This document shows, one piece after another, positions 1 to 64,000 of a stretch of 64,000 nt of DNA. The translations under genes were made by a program, and so were the position numbers. Source of the stretch: Planctomycetota bacterium (GTDB lineage: Bacteria > Planctomycetota > PLA2 > JAEUHO01). The notes beneath the pieces were generated by a model. It saw nothing but the letters and a program-made list of their open reading frames with translations. It searched no databases and was not told the origin of the DNA. The stretch covers positions 4,612 through 68,611 of the forward strand of contig JASJAY010000001.1 in assembly GCA_030066775.1 (NCBI GenBank). The letters run 5' to 3'. Each line of letters starts with the position of its first letter. Within the stretch, counting starts at the first letter, position 1.

Positions 1-720
1 CGAGCTCGGTGTACACGGCGTTCAGGTTCACGCGCAGCTCGCCGCCCTCGGGCGCCGGATGGGCCTGGACGCGGGCAACGAGTCCGGCGTTGCTCACGAG
101 AACGATCGGATCGGAGATGCTCGCGCCCTTGGCGACCTCGACGTCGTAGTCGCAGACGTAGCTGTGCTGGAACCCCTCCCAGGCCACGGCGCGTTGGCGC
201 GGCAGGGCCGAAAGGGACACCGCGGCCAGCGCGGTGCCCTTCTCCTCGAGCCCGGCGTCGGCGGCCGGCACGACCCGCACGTCGATCGACATCGGCGTCA
301 GCGCGTCGCGCTCGATCTTCGCGAGGTACACCCCGATCTGGTCGTGGTGGGCACGCGGGCAGCGCGCCACGAGACGGGACTCGCCGATGGTCAGGATGTC
401 GGCCCCGTCCGTCTCCTCCCACATGGCCGGGTCGACGGACTGCTTGATCAGCTCGATCAGCTCGTCGGCCGTGCCGTACGGATAGAACGGCTCCTCCGCC
501 TCGATGCCGAAGAGCGGAGACTCCTCGTTGCTCACGCCGTCGAACTCGGAGGGCGCGGTGGGACGGATCCAGTCCTGGATGCCGTGGGTCAGGGCGCCGA
601 TCTCGTACAGCCGCGTCGTGAGCGGGCCGCGGCTGCGCTCCTCGTCCGCGCCACCGGGAGGCGCGGCCATCGGCAGAAGCAGAAGGAGGGCGATGAGCAA
701 GGCGAAGTGGCGTCGCATCG
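1..720 (-). CDS. Secreted hypothetical protein (partial; C-terminus lies beyond the window edge)
   Basis: Minus-strand frame opens with ATG at 720 and translates as MRRHFALLIALLLLPMAAPPGGA..., a signal-peptide-like N-terminus. Amino-acid composition is balanced and the frame stays open to position 1. The overlapping plus-strand ORF 59..826 is Arg/Gly-rich and looks spurious. Confidence 0.5.
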
Positions 721-837
721 AAAGAGTCTCCAGCAGTCGGACGCCGTCCGGTCGGCGCCGCCCCTTGGACGCGATCCTACCGGGATCCGGTCCAACGGTG
801 GGGCGTCCGGACCGCCCGTCGGCTAGGCTTCGCGGCC

Positions 838-1746
838 ATGGACGCCGTGGCCAAGGCCCGCATGCAGATGCTCGGTGCCGCGCTGCTCTTCTCCACGGGC
901 GGCGCGGCGATCAAGGCGTGCGACCTCACGGGCTGGCAGGTGGCGTGCTTCCGGAGCGGGGTGGGGGCGATCGCCCTGGCGCTCTTCCTGCCCGCATCGC
1001 GGCGGCGCTGGACCTGGCGCACGGGGGTGGTGGCGGTGGCCTACGCCGCGACGCTGATCCTCTACGTGCTCGCCAACAAGCTGACCACGGCGGCGAACGC
1101 GATCTTCCTGCAGTCCACGGCGCCGCTCTACCTGCTGTTGATCGCGCCCTACCTGCTGCGCGAGCCGATCCGGCGCCGCGACCTGTTCTTCATGTGCGCC
1201 CTAGGCGTCGGGCTCGCGCTCTTCTTCGTGGGGATGGAGCCGCCGCAGAAGACGGCGCCCGATCCCTTCCTCGGCAACGTGCTCGGGGCGGCTGCGGCCG
1301 TCACGTGGGCGCTCACGGTGGCCGGGCTGCGCTGGCTCGCCCGCGCGGAGCGGCACCCCGGCGGCTCGCCGTCCGGGGCGGCGGCGGGCGCGGCCGTGGC
1401 GGGCAATGCGCTGGTCTTCCTCGTGGCCCTGCCCTTCGCCCTGCCCGTCGAGCAGTCCACCGTCACGGACTGGGTCTGGATCGCCTACCTGGGCGCGTTC
1501 CAGATCGGCCTGGCCTATCTCTTCATGACGGCGGGCGTGCGCCGCGTGCCCGCGCTCGAGGCCTCGCTGCTCCTGCTCGTGGAGCCCGTGCTCAACACTG
1601 TGTGGGCCTTCCTGGTGCACGGGGAGGTGCCGGCGCCGTGGTCCCTGGTGGGCGCGCTGGTGATCCTCGTCGCCACGGCCGTGCACGCCGTGGCGGCCGC
1701 GCGCGGGGGCTCGGAAAGGCGTCGGCAATCGGCCCCCGAGGCGTAG
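838..1746 (+). CDS. EamA/DMT-superfamily membrane transporter
   Basis: 302 aa polytopic membrane protein (about 10 hydrophobic segments) with the duplicated EamA-like architecture typical of RhaT/DMT permeases. Confidence 0.75.
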   Translation: MDAVAKARMQMLGAALLFSTGGAAIKACDLTGWQVACFRSGVGAIALALFLPASRRRWTWRTGVVAVAYAATLILYVLANKLTTAANAIFLQSTAPLYLLLIAPYLLREPIRRRDLFFMCALGVGLALFFVGMEPPQKTAPDPFLGNVLGAAAAVTWALTVAGLRWLARAERHPGGSPSGAAAGAAVAGNALVFLVALPFALPVEQSTVTDWVWIAYLGAFQIGLAYLFMTAGVRRVPALEASLLLLVEPVLNTVWAFLVHGEVPAPWSLVGALVILVATAVHAVAAARGGSERRRQSAPEA

Positions 1747-1775
1747 ATTCAGGCTCCCCCCAGGCAGGAGTGGTC

Positions 1776-3401
<1,626 letters not shown>

Positions 3402-3460
3402 GCCCTACGTCGAAGGCTCGGGTGGAGGGAGGCCGCACCTGCGGCTACCTTGAGGCCTCC

Positions 3461-4879
3461 ATGCGACGCGCGCTTCCCTTGCTTGTGCTCCTGCTCGTTT
3501 TCGCGGGCGGGCTGCCGGCCGCCGCCGAGGACTGGAACGACGCCAAGAGCGCGTTCAAGAAGGCGCTGCGCTCCGAGGACTGGAAGACGCGCGCCACGGC
3601 CTTCGGCGAGCTGGCCTACTACGACGGTACGAAAGCCGTCCAGGAGATCCTCAAGGTCCTCGCCAAGGAGAAGAACGAGGCCGTCGCGCTCGCGGCCGTG
3701 AAGGCCCTGGCGGCCTTCGTCACGGACGAGGCGAAGGCCGAGCTGGAGAAGCAGCTCAAGACGTCCAAGGGCCAGAAGCGGCTCTACATCATGCTCGTCC
3801 TGGAGCAGCAGCCGGGCAACCACGGCAGCTCCATCATGATGGAGTTCCTGGCGGGCGAGAAGGACCTGGCGCTCAAGTGTCAGGCGGCGCTCGTGCTGGC
3901 CAACCGACAGGTCAAGGCCGCGCTCCCGTACTTCTACAACATGTGCTTCCACAAGGACTGGCACGTGCGGTCGGCGGGGGCACGCGCGCTCGAGATCATG
4001 GCCGGCAAGAAGCCGGAGAAGCCGACGGACCCGAAGGAGAAGCCGAAGCCCTGGGTGCCCGAGTGGTATCCGAAGGACAAGGTCGTGGGCGTGCTCATCG
4101 ACGCCTTCGAGCAGGCCGATGGCGCCGAGCGTCGCGCCATGCTCTCCGCCCTCGAGCGCGTGACGAAGCAGCAGTTCGGCTGGGACGTGCCGGCTTGGCG
4201 TGCGCTCCAGAAGGGCACGCCCGTCGAGAAGATCAAGCGCAAGCCCAAGCACCCGCCGTACTTCTTCGGCGTTCCCGTCTGGGGCAAGCGCGTCGCGATC
4301 GTCACGACGATCAACCACCGCATCAGCGAGCCGCACAACTACACCGACAAGAAGCGCCTCCAGGAGCTCTGCGAGGTGCCCGGCGCGCGCAGCGTGGCCT
4401 GGCCGAAGATCAAGACCAACCGCCACTTCATGATGAAGCACATGATCCGCACGGTGCTCGACATGGAGAGCGGTACGAAGTTCAACGTCTACCTGGCCGG
4501 CCAGAAGGTCGAGTCGCTCTTCCCCAAGCTCGTCTCCGCCAACCGCAGCACGAAGAACACCGTCAGCGAGGAGCTCGAGGAGGTGAAGTCCGACGCGGGC
4601 AACGACGCCTACACGTCCCTGATGGAGGCGCTCGACCTCGGCGGGTCCAAGGACAGCGCCGCCTGGAGCAAGGGCCCGGACGAGATCCTCTACGTCTCCT
4701 GCGCGATCCCCTGGCTCGCCGAGGTGACGGATCAGCAGGTGATCGGCGCTTCGGTGGGGCTGAAGGCCCGCCGCCGGATGGTGCCGATCGTGGCCGTGGG
4801 CGTGGGGGAGCACCCCTACGAGCTGATGGAGCTCATGGCCGAGCTCACCGGCGGCCTCTACCGTTCGCTCGAGCGCTGA
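3461..4879 (+). CDS. Secreted HEAT/ARM-like repeat protein with a possible VWA-like C-terminal region
   Basis: Signal peptide MRRALPLLVLLLVFAGGLPAAA. N-terminal half is alpha-helical repeats of HEAT type (AVALAAVKALAAF; VRSAGARALEIMAG). Real start is internal to track ORF 1952..4879. Confidence 0.6.
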   Translation: MRRALPLLVLLLVFAGGLPAAAEDWNDAKSAFKKALRSEDWKTRATAFGELAYYDGTKAVQEILKVLAKEKNEAVALAAVKALAAFVTDEAKAELEKQLKTSKGQKRLYIMLVLEQQPGNHGSSIMMEFLAGEKDLALKCQAALVLANRQVKAALPYFYNMCFHKDWHVRSAGARALEIMAGKKPEKPTDPKEKPKPWVPEWYPKDKVVGVLIDAFEQADGAERRAMLSALERVTKQQFGWDVPAWRALQKGTPVEKIKRKPKHPPYFFGVPVWGKRVAIVTTINHRISEPHNYTDKKRLQELCEVPGARSVAWPKIKTNRHFMMKHMIRTVLDMESGTKFNVYLAGQKVESLFPKLVSANRSTKNTVSEELEEVKSDAGNDAYTSLMEALDLGGSKDSAAWSKGPDEILYVSCAIPWLAEVTDQQVIGASVGLKARRRMVPIVAVGVGEHPYELMELMAELTGGLYRSLER

Positions 4880-4932
4880 CGCGGACCCTCGCCCTGGTAG
4901 AATTGTGGGGTCTACGGTCTGGGAGAAGCCCC

Positions 4933-5940
4933 ATGCTGCGTACGCGCACCCTGCTCGCCCTCTTCGCCCTTCTCATCGCCCTGGCGCCCGCCGCCGTTGC
5001 CGATGACGAGGTCCAGCTCGCCACCGACGAGGAGGCCAAGGAGGCCCTCGCGGTCTTCAAGAAGGAGTACAAGGCCAAGGGCCTCAAGGGCGACGACAAG
5101 CTGATGCAGCGCGACTTCGCCATGAAGAACCTGGTGAAGACGCAGCACAAGATGATCGCCGACGAGCTCGGCAAGCTCGTCAAGAAGAACGACGAGGACA
5201 TCCGCACCCTCGCCGTGATCTACCTCGGCGAGATGCGCGGCGTGCCCGGCACGGCCGGCAAGCACATCGTTGCCGCGATGAAGAAGCACAAGAAGGACAC
5301 GATCTTCCTGATGTCGGCGCTCGACGCGGTCGGCTACCTGCGCTACCTCGGCGCCGGCGACGAGATCGTGGACCTGATGAACCACAAGGACTTCGCGCTG
5401 AAGAAGTACGCCATCCGCTCGGCCGGCTGGATCCAGGACATCCGCTTGATGCCTGCGCTCTTGAAGCTGCTCGGCATCGAGGTCAAGGCGGACAAGGGTG
5501 ACTCCGGCAAGGAAAGCGACAAGGGCGACGGCGGCAAGGAGGCGGAAGTCGAAGAGGGCTACTCCTGGGACGGCGTCGAGGTCAACTACGACACCGGCAC
5601 CCCCGGCGACCACGATCAGAAGATGGCCGAGAAGATCGGCAAGGAGCAGCTCGCCAAGAACAAGGCCGCGGCCGAGGCCAAGGCCGGCAAGAGCGGCGCG
5701 ACGGGCATGGCCGGTGCCTCGACCGGCGGCGCCGGCGGCCCCCGGACGGGCGGCGGCGCGACGAGCCGCACGCTCGAGGAGCTGGCTCCCAACATCCTCA
5801 AGGCGCTCAAGAACATGACCGGCGAGGAGTTCGAGAAGGGCCGCGAGATCAAGCTCTGGCTGCGCGTGAACGGCAAGAAGATCCGCGAGCTCGAGAAGCG
5901 CTACGACCGTCGCGAGAAGGCGCAGCGCAAGGGCGCGTAG
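4933..5940 (+). CDS. Secreted HEAT-like repeat protein with a Lys/Gly-rich low-complexity C-terminal half
   Basis: Signal peptide MLRTRTLLALFALLIALAPAAVA, followed by HEAT-like helices (IRTLAVIYLGEMRG; IRSAGWIQD). Same architecture as the upstream gene; start is internal to ORF 3877..5940. Confidence 0.6.
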   Translation: MLRTRTLLALFALLIALAPAAVADDEVQLATDEEAKEALAVFKKEYKAKGLKGDDKLMQRDFAMKNLVKTQHKMIADELGKLVKKNDEDIRTLAVIYLGEMRGVPGTAGKHIVAAMKKHKKDTIFLMSALDAVGYLRYLGAGDEIVDLMNHKDFALKKYAIRSAGWIQDIRLMPALLKLLGIEVKADKGDSGKESDKGDGGKEAEVEEGYSWDGVEVNYDTGTPGDHDQKMAEKIGKEQLAKNKAAAEAKAGKSGATGMAGASTGGAGGPRTGGGATSRTLEELAPNILKALKNMTGEEFEKGREIKLWLRVNGKKIRELEKRYDRREKAQRKGA

Positions 5941-6025
5941 CCTTCACACCGCACACCAGGTCCGAATTGAAGCAGGCCGGCATGTACGTGCCGGCCTGTT
6001 TCGTTATCGGGGAAGGAGCGCGCGC

Positions 6026-7030
6026 CTACTTGTCGCGATAGGGCTTGTGGCAGCGGACGCACAGGTCCTTCACGATCGCCAGCTTCTTGTCCGAGAGGTC
6101 GCGCGATGCCTCGTCACCGTCGATGTACGCCTTGACCGAGGTCTTGAGCTCCTTGACGCCCGTGACCGAATCCGCCATCCACTTGCGGTAGTCCGCGGGA
6201 CGCTTCGACGTGTCGGCCAACGCGTGCATCTGCTCGAACTGCTCGAAGAGCTTCGTCGTCTCGTTGACGGGATCGATGTCGGGGTGCGCCGCGTCGCTCT
6301 TCCAGCCGTTCTTCTTGAGCCACTTCACGTTGTCCCAGGTGCGCGTCATGTCGACCATGCCGGCGCGGAGCCCCGTGATCTCGTGCTTCGAGGGGAAGTC
6401 CCACTCGTACGCCTCGGTCTCCTTCGCCGTGGGCAGCGCGTCATTGGCGATGGACTTGTAGAGGCCGGTGTACTTGGCGGCCGTGCCGCACCACTGGCGC
6501 ATCTCGGCCAGCGCCAGCTCGCGGCTGGCGCCGTCGAGCAGGACGCGGCCCACGGCTGCGGCCGCGGGACCGCGGTGCTTGCCGTGGAAGCAGTGCACGT
6601 AGAAGGGACCCGGCAGCTCGCGGAACGTCTTCGCGATCTGCAGCATCTGCGCCTTCGACAGTCCGCCGTAGCGGATCGGCACGTGGACGTAGCGCATCCC
6701 GAGCTTCTCGGCGAGCTCGACGTTGGGCGCCTTGCCGTCCACGGAGAGGATCGTCTTCGCGCCCATCTTGGCGACGGCTTCGAGCGCCTCGTCCGTCAGC
6801 GGCTCACCGCCAGAGAGGATGTTCTCGGAGAGCTCGAAGACGTTGTGCAGGTCCTCGCGCTCGAAGGGCTCGACCTCGGGCAGCTCCGTGCGGCCGGCCC
6901 AGTCGTAAGCGGGCGTGCTGGACGCCAGCGGGGGCGGGACGGCGCCTGCCTCGGCCACCTGCTCGCTTCCGCACCCGGTCAGCGGGAGGGCCAGGAGGGC
7001 GGCGAGAGCGAGGGGAAGCGTGCGAATCAT
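6026..7030 (-). CDS. Lipoprotein with a PTP/DSP-like CX5R phosphatase signature and a C-terminal CXXCH motif
   Basis: Start MIRTLPLALAALLALPLTGC (lipobox LTGC) is internal to ORF 6026..7153. Contains VHCFHGKHRG (HCxxGxxR P-loop) and C-terminal LCVRCHKPYRDK (CXXCH). Confidence 0.6.
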   Translation of the reverse strand: MIRTLPLALAALLALPLTGCGSEQVAEAGAVPPPLASSTPAYDWAGRTELPEVEPFEREDLHNVFELSENILSGGEPLTDEALEAVAKMGAKTILSVDGKAPNVELAEKLGMRYVHVPIRYGGLSKAQMLQIAKTFRELPGPFYVHCFHGKHRGPAAAAVGRVLLDGASRELALAEMRQWCGTAAKYTGLYKSIANDALPTAKETEAYEWDFPSKHEITGLRAGMVDMTRTWDNVKWLKKNGWKSDAAHPDIDPVNETTKLFEQFEQMHALADTSKRPADYRKWMADSVTGVKELKTSVKAYIDGDEASRDLSDKKLAIVKDLCVRCHKPYRDK

Positions 7031-7188
7031 GGGGGGAGACTCCTGCGTGCGTGCGTATGGGTGTCGTGAAACGCACACGCCGTACCACGGCCGCGGGCCC
7101 CAATTTCTGGGGCTCGGGGCAGTCGAGTGTAACGCTCGCGCTACACCGGTCACCGTTCCGGAAGGACCCCGGTGTTACCGTCCCGCGC

Positions 7189-8235
7189 GTGCGCCTCGAG
7201 GACCTCGAATACGACCTGCCGCCGGCCTTGATCGCCCAGGAGCCCCCGGCTCGCCGGGGCGACTCGCGCCTGCTCGTCCTGCCCCGCTCCGAGGGCCCGG
7301 TCCGGCACCAGGGCATCGCCGATCTAGGCACCCTGCTGAGCCCCGGCGACCTGTTGGTCGTGAACGACACCCGCGTGCTGGCAGCGCGCCTGGACGCGCG
7401 GCGCGAGACCGGCGGCCGGGTCGAGGTGCTGTTCCTCGAGCCGGTCCCGGGCCTCGAGGGCGTCTGGAGCGCGCTGCTCAAGGCCGGTGGGCGACCCCAG
7501 CCGGGGGAGCGCCTCGAGGTGGGGCTGGACGTGGGAATCCGCCTCGTGGCGCGCGGAGCGGGCGCGACCTGGCATGTGCGCCCCGAGGGCGCCACGGCCG
7601 CCGAGCTGATGGCCACGTACGGGCGCATGCCGCTACCGCCCTACATCGAGCGGAAGGCGGGCGACGAGCGAGCGACCCTGGACGAGCGCCGCTACCAGAC
7701 CGTCTACGCCGCCACGGAGGGCGCCGTTGCGGCCCCGACGGCGGGCCTGCATCTCACGGATGCGATGCTGGCGTCCCTGCGCGAGCTGGGCGTGGAGATC
7801 GCCACGGTCACGCTCCACGTCGGCCTCGGTACGTTCGAGCCCGTCCGCGTCGACGACCTCGACGAGCACGACATGCACGTCGAGCGCTTCGAGCTGCCCG
7901 CGGCCACGGTCGAGGCGGTGCGGCGGGCTCGGGCGCGCGGGGGCCGCGTCGTTGCCGTGGGGACCACCAGCGTGCGCGCGCTCGAGGCCGCGGCCGCGGA
8001 CAGCTCCGATGACCTGCCGCGGGCCGGTGCCTCGACCACCGGGCTGCTCATCCAGCCGGGCTATCGATTCCGCGTCGTGAACAGTCTGCTCACGAACTTC
8101 CACCTGCCGCGCTCCACCCTGCTCGCCCTCGTCTTCGCCTTCGCAACCCGAGCACGCGTGCTCGACGCCTATGCGGAGGCGATTCGTAGCGGCTATCGCT
8201 TCTACAGCTACGGCGACGCCATGCTGCTCCTCTGA
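7189..8235 (+). CDS. queA: S-adenosylmethionine:tRNA ribosyltransferase-isomerase
   Basis: N-terminus VRLEDLEYDLPPALIAQEP matches the QueA consensus (cf. E. coli MRVTDFSFELPESLIAHYP). Length about 349 aa; probable GTG start inside ORF 7051..8235. Confidence 0.85.
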   Translation: MRLEDLEYDLPPALIAQEPPARRGDSRLLVLPRSEGPVRHQGIADLGTLLSPGDLLVVNDTRVLAARLDARRETGGRVEVLFLEPVPGLEGVWSALLKAGGRPQPGERLEVGLDVGIRLVARGAGATWHVRPEGATAAELMATYGRMPLPPYIERKAGDERATLDERRYQTVYAATEGAVAAPTAGLHLTDAMLASLRELGVEIATVTLHVGLGTFEPVRVDDLDEHDMHVERFELPAATVEAVRRARARGGRVVAVGTTSVRALEAAAADSSDDLPRAGASTTGLLIQPGYRFRVVNSLLTNFHLPRSTLLALVFAFATRARVLDAYAEAIRSGYRFYSYGDAMLLL

Positions 8236-8369
8236 CCCTCTCGCTGCGCAGCCGTGCGCAGGCACCCCTCGGAATCGGCCGGGTCGTCCACAATTCGATG
8301 GTTCCGATCCTCTGTATCAATCCAGTCGATAGACTCCCGCGCGAGGGGACGGCAAGGGCAGGGCAGCGG

Positions 8370-9851
8370 ATGACGGACGTCTCCCTCGAACCGGGGCAGG
8401 CCATTGACGCGGTATGGTCGGAGCGCGCGCGCGGGCTCTCGCCCGCCCAGCAGGACGCGCTCCTCGAGCGGGCGGACGCGATCCGCAACGAGCCCGAGGG
8501 TGCCGCGTCGGCGTACGGGTGCTACCTGGCGCTGCAAGAGCGCCTCCACCTCTCTCGGCCGGCGGATGTAGAGCGCACGATCTGGCTCTTCGAGCACATG
8601 GAGGTCGCCGATCCCAGCCTCATGCTCCTCGCTCGCGCTGCCGCCGAGACGACGGCGTGCACGGAGCTCTGGTTCCAGGGGCGGCTGCGGGTCGCGCAGA
8701 TCGAGCGCGAGCAGGGCCACATCCGCGCGGCCGAGAAGCTCCTGTTCGTGCTCCTGGGGGACGTCGCGGGCCAAGACGAGCGCTGGGAGGCGCTCGTGGC
8801 GGCGAACCTGTCGCTCTGCTTGCGACACCTCAACCGCGAGGTCGAGGCGCTCGTCCTCTGCCGGCGAGCCCTGGCCGGATTCGAGCGGCTCGGCGACCGG
8901 CGTCGGGCGATCCGCGTGCGTCAGGTGGTCCAGAACATCCTCATCTCGTTCCATGACTGGCGGCGCTATGAGCGTGAGCGCGAACGGCTCGAGCGCGACA
9001 TCCCCGAGCTCGCCGAAGCGGAACGTCGTCAGGTCGACATGTCGGACCTGATGATGCGCGCCCAGGCCGCCTTCGAGCGCAACGCGTTCGACACGGCGCT
9101 CGTTCACCTCGACGAGGTCGAGGCGCGGTTCTCGCATCGTCGGACTTGGGCCCTCGTGACGCGCGCGTTCGTTCTCGCCGTGATGGGGCGTGGCAGCGAG
9201 GCCCTGGCCGTGCTCGGCGCCGACCCCGCCGAGCACGAGTACGGTCCGCAGTACTCGATTCAGAACGACACCACGCGAGTCCTCTGCGCCCTCCAGAGCC
9301 AGGCGCCCGACGAGGTCGAGAAGACGGCGACCGCGTTCCTGGATCGCCTCGAGGCGGGGACCGAACCGCCGGGCAACCGGATCACCATGCTCCTGCACGT
9401 GGCCCGTGAGCTGGGGCGCCTGGGGGAGCACGGCGCGCTCGCCAAGCGCGCCTACGACCTCGCGGCAGCCGCGATCGTCGAGCGCATCCTCGAGGTCGAT
9501 CGTTTCGCCCGCGAACGGCCTACGCTCATCGAGCTCTCGGCCGAGGAGCGCAGCACGCTCGGCGAGCTGCGTATCCGCCTGCTCGCCCGGCACGAGGAGC
9601 TCATGCGTGCCGTTGGTCGGCTGCTCTTGGAGGCGCGTGCCCGCGGGGAGCCGATGCCCTCGGAGTGGTACGGCAGCGAAGGTCTGCTCTGCGTCTGTGC
9701 CTGGTGCGGGCGCATGAAGCGCGGGGACGACGGCTGGGTGCCGGTGGGGGCGTTCATCCCCGACGACAGCACGCTGCAGCTCACGCACGACATCTGTCCC
9801 GACTGCTATCACGAGCGAGCCCAGAACGGCAACGCCACCAAGTCGTCCTGA
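8370..9851 (+). CDS. Hypothetical alpha-helical protein with a C-terminal Cys-rich (zinc-ribbon-like) segment
   Basis: Balanced composition, unlike the Arg/Pro-rich antisense ORF 8208..9983. C-terminus has CVCAWCGRMK...HDICPDCYH. Start taken at MTDVSLEPG, internal to ORF 8298..9851. Confidence 0.5.
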   Translation: MTDVSLEPGQAIDAVWSERARGLSPAQQDALLERADAIRNEPEGAASAYGCYLALQERLHLSRPADVERTIWLFEHMEVADPSLMLLARAAAETTACTELWFQGRLRVAQIEREQGHIRAAEKLLFVLLGDVAGQDERWEALVAANLSLCLRHLNREVEALVLCRRALAGFERLGDRRRAIRVRQVVQNILISFHDWRRYERERERLERDIPELAEAERRQVDMSDLMMRAQAAFERNAFDTALVHLDEVEARFSHRRTWALVTRAFVLAVMGRGSEALAVLGADPAEHEYGPQYSIQNDTTRVLCALQSQAPDEVEKTATAFLDRLEAGTEPPGNRITMLLHVARELGRLGEHGALAKRAYDLAAAAIVERILEVDRFARERPTLIELSAEERSTLGELRIRLLARHEELMRAVGRLLLEARARGEPMPSEWYGSEGLLCVCAWCGRMKRGDDGWVPVGAFIPDDSTLQLTHDICPDCYHERAQNGNATKSS

Positions 9852-9880
9852 GCCGGGCAGCGCGGCGCTACCATGCCGCC

Positions 9881-11008
9881 GTGAACGACGCCCTAGACGT
9901 CCTGAAGCGCGCCGCCGCCAAGCTCGGCTTCGAGGTCGTGGGCGTGACGTCGGCCAGGCCCGTCGAGGCGGCGCTCGCAGCACTCGAGACCTGGAGCGAG
10001 GCCGGCAACGCTGCCGCGCTTGGCTACATGACGCGCAACCCCCCGGAGCGCGCCGATCCTCGCACGTTGCTCGACGGCGTGCGCACGGTGGTCACGGTGG
10101 CCGTCAACTACCACGTCGACGTGCCCGCCTTCGAGCACGAGGCACGCTTCGGTCGCGTGGCGCGATACGCCTGGGGCCTCGACTACCACGACGTCGTGAT
10201 TCCCAGGCTGCGTCAGCTCGCTGACGAGCTCGCCGCGACCTTCGGCGGCAAGGCGCGCGCCGCCTGCGACCACTCCCCGATCCTCGAGCGCGCATTCGCC
10301 GAGCGCGCGGGCCTCGGCTTCTTCGGCAAGAACACCTGCCTGCTCCTCCCGCGCAAGGGGTCGTGGTACTTCCTCGGCGAGGTGCTCCTCGAGGCCGAGC
10401 TGCCCACGACGGACCGCGAGAGCACCGACCACTGCGGCACGTGCACCGACTGCATGCCGGCCTGTCCGACGGACGCGTTCCCCGCGCCCTACGTGCTGGA
10501 TGCACGCCGCTGCATCTCGTACCTGACCATCGAGCACAAGGGCTCCATCCCGCACGACCTGCGTCCGTTGATGGGGGCCTGGGTCTTCGGCTGCGACGAC
10601 TGCCAGGACGTCTGCCCGTTCAACCGCTTCGCCAGCGAAGCCACCTGGCCCGAACTCCATCCCGATCGCGGTGTCGGTCAACGGCTCGACCTCGCCGATG
10701 TGCTCGCCATCGAGACCGACGACGCTTTCCGCGCGCGCTTCCGGAACACCCCGCTCTTGCGTCCCAAGCGTCGGGGCTTGCTCCGGAACGCCGCGATCGC
10801 AGCACGCAACGTCGAAGCCACAGCTGCCATCCCGGCCTTGCGCGCCCGCCTCAGTGATCCAGAGCCGCTGCTTCGCGAGGCGGCCCTATGGGCGCTCGAG
10901 GGACTGACGCCGGACGAAGTCCGAAATCATGCGGATATGCTTCGATCGGACGAAGACGGGGCTGTTGTGGCCGAGGCCGCCCGGATCCTGGGTGGGGGAG
11001 CGGCCTGA
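9881..11008 (+). CDS. queG: Epoxyqueuosine reductase
   Basis: N-terminus LDVLKRAAAKLGFEVVGVTSA resembles the QueG N-terminus. Two 4Fe-4S cysteine motifs (CGTCTDCMPACPT; GCDDCQDVCP). GTG at 9881 is in frame; the nearby ATG at 9873 is out of frame. Confidence 0.85.
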   Translation: MNDALDVLKRAAAKLGFEVVGVTSARPVEAALAALETWSEAGNAAALGYMTRNPPERADPRTLLDGVRTVVTVAVNYHVDVPAFEHEARFGRVARYAWGLDYHDVVIPRLRQLADELAATFGGKARAACDHSPILERAFAERAGLGFFGKNTCLLLPRKGSWYFLGEVLLEAELPTTDRESTDHCGTCTDCMPACPTDAFPAPYVLDARRCISYLTIEHKGSIPHDLRPLMGAWVFGCDDCQDVCPFNRFASEATWPELHPDRGVGQRLDLADVLAIETDDAFRARFRNTPLLRPKRRGLLRNAAIAARNVEATAAIPALRARLSDPEPLLREAALWALEGLTPDEVRNHADMLRSDEDGAVVAEAARILGGGAA

Positions 11009-11077
11009 GCCGCCCTCACGGGAATCCGTCCGCCTCACGCCCCTCCTGAGTAGACTTTGCGTCCCCATCTCTAGCGT

Positions 11078-11155
11078 CGGGGCGTGGCGCAGATTTGGTA
11101 GCGCGCCTGAATGGGGTTCAGGAGGTCGCTGGTTCGAGTCCAGTCGCCCCGACCA
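11078..11155 (+). tRNA. tRNA-Pro (anticodon GGG), CCA encoded
   Basis: Cloverleaf read by hand. Acceptor CGGGGCG/CGCCCCG, D-stem GCGC/GCGC, anticodon stem CCTGA/TCAGG with loop ATGGGGT (U33, GGG, G37), T-arm GCTGG-TTCGAGT-CCAGT, discriminator A, then CCA. Confidence 0.8.
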
Positions 11156-11171
11156 TTTCCCTTCTCCCTCC
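11135..11171 (+). repeat. Direct repeat copy 1 (attL-like): T-arm/acceptor 3' end of tRNA-Pro plus 16 nt of downstream flank
   Basis: cgagtccagtcgccccgaccatttcccttctccctcc recurs at 14610..14646 with 4 mismatches. Confidence 0.6.
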
Positions 11172-11422
11172 ACAACGGCACCCGATGAGTGACCTACGTG
11201 GATCGCTGCGACCGGGTTGGGTGGATAGCCTGCGACAGTGAGCTGCTTGCGCGCCGCCCGTCCCTCTTCCAAGTCAGTGGCGCCCAGGACGTCCTTGATG
11301 CACGACAGGGGGCCCTGTCCTTCAGGCGGAAGAGCAAGACACATCCGGAGCGGATGCCCGCTGAGAGTCCCACGACGGTCCGCAGGGGGATCCAACGGGT
11401 CGACGTAGTACGATCGCCTTCG

Positions 11423-14400
11423 ATGAACCTGGCTCGATCGCCGCGCGACCTCGCCACGCCTCGCAATGGCTTGCAGCGGTGGCACGGAGCCGTGGGCGCC
11501 GTTCTGTTCCTGGCGTACGTGCTGGTCCCTTCCGCAGCGCCGGCGAAACCTGACGAGGTCTTCGACGCGAACGGGTTGGTGGCGCGGTACACGTTCGAGG
11601 AAGGAACGGGATCCACGCTCCAGGATCACAGCGGAAAGGCGCATCACGGGCGCATCCGAGGCGCGACCTGGGTCGACACGCCCATGGGCGGCGCACTGCA
11701 GTTCAACGGTCGGGATGCCGTGACCGACCTGGGCCGGCCCCGCGGTCTCAACCTGGATGGTGACCTGACCATCGAGGTGTGGCTGCGGGCGTCCCTCGCC
11801 ACGATGAAACGCGGCACACAGCCCTTGATCTTCGGCATGAACGCCGGCCCAACGAAGACCCGCAACTACAACCTGCGGATCGATCACAAGCAACGCCTCC
11901 GGTTCGAGTGGGGCGACGGAGAGGCCGGGAGCTTCGTATCGACCTCCGCTGGGTTTCTGAACGGAGCCTGGCGCTACGTCGCCGTGGTCGTCGACTCGGG
12001 TAGCGGCGTGCACATGTTCGTCGACGGCAGCCTCGTGCACACGCAACGGGCCTCGATGCCGATCGTGGCGCGTCCGCCGCAGAACGTGACGATCGGGGGC
12101 TGGGGGCCGGGCTACTTCCAGGGGGAGATCGCCGAGCTCAGGCTCTTCAACCGCGCCCTGTCGACGGGCGAGATCCGGAAGCACGCGGGCCTCGAACCCG
12201 ACTCGGTCAAGGCGGCCCTGCGGCTGCATCCCTCCCACGACGTCCGCGGCAAGCGGGTGCACTGCGACGTGTTCGTAGAGTCAGGCGCTGCGCGGAATCC
12301 GTGGCTCGAGATCCGGCTCACAGACGCGCGCTCCGGTCGAGCGCTGGCGTCGACGAAGCGGAAGCTGGGAGCGCGGGGGAAGTCGGTCTCCCACTCGTGG
12401 CAGCGCGTGTCCATCCCGGCCGACATCCCGGCAGAGGGGATCGTGCGGGCGGAAGCGAGGTTGCTCGACGGACGGAGGAAGGAACTGGCGCGCGCCGGGG
12501 TCATCCGGGAGCTCGCGCCGGGCTGGCTGACGGCCGGGGTCGGCGTGTCGAACGAAGTCCCGCCTCCCTGGACCCCTTGTGTGACTCGCAAACAGAAGGG
12601 GCAGGTCACGGTCGACGTGTGGGGCCGGAAGCACCGCTTCGGTCGCGGCCCCCTGCTGGAATCCCTGACGAGCGGTGGTGCAGAGCTGCTGGCTGGGCCC
12701 ATTCGTCTGCCGGCGGCAGCGGGCGGTCGCGCCTTGCGGTGGAAGTGGAGCCCCCCGAAGCTCGTGGACTCCGAGGCGCGTCGGGTGGTCATCCGGCAGA
12801 GCGCTGTGGCCGGCGGCCTCCGTCTCACCTTGGACACGCAGCTCGAGTACGACGGCCTGTTGTGGACCGAAGCGCGACTCAGTACGCGCCGGGCCATCGA
12901 GATCGATCGGCTGGCCCTTGAGATCCCCCTGCCGGCCGATCAGGCAACGCTGCTCAACGTCTGGCGGGATCGAACCGCGTACGCGGGCCTCCTGAAGACG
13001 GATTTCGCCCACGCGTTCGCGCCGCTCCTGTGGATCGGGAACGAGCAGCGAGGACTGAGCTTCTGCGCCGAGTCGGATCAACACTGGGCGCCGGCCGACC
13101 CGGATCGTGCCCTCGAGGTCCAGCGCGTCGGCGACGAGACCCGACTGCGACTCAACTTCGTCACGCGGCCCAGCAGGCTGGCACCGGGTCGGCCCTGGAC
13201 GTATGCCTTCGGACTGCAGGGAACGCCCGTGCGTCCGATCGTCAAGAGCTACTGGGACCTTCGCGTCCACCGGATGCCCGTGTACAGCCGCGAGCTGGAG
13301 TGGCCCAAGCGGACGATCGGCGACACGCCGGCGCTCCAGCACTACGCCGAGCGTGGCGCCCGCGCCCTGATCGCCTGGGAATGGTGCGACACGTTCTCGT
13401 ACATGCTGCCGGTCGGGCGCGAGGAGTCCTTCCGCGCGCTTGTAGCCGCAATGGATGCACGCAGCCTGAAGGTGCTGCCGTACTCCATCGGGTTTCTCCT
13501 GAGTGATCGCGCACCAGAGTTCGACGGCTGGTCCGATGAGTTCCTACGTAAACCGCGGAGAGAGTTTCCCAGTCTCGGACCCGTCCTTCAGGACATCCCG
13601 CAGTCGATGTACTTCACGTGCCCCAACGGCCTCTGGAAGGACTTCGCCGTTGCGATGGCGGCGCGCTGCATGCAGGAGTATGGAGCCGGCGGCGTCTACC
13701 TGGACACGACCACGAGGCCGTTCGCCTGCCAGAACGGGTGTCACGGCTGTGGGTACACTGCGCCGGACGGCCGGCGCGTATCGACCTACCCGGTGCGAGG
13801 GGCGCGTGAGCTCATGAGGCGACTGCGCACGGCGGTCAAGGCATGCGATGCCGACGGGATTGTCGACGTGCATCCGTTCGACTGCTTGAACGTGCCCGCC
13901 CTGGCATACGCCGACGGCATGTGGATCGGCGAGCATCTGAGGCGCGTACCTCACAAGATCGACGCGCTGCCCCTCGACCGCTTCCGAACCGAGATCCTTG
14001 GACGCAACCTCGGGATCCCCTCCGACCTGCTCTACTACCGGCTGGCCGACTACGAGGCCTGCCTCGCCCTCGCGCTGCTGCACGACGTGCCGGTTCGCAG
14101 CGAGAAGGACGCCGATATCGACATTCTGGCGCAGGTCTACCGCATTCGGGACGCGTTCGGCTGTCGGGAGTCAGAGTTCATCGGGTACTGGGAGGTCGGC
14201 GACCGCATCCGCGTGTCCGGTCGGGACTGCCACGCGAGCCTGTGGAAGCATCCGAAACAGGGCGTGCTGGTCGTGATCTCGAACCTCTCGAGAGAAGAAG
14301 CGAACCTCGAGATCACGTTCGACCTTGCCGCCCTGGGCATCGGCTCAGGCGTCTCGGCCTACGACGAACGTCACGGCAAGCCGCTACCTATCAAGGGCGG

Positions 14401-14461
14401 CACCATCCGGTTGGCCCTACCCTCGCAGCAGTGGACGCTCGTGCGGATTCCACGCCGTTGA
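11423..14461 (+). CDS. Large LamG/concanavalin-A-like-lectin domain protein with a putative glycoside-hydrolase-like C-terminal region (membrane-anchored or secreted)
   Basis: N-terminal hydrophobic anchor. Laminin-G-like block (GAWRYVAVVVDSGSGVHMFVDGSLV...GEIAELRLFNRALSTGEI), then about 700 aa of unknown, possibly TIM-barrel, region. The start (ATG 11423 versus 11357) is uncertain. This is the only gene between the two tRNA-derived direct repeats. Confidence 0.55.
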   Translation: MNLARSPRDLATPRNGLQRWHGAVGAVLFLAYVLVPSAAPAKPDEVFDANGLVARYTFEEGTGSTLQDHSGKAHHGRIRGATWVDTPMGGALQFNGRDAVTDLGRPRGLNLDGDLTIEVWLRASLATMKRGTQPLIFGMNAGPTKTRNYNLRIDHKQRLRFEWGDGEAGSFVSTSAGFLNGAWRYVAVVVDSGSGVHMFVDGSLVHTQRASMPIVARPPQNVTIGGWGPGYFQGEIAELRLFNRALSTGEIRKHAGLEPDSVKAALRLHPSHDVRGKRVHCDVFVESGAARNPWLEIRLTDARSGRALASTKRKLGARGKSVSHSWQRVSIPADIPAEGIVRAEARLLDGRRKELARAGVIRELAPGWLTAGVGVSNEVPPPWTPCVTRKQKGQVTVDVWGRKHRFGRGPLLESLTSGGAELLAGPIRLPAAAGGRALRWKWSPPKLVDSEARRVVIRQSAVAGGLRLTLDTQLEYDGLLWTEARLSTRRAIEIDRLALEIPLPADQATLLNVWRDRTAYAGLLKTDFAHAFAPLLWIGNEQRGLSFCAESDQHWAPADPDRALEVQRVGDETRLRLNFVTRPSRLAPGRPWTYAFGLQGTPVRPIVKSYWDLRVHRMPVYSRELEWPKRTIGDTPALQHYAERGARALIAWEWCDTFSYMLPVGREESFRALVAAMDARSLKVLPYSIGFLLSDRAPEFDGWSDEFLRKPRREFPSLGPVLQDIPQSMYFTCPNGLWKDFAVAMAARCMQEYGAGGVYLDTTTRPFACQNGCHGCGYTAPDGRRVSTYPVRGARELMRRLRTAVKACDADGIVDVHPFDCLNVPALAYADGMWIGEHLRRVPHKIDALPLDRFRTEILGRNLGIPSDLLYYRLADYEACLALALLHDVPVRSEKDADIDILAQVYRIRDAFGCRESEFIGYWEVGDRIRVSGRDCHASLWKHPKQGVLVVISNLSREEANLEITFDLAALGIGSGVSAYDERHGKPLPIKGGTIRLALPSQQWTLVRIPRR

Positions 14462-14609
14462 GCAGACGACTGCACTTCCGGGGGGCCTTGCCGCTGTACG
14501 TGGCCGCACGGCCTCCACGGCGGGATCCCGGAGGCGTGCGCGGAGCTGGAGGCTGCAGACGCCTACATCTCCAGCCTCACCGCCCACGAGACGGGTCGCG
14601 GATATGTAC

Positions 14610-14646
14610 CGACTCGGCTCGCCCCGACCATTTCCCTTCTTCCTCC
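14610..14646 (+). repeat. Direct repeat copy 2 (attR-like): degenerate copy of the tRNA-Pro 3' end plus flank
   Basis: cgactcggctcgccccgaccatttcccttcttcctcc. 33 of 37 bases match 11135..11171, and all mismatches fall in the T-stem part. Confidence 0.6.
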
Positions 14647-14702
14647 GTCACGGAAGGCTCCCTGAGCTTGTCGAAGGGCCCGATGAGCGATCGCCAGGGA
14701 GC

Positions 14703-15221
14703 GTGCCGTTGTCGACGCTGGAGCTAGGAGTCCGCGCCGCGGTCGTCGAGGATGCGGATGGCATCGCCCGCGTCGCCGCATCCGACGGGACCCAAACCAG
14801 GACCGAGATCCTTCCTCTGATCCGGACCGAGCTCGAGGAGATCGCAAGCGGCAAGCTGCATCGCTACACGTGCGTAGCCGAGGTCGATGGGACGATCGTG
14901 GGCTACGGTCGCTGCGCGGGCGACGACACGTTCACCAAGGGGTTCCCCCAGTTGCCCGATGGTTGGTACCTGTCCGGCGTCCTGGTGCTGCCGTCCAGTC
15001 GCCGTCGAGGCGTCGGCAGAGCGCTAACGCAGCACCGCATGGAGTGGCTACGCGAGCGCACCGAGATCGTCTACTTCCTCACGTCGGAGACCAACGTGCC
15101 CTCTGTGGCGCTCCACTCGGAGTTCGGCTTCGTGGAGATCCAGCGCGGCATTCCGCCCAAGACCGGGGACACACGCGGGATTCCGAGATGCCTCTTCCGA
15201 GCTCGGTTCAGCGACTCCTAG
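14703..15221 (+). CDS. GNAT-family N-acetyltransferase
   Basis: Acetyl-CoA-binding motif (VLPSSRRRGVGRALTQHRMEWL) in a GNAT fold of about 170 aa. The start codon (GTG 14703 or ATG 14604) is uncertain; the ATG option would read through the attR-like repeat. Confidence 0.6.
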   Translation: MPLSTLELGVRAAVVEDADGIARVAASDGTQTRTEILPLIRTELEEIASGKLHRYTCVAEVDGTIVGYGRCAGDDTFTKGFPQLPDGWYLSGVLVLPSSRRRGVGRALTQHRMEWLRERTEIVYFLTSETNVPSVALHSEFGFVEIQRGIPPKTGDTRGIPRCLFRARFSDS

Positions 15222-17029
15222 AAGCCGCCGTCTGCGTTGAAGCGGGCCAGGAACATGCCGTCATCTGCCGCGGGGCGGAGCGTGGTCTCGTTCGCCTCGC
15301 CCGCCCCGAAAGTCGAGTCACGACTGTACGCCTGGAAACCCAGCACGATGCACGAGCCGTCTGCGACAGCTGCGATGCCGAGGCCAGGTGAACCCAGCTC
15401 GCCCGCTGCGGTCTTGGCCCAGCTCAGCGTGCCGTCCGCCTTGTAGCGCGCCACGAGCAATCCGGTCGAACCGAACTGCGTAAGCGTGGTCGCGTTGGCC
15501 TCGCCCGCTCCGAAGATCGGGCTGCGAGCAAAGCTGCCTGTGACGACGCATGAGCCGTCCGCATGGGCAGCGATATCGAACCCGTTGCTCCTGCCATCCG
15601 TACCACCGTGGGTCTTCGCCCAGCGCAACGTGCCGTCCGCCCCGTACGAAGCGACGAACATGCTGGTCGAGGGCTGCGGGGAGAGTACGGAACCTCCCTT
15701 GACTGACGTGAGTGTGGTCTCGTTGGCCTCGCCCGCGCCGAAAGTGGCCGTGTCCTCGAACAAGCCGGTCACCACACACGACCCGTCCGCACGGGTTGCG
15801 ATGCCTTGGCCGTGGGCGTTCCCCGGGCTGCTTACGGCCCGTGCCCAGGTCAGCGTCCCGTCCACGCCGTAATGCGCTACGAAGAAGGCAGCGGCGAGCA
15901 CTTGGCCCCCTTGTGTCAGTGTCGTCTCGTTGGTCTCGCCTACGCCGAAGGTCACGCTGCCCGAGAATCCTCCCGTCACAACGCACGAGCCATCCGCGTT
16001 GGCTGCGATGTCCCGCCCGTAGCCTGTGCTGGTCAGCTCCCCAGGGCGCGCGGAGCCGGCGGCCTTGGCCCAAGTCAGCGTGCCGTCAGCGCCGTAGCGC
16101 GCGACGAAGCAGTCGCTGTAGCCCAAGGGGGTGATCGTCGTCTCGTTGATCTCTCCGACCCCGAAGGTCTCCGGCCTCCGCAGGATGCCCGTCACGACGC
16201 ACGAGCCGTCCGCGTACGTGGCGACGCCCTCGATGAAGCCGCCCTCCCGCTTGAGCCAGCGCAGCGTACCGTTCGCGTCGTAGCGCGCCACGAACGTGAG
16301 GCCCGCCAAGATGTACGAGCCGTCCGCGAAGGCGGCGATGCACTTGCCGCCGCCCTCCGCGATCTTGGCCCAGGTCAGCGTTCCGTCCGCGCCGTAGCGC
16401 GCAACGAAGGGACCGGTGTCGAGCGTGGTCTCGTTCGCCTCGCCGATTCCAAGAGTCTGGCCGCCCGAGACCGTGCCCGTGACGAGGCACGAGCCGTCGG
16501 GGAGGGCTGCGACGTCCTCGCCCGCGGTAATGCCGGGATAGCTCGTGCCACCCGCCAGCTTGGCCCAAGCTACGTTGCGAACCTCGACGCGACCTGGCGC
16601 GGTGGCCGTCACCCGGGTGTTCGTGCCATCCCAGGTCGTGCCCACGATGGTGTAGACCCCCTCCTTGGTGGTGGCCTGGGGCGTCAGATTCAGCGACAGC
16701 TGCTGGGTGATTCCGTCCATCTCATCCCGGGGGCCGCTGGTCGCGCAGCCGAGCGGGTCGATGCGCGTCTCATCACAGTCGAGATCCGCCGTGATCCAGG
16801 TGACAGCGGCATCGTCGGGGTCGTCGTCCGCGTACTCGATGGCGATGGTCGTGCTTGCGCCCCGACTCAGGACGACGTCCCTCGACGGCTCCGTGATCGT
16901 GAGGGTGGGGGGGGTGTTGATCAGCACGCCCGTGGGGGCCAGATCGCTACCCCCGCCGGAGGCGCCACAGCCGGCCAGCAAGAGGAGAACGGCAGCGCTC
17001 AACACGCCCACGACGAACCACGTACGCAT
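15218..17029 (-). CDS. Lipoprotein with tandem SBBP-type beta-propeller repeats
   Basis: Start MRTWFVVGVLSAAVLLLLAGCGA (lipobox LAGC) is preceded by GGAGG. At least 8 repeats of roughly 45 aa with consensus FVARYGADGTLTWAK...ADGSCVVTG...FGxGExNETTLT, matching SBBP repeats common in Myxococcota. Confidence 0.7.
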   Translation of the reverse strand: MRTWFVVGVLSAAVLLLLAGCGASGGGSDLAPTGVLINTPPTLTITEPSRDVVLSRGASTTIAIEYADDDPDDAAVTWITADLDCDETRIDPLGCATSGPRDEMDGITQQLSLNLTPQATTKEGVYTIVGTTWDGTNTRVTATAPGRVEVRNVAWAKLAGGTSYPGITAGEDVAALPDGSCLVTGTVSGGQTLGIGEANETTLDTGPFVARYGADGTLTWAKIAEGGGKCIAAFADGSYILAGLTFVARYDANGTLRWLKREGGFIEGVATYADGSCVVTGILRRPETFGVGEINETTITPLGYSDCFVARYGADGTLTWAKAAGSARPGELTSTGYGRDIAANADGSCVVTGGFSGSVTFGVGETNETTLTQGGQVLAAAFFVAHYGVDGTLTWARAVSSPGNAHGQGIATRADGSCVVTGLFEDTATFGAGEANETTLTSVKGGSVLSPQPSTSMFVASYGADGTLRWAKTHGGTDGRSNGFDIAAHADGSCVVTGSFARSPIFGAGEANATTLTQFGSTGLLVARYKADGTLSWAKTAAGELGSPGLGIAAVADGSCIVLGFQAYSRDSTFGAGEANETTLRPAADDGMFLARFNADGGF

Positions 17030-17265
17030 TGGAACCTCCGTGCGAGAGACCGCGATCCCGTTGCCGGGCACCCGGGCTCACGAAGGGAATGCGTAAGGCG
17101 CGCCTGGACCATCGCGAGTTCGAGGGGATTTCCACGCAGGCCCACGGAGCGGGGCCTGAGGGGGCGCAGACGCCAGTCGTCCCGACCGGTGACGGCGTCG
17201 TGGCCCGGCAGGACACTCCCGCAGTCCCTCCCGCTCATGCGGCCGCTGCATCAAGGGCGGGATGG

Positions 17266-20200
17266 CTACCGCCTGCCGTCTTCGTCCTGTCCGGCGCTCT
17301 GCTCGGCATGCCGACGCGCGTGGACCACCTCGCGCGCCTTCTTCACGAGGTCTCGCGCGAGAGCCTCCACGTCGCCGGCCGGCCCTTTGACCTCAAAGGC
17401 TCCGATCTCCTCGCCGTTCAGCCAGACGAACCCCTTCACGGTCGCTGTGCCGTCGGCCGCGGCGTACGTGCCCGTCAGCTCGTAGGCCTCCGGCATCTCT
17501 GCGACGTCCACGAAGACGAGAGGCGCAATGCCCCGGGCCGACGCTTGCTCGCGCAGCACTGCGTTGGTCGCCGTCACCAGCGCATGCACGACGCGCGTTC
17601 GGCGATCGGTGAAGGTCGGGCGGACGAACACGGGCTTCTCGAGCTGCAGCGGGATGTCCTTGCGAAGCTCGGCTGGTACGCGACCGATGTCGAAGGACGA
17701 TCCGCCATACGGTGTCGCGATCCACGGCCGCTGGATCCCTCCGACGTCACGGGCGAGCTGCGGAACCCGGTCCGCGGCGAACCCGAAGAGACCCTGCACG
17801 TCGACGAACTCGTCCTCGCGGAGCGCCCCGCCGCGCATGCCCAGCAAGAGGGAGTAGGTGAGCAGCCCCTGGCCGTAGCGACTGGCCTCGAAGGAGAGGC
17901 TGTCCGCCGCGCAACCGGCCAAGACGAACATGCCCGTGCGGTCCTTCACCCGGTCGAGCGCACGCACCTGGCTGCTTGGCACGCTTCGGGACTCGGTCAG
18001 CTTCTCGATCACGCGCCCTGCGGCGCACGTATCCAGGATCAAGACCTGCCGGTCCCTGGCGGGGATGGCCTTGATGAGCTCGGTCATCTCACCGCTGGAA
18101 AGCGAAGCCTGCCGGCGGACCACGGGATCGGTCAGGTCGGCGCTGGCTGCCTCGGCGAGGAGGTAGTGGAAGTCCTCGTCCACACCGGCGCGACTCACGC
18201 CGTGCCCGGCCAGGTACACGACGAGCACGTCGTCGGGCCTCGCGGCGCGCGCCCACCGGAAGGCGTCGACGAGGGCTTGGCGCGTGGGTCGGGTCGTGCC
18301 TTCAGCACCCGACGTGCTGAGCACCCGAACGTGTGTGCGCTCCTCACCGAACAATGACCGGGCGCTCAGCTTCAGCGCGCGCGCGAAGTCCTCGGCGTCC
18401 TTGGCGGCGTATCGAAGGTCGATCGCGTCTCCGCGGTAGTCCGAGACGCCGCACACGATCGCCCAGAGCTGTGGCGGCGTCGACGACGTAGCACCGGGCG
18501 CCTTCCAGGGCTTCCGCCCGCCCCGGGGGCTGGAGAGGTACCCATCCTTGTTCCAGGCCACGACTTCGATCGTGTTCAGGCCCCCGGGCTTGATCGATGG
18601 GTGCTTGCGCAGGTCCACGGCAACCGATGCTTGCTTCGCGTCGGCGTTGAAGCCGGCGCCGCGTGCGTCCGCCTCGATCTCCTTCCCGTTGATCAGCACG
18701 CGAACGGCACCGATGCCTCCGCCGCGGTTCGTGAGATCCACGACAAGGAGGCCGTCGTCCCCGGGCGGCTCGAACTGGACGCTTGGGTAGAGGTCCACCC
18801 GATCTGCGGCGCTGACCTTGCGGAGGGGCTCGGTGCTATACCCGGCGTGCTTCGCCCAGAGTCCTGGGTCGTACGCGCGCTTCTTGAGCTGGGCGAGGTC
18901 CACGGTCTCGAAGCCGATGACCCAATGGAGCCCTTCGACATCGCCGCCATTGCTGGCGTCGTATCGACCGTCGCGATCGAAAACCGCCCAGGTGCCGTCC
19001 CGGAACACTACGCGGACGCAGAGCTCGCGGCCGGAAGCGACGTCCCAGAGTCGAACGGTATCGTCGCGCGCCGAGGAGATCGCGCGTTTCTCGTCGCGGG
19101 TGAACGCCACGCTGTAGACCTCGTTCACGTGTCCGCGAAAGCGCTGGAGCTCGCGGCCGCTCTCGAAGTCCCAGAGGATCACGTCATCGTTGTAATTCGC
19201 CGTGAGCAGACGCTTCCCGTCCCGGGAGAATACCGCGTCCAGCGTTCCCGCGAGCCCGTCCAGGGTCCGAACTTCGCGGCCGCTTGCGAGCTCCCACACG
19301 CGGCCCGTGTCGTCGTCGGGGCACACGACGTGCCCGCCATCGGGCGTGAAGAATGCCGAGAGCAGCCGCTGATCCTTGCTCGGAATGGTCAGCACCTCGT
19401 CGCCGGTATCGGTCTTCCGTAGGCGCACGACGCCATCCCGACAAGCGGTCATCACGATCGAACCATCCGCTGAGAACCCCATCGCTCGGAGGTGGCGGGC
19501 GTGCCCATCGAACACGCGCACCTGCTTTCCGGTCGCGACCTCCCAGAGGCGGGCCGTGTTGTCACGGGCGTTCACGCTTGCGGTGAGGATGTACTTCTCA
19601 TCCGGCGAGAACCGTCCGTTCGGAACACCGGTCGTCGGGCCGCTGCGGCGCGGAGCGGCGAAGCTCTTGATCTCGCGCCCCGTCCTCGCGTCGAGGATGC
19701 GCGGGATGTCCCCGCCACCGGTCAGCAGGCGGGAGCCGTCCGCAGAGAACGTCCCCCATGAGACGTAGTCGTCTCCCTCGAAGGTCCAGAGGGGCAAACC
19801 GCTGGACACCTCCCACAACTGCGCCGTACCGCTGCACGTCACGACGGAAGCGCCGTCCGGCGAGACGGTGATGGAGTTGGCCCCTCGCAACTTGCCGCCG
19901 AAGGTGCGAACGAGACTCCCTGTCGCGCGCTCCCAGAGATGCGCAACGGGGAACGAGCCGGTCGCGAAGTGCTTACCGTCGGGCGAGAAGGCCGCCGATA
20001 GCGTGGGGATGGTCGGCGCCTTCACGAGGACGCGTCCCGTGGCGACGTCGAAGATCCGTGCGACGCTCCAGGACGTCGTCAACGCCTGGCTGCCGTCCTT
20101 CGAGAAGGCCACGGCTTTGATCCCGGCGCGCATCTCCATCTCCCGGCCCACGGGCGTGCCCGCGAGCTGTCGGATCTCGCGTCCGGTCGCCACGTCCCAC

Positions 20201-20901
20201 AGGCGCGCCGTCTTGTCCCGAGAGCCAGTCAAGAGCTGCGTACCGTCAGGCGAAACCGCCACGGATTGGATCCAGGCTTCGTGGCCTTCGAACGTGCGGA
20301 CGATGCGGCCGGTGGCGGATTCGATCAGCCATGCGACCTTGTATGAGCCGCCGATGAAGTGCGCCCCGTCGGGCGTCATCGCCACGCAAACGGCCTGGCT
20401 TGGCGTATCGAAGCGCCGCACTTCGCGCCCCGTTTCGATCTCCCAGAATCGGGCGGTCTTGTCCTTGGAGACGGTCAGCGCATGCACGCCGTCCGGTGTG
20501 AAGGCTCCGGCTCGCACACGCTCCTCGTGTCCCTCGAAGCGAAGAAGCTCGCGGCCGGAGGCTGTGTCCCAGATGCGGGCCGTTCCGTCGTACGAGCACG
20601 TCAAGACTCGCGACGCGTCGGGCGAGAACACCGCCTCGCCGACGCGGCTCTCGTGGCCCAGGAACCAGCGGATCTCGCGCCCTGTCGCGACCTCCCAGAG
20701 GCGCGCGGAACTATCGGTTCCGCCGGCCGTGAGCAGATAGCGTCCATCGGGTGAGAACATCACGGAGTCGTTCTCGCCGCTATGCCCCAACTGCACGGTC
20801 AGAACGGCTCTCGCGCCCTCGTCCGGGCCTTGCTCCTCATCCCCCGCCCACACGGGCGCGGTCGCCAGGAGGATCAGCATCCACCTCGATACCCTCGACA
20901 T
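17266..20901 (-). CDS. Secreted WD40-repeat / caspase-like (peptidase C14) fusion protein
   Basis: Signal peptide, then about 14 WD40 blades (recurring ...TARLWDVATGREIR...GH...V..V.FSPDG). C-terminal caspase-fold domain with a His (VVYLAGHGV) and Cys (VLILDTCAAG) catalytic dyad. 1211 aa. Confidence 0.8.
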   Translation of the reverse strand: MSRVSRWMLILLATAPVWAGDEEQGPDEGARAVLTVQLGHSGENDSVMFSPDGRYLLTAGGTDSSARLWEVATGREIRWFLGHESRVGEAVFSPDASRVLTCSYDGTARIWDTASGRELLRFEGHEERVRAGAFTPDGVHALTVSKDKTARFWEIETGREVRRFDTPSQAVCVAMTPDGAHFIGGSYKVAWLIESATGRIVRTFEGHEAWIQSVAVSPDGTQLLTGSRDKTARLWDVATGREIRQLAGTPVGREMEMRAGIKAVAFSKDGSQALTTSWSVARIFDVATGRVLVKAPTIPTLSAAFSPDGKHFATGSFPVAHLWERATGSLVRTFGGKLRGANSITVSPDGASVVTCSGTAQLWEVSSGLPLWTFEGDDYVSWGTFSADGSRLLTGGGDIPRILDARTGREIKSFAAPRRSGPTTGVPNGRFSPDEKYILTASVNARDNTARLWEVATGKQVRVFDGHARHLRAMGFSADGSIVMTACRDGVVRLRKTDTGDEVLTIPSKDQRLLSAFFTPDGGHVVCPDDDTGRVWELASGREVRTLDGLAGTLDAVFSRDGKRLLTANYNDDVILWDFESGRELQRFRGHVNEVYSVAFTRDEKRAISSARDDTVRLWDVASGRELCVRVVFRDGTWAVFDRDGRYDASNGGDVEGLHWVIGFETVDLAQLKKRAYDPGLWAKHAGYSTEPLRKVSAADRVDLYPSVQFEPPGDDGLLVVDLTNRGGGIGAVRVLINGKEIEADARGAGFNADAKQASVAVDLRKHPSIKPGGLNTIEVVAWNKDGYLSSPRGGRKPWKAPGATSSTPPQLWAIVCGVSDYRGDAIDLRYAAKDAEDFARALKLSARSLFGEERTHVRVLSTSGAEGTTRPTRQALVDAFRWARAARPDDVLVVYLAGHGVSRAGVDEDFHYLLAEAASADLTDPVVRRQASLSSGEMTELIKAIPARDRQVLILDTCAAGRVIEKLTESRSVPSSQVRALDRVKDRTGMFVLAGCAADSLSFEASRYGQGLLTYSLLLGMRGGALREDEFVDVQGLFGFAADRVPQLARDVGGIQRPWIATPYGGSSFDIGRVPAELRKDIPLQLEKPVFVRPTFTDRRTRVVHALVTATNAVLREQASARGIAPLVFVDVAEMPEAYELTGTYAAADGTATVKGFVWLNGEEIGAFEVKGPAGDVEALARDLVKKAREVVHARRHAEQSAGQDEDGRR

Positions 20902-21032
20902 CAGGGGGCGATGCTACTCGCCTGAAGGAGCGTCCGTCCAGCCTGCCGATCCCTCTGGTCGGCGGGCTGGCACAGTTGACGTGAGCGCCGAGGCGGGGTT
21001 TCCTCATCCGTTCGTGAGCAAGGGGAGGTCAC

Positions 21033-21551
21033 GTGATCCGCCGTCTGACACCCGGAGACGCACACGCCTTCTTTCGCCTGCGACTCCTCGGCCTCGAGAT
21101 GCACCCGGAAGCGTTCGCGACCGGGGCGGACGCTTGGCGAGAGGCGACACCTGCGCAGGTCGAGGCCACGCTGACCTCGGAGGGCTCGTCTCGAGACAGG
21201 TTCGTGCTCGGGGCGTTCGTCGCCGATGAGCTGGCGGGTCTGCTCGGATTCAGGCGCGAGAGACGGCCGTCCGTTCGGCACAAGGGCAGTCTCTGGGGCT
21301 TCTTCGTTCACCCGGATCACCGCCGAAAGGGCCTCGGTACGGGTCTTCTCCGTGCGGCGCTCGACGAGGTGGCTGCGCAGGGCGGCGTGTCCTTCGTCCG
21401 ACTCGTCGTGACCGCGGGCGACGACGACGCGGCTCGCGTGTTCAGGGCTCAGGGCTTCGAGCCCTATGGCCGGGAGATCGGGGGCCTGCGTTCCGGCAAC
21501 GTGTTCTTCGATCAGGAGTTCATGCGCCGGGACCTGGAAGACGGAGGCTGA
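21033..21551 (+). CDS. GNAT-family N-acetyltransferase
   Basis: 172 aa. Motif A (HPDHRRKGLGTGLLRAAL). GTG start preceded by AGGGGAGG. Confidence 0.75.
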   Translation: MIRRLTPGDAHAFFRLRLLGLEMHPEAFATGADAWREATPAQVEATLTSEGSSRDRFVLGAFVADELAGLLGFRRERRPSVRHKGSLWGFFVHPDHRRKGLGTGLLRAALDEVAAQGGVSFVRLVVTAGDDDAARVFRAQGFEPYGREIGGLRSGNVFFDQEFMRRDLEDGG

Positions 21552-21778
21552 CCCGCTACTTGTCCGCACGCGCGACGGCGAGTCTGCTTCTGCGCGCAGG
21601 ATCCCGCAACGATGCAGTGCGTTACGATGGTCCCGCCTTGCCACGAATCGGTATGCTCCAGATGCCTGGGCATCTGGATCGGTTGTGCGTGTCGCAGGGT
21701 GGCTGCACGTCGGGTGCAGAGCGATCCCCGTCGTGGTGCACTGGCACGCGACTCGGTGCTCAGGACGGGAGGTTCGGC

Positions 21779-22336
21779 ATGACCCATCGGTTCCCCTGCC
21801 CCGTAGCCACGATCTTCTCGCGACGCGTGCGTCCCGGCTTCGAGGCGCGCTACGAGGAGTGGATGTCGGGCATCGTCGGAGCCACCAACGCGTTCCCTGG
21901 AAGCCAGGGCACGACCGTGCTGCGCCCATCTGCCAGTCGCCCGGAGTACCTCGCGATCGTCCAGTTCGACGCCCCGCGCAACCTCGAGCGCTGGATGGAG
22001 TCAGAGGATCGCGCGGCATGGCTGGGGAAGCTCGAGGACATCACGCTCGAGTCGGAGGAGATCTCCTCGATGACCGGCATGGAGCGCTGGTTCACGCTGC
22101 CGGACCGCGCCGTCTCGCAAGCGCCGCCGAAGCACAAGATGGCCGTGGTGATCTTCCTGGGCATCTATCCGTTGATCATGCTCATCGGGGCGCTGCTGCA
22201 GCCGATCGTCGGGCACTGGCCCGTGGCGCCGCGCATCCTCGCGTCGCTGGTGATCACGATTCCGCTCATGACGTGGATCGTGATGCCGTTGCTCACGCGC
22301 CTGTTCTTCGGCTGGCTCTATCCGGAGCCCACCTAG
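21779..22336 (+). CDS. ABM-like (antibiotic-biosynthesis-monooxygenase fold) domain fused to a C-terminal triple-TM segment
   Basis: ATG 21779 is preceded by GGACGGGAGG. N-terminal ~100 aa have an ABM/Dabb-like pattern. The C-terminus VVIFLGIYPLIMLIGALLQPIVGHWPVAPRILASLVITIPLMTWIVMPLL is hydrophobic. Start is internal to ORF 21560..22336. Confidence 0.5.
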   Translation: MTHRFPCPVATIFSRRVRPGFEARYEEWMSGIVGATNAFPGSQGTTVLRPSASRPEYLAIVQFDAPRNLERWMESEDRAAWLGKLEDITLESEEISSMTGMERWFTLPDRAVSQAPPKHKMAVVIFLGIYPLIMLIGALLQPIVGHWPVAPRILASLVITIPLMTWIVMPLLTRLFFGWLYPEPT

Positions 22337-22345
22337 GCCCGGGCT

Positions 22346-23263
22346 TCAGGCGAACGCACCCGCCATGGCGCGCAGACCGGAGAGCGCATCCGCCCAGAGA
22401 CGCCCCGCGTGCGCGGAGCCGGGGTCCAGGCTCTCGATCTCGTCCAGCCACCGCACGCCTTCGTAGACAACGCGTAGGAACAGGACGGCGTCGAACGAAC
22501 GCCGCAGCGTGTCGCGATCGGTGACGCCCCCGAACGCGGAGAGGTACGCGTCGATGACGGCCGCCTTGCGTACAGCGTCGGTCCAGCACGAGTCGAGCAA
22601 TCGGTCACACGCGAAGAAGGGATGGCCGACGACGACGTCGCTCCAATCGAGCAGCGTCGGGCCGCTGTCGGACACCAGGACGTTCTCCGGAACGATGTCG
22701 CGATGCACGAGCGTGTCGGGCACCGGATCGGCCGTAAGCGTTGCGCACGCCTCCTCGATCCGCGGTGTGAGGGACCGAAGCGCATCGCACACGTCCCGTT
22801 CGAGTTCACGAAATGCGGCTGTGAACAGACCCTGGATCGCCGTGAAGAGGTGGTCCCCGGAGAGATCGCGGCAGCGGAGCATGCGCCACTCCTCCGTGTG
22901 CGGTGTCTCCGACACCTGGAGCTCGCCGAGTCGGCGCACGGCAGTGCACCAGAGCTCCGTGGGATCCTCCACGCGCAGGGGGCGCCCGGCGTCGCGCGTA
23001 AGGCTCCAGCCGTGTGCTTCGTCGAGGGCAACTACGACGGCGATGTCCGCGGAGCGCCGCTCCGCAAGGCGGCGGAGGACCGAAGCCTCCGAGGGGCCGT
23101 GACTCTGGTCCTCCTTGAAGTACCAGCGAGCGTCGCCGTCTTCGAGGCAGGCAAGCCAGGACCGCGGGGCGGCGCCGGCGCGGGTCACGTGTACGGCGGC
23201 CGGCGCGAGTGCGGCTCGCACCCACGCCTCCGCGCCTTCCGGCCAGTCGGTCGTCGTGCTCAC
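22346..23263 (-). CDS. Aminoglycoside-phosphotransferase (APH)-family small-molecule kinase
   Basis: Brenner motif HRDIVPENVLV and LLDWSDVVVGHPFFA (DxxxxN / DWE-type). GTG at 23263 with GAGGGG upstream was chosen to avoid a 58 nt overlap with the next gene; the ORF is open up to 23380. Confidence 0.6.
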   Translation of the reverse strand: MSTTTDWPEGAEAWVRAALAPAAVHVTRAGAAPRSWLACLEDGDARWYFKEDQSHGPSEASVLRRLAERRSADIAVVVALDEAHGWSLTRDAGRPLRVEDPTELWCTAVRRLGELQVSETPHTEEWRMLRCRDLSGDHLFTAIQGLFTAAFRELERDVCDALRSLTPRIEEACATLTADPVPDTLVHRDIVPENVLVSDSGPTLLDWSDVVVGHPFFACDRLLDSCWTDAVRKAAVIDAYLSAFGGVTDRDTLRRSFDAVLFLRVVYEGVRWLDEIESLDPGSAHAGRLWADALSGLRAMAGAFA

Positions 23264-23322
23264 GTTCCGCCCCTCGGTCGTCCAACCCGTCGATGATTGC
23301 ACGGCGGGGGCCGCATGGCTCC

Positions 23323-23814
23323 TCACGACCGTGACAGCGGGACCACCTCGCAGTTCTCGAAGGCGAGATGGCCGGGCCACCGGAGGCGGAGCCTCCCGTT
23401 CATGATGCCCGTCGTCCGCATGCCCTCGATGACGCTCAGGTCGGGCGGCACCACCTCACGCACCGTCCTGGTGGCCGACTCGCAGCCGAGTACGACCACG
23501 GCGTCGTGGTTCTTCGCCCGCTTCTGGAGCTTCCTGCGCCGGCGCGCGGTCCACATGCACATGAACCACGTGTGGGGGAGGCGGTTGCGGAAGATGTCGG
23601 TGCGCACACCCTCCTTGGCGAGGCGGTCTTGCAGCGTCTTCAGGTACGCCTCGAATGGTGCGGACTTGACCCAGCTCCTGAAGAACCGCAGGAACGGCCG
23701 CTTCTCTCGTATGGCCACCGTGACGGCCGGGCACAGGTTGCACGGAACGATGAGAGCGGAACGGATGCCTGAGAGCGTCGCAGTGACATCCAGGTCTTCG
23801 AAGTGAACGGGCAT
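23323..23814 (-). CDS. Hypothetical Cys-containing protein
   Basis: 163 aa with balanced composition (the overlapping plus-strand ORFs are Arg-rich). Cys residues in CNLCP and VLGCES contexts. No confident family assignment. Confidence 0.4.
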   Translation of the reverse strand: MPVHFEDLDVTATLSGIRSALIVPCNLCPAVTVAIREKRPFLRFFRSWVKSAPFEAYLKTLQDRLAKEGVRTDIFRNRLPHTWFMCMWTARRRRKLQKRAKNHDAVVVLGCESATRTVREVVPPDLSVIEGMRTTGIMNGRLRLRWPGHLAFENCEVVPLSRS

Positions 23815-24071
23815 GGGTCCATCCCCTTTCGGTCGGTCAGCGCTCGGTCCCCCCTGGGCTCAACGTGTCGGGGCGCCGATGCACGGGCACTGGGATGGGT
23901 ACCAGCGATTTTCGCGCCGCACGGATCGAGCCGCCGACGCGCAGTCCGCCCCAGCGGGATGGCCGCCGGGCTGTCGGGTCGGAGTGGGAATCCCCACCGT
24001 CGTGGGTGCTCCTCCCCAACGCGCGCGGCGGGTGTCAGCACCGGTACGCCTTCGGCGGCGATGCGTCGGGC

Positions 24072-24614
24072 TTACGGGCGACGCTCTTCGATGACGCGAC
24101 CGGGGCTACGGAAGGCCGCGGCGCCCTCGGTTCCTCTGCGGCCGAACATCACGGCTTCGATCACTGGGGCCGAGACGGCATTGCCCGATCCCCATTCGAC
24201 GATGACGTTGGCGCCGAGACCACCGGTCATGTCCTTCTGCGAAACGATGACGGTCGTCGTATCCAGGGGCCCGAGTGCACGCGCGTCCTGCAAGTACTCG
24301 CGGAGGAACTTGCCGTCGTTGTCGTAGTACCGCGCGGACGTGATGGTGATCGACTGCTTCGGGTCCGTGTTGCGGATGCTCACATTGACGGCGAACGCGT
24401 ACCGCTTCTTGCCCTTGCCCTTGCCGAACCCGAACTCCGAGTAGACGGGGACGTAGACGACCTGGCCATAGGCCAGGTCACTCGGCGTCAGCGAATCCCG
24501 GGAGACCGGCGAGCCGCCGTACACGGCCGCGGACGCCGACGGGAGCGCCGAGTCACCGCATCCGGTGAGCACGAGTGCTAGCGCGAGCACGACGAGTCGA
24601 TCGATCCTGGTCAT
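24072..24614 (-). CDS. Small lipoprotein (DUF3124-like?)
   Basis: MTRIDRLVVLALALVLTGCGD (lipobox). 180 aa, beta-rich with a KGKGKK patch. Confidence 0.5.
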   Translation of the reverse strand: MTRIDRLVVLALALVLTGCGDSALPSASAAVYGGSPVSRDSLTPSDLAYGQVVYVPVYSEFGFGKGKGKKRYAFAVNVSIRNTDPKQSITITSARYYDNDGKFLREYLQDARALGPLDTTTVIVSQKDMTGGLGANVIVEWGSGNAVSAPVIEAVMFGRRGTEGAAAFRSPGRVIEERRP

Positions 24615-24782
24615 GCGGACCTCCCAGATCAGGGCGTACCGTCATGGCGGACGGCCCGCCGTGGGCCAACGCTACCACCACGGCCTCGCTGACCGGAGGG
24701 GGCCCCGGGGATCGAAGGGCTTTCTGGCGGGCGACGCACAGCCCGGGCGCTCGCTCGAGCCCCTGCGCGTAGACTCCGTGCC

Positions 24783-25337
24783 ATGTCCCGCGTGCGCGTG
24801 TATCTCGCCAGCTCCGTCGACGGCTACATCGCCGGGCCCGGCCACAGCATCGATTGGCTGAACGAGGACCATGGCACGCCGTCGAGCCCGCCGGCGGCCG
24901 AGGGCGTGCTCGGCTTCCATGACTTCATGGCGCAGGTGGGTTGCATGCTCATGGGACGCCACACGTACGACCTGCTCGTGCGACTCGATGCGGACTGGCA
25001 CTACGGCGACACGCCCGTGCACGTCACCACGCGGCGACCTCTCGAGCGGGTGCTCGCCGACACCGTGCGGCCGGTCGCGGGCGACATCGAAACGCTGGTC
25101 GCCGATGCCAAGGAGATCGCCGGCTCTCGCGACGTCTACCTCGATGGGGGTGACCTCGTTCGTCAGGGGCTGGATGCAGGGCTCGTCGACGAGCTGACGA
25201 TCACCTGGATCCCCGTGCTGCTGGGCGCAGGCGTTCCGCTCTTCCAGGGACTCCAGAACCGATTCGACCTCGCCTTCACGGCCCACCACGACCATGGCAA
25301 CGGCCTCTTGCAGGTGACGATGCAGAGGCGGGGCTGA
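24783..25337 (+). CDS. Dihydrofolate-reductase-like protein (RibD C-terminal domain family)
   Basis: N-terminal VRVYLASSVDGYIAGPG...IDWL and internal DVYLDGGDLVRQGLDAGLVDELTITWIPVLLGAG match the YwjB/RibD_C reductase pattern. Confidence 0.75.
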   Translation: MSRVRVYLASSVDGYIAGPGHSIDWLNEDHGTPSSPPAAEGVLGFHDFMAQVGCMLMGRHTYDLLVRLDADWHYGDTPVHVTTRRPLERVLADTVRPVAGDIETLVADAKEIAGSRDVYLDGGDLVRQGLDAGLVDELTITWIPVLLGAGVPLFQGLQNRFDLAFTAHHDHGNGLLQVTMQRRG

Positions 25338-25348
25338 CAAGCGCGGCG

Positions 25349-25810
25349 CTAGGCCTCGACATAGGCGGCGATGTTGCCGGCCTGGATGTCCCAGCCCTCC
25401 ATGTTCGCGCGCAGCACCTCGTGTCGCTTCGAATCGGGAAACTGCAGGAAGCCCGACTCCGTGATGGTGAGCCGTGTGCCACGCTCGGTCGGCTCGAGCC
25501 GGAACGCCGTGATGATCTTCGCGTCGCTGTCGTATGCCGTGTCCGGGTCCACGGCACTCGGGGGCCAGGAGAAGGCGAACAGGCGCTCGGGCTCCATCCG
25601 TTCGGTCACCGAGATCCACTGCATGTCCTCGTGGCCCGGGTACGTGATGTGCCCGGTGGTCGTCGCGCCGACCTCGAACGGGTTGTCGAGGTGGACGCGA
25701 AACCACTGCCCGAACGCCTCGTGGTCCGTGAGGGCCCGCCAGACCCGCGCGACCGGTGCGGCGAGCTCGACGACCTTCTCGATCCGGTCCGGGTCTTCGT
25801 GTGTGCTCAC
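25349..25810 (-). CDS. AHSA1/SRPBCC-fold protein (Aha1-like)
   Basis: IEKVVELAAPVARVWRALTDHEAFGQWF... is typical of the AHSA1 domain. The GTG start at 25810 is preceded by GGAGG and is internal to ORF 25349..26056. Confidence 0.7.
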   Translation of the reverse strand: MSTHEDPDRIEKVVELAAPVARVWRALTDHEAFGQWFRVHLDNPFEVGATTTGHITYPGHEDMQWISVTERMEPERLFAFSWPPSAVDPDTAYDSDAKIITAFRLEPTERGTRLTITESGFLQFPDSKRHEVLRANMEGWDIQAGNIAAYVEA

Positions 25811-25946
25811 CTCGCAGCCTCCTGATGGCAACCACCCTAGACGTCGTCCTCGTGAAATGCAGCCGCTCGGTTGCATTCCGTGCGTGTGTTCGAGGAGGTA
25901 CCCTGGGGGGGCTCCTTTGGGCCCGCCTCGTCGCCGGAGGTCCGAC

Positions 25947-26999
25947 ATGAACAAGCTCACCACCAGCCTCGTGGCACTCGCGCTCGTGGCCCTGGTGCAC
26001 GTCCCCTCCGCGGCGGACGAGTCCAAGCAGCCCGAGCGGGAGGGCGCATCGGCCAAGGAAGAGAAGGCGAAGCCGGCGTGGCCCGATCACGTTGCCGCCC
26101 TGGGCTTGCGCTGCGCGTACTACAAGAACGGCCGGATCCACGTGAACGTGCTCGGCACGCCGGAAGGCGAGCCGATCACCAAGCCACCCGAGAAGGAGTG
26201 GCAGGACTTCAAGCCCTCGTGGTCGAAGACGGGCGACATGCTGATCTTCTTCCGTCGCGTGAAGAACGACCCTGTCGTGACCAAGTGGAAGACCGCGATC
26301 TGCGTCATCAAGACCGACGGGACGGGCTTCCATCAGCTGAGCGACGGCACTCACACGGACTTCAACCAGACGTGGACGCGCGACGGCACGAACACGCCCG
26401 TCTGGAACCGGCACAACGACACGGAGACGGGCTTCATCGTCATGGCCAGCAAGGTGGGCAACAAGCCGGGCCAGGAGGTCGCCCTCACCGACGCGGCGTA
26501 CCACAACTGGGTCTACACGTGCCTGAAGGACGGCCGCATGCTGGTCATGTCCGTGCATCCGTCACAGGGCTGGGGGTACTTCCTGATGACGCCCAAGGTC
26601 GGCGGTGGGGGCCGTTACGAACGCATCGACTGTGCCGGGATGGACAAGCTGGGCTTCCTGGATCGGATCAGCCTCTCGCCGAGCGAGGACAAGGTCTGCT
26701 TCGAGCACCAGCTCGGGCACAAGCACAACCCGATGAACCGCGCGCTGTTCGTCGCGGACTTCGACGTGAAGACGCGCAAGATGACGAACATCAAGGCGTT
26801 CGCGAACGAGCACCGCAAGCCCGGCTGGTTCGCCTATCCGCGTTGGACCAAGGGCGCACAGCGAATCGTGTATCACGCCCACGAGAAGGGCGGAACCTCA
26901 CTGCGCCTGTACACGCTCAGTGACGGAACGACGGTCAAGGCCTCCGTCGACCCCAAGGCGGACTATCGGTATCCCCACGGTGAGGGGATGCCCAAGTAG
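25947..26999 (+). CDS. Secreted hypothetical protein (beta-rich, possibly propeller-like)
   Basis: ATG 25947 is preceded by GGAGG. Signal peptide MNKLTTSLVALALVALVHVPSAA. 350 aa. Start is internal to ORF 25371..26999. Confidence 0.55.
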   Translation: MNKLTTSLVALALVALVHVPSAADESKQPEREGASAKEEKAKPAWPDHVAALGLRCAYYKNGRIHVNVLGTPEGEPITKPPEKEWQDFKPSWSKTGDMLIFFRRVKNDPVVTKWKTAICVIKTDGTGFHQLSDGTHTDFNQTWTRDGTNTPVWNRHNDTETGFIVMASKVGNKPGQEVALTDAAYHNWVYTCLKDGRMLVMSVHPSQGWGYFLMTPKVGGGGRYERIDCAGMDKLGFLDRISLSPSEDKVCFEHQLGHKHNPMNRALFVADFDVKTRKMTNIKAFANEHRKPGWFAYPRWTKGAQRIVYHAHEKGGTSLRLYTLSDGTTVKASVDPKADYRYPHGEGMPK

Positions 27000-27023
27000 G
27001 CGCTTGGCAACACGCGATGCGAT

Positions 27024-27389
27024 CTACGGGTGCCAGTAGAAGCGCTCGTTGACGATCTTGTTGTCCTTCCAGACGGCGCGCGCGATCTGCGCCGTGAACA
27101 CTTCCTTCCCCTCGGTGGTTACGTAGTGGAACGTGCACTCCTGGAAGGTCGTGTTGCCGCCCACGCCGAGGGACTGGACCTCGTAGCCCTTGAACTCCTT
27201 GACCATCGCGAGCCAGTTCTTCTCGCGCTCGATGTTGGCTTCGAGGCCGACGCAGGGCGTCTCGAGGTTCTCCTGCATCTCGACCGAGTCGTCGTAGAAC
27301 TCGTACATCGCCTCGATGATCTTGCCCTCGCGGATCCACTGGCAGAGGTCCTCGAGCCGCTTCATCAGCTGCTGTTCCTGATCCGTCAT
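27024..27389 (-). CDS. NTF2-like / SnoaL-like small protein
   Basis: 121 aa (MTDQEQQLMKRLEDLCQWIREGKIIEAMYEFYDDSVEMQEN...), an alpha+beta cone-fold pattern. AAGGA lies upstream of the ATG. Confidence 0.55.
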   Translation of the reverse strand: MTDQEQQLMKRLEDLCQWIREGKIIEAMYEFYDDSVEMQENLETPCVGLEANIEREKNWLAMVKEFKGYEVQSLGVGGNTTFQECTFHYVTTEGKEVFTAQIARAVWKDNKIVNERFYWHP

Positions 27390-27561
27390 GGGTCGTCCTT
27401 TCTGGTGCGCCCTGGCTGCCGCCGCGAAGGGGAGGCAGGAGGCAACCCGCATCGGCGGTGGTGCTGGAGGGCGGAGGGTACGAGGGGACGTAGCGCGCCC
27501 TTGGCGTTGTCGGACTGCGTGACCAGGTCCAATGGCCTCCCCGAGCGGAGGATCCGCGACG

Positions 27562-27978
27562 CTAGAACAGGTGCTCGCCGTCTCGAGCGGCAGCTTGCCG
27601 GACCCAGTCGACGAACTGCTCTTCGTCGATCGCGTCATCCTCGTGGATGTGGAAGTACCTCACCTCCGCGTGCTTGGAGGCAACGGGAGGAAGCGGGCGA
27701 AGCGCTCCGCCGTTCAGGAAGGACACCTTGATGTACTTGGTGAGGCAGTTGAATCCCAGGAACCAGCCTCGTCCCTCGACCCCGTAGAAAGGGGTGTTCC
27801 AGCGCACGGCCTTCATGACTTCGGGCACGGTGTTCACGACGAGCGCGTCGAGGCGGCGGCCGACGGCGCGCTTCCAGCCCGGCATGGCGGCGATGTAGGC
27901 CTGCACGGGCACGTCGCCGTCAGCCTTCGCGATCTGCGGGTTGCCGCCCGACAGGAGCTTCGTCTTCTTCGCCGCCAT
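27562..27978 (-). CDS. DUF1801 (YdhG-like) domain protein
   Basis: N-terminus MAAKKTKLLSGGNPQIAKADGD and overall 138 aa match the DUF1801 pattern. Confidence 0.7.
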   Translation of the reverse strand: MAAKKTKLLSGGNPQIAKADGDVPVQAYIAAMPGWKRAVGRRLDALVVNTVPEVMKAVRWNTPFYGVEGRGWFLGFNCLTKYIKVSFLNGGALRPLPPVASKHAEVRYFHIHEDDAIDEEQFVDWVRQAAARDGEHLF

Positions 27979-28012
27979 GCGACGGAGTGTACGTCCGCGA
28001 CGCGATGGGCGT

Positions 28013-28732
28013 CTAGCGACCCGGCCCGCGCGGGGGGCCGCCGCCTGGCGGCCCGGCGGTGGCCTCGGTGATCGCCTGCGCGTCCGTCGCGGACATGAAG
28101 CTCGAGAGCGTCTCGGTGAAGGTGGCGCTGACCTTGGCGATCTGCTCGCCGACCTCCTCGCGACTCAAGCCCGCCTCACGGCCGGAGCGCAGGATCTTGC
28201 GCGTCTCCTGCATGCGAACGGCCATGGCGTCCTCGAGCTTCTTGCGCTGCTCGTCATCGAGTTCGACGCCCAGCTCACCCAGCGTGCGGTCGAGGCGGCC
28301 GCTCATGCGGTTGCGCATGCGGGCGCCCATGGCGTCCTCGACGAGCCGGTCGACGCGCTTTTTCAGGGCGTCACCGGCCTCGCCCTCGGCGTCGGCCACG
28401 AGGTCACTGGCAAGGCCGCCGGCCCCCTTGGCATCCGTGTCGGGCGTCGTGGGGTCGTCGGCTCCGGGCGCCTTCCGCCGCTGCTCGAGTGCGTCCAGGC
28501 GGGACTCGATGTCGCGCACCCGCTGCCACAGATCCGAGCTGTCGAGCGAGCCTTGAAGCGGGGGCTCGCGATCCTCGAGCGCTGCGACGCGCCGCGCCAG
28601 ATCACCGTCGTCGTCCGCGACTGGCGTCACGAGCGGAGCGGGCTCGCTGTCACTGGCGACGAGGACGTGATAGATGCCCAGCCCGCCCGCCATGAGACCG
28701 ACGAGGAGCAGGACCTGCATGCTGTTGCCCAT
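28013..28732 (-). CDS. Membrane-anchored coiled-coil/acidic hypothetical protein
   Basis: N-terminal TM segment (MQVLLLVGLMAGGLGIYHVLV), then Asp/Glu/Arg-rich helical sequence. Confidence 0.45.
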   Translation of the reverse strand: MGNSMQVLLLVGLMAGGLGIYHVLVASDSEPAPLVTPVADDDGDLARRVAALEDREPPLQGSLDSSDLWQRVRDIESRLDALEQRRKAPGADDPTTPDTDAKGAGGLASDLVADAEGEAGDALKKRVDRLVEDAMGARMRNRMSGRLDRTLGELGVELDDEQRKKLEDAMAVRMQETRKILRSGREAGLSREEVGEQIAKVSATFTETLSSFMSATDAQAITEATAGPPGGGPPRGPGR

Positions 28733-28847
28733 GGGATCTCCCGTACTCAGGTATGGGAGATTGAACCCGGTGCGGCGCGGTGGGGTCGCCCCGGGCGATG
28801 AGTTCCCCGCTCATCTGCGCGGGCCCGACCGAACCCCACCGCCCCAA

Positions 28848-30961
<2,114 letters not shown>

Positions 30962-30965
<4 letters not shown>

Positions 30966-31873
30966 GGCGCTCCGCCCAGGAGGCCTTGCGCCCGCGCCGC
31001 GCGCTCGACATAGCTCCAGTCCTCGGCCTTGGCCGGGAGATAGGTGGTGCAGCGGTTCGCGCGCAGGATCGCCGCGTGCTCCGGATTCCCCATGCTGAGC
31101 TCGAGGAATGCGTTGGTGAGACGCATGATGACGTGACGCGGCATCGTGCGCTGGACGGTCCACACGTAGTCGGCGTAGGGGGGCGTCTCGGCGAGCACGG
31201 TGACGTGCTGCGCGGACAGCTCGCCGGAGTCGAACTTCGCCTGCACGATCTGGGCGTTCGCGACGCCGATGTCGACGCGCCCGCTCTTGACCCACTCGAT
31301 CGTGTTGTCGTGTGTGCCCGAGAACTCCACGGAAGCGAAGAAGGCCTCCGGCACGATCTTGTCGTCCTCTTCGAGGAAGAAGAGCGGCATGATGTAGCCC
31401 GACGTCGAGAGCTCGTCGTTGAAGGCAATGCGCTTGCCCTCGTAGTCGGTCACGGATGCGCCCGCGCCCTCCGTGCGGACGATGTACGCACTCGTGAATC
31501 GCGCGTCCGTGTCCCGTGTGACGAGCGGCTCGGCCCCGGCGCGTTCGCGGGCCTGGACGAAGGTGGCGCCGCCCAACCAGGCCATGTCGATCTCGCCGCT
31601 GACGAAGCGATCCAGGATGTCGGTGTAGTTCTTCCCGGTCACCAGGTCGAACTTCAGGTCCGTCGACGCCTCGAGGTGTGCGAGGAGCGCGCCGTAGCGT
31701 TTCGCCAGCGCATCCTGGTCCTGGTCGGGGAGCACGCCCACCCGGAGTACGCCGGTCGGCTCGCGCTCGATCGCCCCCTCGCGCAGCTGCCACAGCTCGA
31801 AGCCGGAGATCCCCAGGCCCACGAGGGCGAGGAGGACCAGCAGGCGAATACCGCGCGGCATCGAGGCGATCAC
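30962..31873 (-). CDS. PhnD/SsuA-like periplasmic substrate-binding protein
   Basis: Signal/TM segment at the N-terminus. 303 aa with the PhnD-type pattern (VGVLPDQDQDALAKRYGALLAHLE...). Translationally coupled to the hybrid kinase. Confidence 0.65.
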
Positions 31874-32009
31874 GCCATGCTTCCTCCCGAACTCCCACTT
31901 GATCTTCGCCGGGAGCGCACGAGGCGCAAGGAGCGATCGGCGATCGAGCGCCGGCGTACAAGGACCCCCGCGAGGTGGTAGAAATCACGCAACCGAAGGG
32001 AGCGAGACG

Positions 32010-32528
32010 ATGAACTGGACCGCGCTGCTCAAGAGCGAGTTGGAGGAGACCTTCCGCGCGACCGAGGGGCTGATGGACCTCGTCGACGAGGACAAGCTCG
32101 ATTGGGTGCCCGAGACGGGCGAGAACTGGATGCCGACACGCCAACTGCTGCGCCACCTGACGAACGCGTGCGGCTGGTGCGCCGAGAACTTCGTCGAGGA
32201 TCGCTGGGCCGCGATCATGGCAGGCGACGGCAGCGACGCGCCGCCCTCGGACGTGCAGAGCGTGGCCGAGGCAAAGGCAGAGCTCGCGAAGGACAAGGCG
32301 CGCGCGCTCGCGACCGTCGAGAAGGCGGGGGAAGAGGCGCTCGCCTCGAAGATGCTCGCCGCGCCCTGGGATCCCACCGAGCGGCCCCTCGGGCAGCACG
32401 TGCTCCAGATGATCGGGCATCTGAACACGCACAAGGCGCAGCTCTTCTACTACCTCAAGCTGCAGGGCAAGCCCGTCAACACCTTCACGATGTGGGGCAT
32501 CCCGGAGCCGCAGGCGGACGCGACGTAG
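32010..32528 (+). CDS. DinB/YfiT-family four-helix-bundle protein
   Basis: 172 aa with His-containing DinB_2 pattern (LLRHLTNACGW...HVLQMIGHLNTHKAQL). Start is internal to ORF 31899..32528. Confidence 0.65.
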   Translation: MNWTALLKSELEETFRATEGLMDLVDEDKLDWVPETGENWMPTRQLLRHLTNACGWCAENFVEDRWAAIMAGDGSDAPPSDVQSVAEAKAELAKDKARALATVEKAGEEALASKMLAAPWDPTERPLGQHVLQMIGHLNTHKAQLFYYLKLQGKPVNTFTMWGIPEPQADAT

Positions 32529-32554
32529 CGCGTCCTGCGGGTTCGGAGGGGCCG

Positions 32555-33016
32555 ATGATCGACGCGATCCTCGAGACGCTACGAACGAACAACCGGATCA
32601 ACCTGATGCTCTTCGATGCGATCGACGACGAGGGCATGCAGTGCACGCTGTCGAAGCGCGGTGGGCGCAACGTCTTGCGCCAGTTCGCGCACATGCACGA
32701 TGTGCGCCGCATGCAGCTCGATTCGCGCGGACGGAAGCTGGGCATCGAGCTGCGGAAGTTCCCCGCCAAGGAGCCCATCGTGCGCAAGGACGTGCGCGAT
32801 GCCCTGGAGGCCTCGCAGCAAGCGCTCGAGCAGTTCTTCCGCGCGATGGAGACAGGCGAGGCGCGCTGCTTCAAGAAGGGGCCGGTGACCTACCTGGCCT
32901 ACTTCGTGGCGCATGACGCCCACCACCGCGGCAACATCCTGCTGACGTTGAAGGAACACGGCCGGGCCGTGCACAAGGACCTGCGCTACGGCATCTGGGA
33001 TTGGGATCGCCGCTAA
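32555..33016 (+). CDS. DinB-family protein (second, divergent copy)
   Basis: 153 aa (LRQFAHMHDVRRMQL...YFVAHDAHHRGNILL). GGAGGG lies upstream of the ATG. Confidence 0.6.
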   Translation: MIDAILETLRTNNRINLMLFDAIDDEGMQCTLSKRGGRNVLRQFAHMHDVRRMQLDSRGRKLGIELRKFPAKEPIVRKDVRDALEASQQALEQFFRAMETGEARCFKKGPVTYLAYFVAHDAHHRGNILLTLKEHGRAVHKDLRYGIWDWDRR

Positions 33017-33031
33017 GCCCGGCGGTGCGCG

Positions 33032-35209
33032 TCAGCGCGTGAGTACCGCCCGGTCGAACACCAGGGGGTTGGACGTGTCGTACACGTACACGGCGTCGAA
33101 CCGCGTGTCCGGCGCGAACAGCCGGTGCGTGACGGGATCGTAGTCCGCCGCGCGCGGTGAGATCGGGTTCGGTCCGACGCCCACATCGATGGACGAGAGG
33201 ACCGTTCGGTTGCCCGTCGTGAGGTCGATGCCCGTCACGTCGACGTTGGTCGTGGGGGAGCTGGCGTTGGCGACCTGGTCGCGGAGCAGCAGCACGCGGT
33301 TGTTGGCCGCGTCGAGATGGATCGCGGAACCGCCGGGAAAGGTGCCGGTCCCCAAGGTGCTGTCGGTCACCACGGTGCGAACGCCCGTCGTCCGATTTAC
33401 GGCGTAGAGCGTCCGCGGGAAGCCGTTGTCCAGCACCAGAATCCGGTTGCTCGCGAGGTCCAGCGTCATCGCGTTCGGCACGCTGAAGGCCGGACCGAAG
33501 CCGCCACTGTTGTCGGACAGCGTCGTGCGGTTCCCGGTGGTCGGGTCGATCTCGACGATGTGATCCTGGTTGCTGCTGATCAAGAGCACCGTGCCGTCGA
33601 CTGGATCGAAGAGGAGGTCCATGGCCGACGGGATCGACGGGCCTGCGCCGCGCGCGCCGGCCTGCGAGATCAGCGACCGGTCGCCGTCGTTCAAGTCCAC
33701 CGCATAGAGCGCCTCGGTGTCCCAGTCGTAGATGAAGAGCCGGCGTCCGGCGGCGTCGATCGCGATCGGGCCGAACCCGCCGAAGATCGGGCCGCTCCGC
33801 ACCCCGGGGCCCGAGAAGAGCAGACGCTCGCCGTTGACGGGGTTGATCCGCAAGATCTGCGCGTTGAGGCTCGTATCGCGGATCATCGCGAAGAGGGCGC
33901 CGGTGAGGGGATCGTAGGCGACGTCACCCGGGAAGCGGTCGGTCAGGTCCACGCCCACGCCGATGCGATCGTCGAATACGAGCGAGCGGTTGCCCGTCCC
34001 GAGCGCGATGTCGAAGACCTTGTGCTCTTCGTCGCATGCATAGATGCGACCCGCCGTGCCGTGGTTCTCGACATCGACCACACGGTCGAACTCGGGTCCG
34101 GTGCCGACGCTGTCGCTCGAGAGGGTCGTGCGGTTGCCGGTCGTCACGTCGACGCCGACGATCCGCCGCGTGCCCTCGTCACCGACGACGAGCTGGGCAC
34201 CGTCCATGACGATCCCCGTCAGGGTCTGGAAGTCGTCGCCTGCCCCGGTGTTGTCGTCCGAGATGATCGTGCGCGCCCCCGTCGTGAGGTTGACGGAGTA
34301 GACGGCATTCCGGTCGTTCACGTACGCCGTGTTGCCCAGGAAGTCCGCGACGAGCTCGCGCGGGCCGATGAAGAAATCGTCGCCGGATCCCGCGCCGCCG
34401 TTGCTGCTCACGTCCGTGCGGTTTCCGTTGTCCGGATCGAACGAGATGAGCCCGTTGAACCCCTCGTCGGCCACCAGGACGGTGTCGGTCTGCGGGTCGT
34501 AGGTAAGCGCCATGGGATCGTTGAAGTTCGGCGGCCCCGTGCCGACGCTGCTGCTCGCGACGATGGTGCGTGCGCCCGTGGCCAGCGTGACCTCCATGAC
34601 GCGACGCGCGCCCGGCGAGCCCTGCGCGCCCTCGACGATGAAGGCACGTCCGTTCGGTAGGTCCAGGACGACGCCTTCCGGATCGACGAAGTCGGGTCCG
34701 GCGCCGACGCCGCCTCCGGAGAGGAGCGTGCGGTGGCCGGTGGCGAGGGCGATGGCGGCGAGCGTCTGCAGGCGCGCATCGATGTAGTAGAGGCGCCCGC
34801 TGGCGTCATCCAGGGCGAGCTCTCGCACGAAGAGGGGGTATTGCCCGACGCTCAGGACCTGCACGACGACGTGGGCGGTCAGGACCGCGCCGCCCGGCTG
34901 GAGGACGTCGACGGGCAGCACGTTGAGGCCCGGCGCCAGTGCGACGTCGGCCTCCCACGTGGCGAATCCGTCGCCCGATGTCGCAACGACGCCATCGACA
35001 CGAACGCCGTCCACCTGCGAAGCATCCGGCGCGGTGCCGCGGATTCGGATCGTGGTCTGATCCGTGATGCCGGTGGGGCCCGGGAACACGACACGGACGA
35101 GGGTGTTCTCGGAGATGGCGTCGTCGCCGCCGCCGCCTCCACCGCCGCACCCCACGGGCAGGCACAGGAGCAACCCACTCACGATCAAGACAGCTCGAAG
35201 GGACCTCAT
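33032..35209 (-). CDS. Lipoprotein with tandem ~55 aa beta-propeller-type repeats
   Basis: MRSLRAVLIVSGLLLCLPVGCGGGGGGG (lipobox plus Gly linker). At least 9 repeats with core TTGxRTxxSxxxVGTGPxF...D. Confidence 0.6.
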   Translation of the reverse strand: MRSLRAVLIVSGLLLCLPVGCGGGGGGGDDAISENTLVRVVFPGPTGITDQTTIRIRGTAPDASQVDGVRVDGVVATSGDGFATWEADVALAPGLNVLPVDVLQPGGAVLTAHVVVQVLSVGQYPLFVRELALDDASGRLYYIDARLQTLAAIALATGHRTLLSGGGVGAGPDFVDPEGVVLDLPNGRAFIVEGAQGSPGARRVMEVTLATGARTIVASSSVGTGPPNFNDPMALTYDPQTDTVLVADEGFNGLISFDPDNGNRTDVSSNGGAGSGDDFFIGPRELVADFLGNTAYVNDRNAVYSVNLTTGARTIISDDNTGAGDDFQTLTGIVMDGAQLVVGDEGTRRIVGVDVTTGNRTTLSSDSVGTGPEFDRVVDVENHGTAGRIYACDEEHKVFDIALGTGNRSLVFDDRIGVGVDLTDRFPGDVAYDPLTGALFAMIRDTSLNAQILRINPVNGERLLFSGPGVRSGPIFGGFGPIAIDAAGRRLFIYDWDTEALYAVDLNDGDRSLISQAGARGAGPSIPSAMDLLFDPVDGTVLLISSNQDHIVEIDPTTGNRTTLSDNSGGFGPAFSVPNAMTLDLASNRILVLDNGFPRTLYAVNRTTGVRTVVTDSTLGTGTFPGGSAIHLDAANNRVLLLRDQVANASSPTTNVDVTGIDLTTGNRTVLSSIDVGVGPNPISPRAADYDPVTHRLFAPDTRFDAVYVYDTSNPLVFDRAVLTR

Positions 35210-35275
35210 GCGACAGCCTCCGTATCCAACCCGTGCATTATGCCGGGTTGGCGGATGCCTGTCGCGTGCCCCGGA

Positions 35276-37441
35276 TCAGGACGCCCCGTCCAGCGCGGCC
35301 CGTACGTGGCTCGACAGCTGCGTGGGGCTGAAGGGCTTCTGGAGCAGCTGGATCGCGGGGTCCAGCTTGCCCTTGTCGTTCAGCGCCTCGAACGGGTAGC
35401 CGGACATGTAGAGCACCCGCAGGTCGGGGCGCTTGGTGCGCAGGCGCTCGGCGAGCTCGGTGCCCCGCATGCCCGGCAGGACGACGTCGGTCAGCAACAG
35501 ATCGATGCGGCTCGGGTCCGCCATGGCGATCGCGAGGCCCGCGTCGGGGTCCTTGGCCGCGAGGACGCGGTAGCCGCATACCTGCAGGATCTCGACGGTC
35601 AGGTTGCGCACGGAAGCGTTGTCCTCGACGAGCAGCACGGTCTCGGGCCCGCGGGAGAGTGCGCGCTCGGCCGGCTGGGGCTCCGAGGCGGCGTGATCGA
35701 CGGAGGTGCGCGGCAGGAAGATGACGAACGACGAGCCCTGGCCCTCTGTGCTGTTCACACGAATCGTGCCGTTGCTCTGCTTGACGATGCCGTAGACGGT
35801 GGCGAGGCCGAGCCCTGTCCCGTCAGCGGGGTCCTTCGTCGAGAAGAACGGCTCGAAGATGAAGTCGAGGACGTGGGCCGGGATGCCACTGCCCCGGTCG
35901 GCGACCTCGAGGCGTACGAAGGCGTCGCCGTCGAGCTCGGACTTGAGGTCGTCGACCAAGTCCGCCCGGGCGACGTTTCGCGTCGAGATGCGCAGGACGC
36001 CGCCGTTCGGCATCGCATCGCGGGCGTTCACGGCGAGGTTCACGATGATCTGCTCGACCTGGCCGGCATCGACGAACACGGGGTGCAGGTCGTCCGCCAG
36101 CCGGGTGCGAAGCTCGATGTCCTCGCCCAGGAGCAGCTGGAGCATCTTGACGAGGTCCTTGACCGCGTGGCTCAGGTCCAGGACGACCGGCTTCAGGACC
36201 TGCTTCCGGCTGAACGCCAGGAGCTGTTGCGTCAGCTGGCCGGCGCGCTCACCGCTGCGCAGGATCTCGCGCGCGTAGGTCGCAACCGGGCTCTCCTCGT
36301 CCACGGCAGCCAGGCTGAGCTCGGCATAGCCGCAGATGGCCGTGAGCACGTTGTTGAAGTCGTGGGCGACGCCGCCGGCGAGACGCCCAATGGCGCCCAG
36401 TCGATCCGCCTGGCGTAGCGCATCGGAGAGCTCGCGCGCGCGTCTGCGCGAGCGCTCGATCTCGCGCTCGGCGTGCTCGACGTTGAACCGCGCCTGCATC
36501 TCCGCGATCTTGCGCGTGCGCTCCTTGTCGAAGTCGCGCTCCTGCTGCTCGGTCAGACGACGCAGGGCCTCGAGGGCTTCAGGCAAGTTCCCGCGTGCCT
36601 CTTCGAAGTTGGCGAGCAGCCGATGGGCCTGCAGGAGATGGTCCTCGAGGTCGTGCTTTTCGAGCAGCTCGAGACCCGGACGAAGCGTGGCCTCGACCTG
36701 GTCGAGCTCGCCCATCGTGAAGTGCAGCTGCGCGATGTTCAGGAGCGCACTGGCAACGCCGCGCTCGTCGCCGAGCTCCCGCTTGAGCTCGAGCGCTTCC
36801 TCCCACGGCGCGAAGGCGTTCTTGGGATTGCCGAGATCGTGATGGATCGCGCCCAGGTTGATCAGCGCGACGCTCAGGGCGCGCGTCATCCCATGCTGCC
36901 GCGCAACGCCGATCACCTCCTCGATCTGCGCGCGCGCGTTCTCGTACTCACCTTTCTTGATGAGCGCCATGGCGAGGCTGTTCTTCGCCGTCGTCAGCGT
37001 ATCCGTGTCGAGGCGTTCGGCGCGGGCCACGGCCTTCTCGAGATACCGCGTCGCCTCGCCGGTGTTGCCCCACATCCCATGGGCCACGCCGACGCAGCAC
37101 TCTACGCGCGTTGCGGCTACGTCATCGACGCCGCTGTAGTAGGAGAGGGCGTCGAGCAGCGAGTGCAGCGCCCGGCGGCTATGCCCCCGTCGCAGGTGGC
37201 TTCGCCCGAGAACGAAGGACGCAGCGGCACGCGCTTCACCGTGTGCGTCCTCGCCGGCGAGGGCGAGCCCTTCTGTCGCAAGCTCTCCCGCGCGCTGGGG
37301 ATCTGCTTGCAGCAGGGAGCTGGCCTCGTCGATGGCGGGCCACGCCGGGCTCGAAGCTCGATCCGCCTGCATGCCGTCTCCACACATTCCGATCAGCACA
37401 CCCAATCGAACCCGGCACGCCCCCTCGAGCGCAAACCGCAA
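35276..37441 (-). CDS. Hybrid sensor histidine kinase with N-terminal TPR repeats (TPR, HisKA, HATPase_c, REC)
   Basis: H-box VAHDFNNVLTAICG, N/G boxes, and C-terminal receiver (VLLVEDNASV...DLLLTDVVLPGM). TPR-like helices lie N-terminal. The true start may be downstream of 37441. Confidence 0.75.
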   Translation of the reverse strand: MRFALEGACRVRLGVLIGMCGDGMQADRASSPAWPAIDEASSLLQADPQRAGELATEGLALAGEDAHGEARAAASFVLGRSHLRRGHSRRALHSLLDALSYYSGVDDVAATRVECCVGVAHGMWGNTGEATRYLEKAVARAERLDTDTLTTAKNSLAMALIKKGEYENARAQIEEVIGVARQHGMTRALSVALINLGAIHHDLGNPKNAFAPWEEALELKRELGDERGVASALLNIAQLHFTMGELDQVEATLRPGLELLEKHDLEDHLLQAHRLLANFEEARGNLPEALEALRRLTEQQERDFDKERTRKIAEMQARFNVEHAEREIERSRRRARELSDALRQADRLGAIGRLAGGVAHDFNNVLTAICGYAELSLAAVDEESPVATYAREILRSGERAGQLTQQLLAFSRKQVLKPVVLDLSHAVKDLVKMLQLLLGEDIELRTRLADDLHPVFVDAGQVEQIIVNLAVNARDAMPNGGVLRISTRNVARADLVDDLKSELDGDAFVRLEVADRGSGIPAHVLDFIFEPFFSTKDPADGTGLGLATVYGIVKQSNGTIRVNSTEGQGSSFVIFLPRTSVDHAASEPQPAERALSRGPETVLLVEDNASVRNLTVEILQVCGYRVLAAKDPDAGLAIAMADPSRIDLLLTDVVLPGMRGTELAERLRTKRPDLRVLYMSGYPFEALNDKGKLDPAIQLLQKPFSPTQLSSHVRAALDGAS

Positions 37442-37501
37442 TTAACAATGTCCAAATCCTCGGTGGCCGGCGCGCAGGGACGGACGTCGCAGGCAGTCGA
37501 T

Positions 37502-38494
37502 TCAGGCGGTGTGCGCTCGGTCGACCCGCAGGCCGGGGAGATTCTGGTCGTACGTGAACGCGAGCCGGATCCCCGCCTCGAGCGGCGGCGTGTCCGTCAC
37601 GATGTGGGGGAAGGTGATGCCCGAGTCGTAGTCGCCTAGGGCGTGATTGCCGTGGACTTCGACCGCCGTCGCAATAACCAGGTGCTCCCCCGCCGCGGGC
37701 GCGCGAGGCAAGGTGACGGTCGTGGGCTTGAAGGCGTCCGCCGCCCGCGCCGTCGCGGCCGAGAGCTCGAACAGGGTACCCAGCTCGACCCTGTCGCGGC
37801 GCGGATCCGCCGGGTCGACCTCCGCGCTGGGATTCGCGAGGCACGCGCGCAGCGTGATGCGCGCCGGGACGAGCACCGTGTCGTCCGAGAGCTGGCGTAG
37901 GAGATTGCGCGTGACGGCCACCTGGGGCTCGTTGGTCAAGGCGCGCTGCATGGTCTCGACCAGCAGGATGTCCACGACGGGATTCGCGGGCGCGGTCCAG
38001 GCCGCGGCGTCGGCTTGCACCATGTGCTGGACGTACGGCGCGAGCTCGAGCTGATCGACGAGTCGCTGGACGCTCTGGATCGATGCCGCGTGCACGTCGA
38101 GCAGCGTGAAGCGGAGCGTGTCGGGCGCGAACCGCGTCGTGAGGGGGAGCGCGAGCGTCGCGAACGGACCGCACCCTGCGTAGAGGACGTGCACGGGGCG
38201 ATCACCGCAGCGTGTCCGCAGGTCCTCGATCGCTGCCGTGAGACCGAGCAGATAGGCGCGCGTACGCGCGAGGTCGAGCAGGCAGCGTCCCGCATCCACG
38301 GGGGAGAGCGCCGTGCCCGTCGGAAGGTGCGTGGGCTCCTTTGCATCGTCGGCAGCCGAGATCCGCGTGGCTTCGTCCAGCAGGACGTGGAGCCGGTTGG
38401 CTGCGGTGAACGTGTCGCCGGGCGTGCTGTCTGGATCCAGCAGCACCCCCGTGAGCTCACGGAAGGTCTCGTGGTTGAGGGAGGCGCTGCCCAT
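37502..38494 (-). CDS. Putative class I SAM-dependent methyltransferase-like protein
   Basis: VLYAGCGPFATLAL (motif I-like), LLDVH (post-I acidic residue) and DILLVETM (motif II-like). Assignment is tentative. Confidence 0.45.
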   Translation of the reverse strand: MGSASLNHETFRELTGVLLDPDSTPGDTFTAANRLHVLLDEATRISAADDAKEPTHLPTGTALSPVDAGRCLLDLARTRAYLLGLTAAIEDLRTRCGDRPVHVLYAGCGPFATLALPLTTRFAPDTLRFTLLDVHAASIQSVQRLVDQLELAPYVQHMVQADAAAWTAPANPVVDILLVETMQRALTNEPQVAVTRNLLRQLSDDTVLVPARITLRACLANPSAEVDPADPRRDRVELGTLFELSAATARAADAFKPTTVTLPRAPAAGEHLVIATAVEVHGNHALGDYDSGITFPHIVTDTPPLEAGIRLAFTYDQNLPGLRVDRAHTA

Positions 38495-38509
38495 CGATGT
38501 AGGCAGACG

Positions 38510-39949
38510 CTAGAGCTCCTTCGACTTGAGCACGAGCATCTTCTCGACCTGCATGTCGGCGATCGTGTAGCCGATGCCACCGATGCCCAGCCCGGACTCG
38601 CGCAGGCCGGCGAAGGGCATGCCGTCGACCCGGAAGGCGGTGTGGTCGCCGACCATGACGGCCGAGGCGGCGACGCGGCGGTAGACCCGCAGCGCCGTGT
38701 CCATGTCCTGCGTGAAGACGGCCGCCTGGAACGCCACCGGCAAGGCGTTGGCCTGCTCGATGGCGGCGTCGAGATCGTCGTAGGGGTAGACGCACACGAC
38801 CGGGCCGAAGACCTCCTCCGTGCTGACCTTGGCATCGGCCGGCGGATCGAAGAGCACGGTGCAGGGGTAGCACGTCTCGGAGAGCGGGTCGCCGCCCGCC
38901 AGGCGCTCGGCGCCCGCCTCGACGGCATCCTCGACCCACTCGTGCACGCGCGTCACCTCACGCGGTCGGATCAGCGGGCCCACCTCGGTCTCGGCGCTCG
39001 TGGGATCCCCGATGACCTGCGCGCGTGCCGCGTCGGCCAGCCGCTCGGCGAAGGTGCGCGCGATCTCCCGGTGCGCGTAGACGCGCTGGACGGATACGCA
39101 GACCTGGCCGGCGTGATAGAAGCCGCCCTTGGCTGCGGCGGGCACCGCCGCGTCGAGGTCCGCGTCGGCGGCGAGGAAGAGTGGCGCCACGCCGCCGTGC
39201 TCCAGCGCGCACCGTGTGCCGGGCGCCAGCTTGCTGCGCAGCATCCAGCCCACGCGGGCGCTGCCGATGAACGTGAAGAACGCAACGCGCGGATCGGTGA
39301 CGAGCGCTTCGGCGGACGCGTGCGAGTCGGTGAGCAGCACCTGGCACCACGCCGGCGGCAGGCCAGCCTCGCGGAACAGCTCGGCCAGGCGGATGCACGA
39401 GAGCGGCGTGTCCTCCGCGGGCTTCACGATCACCGGGCAGCCGGCGGCCACCGCCGCCGCCACCTGGTGCACGATCAGGTTCAGCGGGTGGTTGAACGCA
39501 CTCACCGCGACCACCGGCCCGATCGGCTCGCGCTGGGTAAGAGCGATTCGGCCGGCGCCGGCGGGCGTGCCGCCCATGGGGATCACGTCGCCTTGCTCGG
39601 TACGGATCACCTCGATGCAGAGGTGGATGCCGTCGATGGCGCGCGCGACCTCGACGCGCGAGTCGATCAGCGGCTTTCCGCCTTCGCGCGCGGCCTGCAC
39701 GGCGAGCGCTTCCTGCTCGGCCTCCATCAGGGCGGCCGTGCGCTTCAAGATGGCGATGCGCTCATGGAGCGGGAGCCAACCGTCACGGTCTGCATGTGTC
39801 GCGGCCGCGACGGCCAGGGCCTCGTCGACGTGGGTTGCGTCGCCCACGGGCAGCTCGGCGATGACGCTGCCGTCGTAGGGAGCCGTCACCGTCGTCGTGC
39901 CGGCCGGCGGTCGGTCGCTCTCGATCATCAGCCGGGCATCGCTCTGCAT
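38510..39949 (-). CDS. NAD(P)-dependent aldehyde dehydrogenase
   Basis: 479 aa. ALDH motifs (FNHPLNLIVHQVAAAVAAGCPVIVKPAEDTP; catalytic Cys in GQVCVSVQRVY; ELGG-like ESGLG). Start MQSDARL is internal to ORF 38510..40993. Confidence 0.85.
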   Translation of the reverse strand: MQSDARLMIESDRPPAGTTTVTAPYDGSVIAELPVGDATHVDEALAVAAATHADRDGWLPLHERIAILKRTAALMEAEQEALAVQAAREGGKPLIDSRVEVARAIDGIHLCIEVIRTEQGDVIPMGGTPAGAGRIALTQREPIGPVVAVSAFNHPLNLIVHQVAAAVAAGCPVIVKPAEDTPLSCIRLAELFREAGLPPAWCQVLLTDSHASAEALVTDPRVAFFTFIGSARVGWMLRSKLAPGTRCALEHGGVAPLFLAADADLDAAVPAAAKGGFYHAGQVCVSVQRVYAHREIARTFAERLADAARAQVIGDPTSAETEVGPLIRPREVTRVHEWVEDAVEAGAERLAGGDPLSETCYPCTVLFDPPADAKVSTEEVFGPVVCVYPYDDLDAAIEQANALPVAFQAAVFTQDMDTALRVYRRVAASAVMVGDHTAFRVDGMPFAGLRESGLGIGGIGYTIADMQVEKMLVLKSKEL

Positions 39950-39963
39950 GGTCGTCTCCGGGG

Positions 39964-41613
39964 CTAGAGCTGCTGGGTGATCTCGCCGAGGCGTTCGGTG
40001 AGCAGCGTGTTCTCGCGGTAGTCGATCGGGACCACGACCAGGCTCGGGCCGGGCTCGTTGAATGCGGCTTCCAGGGTGTCCCGAAGCTCCGCGCTCTTCG
40101 TGACACAGTGTCCGCTCCAGCCGAAGGCCTCGGCCAGCTTCGTCCAGCTCGGGTTGCCGAACGCGAGGTCGGTGTGGCGGTCGAACTCGTTGTCCTGCTT
40201 CCACGCGATCAGGCCGTAGCCGCCGTCTTCCCAGACCATCACGGTGATGTTGCTGTCGAGGCGGCGCGCGGTCTCCATCTCCTGCACGTTCATCAGGAAG
40301 CCGCCGTCGCCGGCGATGGCCAGCACGCGCCGATCGGGGTGGACCAGGCCGGCGGCGATGGCGCCCGGAAGCGCGAAGCCCATCGAGCAGAACCCGTTGG
40401 GGATCAGGCAGGTATTGGGCTCGTGGCAGTGGTAGTGGCGCGCGATCCACATCTTGTGTGCGCCGACGTCGGAGAGCAGCACGTCCTTCGGGCCCAGGAC
40501 CTGGCGCGCGTCCCAGAGGGCCTTCTGCGGCCGGATGAAGCCGTCCGTGTCGTCGTTCGCGTGCGTCGCGAGGTCTTCGCCCATGCGGCGGCGCATCTCG
40601 GCCTGGTAGCCGAGGTCGAGATCGAGCGGGGTGGTCTCGAGGCGCTCGTTGAAGGCCCACAGCGTGTGCTGGAGCTCGCCGATGAGCTCGACCTGCGGGT
40701 TGTAGTACTCGTCGATCTCGGCCGGGAGGAAGTCGGCGTGGATGATCGGCTTGTCGCCGTCCGCGTTCCACAGCCGCGGGTGGTACTCGACCATGTCGAA
40801 GCCGAGGGTGATCACGAGGTCGGACTCGTCGATCACCACGGCGGGCAGGTCCTTGGAGCCGAGGCCGATCGTGTAGAGGCACTGGGGCGCGTCCATGTCG
40901 ACCACGCCCTTCGCCATGAAGGTGCTGATGACGCCGATGCCGGTGCGCTCGACGAACGCGCGCAGCTGCGGGCCGGCGTCCTTCCGGATGCACCCGTTAC
41001 CGGCGAGGATCACGGGGCGCTTCGCGGCGGCGAGCATCGCCATCGCCTGGTCGATGATCTTGTCGTCCGGCACGTAGCGCCGGAACCGACGTACGGGCAT
41101 CGGCTCGGCGTCGGTCTCGTGCTTGGCCACGTCCTCGGGCAGCTCGATGTGCACGGCGCCGGGCTTCTCCGTGCGCGCGAGCCGCACGGCCTTGCGCAGG
41201 ATCTCGGGGATCGTGTCCGCGTTCACGATCGTGGTCGCCCACTTCGTGACGGGCCGGAACATGGAGACCACGTCCATGATCTGGTGCGACTCCTTGTGTA
41301 GCCGCTCGGTCGAGCCCTGGCCCGTGATCACGAGCATGGGGGCGAGGTCCATGTTCGCGTCGGCGACGCCCGTGATCAGGTTCGTGGCGCCGGGGCCGAG
41401 GGTGCCGAGGCACACCGCCGGATTGCCCGTCAGGCGGCCGTAGACCTCCGCCATGAACGCCGCGCCCTGCTCGTGGCGGGTGAGCACGAAGCGGATCGAG
41501 TCCGACTGCTCGAGCGACATCATGAAGTCGGCGTTCTCTTCGCCCGGGACGCCGAACACGTACTCGATGCCCTCGGCTTCCAGGCAGCGCACGATCAGGT
41601 CGGAGGCCTTCAT
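39964..41613 (-). CDS. Acetolactate-synthase-like thiamine-diphosphate-dependent enzyme
   Basis: 549 aa. N-terminal Pyr domain (YVFGVPGEEN...RHEQGAAFMAEVYGRLTG), and a C-terminal PP domain with the GDGGF/LMNVQE TPP-binding motif. Start MKASDLIVRCLEAEG is internal to ORF 39964..41736. Confidence 0.8.
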   Translation of the reverse strand: MKASDLIVRCLEAEGIEYVFGVPGEENADFMMSLEQSDSIRFVLTRHEQGAAFMAEVYGRLTGNPAVCLGTLGPGATNLITGVADANMDLAPMLVITGQGSTERLHKESHQIMDVVSMFRPVTKWATTIVNADTIPEILRKAVRLARTEKPGAVHIELPEDVAKHETDAEPMPVRRFRRYVPDDKIIDQAMAMLAAAKRPVILAGNGCIRKDAGPQLRAFVERTGIGVISTFMAKGVVDMDAPQCLYTIGLGSKDLPAVVIDESDLVITLGFDMVEYHPRLWNADGDKPIIHADFLPAEIDEYYNPQVELIGELQHTLWAFNERLETTPLDLDLGYQAEMRRRMGEDLATHANDDTDGFIRPQKALWDARQVLGPKDVLLSDVGAHKMWIARHYHCHEPNTCLIPNGFCSMGFALPGAIAAGLVHPDRRVLAIAGDGGFLMNVQEMETARRLDSNITVMVWEDGGYGLIAWKQDNEFDRHTDLAFGNPSWTKLAEAFGWSGHCVTKSAELRDTLEAAFNEPGPSLVVVPIDYRENTLLTERLGEITQQL

Positions 41614-41832
41614 CCGATGCTCCTCGGGGGGGCCATGATGGGGGCCGGCGAGTGCCTCACAAGCCCTTCCGCTGCCGTCCCGACGCCGCCCGGGAGGCCC
41701 ACGTTTCAGGGATTCGCCCCGCGAACGCCCCTCCAAGTTGAGACCGCGTTAAGAGATCGACCCCCCGGCGTGGCGCCGCCGCGGGGGTTCCCTACGGTCC
41801 ACCTGACGAGAGAGAGTGGTGAGGTCCGGTCC

Positions 41833-43791
41833 ATGGCGCTGCCCGCACGCCCCGTGCACAAGCTGTTCAGCTCCGGGAGCGTTGCGCTCGTCGGGTGGCG
41901 GGCCGAGGACGGCTGGCCGCTCGACTTCGTGTCGCCCAGCCTCCGAGACATCCTCGGGTTCGGCGCGGACGACCTGCTGAGCCAGGGCACCGGCCTCGAG
42001 AAGCTCGTCCATCCGAGCGATCTCGACGACCTCCGCGAGGCACACCGCGTGCACGTCGCGAGCTCGGCCGAGCGCTTCGATCCCGCCGACTTCCGGCTGA
42101 AGACCGCCGAGGGGCAGTGGCGGTGGGTGCACGCCTCGCTGACCATCGAGCGCGATGCCGAGGGCGGGGCGGCGCGTCTCTTTGGCTATCTGCTCGACGT
42201 GACGGATCGCAAGCGCGCGGAGACCGCGCTCGAGCGCCAGCGCCAGCGACTCGAGCTCGTGATCCAGGGGACGCGCCTCGGGATGTGGGACTGGAACCCC
42301 CAGACGAACGACGTGATGTTCAACGAGACGTGGGCGCAGATGCTGGGCTACGAGCTCAGCGAGATCACGCCGTCGCTCGAGGAGTGGGAGAGCCGCGTCC
42401 ACCCGGACGACCTGGCCGCCTGCTACGAGGACATCACGGCGCACATGGAAGGGCGCGTCCCGTTCTACGAGAACGTGCATCGGATGCGCCACAAGCGCGG
42501 GCACTGGGTCTACATCCTGGACCGCGGCCAGATCATGGAGCGCGACGAGCAAGGGCGGCCGACGCGCTTCACCGGCACCCACACCGACATCACGAAGGAG
42601 AAGCTCGCCGAGCTCGAGGCCAAGGAGGCGAACGACGCCAAGAGCCTCTTCCTTGCGAACATGTCGCATGAGATCCGCACGCCGCTCAATGGCGTGCTCG
42701 GCCTGGTGCAGCTGCTCGAGAGCACCGACCTCGACGCGGAGCAGCTCGATCACCTGCGCCTGATCCGCGAGAGCGGCGAGGGGCTCCTGACCGTCATCAA
42801 CGACATCCTCGACTTCTCGAAGATCGAGGCCGGCGAGCTGACTGTCGATCCGCACAGCTTCGATCTGGAGCGCGTGGTGCGCCGCGTCGCGGACCTGCAC
42901 CGCGAGGTCGCGTTCCGCAAGGGGCTGCAGCTCCACGTCGAGGCGCGTGGCGACATCCCGGACTGGATCATCTCGGACTCGCACCGCGTGCAGCAGGTGC
43001 TCATGAACCTCGTCTCCAACGCGGTGAAGTTCACCGAGGTGGGCAGCGTCTCGATCCACGTCGATGCGCAGCCGGCGACGGCGGGCATCCATGACCTGAA
43101 GATCCAGGTACGCGACACGGGCAAGGGCATCGAGGACGCGAGCGCGATCTTCGACAGCTTCCGCCAGGAGGACGCAGGCATCTCGCGTCAGTACGGCGGC
43201 ACGGGGCTCGGCCTTGCCATTAGCCGACGGCTCGCGGACCTGCTCGGCGGGGGGCTCGACGTCGAGAGCACGCCGGGCGAGGGATCGACCTTCACCCTGT
43301 GGCTGCCGGTCGAGGTGGGGGAGCCGGTTCCGGATCGAGTCCCCGGCAGCGCGTTCGAGACCACGGATCTCGAATCCCTGCGGATCCTCGTGGCCGAGGA
43401 CAACGAGGTGAACCAGGTCGTCGCGCAGAGCGTGCTCGAGAAGCTGGGTGCGCAGGTCGACATCGCCAAGAACGGCGCCGAGGCGGTTGCCGCGGTCGAG
43501 GAGGCGACCTACGACCTCGTGCTCATGGACATGCACATGCCGGAGATGGACGGTCTCGAGGCCGCGCGCCGGCTGCGGGCGCATCCGTCGACGATCCGGC
43601 TGCCGATCATCGCCCTCTCCGCTGATGCGCTGCCCGAGACGCGTGAGGCCTGCCTCGAGGCGGGCATGAATGCGTTCATGACCAAGCCCTTCGAGGTGGA
43701 GTTGCTCAGCGAGAGCATCCAGCAGGTGCTGGCGGCGCGCGCTGCCGACGCGGCCGATCTCGCCGCCGTGCGCCGGCGCTCCGCATCCTGA
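41833..43791 (+). CDS. Cytoplasmic hybrid sensor histidine kinase (PAS-PAS, HisKA, HATPase_c, REC)
   Basis: Two PAS-like blocks, H-box [17 protein letters not shown] boxes, and C-terminal receiver ([10 protein letters not shown]...[14 protein letters not shown]...K). No TM segment. Start is internal to ORF 41473..43791. Confidence 0.8.
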
Positions 43792-43825
43792 GCCCGTCCC
43801 CGACCCATGCCGGGGCCGCCGCCGG

Positions 43826-44974
43826 TCACTCGTACCGGAAGCGTCGCACGGCCAGCCAGCCGATGGCGAGTGCGCCGAGGGCCAGCAGCAGTGTGTTGCC
43901 GACGGCGCTGGCGGGACCGGCGCGGTAGTTCACGAGCTGGTGCATCGCATCCATGGCCCAGCCCGTGGGCAAGACGGTCGCGAGGCTCTGCATCGCGGGC
44001 GAGGTGACCTCGATCGGCCACCAGCAGCCGCCGAGCGCCGCCAGGACGTTGGCGGTCAGCACGCCCAGGCCGATGGCCTGCGACGCCGTGCGCGCGATGC
44101 AGCCGAGCAGCAGGCCGAGAGACGCGCAGAAGGCGGCCCAGGCGACGAGCACGAGCGCCACCATCAGCACGTCCGGGCCCCAGTCGAGGCCGAAGATCAG
44201 GGCGCCGAAGAGCATGGCTACGGCCACCTGCACGAGTGCCAGGAGCATGCGGCCGGCCCACTTGCCGAGCACGATCTCCCCGCGCGAGATCGGGGTGGAG
44301 GCCAGTCGACGCAGCAGGCCTTGCTCGCGCTCCACGACGAGCGTGGACGTGCCCGACGTGAGGAGCACGATCATCGTGAACATCACGAGGATGCCGGGGA
44401 TCGCCTGGTCGAAGCCGGTCGGGATCCTGCGCCGCTCGCCGGCGGGCCGGCTTACGAGCGTCAGCGCACGGGGCTTCGCCGCCAGCCGCGCGAACGACGC
44501 GGGCGTCGGCTCTTCACCCGCCTCGGCCGCCGCGACGACGTCCGCGAGCAGCGTGTACACGGCGCGCACGAAGCGCACCTCGTCCAGCTGGCTCGAGAGG
44601 TCGACCTCCCGGCGCTCGAGGGAGAGCGGGGTCGGCGTGCCGCCGAGGACGCGCTCCGTAAACCCGTCCGGGATCTGCAGACGACGGCCGTGCGATGCGA
44701 ACGTCGTCTCGTCCTCGGTGCGAACGACCTCGAACCCGTTCTCGTCGAGCCGCCGCTCGAGCTCGGCCACCAGGAAGCCCGGCGAGCCCTCCGCGCGCAC
44801 GGCAAGCGGGCGCTTCGCCTCACCGCCGCTCGTGAAGCCGCCGCCGCCGATGACCGTGCCGATGAAGTAGAAGAACACGATCGGCATCACGAAGATCCAC
44901 AGCAGCGCCTCCTTGCCGCGGATCGCGTAGAGGAAGTCCTTCGTGGCGATGAAGCGGGCGCGCTCGAAGCTCAT
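43826..44974 (-). CDS. ABC-2-type transporter permease
   Basis: 382 aa, 6 TM, ABC-2 family pattern. 4 nt overlap with the upstream permease gene. Confidence 0.7.
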   Translation of the reverse strand: MSFERARFIATKDFLYAIRGKEALLWIFVMPIVFFYFIGTVIGGGGFTSGGEAKRPLAVRAEGSPGFLVAELERRLDENGFEVVRTEDETTFASHGRRLQIPDGFTERVLGGTPTPLSLERREVDLSSQLDEVRFVRAVYTLLADVVAAAEAGEEPTPASFARLAAKPRALTLVSRPAGERRRIPTGFDQAIPGILVMFTMIVLLTSGTSTLVVEREQGLLRRLASTPISRGEIVLGKWAGRMLLALVQVAVAMLFGALIFGLDWGPDVLMVALVLVAWAAFCASLGLLLGCIARTASQAIGLGVLTANVLAALGGCWWPIEVTSPAMQSLATVLPTGWAMDAMHQLVNYRAGPASAVGNTLLLALGALAIGWLAVRRFRYE

Positions 44975-46209
44975 GACGCCCTCGCAAACCGCTTCGACAG
45001 CGTGCGCGATGCGAGCGCGAACAAGAGCAGGCCAACCGCGAGCATGCCCAGCAGCGGGACCAAGAGCTCCGTGGGCGCGGTGCGTTCGAGCAAGAGGTCC
45101 TTGAGCTGCGCGACGGACCATCCGTTGGGCGTGAAGCGGCCGACGGCGGCAAGGCCCTTCGGCATCATCTCGGCGGGGAAGAAGCTGCCGCCGACCATCA
45201 AGAGCGGGAACGCGATCGCGTTGGTGAGGATCTGTCCGGCGCGCGGGGTCCGGGTGGCCATCTGGATCCAGCACATGAGCACGAGCAGCACGCCGCCCGT
45301 CACCGCGCACCAGACGACGGCCACCGGCAGCACGCGCCACGGCAGATCGAGATAGAACGTGCCGATCGCCATCAGTACGAGGGCGAGCACGCCCGCAATG
45401 ACGACGCCCGCCATCAGCTTGCCGGCGAAGAGGCCGCCGACGCCGCCCGGCGCGCTGACCGCACGGCGCAGCGTGCCCATGCTGCGTTCCCGCCACATGT
45501 CCTCGCTCAGACCCGTCGCGAAGAAGAGGAGAGCCATGAGCACGATGCCCGGCAGGAAGAGCACGGACACGTCGACGCTCGGCGCCTGTGCGTCGGTCGC
45601 CGTGTCGGCCTCCAGCACGGGCGGAAGCAGATAGCGCTCGACGCGGCGGAAGACGCCGTTCACCGCCACGCTGATGCGCGTGACCTCTTCGTCGCTCGGC
45701 GTGGCTTCGAGTCCGCCCATCTCGTCGACGATGCCGCGGATGTCATCGCCGACGATCCGCTGCATGTAGAAGACGACGTCGACGAGCACCCGGAGCGTCT
45801 CCTCGGCGATCTGGGGCAGGATCGACTGTGCGGGGTTGGTAACGAGCTCGAGCTCCGACGGCGTGTCCTCGAGGACCGCCTGTCCGAAGCCCTCGGGGAT
45901 CAAGAGCAGGGCGCTCGCCTCGCCTTCGTCGAGTCGTTTGCGACCTTCGTCCAGCGGGACGCGCTCGCTGTCGAGCACGCGCAGCTCCTCGCGCGCGAGC
46001 AGCCCCACGAAGAGCTCGCTCAAGAAGCTCCCGTCCTCGTCGGCAACGAGGAGCTTTGCGCGCGGCGGGGCCTCGCCGACGTCGCCGAACGCGAGCGTGA
46101 TGAGCGCGCCGATCAGGATCGGGATGCCCAGCCACAGCGCCAGCGCCATCGGATCCTTCGCTTGCCGCGACAGGTCCTTCGCGGCGGCGTGGAGCGCCAT
46201 GCGGCTCAC
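44971..46209 (-). CDS. ABC-2-type transporter permease
   Basis: 412 aa with an N-terminal TM, a large extracytoplasmic loop and a C-terminal TM bundle. Overlaps the ATPase gene by 4 nt. Confidence 0.7.
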   Translation of the reverse strand: MSRMALHAAAKDLSRQAKDPMALALWLGIPILIGALITLAFGDVGEAPPRAKLLVADEDGSFLSELFVGLLAREELRVLDSERVPLDEGRKRLDEGEASALLLIPEGFGQAVLEDTPSELELVTNPAQSILPQIAEETLRVLVDVVFYMQRIVGDDIRGIVDEMGGLEATPSDEEVTRISVAVNGVFRRVERYLLPPVLEADTATDAQAPSVDVSVLFLPGIVLMALLFFATGLSEDMWRERSMGTLRRAVSAPGGVGGLFAGKLMAGVVIAGVLALVLMAIGTFYLDLPWRVLPVAVVWCAVTGGVLLVLMCWIQMATRTPRAGQILTNAIAFPLLMVGGSFFPAEMMPKGLAAVGRFTPNGWSVAQLKDLLLERTAPTELLVPLLGMLAVGLLLFALASRTLSKRFARAS

Positions 46210-47135
46210 TCGCGCAGCTCCTTGCCCGTCAGCTTGATGAAGAGCGTCTCGAGGCTGGGCTCGGTCAGCGTGGTCTGGCGGATCTCGCTGCCCGCTGTGG
46301 TCAGCGCATCGAAGAGCGCCGGCAGCCGAGACGAGGCGTCGCGTAGCGCAAGCCGCAACGCGTCCGGCTCCACCTGCACGACCTCGACGTCGTCCACGGC
46401 GCCGAGCGCCTGCTCCACGGCGGCCGCATCGAAGTGCCCGGTGAGCTGCAGCAGGTCCCGCTCGCCGACCTGGCCGCGCAGCTCCTCGAGGGTGCCGTTC
46501 GCGATGAGCTTGCCGCGGTCGATGATCGCGAGGCGGTCGCAGAGCTGCTCCGCCTCCTCCATGTAGTGCGTCGTGTACAGCACCGTCGTGCCGTCGGCCA
46601 CGAGCGTCTTGACCATCTCGAACAGGCGCACGCGCGACTGGGGGTCCACGCCCACCGTCGGCTCGTCGAGCAGGACGACCTTGGGCCGGTGCACGATCGC
46701 GCAGCCGAAGTTGATGCGGCGCTTCATGCCGCCGCTGTACTGGCTCACCGGTTCCTTGGCCCGATCCGCGAGCCCCGTCGTGGCGAGCACGTCGCGCACG
46801 CGCGTCGTCAACGTGCTGCCGCGCAGCCCGTATGCCGCACCCCAGAACCGCAGGTTCTCGGTTGCGGAGAGATCCTCATAGAGCGCCATCTCTTGGGGTA
46901 CGACGCCTAACTGCTCGCGTGCGGCGCGACGCTCCACGACCACGTCCTTGCCGAGCACGCGCACGCGGCCGGCCGTGGGCTCGAGCAGACCGGAGATGCA
47001 GCCGATCGTGGTCGATTTGCCCGCACCGTTGGGTCCAAGCAGTCCGAAGATCTCGCCGGGTGCCGCCGTGAAGCTCACGTCGTCGACGGCGACGAAGCTG
47101 CCGTAGTGCTTCTCGAGTCGCTCGACGTCGATCAC
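46206..47135 (-). CDS. ABC transporter ATP-binding protein
   Basis: Walker A GPNGAGKST, signature YSGGMKRR, Walker B VVLLDEPT. Confidence 0.85.
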   Translation of the reverse strand: MIDVERLEKHYGSFVAVDDVSFTAAPGEIFGLLGPNGAGKSTTIGCISGLLEPTAGRVRVLGKDVVVERRAAREQLGVVPQEMALYEDLSATENLRFWGAAYGLRGSTLTTRVRDVLATTGLADRAKEPVSQYSGGMKRRINFGCAIVHRPKVVLLDEPTVGVDPQSRVRLFEMVKTLVADGTTVLYTTHYMEEAEQLCDRLAIIDRGKLIANGTLEELRGQVGERDLLQLTGHFDAAAVEQALGAVDDVEVVQVEPDALRLALRDASSRLPALFDALTTAGSEIRQTTLTEPSLETLFIKLTGKELRE

Positions 47136-47342
47136 CGTCGGCCCTCCCCGTGGCGCCTGGATCCTCGTTCGAACGAGAGCCTAGCAAAGCCCGAGAGCGC
47201 CGACCGTCCGGAATGACCGAACTCGTTTGCTCCATGGCGTCACGCGCTTGATCCGTTCATGCAGCAGCGCTAAGGTCGGCGCCCCGCGACATCGGGATGG
47301 GGGCTTTGATGTCGCAGTGCACGGGTTCGAGGGAGGGTCGTC

Positions 47343-48734
<1,392 letters not shown>

Positions 48735-48942
48735 TCCGACCGCGACCCGTTGTGTCCGGCCATTCGAGCCCACGCGGCAAGGTTCTGTTTCGAGATGCGG
48801 GCTAGGTGAAATTACGCAAAACGCGTGTAAGCACGCGGTCTGTGGAAACCCCATGGAGAAGCCTGCGGAGTCGCGTGGGCATTTGCGTTCCCACCAAGTG
48901 TTCCTGGGTTCCCAAAGTCGGAACCCCAACGCGCGAACGAGG

Positions 48943-49023
48943 TTGTGTGCACTGTGCACGAGCAATCCACAATTTGGGTGGGGTGTGTCGTGCTCACATG
49001 AGTCGCGTGCGCATTGTGCACAA
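48943..49023 (+). promoter_or_regulatory. Candidate enhancer (UAS): tandem and palindromic TGTGCAC sites
   Basis: ttgTGTGCACTGTGCACgag at 48943..48962 and cattGTGCACaagc (TTGTGCACAA, 10 bp palindrome) at about 49012..49025. These lie 90 to 170 bp upstream of the candidate -24/-12 element. A third TTGTGCAC sits at about 49195. Confidence 0.3.
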
Positions 49024-49113
49024 GCGAAGTGCATCGGGGCGCAAAGTGCGTGAAAACGTGGTTAACGGTCGATTGGCGGCCGCTCTCAAAAAAAGTGCGA
49101 AGTGGAGGAGCAT

Positions 49114-49129
49114 TGGTCCAGCCGTTGCT
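49114..49129 (+). promoter_or_regulatory. Candidate sigma-54 (-24/-12) promoter
   Basis: tGGtccagccgtTGCt. GG and GC are separated by exactly 10 nt with a TTGC -12 element (consensus TGGCAC-N5-TTGCW). An A-tract just upstream (caaaaaaag) could be an IHF/bending site. Confidence 0.35.
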
Positions 49130-49139
49130 CTCTACCTCC

Positions 49140-50440
49140 CGTCCGAAACGGACAACGATCTTTGACAGCACTGGCGATCGGACGAGACGACTAGTTGTGC
49201 ACCGATGAGTGGCGGTGCCGGGCAGCGGGCCCGGGATCTGCTGCTGCGCAACGGCGGGAAGTCGTGGATCGAGCGCACTTGTCAGACCCGACGCGCGCTG
49301 ACGAAGCGAAGGGGCAGCAATGTCCTGGAGCGGAAGCGGAGCGCGGACGTGATGACAAGGCGGAGCTGGTGGCAACACCGGCGCCCGGCGTGAACCACAT
49401 CCAATTCGTTGGCCTTCCTTTCCGCCGTAGCGGACGGAGCATCGTCTGCTGAAAGGTGAGAAACCTCACGAGAGCTGGGGGTCCGGAGACGGACCACCCG
49501 ACTCGCTCGAGCCCGAGACCCTGAGACCCGGATGGATAGGGACGTCACCCCATCCAAGGGTGCGAGGGGAGGCTCCGCGACCAAAGCGCGGGCCAGGTCG
49601 AGCGGGAGCACGCTCTGGAGAGGAACGGAACCTCAAGACGGGATCGGCGGCCGGAGCCGACGGGGGCTTGCCCCTGGACGCCCCGGTGCTGAACGGACTC
49701 GCCGCGGGAACAAGGCCCTGAAGGCGACTGCCGGCTAAAGCTCCACACCTCCGGGTGGCGGGGCGGCAGCTGGCGGCAACGGCAAGAGGGCAGGGACTCC
49801 GAGAGGAGCACCCATCGCGGTCGAGGGGAACCCCGTGAAGAGTGAAGCCCATGGGCGCTCCAGCGCGCTTGACGTGCTGGGAGGCGTGCGGTGCCGAAAG
49901 GTGCCGGGGGCCGCAAGGCCTAGTGGTGTACGCCGCGAAGGAGGTAGCCAAACCTCGCACGTGGCACGCGACGGCGGAGGGATCCGCCGTCATGACGCGG
50001 GACCACCGCGCTGACACTGTGCCGTAGGGCAGACAAAGTCCAGGAGAGGAAGCGAGGCTCCGAGCCCGGAGCGTGGCGCAAGCCGCGTGAACGGGGACGG
50101 GTCACGCCGACTCGCGAATGTCGTCCTCTGAAGGGGCGCGAAAGCGCATGGAGGGTCGCTCGAAGGCTTCGGCCGACGGGCAGCTCCACGATCGAAGACC
50201 CGAAGGGCGTTGAACGTCGAACGGGTAGGGCGGAACCCATAGCCGTCCTAGAGCGTGGAGCGTGTGTCCTCGAAGTGCCGCGGAACCCCATGAGAGGCAG
50301 CGAAGCCGGGCCGCAAGGTCCGGGGGAGCAGACACTGCGACTCGAAAACCTCTGGAGGACCGGAACAACTGGTCATCGACTCCGTCGTCAGGCTTCATCG
50401 GCCCGGGGCGTGGGCAACCACGCTCCGGGCTCTTTTCAAT
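49140..50440 (+). ncRNA. Candidate long (~1.3 kb) structured non-coding RNA
   Basis: No credible ORF in any frame. Very dense in short perfect hairpins with GNRA/CUUG loops, for example gtgag-aaac-ctcac (49458), ggtcc-ggagac-ggacc (49481), gggg-cttg-cccc (49664), ggcc-gcaa-ggcc (49908), gcgc-gaaa-gcgc (50136), ccgggcc-gcaa-ggtccgg (50305). Bounded by the candidate promoter and an intrinsic terminator. Confidence 0.3.
50401..50440 (+). terminator. Rho-independent terminator (plus strand)
   Basis: gcccggggcgtgg-gcaa-ccacgctccgggc, a 13 bp stem (one G.U) with a GNRA loop, followed by tcttttcaatt. Confidence 0.55.
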
Positions 50441-50751
50441 TGTGGACGCATCCGAGATCGAAACGCGCATGGATGCGGTACCGATGGGTGAGCACCATTG
50501 GCGATAGGGCGCCCACAAGGGGCGCCCCCTACTACCACATGTCATCGCGGTGGGGGGCACCACGCCGACGTCCAACGCGCCGATCGTCGTGAACGGCACG
50601 ACACACTTTCGTCGGCCATGCGTGATCGCGGGCGGTAGTAGGGGGCGGCCCTTGTGGCCGCCCTGGCGCCATGGGTGGCCTGCAACCCCGGGTTCCCATA
50701 CGCGTTTCGTCGGGTTGATGTTCGATCCACAGTGGCGTGGATCAACGCGCC

Positions 50752-51783
50752 CTACACGATGCCGAGGTCTTCGGACTCGTCCTTGTAGGCGCGACGCATG
50801 AGGGAGGTGACGACCTCGAGGGGCTCCTTGCCCTCGTTGATGACGAGGTACATCTCCTCGGTGATCGGACCCACGAGACCGTGCTTGTGGATGAGATCGC
50901 GGATTGCGCCCACGCTCTTCGCACCCTCGGCGACCTGCTGCATGCTGGCCATGATGTCCGTGACCTGCTCGCCGCGTCCGATGCGCTCGCCGAAGGTGCG
51001 GTTGCGGCTGGCCTTCGAGTAGCAGGTCGTCATCAGGTCGCCCAGACCGCTGAGTCCGAAGAAGGTCTCGCGCTTGCCGCCGAGCGCGACGCCGAGTCGC
51101 GCCATCTCGAGCAGCCCGCGGGAGACCAACGCCGCCTTCGCGTTGACCCCCAGGCGCATGCCGTCGCACATGCCGGCCGCCAGCGCGATGACGTTCTTGA
51201 GCACGCCGCCGAGCTCGACGCCGATGAGGTCGGGATTCGAGTAGGCGCGGAACGCATCGCCGGAGAGCGTCGCCTGGATGCGTCGCGAGAGATCGAGCGA
51301 GGCGCTCGACACGACCGTGGCCGCCGGCTTGCCCTCCGCAATCTCGCGCGCGATGTTCGGACCGGACAGGACCGCGATCGTGTGCTTCGGTCCGGCCACC
51401 TCCGCGAGCACCTGGGTCGGACGCATCAGCGTGCCCTGCTCGAGGCCCTTCGAGACGCTCACGATCGGCAGGTCCTCGGGGACGCTCTGCGCATGCTGCG
51501 CCCACACGTCGCGCAGGAACGTGGTGGGCACCGCCGAGATCAGCAGGTCCGCGCCGTCGACCAGGTCGGTGAAGCGGCTGCAGACCCGCACACCCTCGGG
51601 TAGGTCGAAGCCGGGGAGGTAGCGCGGGTTGTGCCGGCTCTCCTCCATCAGCGCCGCGTAGTGCGCGTCGTACGACCAGATCGCGACGTCGTGGCCCGCA
51701 GCGCGGAGCAGCATCGCCAGCGCGGTGCCCCAGCCGCCGTCGCCCACGACCACGATCTTCTCGAACGGTTGGACGGCGTTCAC
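50752..51783 (-). CDS. gpsA: NAD(P)H-dependent glycerol-3-phosphate dehydrogenase
   Basis: N-terminal Rossmann motif VVVGDGGWGTALA. GpsA-specific blocks (LSGPNIAREIAEGKPAATVV; GLSGLGDLMTTCYSKASRNRTFGERIG). Probable GTG start internal to ORF 50752..51912. Confidence 0.85.
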   Translation of the reverse strand: MNAVQPFEKIVVVGDGGWGTALAMLLRAAGHDVAIWSYDAHYAALMEESRHNPRYLPGFDLPEGVRVCSRFTDLVDGADLLISAVPTTFLRDVWAQHAQSVPEDLPIVSVSKGLEQGTLMRPTQVLAEVAGPKHTIAVLSGPNIAREIAEGKPAATVVSSASLDLSRRIQATLSGDAFRAYSNPDLIGVELGGVLKNVIALAAGMCDGMRLGVNAKAALVSRGLLEMARLGVALGGKRETFFGLSGLGDLMTTCYSKASRNRTFGERIGRGEQVTDIMASMQQVAEGAKSVGAIRDLIHKHGLVGPITEEMYLVINEGKEPLEVVTSLMRRAYKDESEDLGIV

Positions 51784-51811
51784 CGGCCCTCCCCGTGCGG
51801 AGCCGCGGGCG

Positions 51812-52501
51812 TCAGAGCTTCTGATCGGCGTCGCCGACCCGGCGCTCCGTGCCCCGCAGCACGCGCTGGATGTTGCTGCGATGACTCCACACGACGAAGC
51901 CCGCCATGACAAGCAAGAAGGCGAAGACGACGAAGCGTGCGTGGAAGGTGTCGGCGCCGTTGTCGAGCCAGTACGACAGCGGCATCATCACCATCGCCGC
52001 GATCGAGCCCATGCTCATGTAGCGGGTGATGCCCAGGATCATGCCCCACGCCCCGAGGCCGGCGAGGGACGAGAGCGGCGCGAGGGCCGTGACGACCCCG
52101 AACATGGTCGCGACGCCCTTGCCGCCGCGGAAGCGCAGATACGGCGTGAACACGTGGCCGAAGATCGCGGCCGTGCCGGTGATGACCTGCAGCGCGAGGC
52201 CTGTGCTCTCCGAGTCGAGCACGCGGCCGACGGCCGCGGCGGCCTCCACCGAGAAGAGCGCGACGAAGAGTCCCTTGCCGAAGTCGAGCGCGAACACGAC
52301 GACGAACATCGCGATCGAGCGCCAGCCGGACCACTGCCGGGCGCAGTTCGTGGCGCCCACGCCGCCGCTCCCGACCTTGCGCAGATCCACGCCCTTGAAC
52401 GTGCGCGCCATGATCCAGCCGAACGGAATGCCCCCGATGAGGTACGCAGCAACGGCGAGGAGGATCTCGGCGGTCGGCGTTCCCATGCTGATGAAGGCCA
52501 T
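51812..52501 (-). CDS. plsY: Glycerol-3-phosphate acyltransferase PlsY
   Basis: About 229 aa membrane protein with PlsY motifs (GSGGVGATNCAR; FRGGKGVAT). Lies upstream of and co-directional with gpsA. Confidence 0.8.
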   Translation of the reverse strand: MAFISMGTPTAEILLAVAAYLIGGIPFGWIMARTFKGVDLRKVGSGGVGATNCARQWSGWRSIAMFVVVFALDFGKGLFVALFSVEAAAAVGRVLDSESTGLALQVITGTAAIFGHVFTPYLRFRGGKGVATMFGVVTALAPLSSLAGLGAWGMILGITRYMSMGSIAAMVMMPLSYWLDNGADTFHARFVVFAFLLVMAGFVVWSHRSNIQRVLRGTERRVGDADQKL

Positions 52502-52674
52502 GCGGGCTCCTGTGTCCGTCGGGGGCGGACCGTCGTCAAGATACCCCTGACGTGACCGTTCGGCAGCCTCCAGGCCCAGTGCGTGAACACGACGGCCATT
52601 CCGGCCGGCCGATGGTGCCTGACACGGCGCGACGCTAGGCTCACACGCCACCTCAGGGAAGGAGACCCCGGCCC

Positions 52675-54642
52675 ATGCCGCCCGCGCATCCGATCCGGCT
52701 CGGCGTCGACACGGGCGGCACCTTCACCGACGTCGTCTGGACGGGGCCGTCGGGGCGCGGGGTGAAGAAGCTCGCGTCCACGCCCGACGATCCGGCCCGG
52801 GCCGTGCTCGACGGCGTGGCCGCGGTCACGGGCGCGCTCCCTGCCGGTACGCCGTACACGGTGCACCACGGAACGACCGTGGGCACGAACGCCGTACTGA
52901 CGCGCGGCGGGGCGCGGGTCGTGCTGGTGACCACCCGCGGCTTCGAGGCGCTGCTCGCCGTCGGGCGTGGTCAGCGCGAGGGACTGCACCGCATGGCCCC
53001 GCGTCGCGTCGCGCCGTTGGTCGAGGTCGCGAATTGCGTGGGCGCAGAGGAGCGCATGGGCGCCGACGCGCGTCCGGTCCAGTCGCTGACGTCGGCTGCC
53101 CTCGATCGGCTCGCCGCCGCGGTTGAACGCCGCCGGCCGGAGGCGGTGGCGGTGTGCCTGCTGCATGCGCCGCGCAACGCCGCACACGAGAGGCGGATCG
53201 TGAAGCGATTGCGCGACGTGTGCCCCTACGTGTACGCATCGGCCGCGAGCTCGCCCGACCCGCGCGAGGTGGAGCGTGCGACGACCACGGTGCTCGATGC
53301 CTACGTCGCGCCGCTGGTCGCGCGCTACGTCGCGTCGCTGGCCGACGCGCTGCCGCCGGACGCGCTGACGATCCTGCGTTCCGACGGCGGTCGCATGGCC
53401 GTCACCGAGGTGCGCGCGTCGCCCGTGCGGACGCTGCTCTCCGGACCGGCGGCCGGCGTTGCGGCAGCCCGCGTCCTCGCCGCGCGACACGGCTTGCCGC
53501 GCGTGCTCACGTTCGACGTCGGCGGGACCAGCACGGACGTCGCCTGGGTCGAGGGCGGCGCGGCGCCGCTCGGCTCCGAGCTGCACGTCGGCCCCTTCGC
53601 CGCGGGCGTGCCGTCCGTGCCCATCGAGACCGTCGGGGCGGGCGGCGGGAGCGTGGTGCGCGTCGACAGCGGTGGTGCGCTTCGCGTCGGCCCCGAGAGC
53701 GCCGGGGCGGCGCCGGGTCCCGCCTGCTACGGACGCGGGGGGCCCTTCGCGTTGACCGATGCGTGGCTCCTGCTCGGACGCATCCCCGACGCGCTGCTGG
53801 GCGGCGACTTCGCGCTCGACCGCGCCGCCGCACGCCGTGCCGCGGCACGCGTCGCGAAGGCCGCGGGCCTCAGCGTGCCGGCCCTCTGCCGCGGGGCCGT
53901 CGCCGTGGCGGCGACCACCACCGCACGCGCGCTGCGCCTCGCGTCCGCCGCCCGCGGCCACGATCCGCGCGATGCGGCGCTGCTCGCCTTTGGCGGTGCG
54001 GGTCCCGTGCTGGCGTGCGACACGGCCGATCAGCTCGGCATGCGCGACGTGCTGGTGCCCACCGATCCGGGCACGTTCGCCGCATCCGGTGCGCTGGCCG
54101 CCCCGCTGCGCGCGGACGCGTCTGCGCTGGCGCCCGCGAAGGGTGGCGAGACGGCGCTCGACCGCGTCGGCAAGCGGCTACGGCGCGAGGTGGAGACGCG
54201 GCTCTTGGCCGAGGGGGCGCGCGGGCCCTTGCGCTTCGTCGAGGAGGTCGACGCGCGCTACGCGGGGCAGGCCTTCGAGGTGACGGTCGCACGCGACGGG
54301 TGGCGCGAGCGGTTCCACGACCGCCACGAGGCGCGATACGGCTTCGCCGACGCGCGCCGCCCGGTCGAGTGCGTGCGCCTGCGTGTCCGCGCGGAAGGCG
54401 ACGACCATCCGGGCGCGCGGCCCTCGGACGCGCACGTGGCCGCGCCGCGCCACGTGCGGACGCGGCGCCTTGCGCGGGATGCGAAGGGGGTCGGCACCTG
54501 TGCCCGCAGCACCTTGTCGCCGGGCGATCGCGTGCGCGGGCCCGCGCGCATCGACGAGGTGTCCGGGACGAGCTTCGTGCCTGACGGATGGAGCGCCGTG
54601 TGCCTCGGCGACGCCGCGCTGCGGATCGGGAGGACGCGATGA
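52675..54642 (+). CDS. hyuA: Hydantoinase/oxoprolinase family protein, A subunit (N-methylhydantoinase A-like)
   Basis: N-terminal IRLGVDTGGTFTDVV and internal FDVGGTSTDVAWVE match the Hydantoinase_A family. 655 aa. Confidence 0.85.
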   Translation: MPPAHPIRLGVDTGGTFTDVVWTGPSGRGVKKLASTPDDPARAVLDGVAAVTGALPAGTPYTVHHGTTVGTNAVLTRGGARVVLVTTRGFEALLAVGRGQREGLHRMAPRRVAPLVEVANCVGAEERMGADARPVQSLTSAALDRLAAAVERRRPEAVAVCLLHAPRNAAHERRIVKRLRDVCPYVYASAASSPDPREVERATTTVLDAYVAPLVARYVASLADALPPDALTILRSDGGRMAVTEVRASPVRTLLSGPAAGVAAARVLAARHGLPRVLTFDVGGTSTDVAWVEGGAAPLGSELHVGPFAAGVPSVPIETVGAGGGSVVRVDSGGALRVGPESAGAAPGPACYGRGGPFALTDAWLLLGRIPDALLGGDFALDRAAARRAAARVAKAAGLSVPALCRGAVAVAATTTARALRLASAARGHDPRDAALLAFGGAGPVLACDTADQLGMRDVLVPTDPGTFAASGALAAPLRADASALAPAKGGETALDRVGKRLRREVETRLLAEGARGPLRFVEEVDARYAGQAFEVTVARDGWRERFHDRHEARYGFADARRPVECVRLRVRAEGDDHPGARPSDAHVAAPRHVRTRRLARDAKGVGTCARSTLSPGDRVRGPARIDEVSGTSFVPDGWSAVCLGDAALRIGRTR

Positions 54643-56210
54643 GTCGTCGCGACGACCCGGTGGCGCTGGCGCTCACGCGCGACTTGCTCGAGAGCGTGGC
54701 CGAGGAGATGGCGGCCGTGTGCATCCGCACCGCCGTGTCCCCGAACGTGAAGGACCGCCGCGACCTGAGCGCGGCCGTCTTCGATGCCAAGGGCGTGATG
54801 GTCGCCCATGCCGCGCACATCCCCGTGCACCTCGGCGCGATGCCCCTGTCCGTGCGCGCCGTGCTCGACACGTGCCCGCTCGAGCCCGGGGACGTCGCGC
54901 TCGTGAACGACCCGTACGCCGGCGGCACGCACCTGCCCGACATCACGGCCGTGCGCGCCGTCTTCGATCCCGCGACCCAACGCCGTGCGTTCCTCGTCGC
55001 GGTGCGCGCGCACCATGCCGACGTCGGCGGCGCGGTTCCCGGCTCGATGGCGCCGGCCGACGACGTGTACGCCGAGGGCCTGCGCATCCCGCCGGTCCGC
55101 TGGGTCGTGAACGAGACGCCGGATCCCGGCGTCACCTCCCTGCTGCTCTCGAACATGCGCGACGCGGACGAGCGGCGCGGGGACTTGGCCGCCCAGGCCG
55201 GCGCGCTGCGGCTCGGCGAACGCCGCTTGCGCGAGCTCGCCGCGGGCGCCGGCGGCCTCACGCGATTGGCGCGACGCGGCGCTTCGCTCGTGCGCTACGC
55301 CGGGCGGTTAGCCGCCGCGGCGCTCGAGCGATTGGCCGACGGCAGCGCGAAGGCGCGGCTCGACCTGGAGGTCGACGGCGTCGACGGCAAGCCCGCGCGC
55401 GTCGCCGTGCGACTCACCAAGCAAGGCACGCGTCTGACCGTCGACTTCAGCGGGACGACAGGGCCGGTCGGCATGGGCTTGAACGCGCCACGCGCCGTCA
55501 CCCAGAGCGCCGTCTACTACTTCGTGCGCTGCCTCTGTCCGGACGGGACACCGACGAACGACGGGCTGATGGAGCATGTCGACGTCGTGGTGCCCGACGG
55601 CTGCCTGCTGGCCGCACGCCCGCCCGCGCCGGTCGCGGGCGGCAACGTCGAGACGAGTCAGCGCGTCGTCGACGCCCTCTGGCTCGCAGCGGCGCGGCTG
55701 TGGCCGGGCCGGGTGCCCGCGCCCGGCTGCGGCACGATGTCGAACTGGACCTTCGGCCGTGCGCCCGACGGGCCGCCGATGCCCTCGTACTACGAGACGA
55801 TCCCCGGTGGGGCCGGCGGGGGTCCCGACGGGGCCGGCGCCGACGCGATCCAGCAGCACATGACGAACACGCGCGGCACGCCGGTCGAGGTGCTCGAGGC
55901 GCGCTGGCCGGTGCGCGTCGAGCGGCTGGCCCTCCGGCCGCGGAGCGGCGGAGCCGGCAAGCAGGCGGGCGGGCGCGGCGTGATCCGCGAGGTCCGCTTC
56001 CTCGAACCGGCCGTCGTCTCGCTGATGATGACGCGCCACGCCACGCCCCCGCCGGGCGTCGCCGGCGGCAAGCCCGGACGCGCGGGCCGCGTGACGCTCG
56101 TGCGCGGCGGTCGGGCCCGCCGCCTCGACCCCCGAGCGCGCGTGGACATCCGCCCCGGCGACGTGCTCCGGATCGAGACCCCGGGTGGCGGTGGTTGGGG
56201 GCGCCCTTGA
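54639..56210 (+). CDS. hyuB: Hydantoinase B/oxoprolinase family protein (N-methylhydantoinase B-like)
   Basis: HyuB-family blocks (VNDPYAGGTHLPDIT; GCGTMSNWTFG). ATGA overlap with hyuA. Start is internal to ORF 54588..56210. Confidence 0.85.
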   Translation: MSRRDDPVALALTRDLLESVAEEMAAVCIRTAVSPNVKDRRDLSAAVFDAKGVMVAHAAHIPVHLGAMPLSVRAVLDTCPLEPGDVALVNDPYAGGTHLPDITAVRAVFDPATQRRAFLVAVRAHHADVGGAVPGSMAPADDVYAEGLRIPPVRWVVNETPDPGVTSLLLSNMRDADERRGDLAAQAGALRLGERRLRELAAGAGGLTRLARRGASLVRYAGRLAAAALERLADGSAKARLDLEVDGVDGKPARVAVRLTKQGTRLTVDFSGTTGPVGMGLNAPRAVTQSAVYYFVRCLCPDGTPTNDGLMEHVDVVVPDGCLLAARPPAPVAGGNVETSQRVVDALWLAAARLWPGRVPAPGCGTMSNWTFGRAPDGPPMPSYYETIPGGAGGGPDGAGADAIQQHMTNTRGTPVEVLEARWPVRVERLALRPRSGGAGKQAGGRGVIREVRFLEPAVVSLMMTRHATPPPGVAGGKPGRAGRVTLVRGGRARRLDPRARVDIRPGDVLRIETPGGGGWGRP

Positions 56211-56285
56211 GTTGCGGGTACCCTGCGGGATCCCCGTGGAAGCAGGCGAGACGTGTCTTCTGGGGGGATCGGAGGGCCCGTTCGC

Positions 56286-57056
56286 ATGCGACCCGAGCTG
56301 CGCTGGTTGGTGATGACGATCCTGATCGTCGGCGTCCTGCTCGCCATCTCGGCGCTCGCCCTCGATCGCCCGAACGTGATCTGGAGCACGGACGGCCCGG
56401 CGTGCCCGGCGTGCCGCAGCGAGGTGGCCTTCCACGCCAACAAGTGCCAGGGCTGCGCCACGGACTTCGACTGGACGATCGCCCCCGATGACGTCAGCCC
56501 CATCTCGAACCACAGCCTGTCGCGACTCGAGGCCGACGAGCTGCGCGAGCACATCGAGCGCATCGGCGAGGACGCGGCCGCGCAGCTGATCGCGCGCAAG
56601 CTCGAGATCCCCGAGGAGCGCGCCAAGGCGTACCTCGAGTCCCTCGCGCGCGGGCGCTGCGGGTTCTGCGGCGGCACCGGCGACGACCTGGGGAGCACCC
56701 AGGAGACGAAGGACTGCCCCGTCTGCTTCGGCGACGAAAACTGCATCGCCTCCGGCGGCACGGGTCACAGCACCTGGGGCGACGAAGCCGCCGCGCGCGC
56801 CTTCGGGCGCCTCGAGCAGGAGATCCGCGCGCTCTCCCCGCGCCTGCCCAAGCCGATGCGTGCCAGCGAGCTCGAGCGCCTCGTGCGTGCGTTCCTCGCC
56901 GACCACCTCGGTACGACCCAGGCCGCCCGGCTGCCCTTCTGGCAGGACCTGATCCACGCGGAGGCGTCCGAGAACACGCCCCGCCGCGCAGCGGACGTCG
57001 GCCGCGCGCGCCTCGATCTCGTCATGACGTTCTTGCGAAACGCGGACGGCCCCTGA
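56286..57056 (+). CDS. Membrane-anchored hypothetical protein with two Cys4 zinc-ribbon-like motifs
   Basis: TM segment (WLVMTILIVGVLLAISALAL). CPACRSE...CQGCATDF and CGFCGGTGDD...CPVCFGDENC. Confidence 0.5.
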   Translation: MRPELRWLVMTILIVGVLLAISALALDRPNVIWSTDGPACPACRSEVAFHANKCQGCATDFDWTIAPDDVSPISNHSLSRLEADELREHIERIGEDAAAQLIARKLEIPEERAKAYLESLARGRCGFCGGTGDDLGSTQETKDCPVCFGDENCIASGGTGHSTWGDEAAARAFGRLEQEIRALSPRLPKPMRASELERLVRAFLADHLGTTQAARLPFWQDLIHAEASENTPRRAADVGRARLDLVMTFLRNADGP

Positions 57057-57151
57057 TCCGGGATTCGGTGCCCACCTCGCGCATTTGCAGTTTCCGAGGT
57101 CCCGAGGCCGGGGCACCCTGTGTGACGAGCCCGGAGGAGGGGCTCGCCCGC

Positions 57152-58555
57152 ATGCGCCGACGTCTTCCGCTCGTCGCCCTGCTCGTGGTCGTGCTCTTAG
57201 GCACGCTCGCGGCACGTCCGGCGCACGCCGCAGACGAGGTCCCGCGCGAGGCGCGGATGGCGTACCAGCAGTATCGCGCCGGCCAGGTCGAGGCCGCGCT
57301 GGCGACCAGCGAGCGGGCCGTCAAGCTGCACGAGCTCTCGTGCCCCGCATGGCGCGTGCGCGCGTGGATCCTCTCCCAGTCCGGGAACCGCCAGGGGGCG
57401 ATCGCCGCGTACGCCCGCGCCGTGCGCCTCGACCCGACCGACCCCATCTCGCAGAACAACCTGGGGGCCCTGGTGCTCGAGGTCGGTGACCTCGAGGCCG
57501 CGCTCAAGGCCTTCGAGGCGGCGCTGGCCGTACGCCCCAGCTACGCCGATGCGCTGAACAACCGCGGCGTCGTGCTCGAGCGCATGAAGCGCGCCCAGGA
57601 AGCCGAGGTGGCCTACGCCGAGGCGGCGCGCGTGGACCCGAGCCACGCGACGGCGCACAACAACCTGGGCGCGGCGCTCATGCGTCGCGGCGACCGCGCC
57701 GGGGCCGAGGCCGCGTTCCGGCGCTCGGCGGCGCTCGACCCCACGCTCGACGCCCCCGCGCTCAACCTGGCACTCCTGCAGGATCCGGCGCTCACCGATC
57801 GCGCGACCTTCGAGCGGCTCCTCGCGGCGGCCTCCATGCCGGGCGCGTCGGCCGCGCTGCGGGCGCGGGCGCTGGGCGCACGTGCCGCCCGAGCCGCCGA
57901 GGGCCAGAGCTGGGAAGAGGCGCGCCGGCTCTACCTCGAGGCGCTCGAGCTGGATCCCCGGAACGTGGACCTGCTCAACAACGTGGCCGTGGTCGAGGAC
58001 CAGCTCGGCATGGACCGCTTCGCGCTGCTGCACCTGAACGCCGCGCTCCGCATCCGTCCCGGCTTCCCCGTCGCGCGCAACAACCTCGGCATCGTCCACG
58101 TGCACCGCGGCGACCTGGCCCGCGCGAAGACCGAGTTCCTCGGCATCCTCGAGCAGGATCCCCGCTTCCACCGCGCGCACTACAACCTCGGCGTGATCTA
58201 CGTCAGCGAGGGCGACCTCACGCGCGCGCGGCAGAGCTTCCGGCAGGCTGCGCGGCTCGCACCCCGCGACGCCGCCGTTCGGTACAACCTCGCGCTGCTC
58301 GCACGCGAGTCCGGCGTCGGCATCGAGCAGGAGAAGCGCGCCTACGAGGCGGCCCTCGCGCTCGACGACACGCTGGCCGAAGCGCACCTCTCGCTCGGCG
58401 GCCTGTTGGCCGATCCCGACACGCCGCGCGAGATTCGCGACGAGGCCGCGGCGCGGCGCCATCTCCTACGCTTCCTCGAGCTCGTCCCCGCCGGCGACGA
58501 CGAAGGCCGTGCGCAAGCCAATCAATGGCTCGCGTGGTTGAACAGCCTGCGATAG
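57152..58555 (+). CDS. Secreted TPR-repeat protein
   Basis: Signal peptide MRRRLPLVALLVVVLLGTLAARPAHAA. About 10 TPR units (recurring A...NNLG..L...G....A...F..AL.L.P). Confidence 0.7.
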   Translation: MRRRLPLVALLVVVLLGTLAARPAHAADEVPREARMAYQQYRAGQVEAALATSERAVKLHELSCPAWRVRAWILSQSGNRQGAIAAYARAVRLDPTDPISQNNLGALVLEVGDLEAALKAFEAALAVRPSYADALNNRGVVLERMKRAQEAEVAYAEAARVDPSHATAHNNLGAALMRRGDRAGAEAAFRRSAALDPTLDAPALNLALLQDPALTDRATFERLLAAASMPGASAALRARALGARAARAAEGQSWEEARRLYLEALELDPRNVDLLNNVAVVEDQLGMDRFALLHLNAALRIRPGFPVARNNLGIVHVHRGDLARAKTEFLGILEQDPRFHRAHYNLGVIYVSEGDLTRARQSFRQAARLAPRDAAVRYNLALLARESGVGIEQEKRAYEAALALDDTLAEAHLSLGGLLADPDTPREIRDEAAARRHLLRFLELVPAGDDEGRAQANQWLAWLNSLR

Positions 58556-58565
58556 GGAGCGTGCC

Positions 58566-59495
58566 TCAGCGCAACGCGCGGCACATCCAGACGACGACGC
58601 CCGCCGGCTTGAAGCGCGACAGCGCCATGCGGATCGGCAGCATGTCGGGTCGCGGCGGCTCGAGCCGCACCTGGTCGTCCTGCACGTGCAGCAGGCGCAC
58701 GTGATCCTGGCCCTTGTGGTGGATCGCGACGAGGTCGCCGCTCTTGGGCTCGGCCAGGGGATCGATCAAGAGCAGGTCGCCCGCCTCGATGCGCGGGTAG
58801 GCGTCATCGCCCGAGACGCGCCAGAGGAACGCCTGCTCGTGCCACAGCGCGGGATCGACCGCGTGGTGGCCCGAGGGCTTGCCGCCGCGCGCGAGGTCGC
58901 CGTGGATCGGCAGCGTGCGCGGCCCGGCTTCCTCTTCTGTCGCGGTGTCCTCCGGGGCGTCGGTGGGGGCCTTGGCCAGCGCCGCGGGCAGCACCCGCGC
59001 GAGCATCTCGCGCTCGCGCCCGCTGGCCTCCTCCAGCACCTCGCCAGAGCGCCGCTCCGCGTCCTCCGGAGAGCGGGCCGTGCGCGCGCGCCCGAGCAGG
59101 CGTCCGAGCAGGCCGCGCTGGGCGGGGGAGAGGTCGAGGAACGACGTGGCCGCACTCACCGGTCCGCGGTGGGCCAGGTGGAAGAGCGTCGTGCTGAGCA
59201 GCCGGTCGCGGTGGCGCTGGGCGCTCTGTTCGTCGCGCTCGATCTTCTCGATCCGGCGGCGAATGGGGTCGGGGGCGCGCTCGAGGGCCGCCGCGTCCTG
59301 GAAGTGCTTCTCGCGGATCCCGAGCGCCTTGCACAGCCGGGTGATGACCGGCGAGCGCGGGGCCGGCTTGCGGCCCGACTCGATCATCGAGATGTAGGAG
59401 CCCGTGAGACCGGCCTTCTTGCCCAGGGCGTCCTGCGTCAGCCCCGCGCGCTTGCGGGCTCGCTTGAGCAGGACGGCGAACGAGAGCTGGGCCAC
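58566..59495 (-). CDS. XRE-family HTH regulator fused to a LexA/S24-peptidase-like C-terminal domain (catalytic Ser apparently replaced)
   Basis: N-terminal HTH_XRE (LLKRARKRAGLTQDALGKKAGLTGSYISMIESGRK). C-terminal S24-like beta domain where GDDAY stands in place of the GDSM serine motif. Confidence 0.7.
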   Translation of the reverse strand: MAQLSFAVLLKRARKRAGLTQDALGKKAGLTGSYISMIESGRKPAPRSPVITRLCKALGIREKHFQDAAALERAPDPIRRRIEKIERDEQSAQRHRDRLLSTTLFHLAHRGPVSAATSFLDLSPAQRGLLGRLLGRARTARSPEDAERRSGEVLEEASGREREMLARVLPAALAKAPTDAPEDTATEEEAGPRTLPIHGDLARGGKPSGHHAVDPALWHEQAFLWRVSGDDAYPRIEAGDLLLIDPLAEPKSGDLVAIHHKGQDHVRLLHVQDDQVRLEPPRPDMLPIRMALSRFKPAGVVVWMCRALR

Positions 59496-59555
59496 GCGCG
59501 CATCCTACCCGTATCGCTGAGATATCTACCCAGATAGTTATTTCTGGATTCGGAC

Positions 59556-59576
59556 TTGACTAACTAGTTAGTTTTG
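59556..59576. promoter_or_regulatory. Candidate operator: perfect 10 bp palindrome TAACTAGTTA (plus an AGATATCT palindrome at about 59519)
   Basis: ttgacTAACTAGTTAgtt lies 65 to 80 bp upstream of the GTG start of the divergent XRE-S24 gene, in an unusually AT-rich patch. Confidence 0.3.
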
Positions 59577-60171
59577 GCAGACTGGGCGCATCGGGGTTCA
59601 ACAGCTCGTATGGTTCGGGCACCCCGGTCGTGAGTCGATCCGGTTCCCAGGATTCACGAACGCCGCAAGGCAAGATGAGTCAGGGGAGGCAAGCGGGACA
59701 GGGCGCGAGGCCGAACGGGAACGGGTCGGACGGGCCCCACACCTTGACCCAGCCGGATGCGACTCAGCGGAGCCCCGCGGTCTTGGCCGCGGGGCTCCGC
59801 TCGTATCTGCGCCAAAGCCCGAACCCCATGCGAAAGAACCGGCACCCGATCCCGCCCAGAGAGACGGCGGGCGACGGTCGTCGGCGGAATGTGGCGCATT
59901 GATCGTGGCGGATTCGTACGAACGCTGCGCATCAAGGCAGGGTGAACGCGTGAAATCCCAATAAATGGGGCTTGCTGAGCAAGCCGCGGGCGACGGAAGC
60001 CGACCTGTTGGAAGGCACGGCGGCAAGGGGCACGCGATTTGGTCTAGTTGTCTCGTGAAGGGCGCGGATGCGTCCGGCACGGGACCGACGTCGCGGATGA
60101 CGGCTCCGCTTCCCGAAAGGGAAGCAACCCAGTCCGCCGGCGTGCGTCCAAGGAAGTAGAAAGCGAAACGG

Positions 60172-60600
60172 ATGGGGGCCATGGGGCGGCACACGAGCCA
60201 TCACGCACGGGCGACCGGCGTCTTCACGATCCTGATCGTGCTCCTGCTCGGCACGGGGACGGCCCTTGCCGGCGTGGGCGACTACCGCTGCGCCGACCCG
60301 AACAAGGTCTACTTCGGCAACGCCCGCCTGTTCCAGAAGCCTTGCGAGATCGACAGCGACCGGGTCTACAAGCACATCCCGGAGTACAAGGAGATCCTCG
60401 ACAAAGGCCTTACGGACAAGAGCCCCCGCTACCACTTCCTGATGCAGAAGGCCTCCGCGCGCTTCAACGACGCGGTCAAGCAGATGGCCCGCGACATGGA
60501 CCATGACCTCGTCGCTCAGAAGGGCATCGTGAAGAAGGCGAAGAAGGGGGCCAAGGACGTCCCCGACCGGACCGACGACGTCATCGCGAACCTGAAGTAG
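60172..60600 (+). CDS. Small secreted hypothetical protein
   Basis: Signal/TM segment (VFTILIVLLLGTGTALAGVG), then a Lys-rich hydrophilic 100 aa region with 2 Cys. Confidence 0.5.
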   Translation: MGAMGRHTSHHARATGVFTILIVLLLGTGTALAGVGDYRCADPNKVYFGNARLFQKPCEIDSDRVYKHIPEYKEILDKGLTDKSPRYHFLMQKASARFNDAVKQMARDMDHDLVAQKGIVKKAKKGAKDVPDRTDDVIANLK

Positions 60601-60603
60601 GCC

Positions 60604-61959
60604 TTGGGCCGGATGCGACGATCCCGGTCGCTCGCCTGTTCGCTGCTCGGATCCCTGTTGATCGTCCTCGCGGGCCCGGCCGTCGCCGATGAGCCGCCCG
60701 CCACCCCCGAACCCGTGCGCGAAGCGCCAGGCGCAGTGGCCGCCTTCGACCTCCAGGACGGCACGAGCCGGGTGCTGCTGCAGCCGGAGTTTCGCGAGGC
60801 CACCCTCCTCCGCACCGACCTCCTGGCGCTGAAGCTCGAGGGGCTGCGCGTCGAGCTCGTCACGCCCGTGGCGGTCCGGCCCACGCCCTTGTTCGACAAG
60901 GCGGCGCCGAAGACCGCGCCGGCGCGCCTGCTGCTCCTGGGGCCTCCGGACGTCGTCGCACGCGCGCAGGCGCACGCGCTGCGGCTGGACGTGCCGCCGC
61001 GGATGGTCTCCGTGTCCATACTGCTCTCGGAGGTACAGCGCAGCGGGGTCGACTCCACCGGCACGAGCTTGCTCTACGACAAGGACGGCGTCGGTGATCC
61101 GAAGGGCACGCTCTTCCGCTCCTTCGAGACCGGCTTCACGCCGGACCGCTTCCTCATCTCGTCGCTCACCGGCTCGCGCCCCTTCGAGGGCACGGCCGTG
61201 CGCCTCGGCGACGGCAACGTGCTCGGCGGCGCCTGGGAGACCACGCTGCGCATGCTCGCCAAGCGCGGCGAGGCGCAGTTCCTCGCGTGGCCGAACCTGC
61301 TCTGCGCCGAGGGGCGCCCCGCGGAGATCCAGACCGTCGAGAACCTGCCGCACATCCGTCTCGAGCAGGCGGGCACCGCGCCGAACGTGCGGCTGACGAG
61401 CGAGCAGGCGGGCCTCCGCCTCGCTGTGACCGCTCTGCGCGTCGGCGCCGAGCACGCCGTGCTCGACATCGACATGTGGCTGAACGTGCCCGAGGCCCCG
61501 GAACGAGCGAGCAGCTACCCGGGCGGGCTGCAGCTCAACACGCGGCGCGTGCGCACGCGCGTGACGGTGCGCGACGGCGAGCCGCTGCTCCTGGGCGGGC
61601 TCTTCCTGCGGCGCTGGGCGCACTTGCGCAAGGGGCTGCCGCGGCTCTCGGGCATGTCGCTGGTCGACCAGCTGCTCTTCGCCGACGACAAGAACTGCGT
61701 CGACACGGAGCTCGTGCTGCTCATTCGCGGCCGCATCCGCACGCCGAGTGCGGAAGCCGTCCGGCGTGCGCGCGATGCCGGACCGGTCATCTCGCGCAAG
61801 CGCCCGGAGGATCCGTGGAGCGACCCATGGCGGGTCGCCCCGGAGCCCGAATTGGAGGAGCCCCGGGATGCACCAAGGCACCCCGGGGCTCCGAAGAGCT
61901 CTGCGGATCTGACGACGCCGCCCGCAGGCGGCGCCGCCGTCTCACCGCTGGGCGGCTGA
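60604..61959 (+). CDS. Secretin-family outer-membrane channel protein (short GspD/PilQ/CpaC-like)
   Basis: Signal peptide. C-terminal secretin signature (VTVRDGEPLLLGGLF...GLPRLSGMSLVDQLLF). 451 aa. Confidence 0.6.
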   Translation: MGRMRRSRSLACSLLGSLLIVLAGPAVADEPPATPEPVREAPGAVAAFDLQDGTSRVLLQPEFREATLLRTDLLALKLEGLRVELVTPVAVRPTPLFDKAAPKTAPARLLLLGPPDVVARAQAHALRLDVPPRMVSVSILLSEVQRSGVDSTGTSLLYDKDGVGDPKGTLFRSFETGFTPDRFLISSLTGSRPFEGTAVRLGDGNVLGGAWETTLRMLAKRGEAQFLAWPNLLCAEGRPAEIQTVENLPHIRLEQAGTAPNVRLTSEQAGLRLAVTALRVGAEHAVLDIDMWLNVPEAPERASSYPGGLQLNTRRVRTRVTVRDGEPLLLGGLFLRRWAHLRKGLPRLSGMSLVDQLLFADDKNCVDTELVLLIRGRIRTPSAEAVRRARDAGPVISRKRPEDPWSDPWRVAPEPELEEPRDAPRHPGAPKSSADLTTPPAGGAAVSPLGG

Positions 61960-61960
61960 G

Positions 61961-64000
61961 CTACTCGCCACCGCGGTCGCCGCCACCACCACGGTCGCCG
62001 CCGCCACCGCCGTCACGGTCGCCGCCACGCCGGCGCGGACGCCGGTCGCCGCGATCGCCGCCACGGCCTCCGCGTCCACCGCGGTCGCCGCCGCGGCCTC
62101 CACGTCCGCCGCGATCGCCGCCGCGTCCGCCGCGCGGACCGCGCCCGCCACCGCCACGCGGACCGCGTCCGCCGCCGCCACGCGGCCGGCCTTCGCCCTC
62201 ACCGCGGGAGCGGCCTTCGCCGTCCTCGGGCACGCCTCCGGCCGGCACGGGCGCCGAAGCGTCCTCGCCGAGCTCGATCAGCGCCTGGCGCCGGGACAGC
62301 TTCACGCGGCCCGACTCGTCGATGTTGATGACCTTGACCTTGTGGAACTCGCCCATCTTGACGACGTCGTCGACCGAGCCGACGTAGCCGTCGGCCAGCT
62401 CGCTGACGTGGCACAGGCCGTCGAGGCCCGGGATGATCTCGAGGAACGCGCCGAAGTCGCGGATCGAGGTCACCTTGCCGTCGTAGATCTTGCCGAGCGT
62501 GGCCTCTGCGGTGCAGAGCTCCACCTGCTCGCGGGCCGCGAGCGCGGCATCCGCCTGGGTGGCGAAGATCTTCACGATGCCCTCGTCGTTGACCTCGACG
62601 GTGGCGCCCGTCTCCTCCTGGATGCGACGGATGTTCTTGCCGCCGGGGCCGATCAGCGCACCGATCTTGTCGGGGTTGATCTGCACCATCTCCACGCGCG
62701 GCGCGTGGCGGTTGTACTCCGCACGCGGACGCGGGATGGCCTTGAGCATCTCCCGGAGGATGTAGATCCGACCCTCGCGGGCCTGCTCGAGCGCGCGGCT
62801 GAGGAGCTCCGCCGTGACGCCGCTCATCTTGATGTCCATCTGCAGCGCGGTGATGCCGTTCTGCGTACCGGCCACCTTGAAGTCCATGTCGCCGGCATGG
62901 TCCTCGTCACCGAGGATGTCCGACAGCACGACCTGGTTGTCACCGTCGTCGACGAGACCCATGGCGATGCCGGCCACGGGACGCACGATCTGCACGCCCG
63001 CGTCCATGAGCGACAGGGTGTTGCCGCAGACCGAGGCCATCGAGGACGAGCCGTTCGACATCAGCACGTCGCTCACGACGCGCAGCGTGTACGGGAACTC
63101 CTGCATCGCCGGGAGCACCGGCAAGAGCGAACGCTCGGCCAGAGCACCGTGACCCACCTCGCGGCGCGACGGGCCGCGGATCGGCCGCGTCTCGCCCACG
63201 CACATGGGGGGGAAGTTGTAGTGAAGGTAGTACTTCTTTGTGTAGCTCTGCGCCGAGAGGCCGTCGACGAGCTTCTCGTCGAGCCCGGTGCCGAGCGTGG
63301 TCGTCACGAGCGCCTGCGTCTCGCCGCGCGTGAAGAGCGCCGAGCCGTGGGCACGGGGCAGGAGCCCCACCTCGACCGTGATGTCGCGCACCTTGTCGGG
63401 TGCACGTCCGTCGATGCGCGTGCCGGAGAGCACCGCCTTGCGGACGATCTCCTTCTCCAGCTTGCCGAAGGCGTCGCCGACCTGGCCCTTGGTGAGCCCG
63501 GCCTTCTCGTCCTCCTCGGTCGCGACCAACGCCTCGCGCGCGTCGTTGAGCACGGCGCGCTTGGCGGCGTTGCGCTCGAGCTTGGTCACGCTCTTGATCG
63601 CCGTCTCGAAGGCGTCGTAGTAGCCCTCGCGGACGACGTCGACGTGCGACTCGTCCTTCTCGGGCGGGGTGTACTCGGGGCGCGTCCAGCCGACCTTCTC
63701 GCGCAGCTCTTCGATGCCGGCGCAGATGTTCTTGATCACCTCGTGGGCGAACTCGAGCGCCGCGACGACGACCTCTTCGCTGACCTCGTTGGCGCCCGCC
63801 TCGACCATCGTGACGGCGTTCTTCGTGCCGGCCACGACCATGTCGAGGTGCGAGTTGGCCATGGTCTCGTTGTCGGGGAAGGCGACGAACTCACCATCGA
63901 CCAGACCCACGCGCACGGCCCCGATGGGGCCGAGGAACGGCAGGTTGCTGAGCGAGACCGCGGCGCTCGCGCCGTTGACGCTGAGCACGTCGGGGTCGTT
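61961..64000 (-). CDS. pnp: Polyribonucleotide nucleotidyltransferase (PNPase), partial (N-terminus beyond the window), with an Arg/Gly/Asp-rich C-terminal tail
   Basis: Second RNase PH domain, KH (IGPGGKNIRRIQEETGA) and S1 (GKVTSIRDFGAFLEI) domains, then an ~80 aa tail of RGG/GGDR repeats. Confidence 0.85.
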   Translation of the reverse strand, partial: NDPDVLSVNGASAAVSLSNLPFLGPIGAVRVGLVDGEFVAFPDNETMANSHLDMVVAGTKNAVTMVEAGANEVSEEVVVAALEFAHEVIKNICAGIEELREKVGWTRPEYTPPEKDESHVDVVREGYYDAFETAIKSVTKLERNAAKRAVLNDAREALVATEEDEKAGLTKGQVGDAFGKLEKEIVRKAVLSGTRIDGRAPDKVRDITVEVGLLPRAHGSALFTRGETQALVTTTLGTGLDEKLVDGLSAQSYTKKYYLHYNFPPMCVGETRPIRGPSRREVGHGALAERSLLPVLPAMQEFPYTLRVVSDVLMSNGSSSMASVCGNTLSLMDAGVQIVRPVAGIAMGLVDDGDNQVVLSDILGDEDHAGDMDFKVAGTQNGITALQMDIKMSGVTAELLSRALEQAREGRIYILREMLKAIPRPRAEYNRHAPRVEMVQINPDKIGALIGPGGKNIRRIQEETGATVEVNDEGIVKIFATQADAALAAREQVELCTAEATLGKIYDGKVTSIRDFGAFLEIIPGLDGLCHVSELADGYVGSVDDVVKMGEFHKVKVINIDESGRVKLSRRQALIELGEDASAPVPAGGVPEDGEGRSRGEGEGRPRGGGGRGPRGGGGRGPRGGRGGDRGGRGGRGGDRGGRGGRGGDRGDRRPRRRGGDRDGGGGGDRGGGGDRGGE

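Follow-up and report, generated by a model that had tools for sequence, protein, structure and literature searches.

How did a single gene come to lie between an intact tRNA-Pro(GGG) gene and a second, displaced copy of that tRNA's 3' end? The locus is part of a 64-kb stretch of a Planctomycetota genome, all of which was analysed (the window), and an earlier note on this DNA had read the two copies as attL-like and attR-like repeats left by a tRNA-targeting element. Planctomycetota mobile elements are poorly charted, and the locus supplies a sequence-defined candidate attachment site, namely tRNA-Pro(GGG) together with a 60-nt end element. Our analysis suggests, with a probability of roughly 0.6, that positions 11156-14630 form an islet with att sites as its bounds and no integrase, of the kind seen in CIMEs or decayed islands, which was inserted into the chromosome at the 3' end of tRNA-Pro(GGG).

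A displaced tRNA tail and the gene it brackets

The tRNA-Pro(GGG) gene (11078-11155, + strand), the putative attachment target, is intact and encodes its CCA. It was called by ARAGORN and matches Rfam RF00005 with a bit score of 57.7, compared with a gathering score of 29. On the same strand, its T-loop occupies 11133-11139, the 3' T-stem strand 11140-11144, the 3' acceptor strand 11145-11151 and the ACCA end 11152-11155. The last 21 nt of this gene, with about 23 nt of downstream flank, are repeated at 14610-14653. The repeat search aligned 11135-11178 with 14610-14653 over 44 nt, 36 of them identical (82%), both copies lying on the + strand. The attL-like copy (11135-11178) consists of the tRNA 3' end and 23 nt of downstream flank; the attR-like copy (14610-14653) has a diverged T-loop/T-stem part, followed by an exact core and then by flank. 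This exact 22-nt core, TCGCCCCGACCATTTCCCTTCT, lies at 11144-11165 and 14619-14640. A shorter core of 11 nt, CGCCCCGACCA, has no occurrences in the window or in L081, a locus of a second Planctomycetota MAG, other than the tRNA end and its mimic. The 37-nt repeat of the earlier note is present, with 32/37 identical positions instead of the 33/37 given there. Contrary to what had been stated, its mismatches extend beyond the T-stem: besides three in the 3' T-stem strand (11141-11143), there is one in the T-loop (11138) and one in the flank (11166).

With three mismatches permitted, TCGCCCCGACCATTTCCCTTCT has two copies in the window and none in 100 shuffles, and local alignment of the two repeat regions scores 52, where shuffles average 20 and reach a maximum of 27. 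Both results argue against a chance match. An assembly artefact is unlikely because assemblers are not misled by a repeat as short as 22 nt, and the arrangement in L081 is seen in two independent assemblies. Chance or artefact thus has a negligible probability as the origin of the repeat: the shuffles and the L081 assemblies effectively refute it, and nothing in the analysis supports it.

The repeat copy is intergenic, since the bracketed gene stops at 14461 and the next gene, encoding a 170-aa GNAT N-acetyltransferase (MDJ0972837.1; 14709-15221, + strand, NCBI start; Pfam Acetyltransf_1, 6e-16), starts at 14709. The copy does not sit within a conserved coding sequence, which would have spoken against an att site. 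The GNAT gene had been placed just inside or after the attR-like copy; it lies after it, beginning 78 nt past the copy's CCA, and it is the first chromosomal gene past the islet and outside it. A metagenome scan using the 21-nt core plus flank recovered only nine loci, all from unrelated lower-GC organisms and none from relatives. Seven of the nine are the 3' ends of called tRNA-Pro genes; at the other two (L088 and L094) only the tRNA 3' half matched and no tRNA was called. The repeat is thus no dispersed, REP-like element, and the scans of the window and with the end element described below agree.

Is the tRNA at its native place? In the closest queG relative, L097, queG adjoins tRNA-Pro(GGG) as it does in the window, which argues that the tRNA has kept its native position in the chromosome. 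The L097 contig stops 23 nt past the tRNA. At positions +17 to +23 of the flank, the right copy reads GTCACGG, the left copy ACAACGG and the 23-nt L097 trailer CTCACGG, as compared by eye between the L097 alignment and the window sequence, in register. The attR-side flank is therefore probably the native tRNA flank, being closer to the L097 trailer than the left copy is. Among the relatives looked at, the queG-tRNA-Pro adjacency is kept in L097 only; queG contexts in relatives run queA-queG and then a GT2 gene. The queG search of GTDB species representatives gave a best identity of 66%, with no tRNA adjoining queG, and in a large protein database the next-best identities were 71% for QueG and 49% for GNAT; these collections thus contain no close relative of the genome studied here. 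No tRNA lies close to the GNAT homologue in L108.

The bracketed interval holds one LamG gene and no integrase, as the earlier note had claimed: a single ORF (11423-14461, + strand) encodes a 1012-aa protein annotated by NCBI as 'DUF6067 family protein' (MDJ0972836.1), and no recombinase turned up among the large ORFs tested. Pfam matches to this protein are Laminin_G_3 (LamG; PF13385, 5.8e-21) and the GH123-like GH123_N (PF19543, 1.9e-23), and its N-terminus resembles a signal peptide. The cargo product is thus probably a secreted enzyme that binds or degrades glycans, as predicted from its domains. Homologues at 56% identity have fucosidase, GH28 and sialidase-like genes as cluster neighbours. 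We found no close relative of the cargo protein among solved structures, no relative in the viral collection, and nothing in a literature search on DUF6067 and on the assembly accessions.

Between the tRNA and the cargo gene's module lies a lineage-specific spacer (11156-11342, + strand). Its first ~23 nt duplicate the flank downstream of the right repeat; the remainder has no detectable relative, and neither the window nor the loci compared contain another match to the spacer. Six-frame peptides of the tRNA-proximal spacers gave no Pfam match and no integrase remnants, and none of the roughly 40 large ORFs examined along the window matched a recombinase family. Islet GC and GC3 fall inside the range of both genomes (islet GC3 0.84, like its neighbours), so composition, where the earlier note had suggested looking for GC-skew or codon-usage deviation, gave no signal. 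Sigma-70-like promoters and intrinsic terminators were not found.

A module shared with a second Planctomycetota MAG

In the second MAG (L081/L082), a tRNA-Pro(GGG) gene identical to that of the window (78/78) is followed by the same cargo gene. Blastn delimits a common module at 11357-14630 (+ strand), comprising a 5' leader, the cargo gene, a 3' arm and the tRNA-tail mimic, with 94% DNA identity to L081 4129-7389 and L082 3733-6993; weaker similarity starts at about 11343. On the right, homology between the window and L081/L082 runs as far as the CCA of the tRNA-tail copy (...CGCCCCGACCA) and not one position further. The genes upstream and downstream of the module in L081/L082 are unrelated to those of the window. 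A third copy of the module, in L100, is 91.6% identical.

The module is much younger than the neighbouring syntenic gene. At four-fold degenerate sites, the fraction identical between the window and the L081 genome is 0.913 for the cargo gene and 0.516 for a syntenic sigma-54 activator gene, a pair that is saturated at synonymous sites. The cargo proteins are 94% identical in amino-acid sequence, the activators 65% and the activators' 196-aa neighbours about 40-46%; the relatedness of the two genomes is here judged from one syntenic gene pair, in two informative genomes. Because the cargo gene is far less diverged at synonymous sites than its syntenic counterpart, we conclude that the module was probably transferred recently, and horizontally, between divergent lineages. 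The locus would thus represent a probable recent transfer of a predicted glycan-active enzyme gene.

These comparisons also bear on vertical inheritance, in which the tail copy would be an old tandem tRNA-Pro relic or a 3' signal of the cargo transcript (terminator or processing). The native-like composition of the islet agrees with such a history, and the tail copy lies 148 nt past the cargo stop codon, with a stem present. However, vertical descent does not fit a cargo gene so much less diverged at synonymous sites than its syntenic neighbour, nor flanks that differ between the genomes on both sides. A tandem relic is further opposed by Rfam, which gives no tRNA-like match at the tail copy and finds only tRNA-Pro in 10900-15000. 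We regard this history as very unlikely, and the transcript-signal variant meets additional difficulties in the end element itself.

The stretches adjacent to the tRNA, 190 nt in the window and 250 nt in L081, are unrelated (alignment score 18, shuffle mean 18.7). Simple site-specific integration would make these stretches element DNA, which should then be related between the genomes. Each stretch opens with a partial, in-register copy of the terminal flank in its own genome (15/16 in the window, 17/21 in L081), which the simple integration model does not predict.

Could the module have moved by homologous or homology-facilitated illegitimate recombination anchored in the tRNA, the tail mimic being an older relic carried along as a passenger? 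The 78/78 identity makes such an anchor possible, and left spacers that differ are what irregular junctions would leave. Against this, homology breaks off precisely at the mimic's CCA in each of three independent copies. An anchor in the tRNA would also have brought along the adjoining spacer, which the two genomes do not have in common, and the duplicated flank of the window requires one crossover of the Campbell type and not two. This route is improbable, if slightly less so than vertical inheritance.

The right-end element and its copies

The module closes with an element of about 60 nt (14571-14630, + strand), formed by an element-side arm and the tRNA-tail mimic, with the consensus CCRGCCTCNNCGCCCNCRNNACGGGTCGCGNAYRTGTAYCGACTCGGNYCGCCCCRACCA. 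Within it, an inverted repeat that does not vary (CGGGTCG / CGACTCG) encloses a variable spacer of 11 nt, and the 11-nt core comes next. Of the three known copies, the window has a single one and L081 has two, at 7330-7389 and 7771-7830. The second L081 copy, 440 nt downstream of the first and in the same orientation, is identical at 49 of 60 positions (score 70, shuffle maximum 35), and homology again stops at ...CCRACCA. It closes a 440-nt unit with one ORF of ~88 aa, membrane-like and unrelated to the cargo gene. Tandem copies of this kind are the pattern expected of repeated insertion at one att site. The recurrence of the arrangement in L081/L082, the breakpoint at the CCA and the tandem end element together support the initial reading of a tRNA-targeting element.

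Folding of the end element as RNA was no better than in shuffles (z = -1.3 and +0.8), without covariation, which speaks against a signal in the cargo transcript; so does the second L081 copy, which lies 3' of an unrelated small ORF. The viral collection holds no copy of the element, and no 5' cassette element common to both L081 units was found. Large ORFs tested in L081 (17 kb) encode no recombinase or helper element.

The islet and the 440-nt unit invite comparison with gene cassettes. Integron cassettes and CALIN are single-gene units with a recombination element at the 3' end, which form head-to-tail arrays by a docking site. The units described here are similar in consisting of single genes, in having a conserved element at the 3' end only, in standing head to tail beside a docking site and in lacking an adjacent recombinase. 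Unlike integron cassettes, they have an element that mimics a tRNA tail and a tRNA gene as the docking site, and the LamG unit includes a 5' leader of its own. The attC motifs GTTRRRY / RYYYAAC are absent from 14462-14660, and the tested ORFs of the window include no integron integrase.

One may then imagine a dedicated, integron-like system, in which single-gene units ending in the ~60-nt site are captured serially at the 3' end of tRNA-Pro(GGG) by a remote recombinase, the tRNA tail being the docking site. All three known units (the LamG units of the window and of L081, and the 440-nt unit of L081) are integrase-less with a single ORF, their 3' ends are conserved while their 5' ends are unrelated, and, as is the case in recombinase core sites, the spacer varies while the inverted-repeat arms on either side of it do not. 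However, only three copies in two lineages are known, attC-type boxes are missing from the end element, the tested ORFs gave neither an integron integrase nor another recombinase, and neither covariation nor another sign of a folded site was found. Larger islands decaying from the tRNA-proximal side would also give the same picture. We therefore consider serial capture doubtful, though a more serious alternative than those discussed above. Slightly more tentative still is the extension to a Planctomycetota tRNA-anchored cassette system, exchanged across distant lineages and using the tRNA gene as its attI. If true, such a system would be a functional analogue of integrons; if the islet is no more than a decayed island, it illustrates a familiar process in an ordinary way. 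The 60-nt element, ACGGGTCGCGNNNNTGTAYCGACTCGGNNCGCCCCRACCA, is usable as a probe both for the missing recombinase and for whether single-gene cassettes are regularly exchanged in the phylum.

Proposed integration and known tRNA-associated elements

Returning to the integrase-less islet as the preferred reading, our model suggests that site-specific recombination at the tRNA-Pro(GGG) 3' end brought a miniature element into the chromosome. The unit would consist of one cargo gene, for the predicted secreted LamG and GH123-like protein, and the conserved ~60-nt right-end site. We infer a crossover inside CGCCCCGACCA, that is, within the 3' acceptor strand, discriminator and CCA. This spot would correspond to the T-stem/acceptor 'junction' subsite of tRNA-targeting tyrosine integrases, the putative class of the recombinase. 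The left product (attL) would keep a functional tRNA, and in the right product (attR) the element-borne arm would be followed by the displaced tail of the tRNA and its native trailer. The integrase may have come in trans, or have been deleted from the tRNA-proximal side, and the islet would now be movable only if a related element brought the enzyme.

How does such an islet compare with known classes? CIMEs are derivatives of ICEs or IMEs that have retained attL and attR and lost the genes for integration and transfer, and both att-bounded, integrase-less units and tandem accretion are documented (PMC5704250, PMC6323972). The islet likewise is bounded by att-like sites, carries no recombination or transfer genes, stands in tandem with another such unit in L081, and would move only with a helper. 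Its attL and attR, with their exact 22-nt core, are candidate sites seen in sequence alone, and its likeness to CIMEs is one of gene content, an ICE/IME origin being only putative. It differs from them in that its host is a Planctomycetota MAG and not a Firmicute, and in that no helper or cognate integrase is known.

By the Islander definition (PMC4383910), a tRNA island has an intact tDNA and, downstream of it and oriented alike, a cognate 3' fragment that does not overlap a conserved protein domain; its length is 2-200 kb and it carries an integrase. Here the intact tRNA (11078-11155) is followed 3.5 kb downstream by an intergenic fragment on the same strand (14610-14630), bounding an islet of 3.5 kb. 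The islet carries only the LamG/GH123-like gene, and the spacer peptides are without matches; with no integrase gene inside, the locus is not a strict member of this class. As in Islander islands, an intact tRNA and a displaced same-orientation 3' fragment mark the ends, the identity block starts from the T-stem/acceptor junction (subsite 'J') and tandem arrays are possible (PMC4383910). Unlike them, the islet has a length of 3.5 kb with one gene and no integrase, and its tRNA-proximal end is not conserved across the two occurrences.

Use of a tRNA-Pro gene also recalls an actinomycete system. In pSAM2-type elements, the 3' part of tRNA-Pro serves as attB and the tRNA is regenerated on integration. 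Those elements carry int, xis, replication and transfer genes, and share with the target a long identity block that runs from the anticodon loop. The islet would similarly use the 3' part of a tRNA-Pro gene and regenerate the tRNA; in contrast, its identity block is short, starting at the acceptor strand, and it has no int, xis, replication or transfer genes. Fragments of the same kind are also present in viral genomes, as IMG/VR proviruses of other bacteria carry tRNA-Pro(GGG) 3' halves as att-type fragments.

The tRNA-Pro tail and the gene that it brackets

The only tRNA gene found by ARAGORN in the window, tRNA-Pro(GGG) at 11078-11155 (CCA encoded; 57.7 bits with the Rfam tRNA model), has its 3' end duplicated downstream, as the earlier note had described. 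The repeat finder returned a pair of 44 nt with 82% identity, an attL-like copy at 11135-11178 and an attR-like copy at 14610-14653. Its exact 22-nt core, TCGCCCCGACCATTTCCCTTCT, has two occurrences in the window, a number that tolerating up to three mismatches does not raise, and none in 100 shuffles. Local alignment of the two regions scored 52, whereas shuffles averaged 20 and reached 27 at most. Together, these analyses confirm the duplication. The exact block starts with the last T-stem base, takes in the 3' acceptor strand with discriminator and CCA, and ends after 10 nt of flank. Over the 37 nt previously compared, our recount gave 32 identities instead of 33, and the mismatches are not confined to the T-stem: besides 11141-11143 (3' T-stem strand), they include 11138 (T-loop) and 11166 (flank).

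The bracketed interval (11156-14630, hereafter the islet) carries one convincing gene, at 11423-14461 (+). As proposed, this cargo gene encodes a Laminin_G_3 domain, in a protein of 1012 aa (not 1013) with a signal-peptide-like start and a GH123_N match. NCBI names it 'DUF6067 family protein'; it has no NCBIfam match and no close counterpart among the solved structures searched. Homologues with 56% identity lie within glycan-degradation gene clusters, with no tRNA there. The product is probably a secreted glycan-active enzyme. The reported lack of an integrase or mobility gene between the repeats also held, as the tests of about 40 large ORFs from across the 64 kb gave no match to recombinase, transposase or transfer families. 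The suggested check for deviant composition revealed none: the islet (GC 0.674, GC3 0.84) is like its neighbours.

Upstream of the tRNA lie queA (7051-8235), a 517-aa ORF of no known family (8298-9851, +) and queG, ending at 11008. The GC3 of the 517-aa ORF is high, and neither Pfam nor NCBIfam gave a match; the ORF intervenes between queA and queG, which are directly adjacent in three relatives (L097, L098 and L099). Downstream of the islet is a GNAT gene (14709-15221), whose NCBI start lies 78 nt beyond the CCA of the right-hand copy, placing it after that copy and not inside it, the two options left by the earlier note. It is followed by genes for a 617-aa beta-propeller protein (15218-17071, -; weak DUF5122 match) with six or seven internal repeats of ~200-230 nt (repeat-finder families D1-D6), and for a 1211-aa WD40 protein (17266-20901, -).

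GC3 is 0.81-0.85 in most genes at ~11400-27000 (cargo, GNAT, beta-propeller, WD40, APH-like, DUF3124), with 0.89 in one ORF there (25371-26999), and 0.86-0.94 in most genes elsewhere in the window. The entire stretch downstream of tRNA-Pro (~11400-27000) may be a flexible region. A LexA-like protein (HTH_3/HTH_31 and Peptidase_S24) is encoded at 58566-59504 (-), adjoining two ORFs without a family match.

The same module in other genomes

A cargo homologue with 93% protein identity is present in two Planctomycetota MAGs, GCA_029979655.1 (L081) and GCA_029979685.1 (L082), where it is preceded by a tRNA-Pro(GGG) identical to that of the window at 78/78 positions. The module DNA is 94% identical over window 11357-14630, and the last homologous bases, ...CGCCCCGACCA, are precisely the CCA end of the copied tRNA tail. 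The 11-nt core of this tail is confined to the tRNA end and the copy, in the window as in L081. A third module, 91.6% identical, is carried by a 3-kb metagenome contig without flanks.

Outside the tRNA and the module, L081 and the window differ throughout; L081 has AHSA1 and a sigma-54 activator upstream, and a methyltransferase and unrelated genes downstream. Window 47.3-50.4 kb has syntenic counterparts of the activator and of the 196-aa protein next to it, at protein identities of 65% and ~40-46%, respectively. Since four-fold degenerate sites are 0.913 identical in the cargo gene versus 0.516 in the activator, the module appears much younger than the genome divergence. This points to horizontal transfer, with genome relatedness judged from this one syntenic gene pair.

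The window belongs to a 111.5-kb contig of a Planctomycetota MAG. No close relative of this genome was found in any collection (next-best QueG 71% and GNAT 49% identical). L097, the locus of the closest queG relative, keeps tRNA-Pro(GGG) directly after queG (7177-7277), so the window tRNA is, on gene order, at its native place. The L097 contig ends 23 nt past the tRNA. By eye, with the tRNA ends in register, its trailer at positions +17..+23 reads CTCACGG, compared with GTCACGG after the right-hand copy and ACAACGG after the tRNA in the window, as expected if the chromosome's original flank is the right-hand one. The L097 tRNA has three T-arm differences from that of the window (two as a compensatory T-stem pair, one in the T-loop); the L081 tRNA has none, though its arrangement differs more.

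The right-end element and the reading of the islet

Site-specific integration into tRNA genes is generally recognised by its ends, one formed by a regenerated target and the other by a displaced cognate 3' fragment (PMC4383910). The islet is like such islands in end anatomy, with its identity block at the T-stem/acceptor junction, and of the features by which they are mapped it lacks only an integrase. CIMEs are elements whose attL and attR persist although their genes for integration and transfer are gone; accretion often places them in tandem with further units (PMC5704250, PMC6323972). We favour, at a probability of about 0.6, a horizontally acquired, integrase-less CIME-type unit with a probable secreted glycan-active cargo. 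Integration at the tRNA-Pro(GGG) 3' end would have regenerated the tRNA and displaced the cognate fragment to the far end, and any present movement would need a recombinase supplied in trans. The end anatomy and the module ending at CCA in L081/L082 thus support the tRNA-targeting, single-gene element first suggested.

When the 3' arm was used as query in a short-word search, L081 proved to have a second right-end site (7771-7830), 49/60 identical to the first (7330-7389; score 70, shuffle maximum 35), in the same orientation and with homology again stopping at ...CCCCRACCA. The ~440-nt gap holds one small ORF (~88 aa, membrane-protein-like in appearance); the L081 order is therefore tRNA-Pro, spacer, LamG gene, element, small ORF, element, chromosome. 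From three copies, including the single one in the window (14571-14630), we defined a ~60-nt element with invariant arms CGGGTCG and CGACTCG, a variable 11-nt spacer and the 11-nt tRNA-tail core; the viral collection contained no copy. Within the element (window 14592-14630; L081 7351-7389 and 7792-7830), the left arm, CGGGTCGCGG, resembles the tRNA 5' start, CGGGGCGTGG, at 8/10 positions. Either CGACTCG or the acceptor-like CGCCCCG could be its pairing partner, which gives the element the look of a collapsed mini-tRNA and not that of a plain 3' fragment.

Because each of the three known units has a single ORF and the 3' end is all that they have in common, they could instead belong to a dedicated integron-like cassette system. 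We consider this unlikely, as the element lacks attC boxes and the units come from two lineages only. As a probe, the element could help to locate the recombinase and to test the cassette reading.

The left end fits the CIME-type reading less simply, as simple integration predicts element DNA right after the tRNA. The tRNA-adjacent stretches of the window (190 nt, 11156-11342) and L081 (250 nt) are unrelated and hold no recognisable coding remnants. Each begins with a partial in-register copy of its own genome's terminal flank (15/16 in the window; 17/21 at +10..+30 in L081), and the flank after the first L081 element is unlike both the L081 tRNA-adjacent stretch and its terminal flank. The elements may be mosaics whose left arms are adapted to the lineage, an integrase module next to the tRNA may have been deleted, or accretion may have been followed by composite excision.

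tRNA-Pro(GGG) is a used target elsewhere, because IMG/VR proviruses of other bacteria bear att-type fragments of its 3' half. In two such contigs (L104 ~8120-8170 and L106 ~7175-7224; GC 56-65%), the fragments are 5'-truncated and start at the anticodon loop, giving a longer identity block than in the islet. The metagenome locus L088 carries a tRNA-Pro-like gene (12568-12645) uncalled by ARAGORN, with one apparent acceptor-stem mismatch by eye; its trailer, TTTCCCTTCT, is shared with the window, and a similar fragment is present in a second metagenome locus, L094.

Follow-up and report, generated by a model that had tools for sequence, protein, structure and literature searches.

The WD40-caspase locus

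The window, i.e. the whole 64,000-nucleotide stretch of DNA that was analysed, carries on its reverse strand a complete coding sequence (17266..20901) that runs from an ATG start to a stop codon, shows coding-like GC contents at the three codon positions (0.68, 0.51 and 0.85) and specifies a 1211-residue protein identical to NCBI MDJ0972839.1, which comes from a Planctomycetota MAG and is annotated as 'caspase family protein'. The initial annotation described the product as a secreted fusion of WD40 repeats and a caspase-like domain, and this description stands, as a predicted signal peptide, 14 blades and a C14 domain with His900 and Cys959 can all be assigned. The upstream neighbour is a divergent GNAT gene (21033..21551, forward strand), separated from the WD40-caspase gene by a 131-bp intergenic region. 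An overlapping 372-residue reading frame (20901..22019, reverse strand) was discarded as an off-frame artefact, the GNAT gene being the real neighbour, and with it an apparent upstream gap of 658 bp. A GNAT gene also lies beside the closest relative, but the two are unrelated (E = 0.30). Within the window tblastn matches only the gene itself, so that there is no paralog, and the surrounding genes are housekeeping or miscellaneous. The window gene is an ordinary, previously annotated, stand-alone member of its family.

Downstream, after 236 bp and in the same direction, lies the gene of an SBBP-like lipoprotein (15218..17029, reverse strand, ATG at 17029; MRTWFVVGVLSAAVLLLLAGC). Its earlier description as an SBBP-repeat lipoprotein is upheld in the lipobox (LLLAGC), the shared direction and the gap, but not in the class of repeat, which matches Pfam DUF5122 (30.1 bits, cutoff 27), while the SBBP and delta-60 models of NCBIfam score below their cutoffs (Lepto_SBBP_lipo, 27.9 against 400; delta-60, 36.8 against 76.5). 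The neighbour is a related β-propeller repeat protein rather than a certified SBBP member. It was also put forward as a partner or substrate of the protease, and a functional pair, in which the lipoprotein is a co-transcribed partner, substrate or anchor, would fit the arrangement of the two genes, the predicted export of both products and the lack of a detectable intrinsic terminator between them. Neither terminator nor promoter was in fact detected in the gap (17030-17265), a result that is uninformative for Planctomycetota. Against such a pair, 236 bp is long for an operon junction, and none of the 86 homolog loci examined has a homolog of the lipoprotein, including the 85 loci encoding family members that were searched by tblastn. 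Comparison of four window neighbours with these 85 loci, together with five neighbourhoods inspected by hand, revealed no conserved neighbour; all five neighbourhoods differ, even that of the closest relative, which is 65% identical. We regard the pairing as very improbable.

A predicted N-terminal export signal

Residues 1-19 (MSRVSRWMLILLATAPVWA; 20845..20901, reverse strand), followed by GD, form a predicted Sec (SPI) signal peptide with cleavage expected before G20. The n-, h- and c-regions are laid out as MSRVSR, WMLILLATAPVW and V-W-A↓G, i.e. a positively charged n-region, a hydrophobic core (mean KD 2.33) within the usual 7-15 residues, and V-W-A at -3 to -1, with small residues at -3 and -1. 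The call rests on these heuristics and on conservation, an export signal (a signal peptide-like or lipobox N-terminus) being present in 163 of 189 family members (86%), and it agrees with the signal peptide of the initial annotation. Export was there thought unusual for a caspase-like enzyme, but as a prediction it is typical of this family and has already been noted in the literature. It is unlikely that the segment is instead an uncleaved signal anchor, which would tether the protein to the inner membrane and leave it extending into the periplasm. Either M1 or M8 could be the start, and a start at M8 (20880) would retain the hydrophobic core and lose the positively charged n-region; moreover, a 2012 survey was unable to tell TM helices from signal peptides (PMC3501461). 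Nevertheless, TM helices are usually longer than this h-region of 12-13 residues, the site after it obeys the -3/-1 rule, and the lipoboxes of 23 relatives imply that signal peptidase II processes them.

The predicted export points to a family made for work beyond the cytoplasm. Discussion of bacterial caspase homologs usually centres on programmed cell death and on how apoptosis arose; a large and broadly distributed subset is instead predicted to be extracytoplasmic, each member having a very large platform for protein recognition and a C-terminal domain of envelope type.

The catalytic domain and its predicted specificity

The catalytic domain (residues 812-1074; 17680..18468, reverse strand) belongs to clan CD, family C14. 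It matches Peptidase_C14 (PF00656) with 52.7 bits (gathering score 21.4, E = 6e-14), and its predicted structure is the α/β fold of the caspase-hemoglobinase type, in agreement with the C14 fold first proposed for this part of the protein. The dyad noted at the outset is also intact, with His900 (motif YLAGHG; 18202..18204, reverse strand, as for all codons given here) and Cys959 (LDTCAAG; 18025..18027) each at the C-terminal end of a predicted strand. Both are invariant in 79 aligned sequences, and they align with the GHG and DSC motifs, respectively, of yeast Yca1 and Arabidopsis MC4 (AtMC4).

Two further invariant residues, Asp835 in helix α1 (18397..18399) and Asp957, two residues before the catalytic Cys (18031..18033), are predicted acids of the S1 pocket. 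Both align with Asp residues of Yca1 and AtMC4; Asp835 is equivalent to Asp95 of TbMCA2 and Asp365 of MALT1, Asp957 to Asp211 and Asp462. The S1-pocket residues of these reference enzymes are D95 and D211 in TbMCA2 and D365, D462 and E500 in MALT1 (PMC4357240). The invariant Glu1005 in the loop after β5 of the model (17887..17889) is a candidate equivalent of Glu500 in loop L5 of MALT1. From this predicted acidic pocket of three invariant residues we infer that the enzyme should be metacaspase/paracaspase-like, cleaving after Arg or Lys rather than after Asp.

The loop after the catalytic Cys is short. Directly after the catalytic-Cys strand, it is modelled with low confidence as an exposed loop (pLDDT about 53 at residues ~960-969 and below 50 at 964-966), and it contains Arg972 (KLTESR↓S; 17986..17988), at a position where Arg is at least 90% conserved. 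Exposed, conserved and beside the active site, Arg972 is a plausible site of autoprocessing or activation.

Sequence similarity to metacaspases, orthocaspases and MALT1 (MEROPS C14, subfamily C14B) is confined to the p20 part. The window protein is, unlike metacaspases, predicted to be exported, and it shows neither the Pro-rich or zinc-finger prodomain of type I (no prodomain-type Pfam match is found in it) nor the long p20-p10 linker of type II. Metacaspases such as Yca1 have an Asp-rich stretch after the catalytic His, which is not among the conserved columns of the family, and unlike either metacaspases or MALT1 the protein adds 14 WD40 blades and FN3-like and LptE-like domains. It appears to resemble the orthocaspase-like bacterial enzymes more closely than types I or II.

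Tandem WD40 propellers

WD40 matches extend over residues ~36-625 (Pfam PF00400, 229 bits, cutoff 27). As anticipated in the initial annotation, there are 14 blades, counted from sequence motifs and, in the full-length AF2 model, from 56 β-strands (14 x 4). These repeated units of ~42 residues and four strands group, by motifs and model, as blades 1-7 in a first propeller (residues ~32-333; 19903..20808, reverse strand) and blades 8-14 in a second (residues ~334-641; 18979..19902, reverse strand), the boundary between the two being approximate. The last strands of propeller 2 are supplied by a conserved segment, ELCxxxxFxDGxWAV.

The region resembles 2ymu, a highly repetitive 14-blade WD40 protein from Nostoc punctiforme with the same tandem 7+7 propellers (E = 9e-48, 28% identity), and Apaf-1 is also among the structural matches of the region. 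In 2ymu and in fungal NLR WD40 (HET-E/NWD) proteins the blades are near-identical and differ only at top-face positions. Some homologs of the window protein follow this pattern, their blades sharing 59-69% identity and almost all of the variation lying at the top face, whereas the blades of the window protein itself are old and diverged (~19% identity between blades); a further difference is that the comparison proteins are cytoplasmic.

Connector, FN3-like and C-terminal domains

The ~150 residues between the propellers and the protease were at first considered a linker of unknown fold. Structure prediction argues otherwise, residues ~640-800 being modelled as two folded domains with a pLDDT of 85-97 and no unstructured linker. 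The first, defined by conservation and model, is a connector subdomain (residues 642-706; 18784..18978, reverse strand). It is built from short strands and helices, bears the family motif GRYDASNGGxVxGLHWV...QLKxRYYEPGLL, has P679, L681 and P706 as invariant residues and finds no match in Pfam. The second is an FN3/Ig-like β-sandwich (residues 707-800; 18502..18783, reverse strand) with the motifs LTNRGGGIG and IEVxAxNxxGYxS.

Beyond the protease lies a further domain of ~130 residues that had been missed, an α/β domain with a long terminal helix (residues ~1085-1211; 17269..17649, reverse strand). Here the informative signal comes from fold comparison, as profile searches against the PDB give zero matches even at E = 10 and Pfam gives nothing. 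The domain appears to resemble the periplasmic fold of LptE, PqiC (DUF330), the TolB N-domain and CsgG, a small α/β sandwich in which two helices pack on a sheet of four to five strands. We infer to which domains the PelC/LptE/TolB and FN3 fold matches belong. To LptE, PqiC/DUF330, PelC, the TolB N-domain and CsgG there is no detectable sequence similarity, and the LptE-type fold would here be a domain of a protease rather than a free lipoprotein.

A widespread and already annotated family

The last ~560 residues constitute a single conserved module (connector, FN3, C14 and C-terminal domain, in that order) that is C-terminal in ~1,600 protein clusters at 50% identity from at least nine phyla, among them Planctomycetota, Acidobacteriota, Bacteroidota, Proteobacteria, Nitrospirota and Armatimonadota. 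The double propeller of ~600 residues is strictly kept across these clusters. The window protein belongs to a large bacterial family that is widespread and has been annotated before. Genome surveys have described large WD40-repeat proteins of the metacaspase family and already noted their signal peptides and the clustering of paralogs (Asplund-Samuelsson 2012, PMC3501461; the Psychroflexus torquis island, PMC3914696). The window protein is of the same architecture class; those accounts are descriptive, and the 560-residue module and the fold of its C-terminal domain are not defined in them. As the initial annotation maintained, WD40-caspase fusions are functionally uncharacterised, the literature yielding surveys and genome descriptions and no characterised family member.

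Predicted function

We consider it likely that the window protein is a Sec-exported, WD40-guided cysteine endopeptidase of the metacaspase/paracaspase type in clan CD, extracytoplasmic, specific for Arg/Lys and acting alone. Its parts would follow one another as signal peptide, two seven-bladed propellers, connector, FN3/Ig-like sandwich, C14 domain and LptE/PqiC/TolB-N-like domain, and its most likely location is the periplasm or an attachment to the cell envelope. The tandem propeller may be a platform that selects a protein substrate or an activating ligand for an enzyme predicted to cut after Arg or Lys, and the C-terminal domain, by analogy with its structural relatives, may dock the protease onto a structure of the envelope or drive oligomerisation. 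Knowing the substrate would shed light on a form of envelope proteolysis that is common but has been ignored.

Such a protease would be targeted, and would not work within an ATP-driven death-signalling complex. The apoptosome nonetheless has the same pair of domains, WD40 and caspase, and the initial annotation drew that analogy; together with the propeller match to Apaf-1, a weak PADLOC caspase match (1e-8) and one homolog encoded next to NACHT and Mrr nuclease genes, this could suggest a device in which the WD40 part senses a signal and scaffolds caspase activation, leading to cell death or abortive infection, as modelled on Apaf-1 and the bacterial caspase-NACHT-WD40 STAND proteins. The analogy fails because the protein has no NTPase such as an NB-ARC or NACHT P-loop domain: residues 36-625 are covered by WD40 models, and residues 630-1211, scanned separately, give only Peptidase_C14. 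Like the caspase-NACHT/NB-ARC-WD40 STAND proteins and Apaf-1, the window protein combines a caspase-family protease with tandem WD40 repeats of the C-terminal-sensor type, but without the NTPase, with the order reversed (WD40 N-terminal, protease C-terminal) and with a predicted signal peptide; it therefore cannot work by nucleotide-driven oligomerisation. The export signals here and in the family would place the protease outside the cytoplasm, the compartment of STAND systems, and away from ATP. Furthermore, the loci examined share no effector or partner gene, the window neighbours are of no such kind, and the score against NCBIfam NF047832 (caspase_w_EACC1, the EACC1-associated caspase of conflict systems) is 73.8 bits, below the cutoff of 140. 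A cell-death role is accordingly highly unlikely. Membership of a defence system was rejected, the PADLOC matches being weak and generic (HEAT-ARM, 1e-9, on the WD40 stretch, besides the caspase match) and the EACC1 score below its cutoff.

Also unlikely is a non-specific nutritional exoprotease, secreted to break down proteins of the environment that the cell then takes up; the propellers and the FN3-like domain would in that case serve adhesion or stability and nothing else. This would accord with the predicted export, with the frequency of the family in heterotrophic Bacteroidota, Planctomycetota and Acidobacteriota, with the extracellular protein degradation speculated for bacterial metacaspases (PMC4933709), and with the secreted clan-CD proteases that are structural relatives in different families, the gingipains RgpB and Kgp (C25) and the clostripain-like proteases of Bacteroides (C11). 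These, unlike the window protein, have T9SS secretion with a dedicated C-terminal domain, an N-terminal prodomain and no propellers. Neither a T9SS-type C-terminal domain nor a PEP-CTERM signal was detected in the window protein, and its C-terminal domain is like envelope-docking proteins and unlike secretion tags. A double propeller maintained in so many clusters would be costly for a bulk protease, and variation in repetitive homologs only on the ligand-binding face of the propeller points to specific recognition.

The preferred reading, a targeted extracytoplasmic protease, leaves room for a more tentative and rather unlikely one, extracytoplasmic surveillance, in which the double propeller would be a diversifying receptor whose binding of ligand licenses Arg/Lys-specific cleavage in the periplasm. 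Its ligands, proposed equally tentatively, would be foreign or variable proteins of the envelope space, for example toxins, proteins of phages or predators, or surface proteins specific to kin. The near-identical homolog blades with top-face variation and the tandem arrays of two to three paralogs (in ~8 of 80 genomes) hint at diversifying ligand recognition, and in some family members the neighbours are ECF-sigma/kinase-WD40, NACHT or Mrr genes. If the hints of diversification hold, a new class of sensing beyond the cytoplasm would come into view, and the family, if surveillance is its role, would be an ATP-independent counterpart, outside the cytoplasm, of NLR-type sensor-protease immunity. 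The window copy would then be a member of fixed specificity, because its blades are old and diverged and it has no paralog.

Results and discussion

The WD40-caspase gene proposed in the initial annotation is present on the minus strand (17266..20901 (-), ATG start, 1211 aa), and its codon-position GC of 0.68/0.51/0.85, in a window of ~68% GC, is what a real gene would show. Its product is identical to NCBI MDJ0972839.1, a "caspase family protein" from a Planctomycetota MAG. Two candidate starts lie at 20880..20901 (-), M1 as in MDJ0972839.1 (1211 aa) versus M8 as in the other NCBI-sourced entry (1204 aa); GAGGTGG stands immediately 5' of M8 at very short spacing, and the M1 start gives a canonical positively charged n-region. 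A 372-aa ORF abutting the start codon (20901..22019 (-)) is Arg/Ser/Pro-rich, overlaps a plus-strand gene and was rejected as an off-frame artefact. The overlapped gene, a divergent GNAT acetyltransferase (21033..21551 (+), PF00583, 57.8 bits), is the true upstream neighbour, separated by a 131-bp intergenic region.

WD40 profile matches span residues ~36-625, and the estimate of about 14 blades is borne out by 14 sequence motifs (residues 49, 92, 134, 175, 216, 266, 305, 346, 385, 431, 476, 518, 558 and 600) and by the full-length AF2 model of the mature protein (pLDDT 90.5, pTM 0.86), in which 56 strands up to residue ~641 build 14 four-stranded blades, the last propeller strands coming from a conserved post-repeat segment, ELCxxxxFxDGxWAV. 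The high pTM of the model suggests a fixed domain arrangement. Among its structural matches, 2ymu, the bacterial 14-blade "highly repetitive propeller", ranks first (E = 9e-48); further tandem-propeller proteins, Apaf-1 among them, come next.

The His/Cys dyad described as intact is indeed so: in alignments H900 and C959 match the dyad motifs of the metacaspases Yca1 and AtMC4 and, with G901, D957, D835, D891 and E1005, they are among the residues that are invariant in 79 aligned family members. The proposed S1 pocket is lined by Asp95 and Asp211 in the metacaspase TbMCA2, and by Asp365 and Asp462 in the paracaspase MALT1 (PMC4357240); these residues align with D835 and D957, and E1005, a candidate equivalent of MALT1 Glu500, sits in the loop that holds that residue. 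From these acidic S1-pocket positions, D835, D957 and E1005, cleavage is predicted after Arg or Lys, as in metacaspases, orthocaspases and paracaspases, rather than after Asp. In the loop directly after the catalytic-Cys strand, where model confidence is low, lies R972; Arg occupies this position in at least 90% of sequences, which makes R972 a candidate autoprocessing site.

The N-terminus, MSRVSR-WMLILLATAPVW-(V-W-A|G), shows the three regions of a Sec signal peptide, in agreement with the initial annotation, and a signal-peptide-like N-terminus is found in 68 of 78 aligned homologs. More widely, 163 of 189 full-length family members carry a signal peptide or lipobox (lipoboxes in 23 of these), the remainder being mostly truncated gene calls. 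Predicted export, which had been considered unusual for a caspase-like enzyme, is thus a family trait, consistent with a C-terminal domain of envelope-type fold. Bacterial metacaspases fairly often carry N-terminal TM or signal segments (PMC3501461) and have been the subject of speculation about extracellular roles (PMC4933709).

The family, defined by a shared ~560-aa C-terminal module, is large. An exhaustive search with residues 630-1211 (E <= 1e-30) matched 1,614 representatives of 50%-identity clusters. Among the 150 best hits the module is C-terminal almost without exception, and it usually begins around residue 620-700 in proteins of ~1,200 aa. Species-representative genomes contain at least 456 family loci, with ORF lengths of ~1,150-1,300 aa, and carriers belong to Planctomycetota, Acidobacteriota, Bacteroidota, Gammaproteobacteria, Desulfobacterota (including the cultured Desulfobacter curvatus DSM 3379), Armatimonadota, Chlorobiota, Nitrospirota and Entotheonella. 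Among the accessory domains found in bacterial metacaspases, WD40 is the most frequent (10.9% of sequences, PMC3501461). A Psychroflexus torquis island described in 2014 has four large WD40-repeat metacaspase-family proteins; genes with signal peptides in that region were marked there as putatively secreted (PMC3914696). We found no functional study of the WD40-metacaspase family in the literature, so such fusions are functionally uncharacterised, as had been stated, and the window gene is a further member of an already-described group, an ordinary and already-annotated representative of a large family.

The best-supported reading is of a stand-alone, exported, WD40-guided protease cutting after Arg or Lys. 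Selection of a protein substrate, or of an activating ligand, would fall to the propellers, with the connector and FN3-like domain serving as spacers between them and the catalytic domain. By analogy with PelC, PqiC, LptE and TolB-N, the C-terminal domain may promote oligomerisation or attach the enzyme to a structure of the envelope. The analysis shows the folds, the catalytic residues, the export signal and the conservation across the family; cleavage specificity, the part played by each accessory domain and the autoprocessing site are inferred. The likeness to an apoptosome-style scaffold that had been drawn for the protein is rejected, because it contains no NTPase, is predicted to be exported and scores below cutoff with the NCBIfam EACC1-type caspase model. 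The observation behind the initial annotation is confirmed, its interpretation partly supported.

Downstream of the caspase gene at a distance of 236 bp lies a co-directional lipoprotein gene (15218..17029 (-), lipobox LLLAGC), as had been noted, though its likeness to SBBP repeats is weak. Its ~8 propeller repeats, of the type DGSCVVTG...FG.GE.NETTLT...FVARY.ADGTL.WAK, are DUF5122/delta-60-like, with DUF5122 scoring just above cutoff and the delta-60 and SBBP models below theirs; the ~150-aa N-terminal region gave no match. No terminator was detected in the 236-bp gap, and the two genes may be co-transcribed. The suggestion that the lipoprotein is a partner or substrate finds no comparative support, as none of four window neighbours used as tblastn queries (the lipoprotein and the GNAT, ABM-like and GH123-like proteins) had a match in 85 family loci. 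The window gene's neighbours are miscellaneous (GNAT, ABM-like, APH, DUF3124, RibD_C, QueA, GH123/LamG), and five homolog neighbourhoods inspected by hand were all different, with nothing conserved. Converging on the lipoprotein gene, 11189..14461 (+) encodes a 1090-aa protein with Laminin_G_3 and GH123 N-terminal-type domains, probably an exported glycoside hydrolase-like protein.

Outside the window, the homologs P0002, P0003 and P0004 have blades 59-69% identical to one another. Nearly all differences fall at top-face contact positions, those following 'GH' and those in 'GS-x-D-x-TA', so the scaffold is homogenised and the binding face variable. Blades of the window protein are diverged (~19% identity). 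Several genomes carry the ~1,200-aa gene in two or three paralogous copies, arranged in tandem or near one another (loci L001, L004, L007, L057, L058, L067, L068, L075, L078 and L083); tblastn found no paralog in the window. Variation concentrated on the top face and tandem arrays hint at diversifying recognition, and are the basis for a speculative reading of exported WD40-metacaspases as extracytoplasmic surveillance proteins, which we consider improbable. At the Nitrospira locus L004 the gene's surroundings include further WD40 proteins and a Peptidase_C14+S8 fusion. Homologs at L001 (1812..5698 (-)) and L003 (9670..12588 (-)) adjoin an ECF sigma and Ser/Thr-kinase-WD40 pair, or a NACHT-like protein and Mrr nuclease, none of which occurs in the window.

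Elsewhere in the window, a 1194-aa ORF of similar length to the caspase gene (28848..32432 (-)) has no similarity to the caspase protein by tblastn and, since it overlaps shorter ORFs better supported by GC3 (30962..31873 (-) and 31899..32528 (+)), may be an off-frame artefact. The composition profile gives a GC of 0.74-0.76 at 52001..58000, against ~0.68 for the rest.

What the first reader, a model, noticed from the sequence alone, without database searches (positions are those of the whole stretch)
48735..50750. Sigma-54-type promoter, TGTGCAC palindromes and a ~1.3 kb ORF-free, hairpin-dense transcript with an intrinsic terminator, in the gap between an NtrC-like activator and gpsA
Seen in sequence: (1) A 2 kb gap separates two convergent genes, the sigma-54 EBP (end 48734) and gpsA (stop 50752). 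It contains no ORF with plausible composition in any frame and has locally lower GC at its 5' end. (2) At 49114..49129, tGG-N10-GCt with a TTGC -12 element matches sigma-54 promoter spacing. (3) Tandem or palindromic TGTGCAC sites sit 90 to 170 bp upstream, where an enhancer would be expected, and another sits just downstream. (4) The following ~1.3 kb is packed with short perfect hairpins capped by GNRA/CUUG tetraloops. It ends in a textbook terminator: a 13 bp stem, GCAA loop, then TCTTTTCAATT. Established knowledge, from memory: in Myxococcus xanthus the sigma-54-dependent developmental sRNA Pxr is reported to lie between the NtrC-like activator nla19 and a glycerol-3-phosphate dehydrogenase gene. 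This locus has the same flanking gene types, but the candidate RNA here is more than ten times longer. Inference: a long structured ncRNA, possibly regulated in cis by the adjacent EBP.
Basis: partly seen in the sequence, partly recalled or inferred. Interest (0 to 1): 0.8.

Follow-up and report, generated by a model that had tools for sequence, protein, structure and literature searches.

The report
Giant structured RNA beside sigma-54 activator
The 2-kb "empty" gap holds a gene for an apparently undescribed, intricately folded ~1.2-kb non-coding RNA of Planctomycetota bacteria. It has a sigma-54 promoter, always lies just downstream of a sigma-54 activator gene, and turns up as an abundant discrete RNA in many environmental transcriptomes.

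Summary
Window 49167-50395 (+) encodes a large structured ncRNA. It matches none of the 4,227 Rfam 15 families, shows no codon periodicity, and its covariation is overwhelming: 313 pairs, 93% paired against about 40% in slid controls, and 211 pairs with compensatory changes. Homologues lie directly downstream of the orthologous sigma-54 enhancer-binding protein (EBP) in all ten genomic loci that have upstream sequence. All named hosts are uncultured Planctomycetota, not myxobacteria. A -24/-12 promoter (49114-49129) is present in all nine aligned upstream regions, together with upstream palindromes and GTGGA boxes. About 50 independent environmental contigs are the RNA itself, at 1.05-1.1 kb. 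Their ends cluster at a covarying terminal helix, ~27 nt inside the predicted start and just before the terminator, so the RNA appears to be trimmed at both ends. Chimeras with rRNA and RNase P show the contigs come from RNA. Larger relatives of 1.6-2.07 kb exist. The wiring resembles cbrB-crcZ, ntrC-nrsZ and nla19-pxr, but this RNA is 3-10 times larger and ornate. Its function is unknown. My best guess is an EBP-gated RNP scaffold or sequestering RNA. I found no prior description.

The parts
47343..48734 (+). Sigma-54 enhancer-binding protein gene. It has an atypical N-terminal domain of ~140 aa, an AAA+ domain with a GAFTGA loop, and a Fis-type HTH. It is the presumed activator of the RNA gene.
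   Evidence: Pfam Sigma54_activat 1e-69, AAA_lid_14 and HTH_8; GAFTGA in the translation. About 90 full-length orthologues at 54-71% identity. The gene lies directly upstream of the RNA in all ten genomic loci with upstream sequence. The N-terminal domain has no Pfam hit even at E<=10. It shows a REC-like pattern, but VLIVGRGG replaces the acidic pair.
48839..49024 (+). Conserved upstream region, a candidate enhancer (UAS). It contains tandem GTGGA(A/G)A boxes (48841-48861), palindrome 1 GTGGG-N10-CCCAC (48875-48894), a TCCACAA box (48965-48972), palindrome 2 (about 48975-48998) and the GCGCATTGTG box (49007-49024).
   Evidence: Alignment of nine orthologous upstream regions. The same boxes persist in the RNA-less relatives L078 and L136. 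Which box binds the EBP was not tested.
48946..48959 (+). Further copies are at 49015-49022 and 49196-49202.
   Evidence: Locally enriched but specific to this window. Orthologues carry TGTCCAC or TTGTGGAG instead. The copy at 49196 lies inside the RNA (helix P2 region).
49102..49129 (+). GTGGAG box (49102-49107) plus the sigma-54 -24/-12 promoter TGGTCC-N5-TTGCT (49114-49129; GG at 49115-16, GC at 49127-28).
   Evidence: Single match in the window. A GG-N10-GC element is present in all nine aligned upstream regions, including the distant L076 and L077 (TGGCACGCGGGGTGCGA).
49140..49166 (+). Predicted 5' leader: a variable hairpin (49140-49153) plus the conserved AACGAUCUUUGAC (49154-49166). 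The start site is predicted at about 49139-49141.
   Evidence: Start site inferred from -12 spacing (established sigma-54 geometry). UCUUUGA is conserved in all type-I loci and in the 1.6-2 kb relatives. It is present in only 9 of 47 transcript contigs, consistent with removal.
49167..50395 (+). Mature structured ncRNA, 1,229 nt here and 1,053-1,100 nt in most relatives. Terminal helix P1 pairs 49167-49177 with 50385-50395; P2 pairs 49196-49198 with 50365-50367. Domains: D1 49201-49457, D2 49464-49623, D3 49632-49842, D4 49847-50030, D5 50038-50360.
   Evidence: nhmmer E values from 1e-56 to 1e-146 to syntenic loci. 57 environmental contigs. Contig ends cluster at window 49170-49180 and 50388-50396. 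313 pairs in 54 helices, 93.4% paired against 39-44% when slid, 211 pairs with compensatory changes, 0 of 500 shuffles as good. No Rfam hit. No codon periodicity. Domain coordinates.
50396..50441 (+). 3' trailer and intrinsic terminator: hairpin 50400-50431 with a GCAA loop, then CTTTTCAATT.
   Evidence: Terminator scan. The stem covaries and a T-run is kept in 8 loci. Most transcript contigs stop before it, and about 9 run into it.
50752..51774 (-). gpsA (NAD(P)H glycerol-3-phosphate dehydrogenase), a convergent neighbour. This is synteny context only, not a functional part.
   Evidence: Pfam. Other genes are inserted between the RNA and gpsA in L003, L076 and L137, so the linkage is loose.

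Best explanation
Window 49140-50441 (+) is a stand-alone gene for a large, highly structured non-coding RNA that matches no described RNA family I could find.

Shown:
- It is conserved at the nucleotide level in a clade of uncultured Planctomycetota.
- It always lies immediately downstream of, and co-oriented with, one orthologous group of sigma-54 enhancer-binding proteins.
- It carries a conserved -24/-12 promoter and an intrinsic terminator.
- It folds into about 50 helices supported by covariation, arranged as five domains closed by a terminal helix P1.
- It accumulates in nature as a discrete RNA whose ends sit at P1.

Inferred:
- The EBP binds the conserved palindromes or GTGGA boxes 100-280 bp upstream. 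In response to a signal read by its atypical N-terminal domain, it drives sigma-54 RNA polymerase to start at about 49140.
- The primary transcript of about 1.3 kb ends at the terminator. It is then trimmed of a ~27-nt leader and a ~45-nt trailer, giving the stable P1-closed RNA 49167-50395. Some read-through from the EBP gene with processing, as for cbrB-crcZ, is possible.

Best guess for function, at about 0.35: the RNA is the dedicated output of this EBP and acts in trans as a folded RNP scaffold or protein-sequestering particle, not as a base-pairing sRNA. The roughly ten recurrent GNA/ANG 3x3 internal loops are candidate repeated contact sites.
For: - Conservation and synteny.
- EBP linkage in 10 of 10 genomic loci with upstream sequence.
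- Promoter and upstream boxes present in nine aligned upstream regions.
- GAFTGA loop in the EBP.
- Terminator.
- Structure: fold_alignment gives 234 pairs, 162 of them compensatory. The count of structure pairs gives 93.4% paired against 39-44% slid and a covariation score of 0.39 against 0.07-0.09. 19 of the top 22 mutual-information pairs are predicted pairs.
- Non-coding: period-3 power 2-3 against 132-154 for the flanking genes.
- Expression as a discrete RNA: 57 contigs. Of 47 near-full-length contigs, 23 5' ends and 28 3' ends fall in ~10-nt clusters, 16 contigs have both, and none of the 47 extends into the flanking genes.
- RNA origin of the contigs: chimeras with eukaryotic LSU rRNA (L122) and RNase P (L138). 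The same 1.76-kb and 1.94-kb relatives were assembled to the same length in 5 and 4 samples, with k-mer coverage up to 113x.
- P1 covaries at two positions.
- Not a known family; literature searches.
- Precedent for the wiring: crcZ immediately downstream of cbrB, dependent on RpoN and CbrB, and also processed from a cbrB-crcZ transcript (PMC5113210). nrsZ between tail-to-tail ntrC and PA5126 with an RpoN promoter, processed (PMC4253122). pxr downstream of nla19 (PMC5568312).
Against: - No experiment links this EBP or sigma-54 to the RNA. The promoter match alone is not significant in one window.
- The upstream boxes also persist in two relatives that lack the RNA (L078, L136), so they may serve the EBP in another way, such as autoregulation.
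- Some contigs (L108, L123) extend upstream of the expected start site, so the start site or promoter usage is not settled.
- Contig ends are only a proxy for RNA ends.
- I could not read the metadata of the JGI samples, so their metatranscriptome origin is inferred from contig geometry and chimeras.
- Nothing in the data identifies a protein partner or target. There are no arrays of CsrA-type GGA loops or A-rich Hfq motifs.
- The size and the number of conserved unpaired nucleotides fit a ribozyme or an RNA-only assembly equally well.
Confidence: 0.75

Rival explanations
1. The RNA is a ribozyme or the catalytic or structural core of an RNP machine, not a regulator. This is the argument made for OLE and other large ornate RNAs: a complex conserved tertiary fold implies chemistry or precise scaffolding.
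For: Size of 1.05-2.07 kb, about 50 helices, and long invariant unpaired stretches such as GGACGUCA, GUGAAGCCCAUGG, GGUAGCCAAACC, GUCGUAGGG and CCAGGAGAGGAAG. Precise end maturation resembling that of stable RNAs. High abundance in transcriptomes.
Against: No similarity to any ribozyme family in Rfam. An inducible sigma-54/EBP promoter is unusual for a housekeeping catalyst. Close relatives have lost the gene (L078, L136), so it is dispensable.
Confidence: 0.2
2. The RNA self-assembles into an RNA-only homo-oligomeric particle or cage, as shown by cryo-EM for ROOL, GOLLD and OLE.
For: Comparable or larger size and an ornate multi-domain architecture. Many conserved hairpin and internal loops are available for kissing contacts. 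The precedent is PMC12286853 (listed).
Against: No homology to those RNAs. No phage or tRNA context: 0 hits in viral contigs. No intermolecular covariation can be tested with these tools.
Confidence: 0.1
3. The mature form is a covalently closed circular RNA, made by ligating the P1-held 5' and 3' ends.
For: Two independent contigs (L121, L135) are circular permutations with 120/123-nt terminal redundancy. Their junctions are ...UCGUCAGGCUU|AGCACUGACGA and ...GGGCUU|AAGCACUGACGA, and the 5' junction nucleotides agree to within 1 nt. P1 places the two ends next to each other.
Against: About 45 other contigs are linear with clustered ends, whereas circles should break at random positions. The L135 junction retains the whole terminator and the L121 junction does not, which is inconsistent. 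RT template switching or ligase artefacts on a very abundant RNA would give the same picture.
Confidence: 0.08
4. It is a missed protein-coding gene or genes. Public gene callers do call 'hypothetical proteins' of 281-523 aa on the antisense strand of this region.
For: Long stop-free stretches of 183-351 codons exist in this high-GC sequence. ORFs were called over it in L076, L137 and many short contigs.
Against: No 3-nt periodicity of substitutions (2-3 against 132-154 in real genes). Indels are not multiples of three, and helix-sized insertions occur. The called ORFs have no Pfam hit and differ in frame and length between species. Compensatory base-pair changes are pervasive.
Confidence: 0.01
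5. It is a cis-acting element: a long 3' UTR of the EBP mRNA, or an antisense or terminator buffer for gpsA, with no trans function.
For: It is co-oriented with the EBP. A few contigs extend upstream of the predicted start. crcZ can be viewed as a 3' UTR of cbrB.
Against: It has its own conserved promoter and terminator. None of the 47 near-full-length transcript contigs carries EBP or gpsA sequence. Other genes intervene before gpsA in L003, L076 and L137. Structural conservation on this scale is unnecessary for a UTR.
Confidence: 0.03

Closest known systems
CrcZ of Pseudomonas (cbrB-crcZ module)
   Same: The ncRNA gene lies immediately downstream of, and co-oriented with, its NtrC-family EBP gene. 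It is transcribed from a sigma-54 promoter that depends on that EBP. A processed form is also made from read-through of the EBP gene. It is more abundant and stable than the EBP mRNA (PMC5113210).
   Different: CrcZ is roughly 400 nt (from memory) and works through repeated A-rich motifs that sequester Hfq/Crc. The RNA here is 1.05-1.3 kb (relatives reach 2 kb), GC-rich and purine-rich, has about 50 covarying helices and no A-rich repeats. There is no sequence or CM similarity.
NrsZ of Pseudomonas aeruginosa (ntrC-nrsZ)
   Same: It is encoded between tail-to-tail ntrC and the next gene, the same geometry as EBP -> RNA <- gpsA here. It has an RpoN TGG-N9/10-TGC promoter, is processed after transcription, and is built from repeated modules (PMC4253122).
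   Different: NrsZ is at least 226 nt, consists of three simple stem-loops, and acts by base-pairing on rhlA. The RNA here is 5-9 times larger with nested multi-branch domains and no evident seed.
   Same: It lies downstream of a sigma-54 response regulator gene (nla19), has a predicted sigma-54 promoter in a 262-nt spacer, exists as long and short (processed) forms, and is followed by a dehydrogenase gene (PMC5568312).
   Different: Pxr is 108 nt with three stem-loops and is described in that paper only from myxobacteria. The window is from Planctomycetota. The paper calls the neighbour a predicted NADH dehydrogenase. No homology between the RNAs or the EBPs was shown here.
Large ornate bacterial ncRNAs of unknown function (OLE, GOLLD, ROOL, HEARO, raiA)
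   Same: Unusually large, with multi-domain covarying structure, many conserved unpaired nucleotides, function not deducible from sequence, and discovered by comparative or metatranscriptome data (papers listed).
   Different: No Rfam model of these families matches. The phylum differs. Sizes from memory: OLE about 600, ROOL about 580, GOLLD about 800 nt, so this RNA is larger. It has a dedicated sigma-54 activator next door, and no phage, tRNA or membrane-protein gene context.
Stable-RNA end maturation (rRNA-type processing stems)
   Same: The 5' and 3' ends of the mature RNA pair in a terminal helix, and the flanking leader and trailer are removed. This is the geometry of processing of bacterial rRNA precursors (established knowledge).
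   Different: The nuclease is unknown. The cleavage positions are inferred only from contig ends and from two junction reads.

Membership tests
Sigma-54-dependent promoter | GG at -24 and GC at -12 separated by exactly 10 nt, close to TGGCAC-N5-TTGCW | tested here: met
   TGGTCCAGCCGTTGCT at 49114-49129. The element is present at the homologous place in all nine aligned upstream regions.
Sigma-54-dependent promoter | Transcription requires RpoN and an ATP-hydrolysing EBP bound upstream | not testable with these tools
   Only indirect evidence: an adjacent EBP with a GAFTGA loop, conserved palindromes 100-280 bp upstream, and no sigma-70-like site in the gap.
Pxr sRNA (Myxococcus) | An sRNA of about 108 nt with three stem-loops (SL1 and SL2 conserved), in myxobacteria | tested here: not met
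   The RNA is 1,229 nt with 54 helices. The host is Planctomycetota. Pxr features are from PMC5568312. No direct sequence comparison with Pxr was run.
Pxr sRNA (Myxococcus) | Located downstream of a sigma-54 EBP gene with its own sigma-54 promoter | tested here: met
   This is a shared architecture, not evidence of homology.
CrcZ/CrcY-type protein-sponge sRNA | Match to the family model, and repeated A-rich (AANAANAA) Hfq/Crc-binding motifs | tested here: not met
   No Rfam hit at E<=10. The sequence is 65-72% GC with no A-rich repeats on reading.
CsrB/RsmZ-type sponge | Many hairpin loops presenting GGA | tested here: not met
   Only 2 of 11 conserved terminal loops contain GGA (AGGGAU, GCCCGGGAU). 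No Rfam hit.
OLE / GOLLD / ROOL / HEARO / raiA | Significant match to the family covariance model | tested here: not met
   Both gathering-threshold and E<=10 cmscan found nothing in the gap or in the larger relatives.
Group I/II introns, RNase P, tmRNA, 6S, SRP, rRNA | Significant match to the family covariance model | tested here: not met
   The only RNase P and LSU rRNA hits are chimeric tails of contigs L138 and L122.
Viroid-like or Obelisk-type circular RNA replicon | No DNA counterpart; circular genome; own ORF (Oblin) or paired ribozymes | tested here: not met
   The RNA is encoded in chromosomal MAG contigs of up to 625 kb between host genes. There is no coding signal. Only 2 of about 50 contigs are permuted.
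Intrinsic (Rho-independent) terminator | GC-rich hairpin followed by a U-tract | tested here: met
   50400-50431 with 14 pairs, then CTTTTCAATT. Conserved with compensatory changes in 8 loci.
New family proposed here (type I, 1.05-1.3 kb) | P1 AAGC(A)CUGACGA / UCGUCAGGCUU; five domains closed by stem, 3x3 GNA/ANG loop, stem; motif CCUCGMAG-N2-CCG-N3-AAY-N2-CA-N-GMGAG; leader UCUUUGAC | tested here: met
   The window sequence has all of these features. CM R1 of the D5 core also finds L137 at 124 bits and the larger relatives at 37-59 bits, and finds nothing in more than 60 distant gpsA loci.

The most novel reading that the evidence does not exclude
This would be the founding member of a new superfamily of very large (1.05-2.07 kb) ornate bacterial RNAs, larger (from memory) than any described structured bacterial ncRNA class apart from ribosomal RNA. 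Its synthesis is gated by a dedicated sigma-54 activator, and it acts as a ribozyme, an RNA-only assembly or the core of an unknown RNP machine, possibly circularised through its terminal helix, rather than as a conventional regulatory sRNA.
Probability: 0.3. Interest if true: 0.92.

Novelty: categorically new. Interest (0 to 1): 0.86.

Why it matters
Large, intricately folded bacterial RNAs are rare, and each new class (OLE, GOLLD, ROOL) has opened new biology and new RNA structural principles. This one has several unusual advantages.

- It is bigger than those three classes (sizes from memory).
- It is evidently abundant in estuarine, marine, soil, rhizosphere and groundwater transcriptomes.
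- It comes with a built-in experimental handle: a dedicated sigma-54 activator and promoter that should allow controlled expression.
- Its ends are defined, and about 50 diverse sequences are available for structure modelling.
- There is a natural "knockout" lineage that lacks the RNA.

It also extends the recurring "EBP gene followed by its own sigma-54-dependent ncRNA" design (CrcZ, NrsZ, Pxr) to the PVC group, with an RNA an order of magnitude more complex. Finally, public annotations currently mislabel the locus as hypothetical proteins.

Tried and rejected
- **Rfam.** Searches at gathering and permissive thresholds on the window and on the larger relatives found nothing relevant.
- **Pxr homology.** Dropped after gpsA and EBP relatives proved to be Planctomycetota and the Pxr paper described a 108-nt RNA.
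- **TGTGCAC as the enhancer.** Rejected because it is not conserved.
- **Coding hypothesis.** Rejected.
- **Pseudoknots.** A scan for stacked covarying pairs outside the nested structure gave only alternatives between segments that are already paired. The split into two clades confounds this test.
- **Structure conservation in the 1.6-2 kb relatives.** My first HMM-to-column mapping was wrong. The MAFFT add-fragment version was inconclusive, at about 50% paired, no better than the slid control. A covariance model of the D5 core then gave clear full-length hits in five contigs, but not in L139, L143 or L144.
- **Leader UCUUUGA pairing with the conserved loop GAUCAAAGC.** Variants L088 and L117 do not compensate (reading), so I dropped this.
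- **UCUUUGAC as a promoter element.** Rejected because it is inside transcripts.
- **Viral contigs.** No match.
- **Spurious-ORF protein searches.** These were meant to obtain genomic context or taxonomy for the larger relatives. They returned only transcript-sized contigs.
- **EBP N-terminal domain.** No Pfam match. No structure prediction was run.
- **Literature.** Searches found no description of this RNA.
Full report
**What is in the window.** The gap 48735-50751 lies between a sigma-54 enhancer-binding protein gene and gpsA. The EBP gene (47343-48734, +) has Sigma54_activat, AAA_lid_14 and HTH_8 domains and a GAFTGA loop. gpsA is convergent (stop at 50752, -) and is followed by plsY. The gap has lower GC at its 5' end (0.57-0.60). 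From about 49200 to 50400 the + strand carries a strong purine excess (GC skew +0.09 to +0.17, AT skew +0.2 to +0.37), the composition typical of structured RNAs. The simple scans find no sigma-70-like promoter. They find one strong intrinsic terminator on the + strand: 50400-50431, 14 pairs, GCAA loop, CTTTTCAATT tail. The + strand folds to -676.8 kcal/mol against -598.8 for its complement. A 300-nt piece has z = -3.2 against dinucleotide shuffles. Rfam 15 gives no match in the gap at gathering thresholds, and nothing better than E = 2 at permissive thresholds.

**Whose genome.** The closest gpsA relatives (60-73% identity) and EBP relatives (54-71%, about 90 full-length orthologues) are all from uncultured Planctomycetota MAGs. 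The window's own EBP is in NCBI as a Planctomycetota MAG protein.

**Conservation and synteny.**
- The gap DNA is conserved at the nucleotide level in L001, L003, L004, L005 and L009 (nhmmer E from 1e-56 to 1e-146). With a profile it is also found in L076, L077, L133 and L137.
- Across eight genomic loci the RNA is 66% identical on average, close to the flanking coding genes at 70-71%.
- In every genomic locus with upstream sequence the orthologous EBP gene ends 350-480 bp upstream of the RNA on the same strand. These loci are the window, L001, L004, L005, L009, L076, L077, L133 and L137, plus L003 through P0004.
- gpsA is usually downstream and convergent, but other genes are inserted in L003, L076 and L137. 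The EBP-RNA pair is the invariant unit.
- There is one copy per window.
- Two relatives with more distant EBPs (47-53% identity), L078 and L136, have only 460 and 324 bp between the EBP gene and gpsA, and no RNA by nhmmer or the covariance model.
- Both RNA-less loci keep the upstream boxes and a TTGG -24-like element, but their -12 TTGC is degenerate. This looks like loss of the RNA gene.

**Promoter and upstream elements.** TGGTCC-N5-TTGCT at 49114-49129 is the only match in the 64-kb window. On its own it would not be significant (0.29 expected). The decisive point is that a GG-N10-GC element occupies the same position in all nine aligned upstream regions. This includes the most distant, L076 and L077 (TGGCACGCGGGGTGCGA).

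Further upstream, the nine regions share five elements:
- tandem GTGGA(A/G)A boxes (48841-48861);
- a TGGG-N10-12-CCCA palindrome (48875-48894);
- a TCCACAA box (48965-48972);
- a second palindrome (about 48975-48998);
- a GCGCA(C)ATTGTGGAG box (49007-49024).

They are window-specific variants of the TGTCCAC and TTGTGGAG boxes and are not conserved as palindromes.

**It is an RNA, not a protein gene.** Variation between species has no 3-nt periodicity: period-3 power is 2.2-3.3 times the median, against 132 for gpsA and 154 for the EBP. Insertions and deletions are helix-sized and not multiples of three. Gene callers have nevertheless placed "hypothetical proteins" of 281-523 aa on the antisense strand in public records.

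**Structure.** I aligned 49 sequences that are 57-71% identical to the window (A4).
- RNAalifold predicts 234 pairs, 162 of them with compensatory double changes.
- For a 313-pair structure including the terminal helix P1, 93.4% of cells are paired, against 39-44% when partners are slid by 1-3 columns.
- 211 pairs show changes on both sides, against 81-103 in slid controls. The covariation score is 0.39 against 0.07-0.09, and 0 of 500 shuffles reach the observed values.
- An independent mutual-information scan put predicted pairs in 19 of its top 22 places, including long-range pairs.

The architecture, in window coordinates, is:
- P1, 49167-49177 with 50385-50395, which covaries at two positions;
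- P2;
- five domains: D1 49201-49457, D2 49464-49623, D3 49632-49842, D4 49847-50030, D5 50038-50360.

Domains D2-D5 and several inner segments are closed by the same module: stem, 3x3 internal loop, stem. One loop strand reads GNA and the other ANG. There are about ten copies, and the orientation flips between clades. Terminal loops are mostly GNRA or UUCG, plus invariant loops such as ACGU, AGCCAA and AACCCAUR. I found no convincing pseudoknot.

**Expression in nature.** One metagenome-collection scan with a 29-nt motif from D5 returned 57 contigs. Forty-seven are near-full-length copies of 1,010-1,170 nt.
- Their 5' ends cluster at window 49170-49180 (23 contigs).
- Their 3' ends cluster at 50388-50396 (28 contigs), and 16 contigs have both.
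- None of the 47 reaches into the EBP gene or gpsA.

Random genomic fragments would not behave like this, so these contigs are assembled transcripts. Chimeric contigs confirm it: L122 is fused to eukaryotic LSU rRNA and L138 to RNase P RNA. Nine contigs extend 5' into the conserved leader, and about nine extend 3' into the terminator.

The picture is a primary transcript from about 49140 to about 50440. It is trimmed of a ~27-nt leader (variable hairpin plus conserved AACGAUCUUUGAC) and of the terminator, down to the P1-closed RNA. Two permuted contigs give junctions that place the ends at A49166/49167-equivalent and ...GGCUU. Whether these reflect true circles or RT/ligase artefacts is unresolved.

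**A wider superfamily.** Four contigs from the same scan (L104, L106, L107, L119) are only distantly similar. So are contigs recovered through spurious-ORF similarity (L138-L148).
- They are larger: 1,604 and 1,696 nt; about 1,757 nt (the same sequence assembled in at least 5 samples); about 1,945 nt (4 samples, k-mer coverage up to 113x); and about 1,890 nt.
- They share the purine-rich composition, a 5' hairpin followed by GYUCUUUGAC, and collinear nhmmer hits.
- A covariance model of the D5 core (R1, 180 positions) gives full-length hits of 37-59 bits in L104, L106, L107, L119 and L138.
- L139, L143 and L144 connect only by blastn to those contigs.
- R1 finds nothing in more than 60 gpsA loci of other phyla, and the motif is absent from IMG/VR.
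- No genomic context is available for these larger forms.

**How it most likely works.**

Shown:
- invariant EBP-RNA adjacency;
- a conserved sigma-54 promoter and upstream repeats;
- a terminator;
- a discrete, end-defined, abundant, highly structured RNA.

Inferred:
- The EBP activates the promoter from the upstream sites. Its N-terminal ~140 aa look like a receiver domain but lack the acidic pair and match no Pfam model.
- The transcript is processed around P1, as stable RNAs are.

The function is not deducible. I favour (about 0.35) an RNP scaffold or sequestering particle that is the output of this EBP pathway. The reasons are the regulatory wiring and the recurrent loop modules. A ribozyme or RNP machine (about 0.2), an RNA-only assembly (about 0.1) or a circular form (under 0.1) remain open.

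**Comparison with what is known.** The wiring is that of several known modules.
- crcZ lies immediately downstream of cbrB, depends on RpoN and CbrB, and is also processed from a cbrB-crcZ transcript (PMC5113210).
- nrsZ lies between tail-to-tail ntrC and PA5126, has an RpoN promoter and is processed (PMC4253122).
- pxr lies downstream of nla19 and is 108 nt (PMC5568312).

From memory, luxO-qrr1 and glrR-glmY follow the same design. Those RNAs are 100-400 nt and simple. This one is 3-10 times larger (up to ~18 times for the 1.9-kb relatives) and as ornate as OLE, GOLLD or ROOL. It matches none of their models and shares none of their gene contexts. Literature searches found no description of it.

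**Verdict.** I rate the RNA itself as a new class carried on a known type of regulatory wiring.

Noticed in passing
window 50459-50709: A nested imperfect palindrome lies between the RNA terminator and gpsA. It has 57-nt arms (50493-50549 and 50621-50677, 79% complementary) inside 14-nt arms (50459-50472 and 50696-50709). The core GGGCGCCCCCTACTACC recurs at 56190-56206, and part of the element is shared with L001. It may be a REP/MITE-like element.
   Followed up: partly
L078 6282-6739 and L136 6534-6857: Two relatives have only 460 and 324 bp between the EBP gene and gpsA, and no RNA. They still keep the GTGGAAAAC, TGGGAAT..ATTCCCA and TCCACAA boxes and a TTGG -24-like element with a degenerate -12. 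This looks like a natural loss of the RNA gene with the enhancer region retained.
   Followed up: partly
L121 and L135 (whole contigs): These are circularly permuted transcript contigs with 120/123-nt terminal redundancy, joining the RNA's 3' end to its 5' end. They could be circular RNA, RT template switching or a ligase artefact.
   Followed up: partly
L001 about 6460-6640 (- strand): The terminator hairpin GGAGCATGGGAAACCATGCTCCGGG and its tail are repeated three times in tandem downstream of the RNA in this relative.
   Followed up: no
L122 1057-1134; L138 1825-2073; L143 (3' tail in RNA sense): These are chimeric assemblies of the big RNA with eukaryotic LSU rRNA (L122) and bacterial RNase P RNA (L138). 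By eye, L143 is fused to a 23S-like fragment. This is useful as proof of RNA origin and a warning about contig ends.
   Followed up: yes
L076 6901-7746 (-), L137 2683-4254 (-), proteins P0121-P0155: Public gene calls annotate 'hypothetical proteins' of 190-534 aa on the antisense strand of this RNA gene. These are almost certainly spurious.
   Followed up: yes
L137 3799-3980 and 3684-3760: The covariance model of the D5 core gives weak secondary hits (E 0.013 and 0.063) to upstream parts of the same RNA. This hints that the domains arose by internal duplication of a stem, 3x3 loop, stem module.
   Followed up: no
window 41473-47135: Upstream of the EBP gene lie a hybrid histidine kinase (PAS-PAS-HisKA-HATPase-REC, 41473-43791 +) and a three-gene ABC-2 transporter operon (43826-47135, -). 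The kinase could feed the EBP, but this neighbourhood is not conserved in L076 or L137.
   Followed up: partly
window 51812-54642; L077; L137: gpsA-plsY followed by a divergent hydantoinase/oxoprolinase gene is conserved across several loci. The long ORF 52039-53961 (-) has no Pfam hit, overlaps these genes, and is probably spurious.
   Followed up: no
window 11078-11152: This is a tRNA gene, the only Rfam gathering-level hit in the 64-kb window.
   Followed up: no
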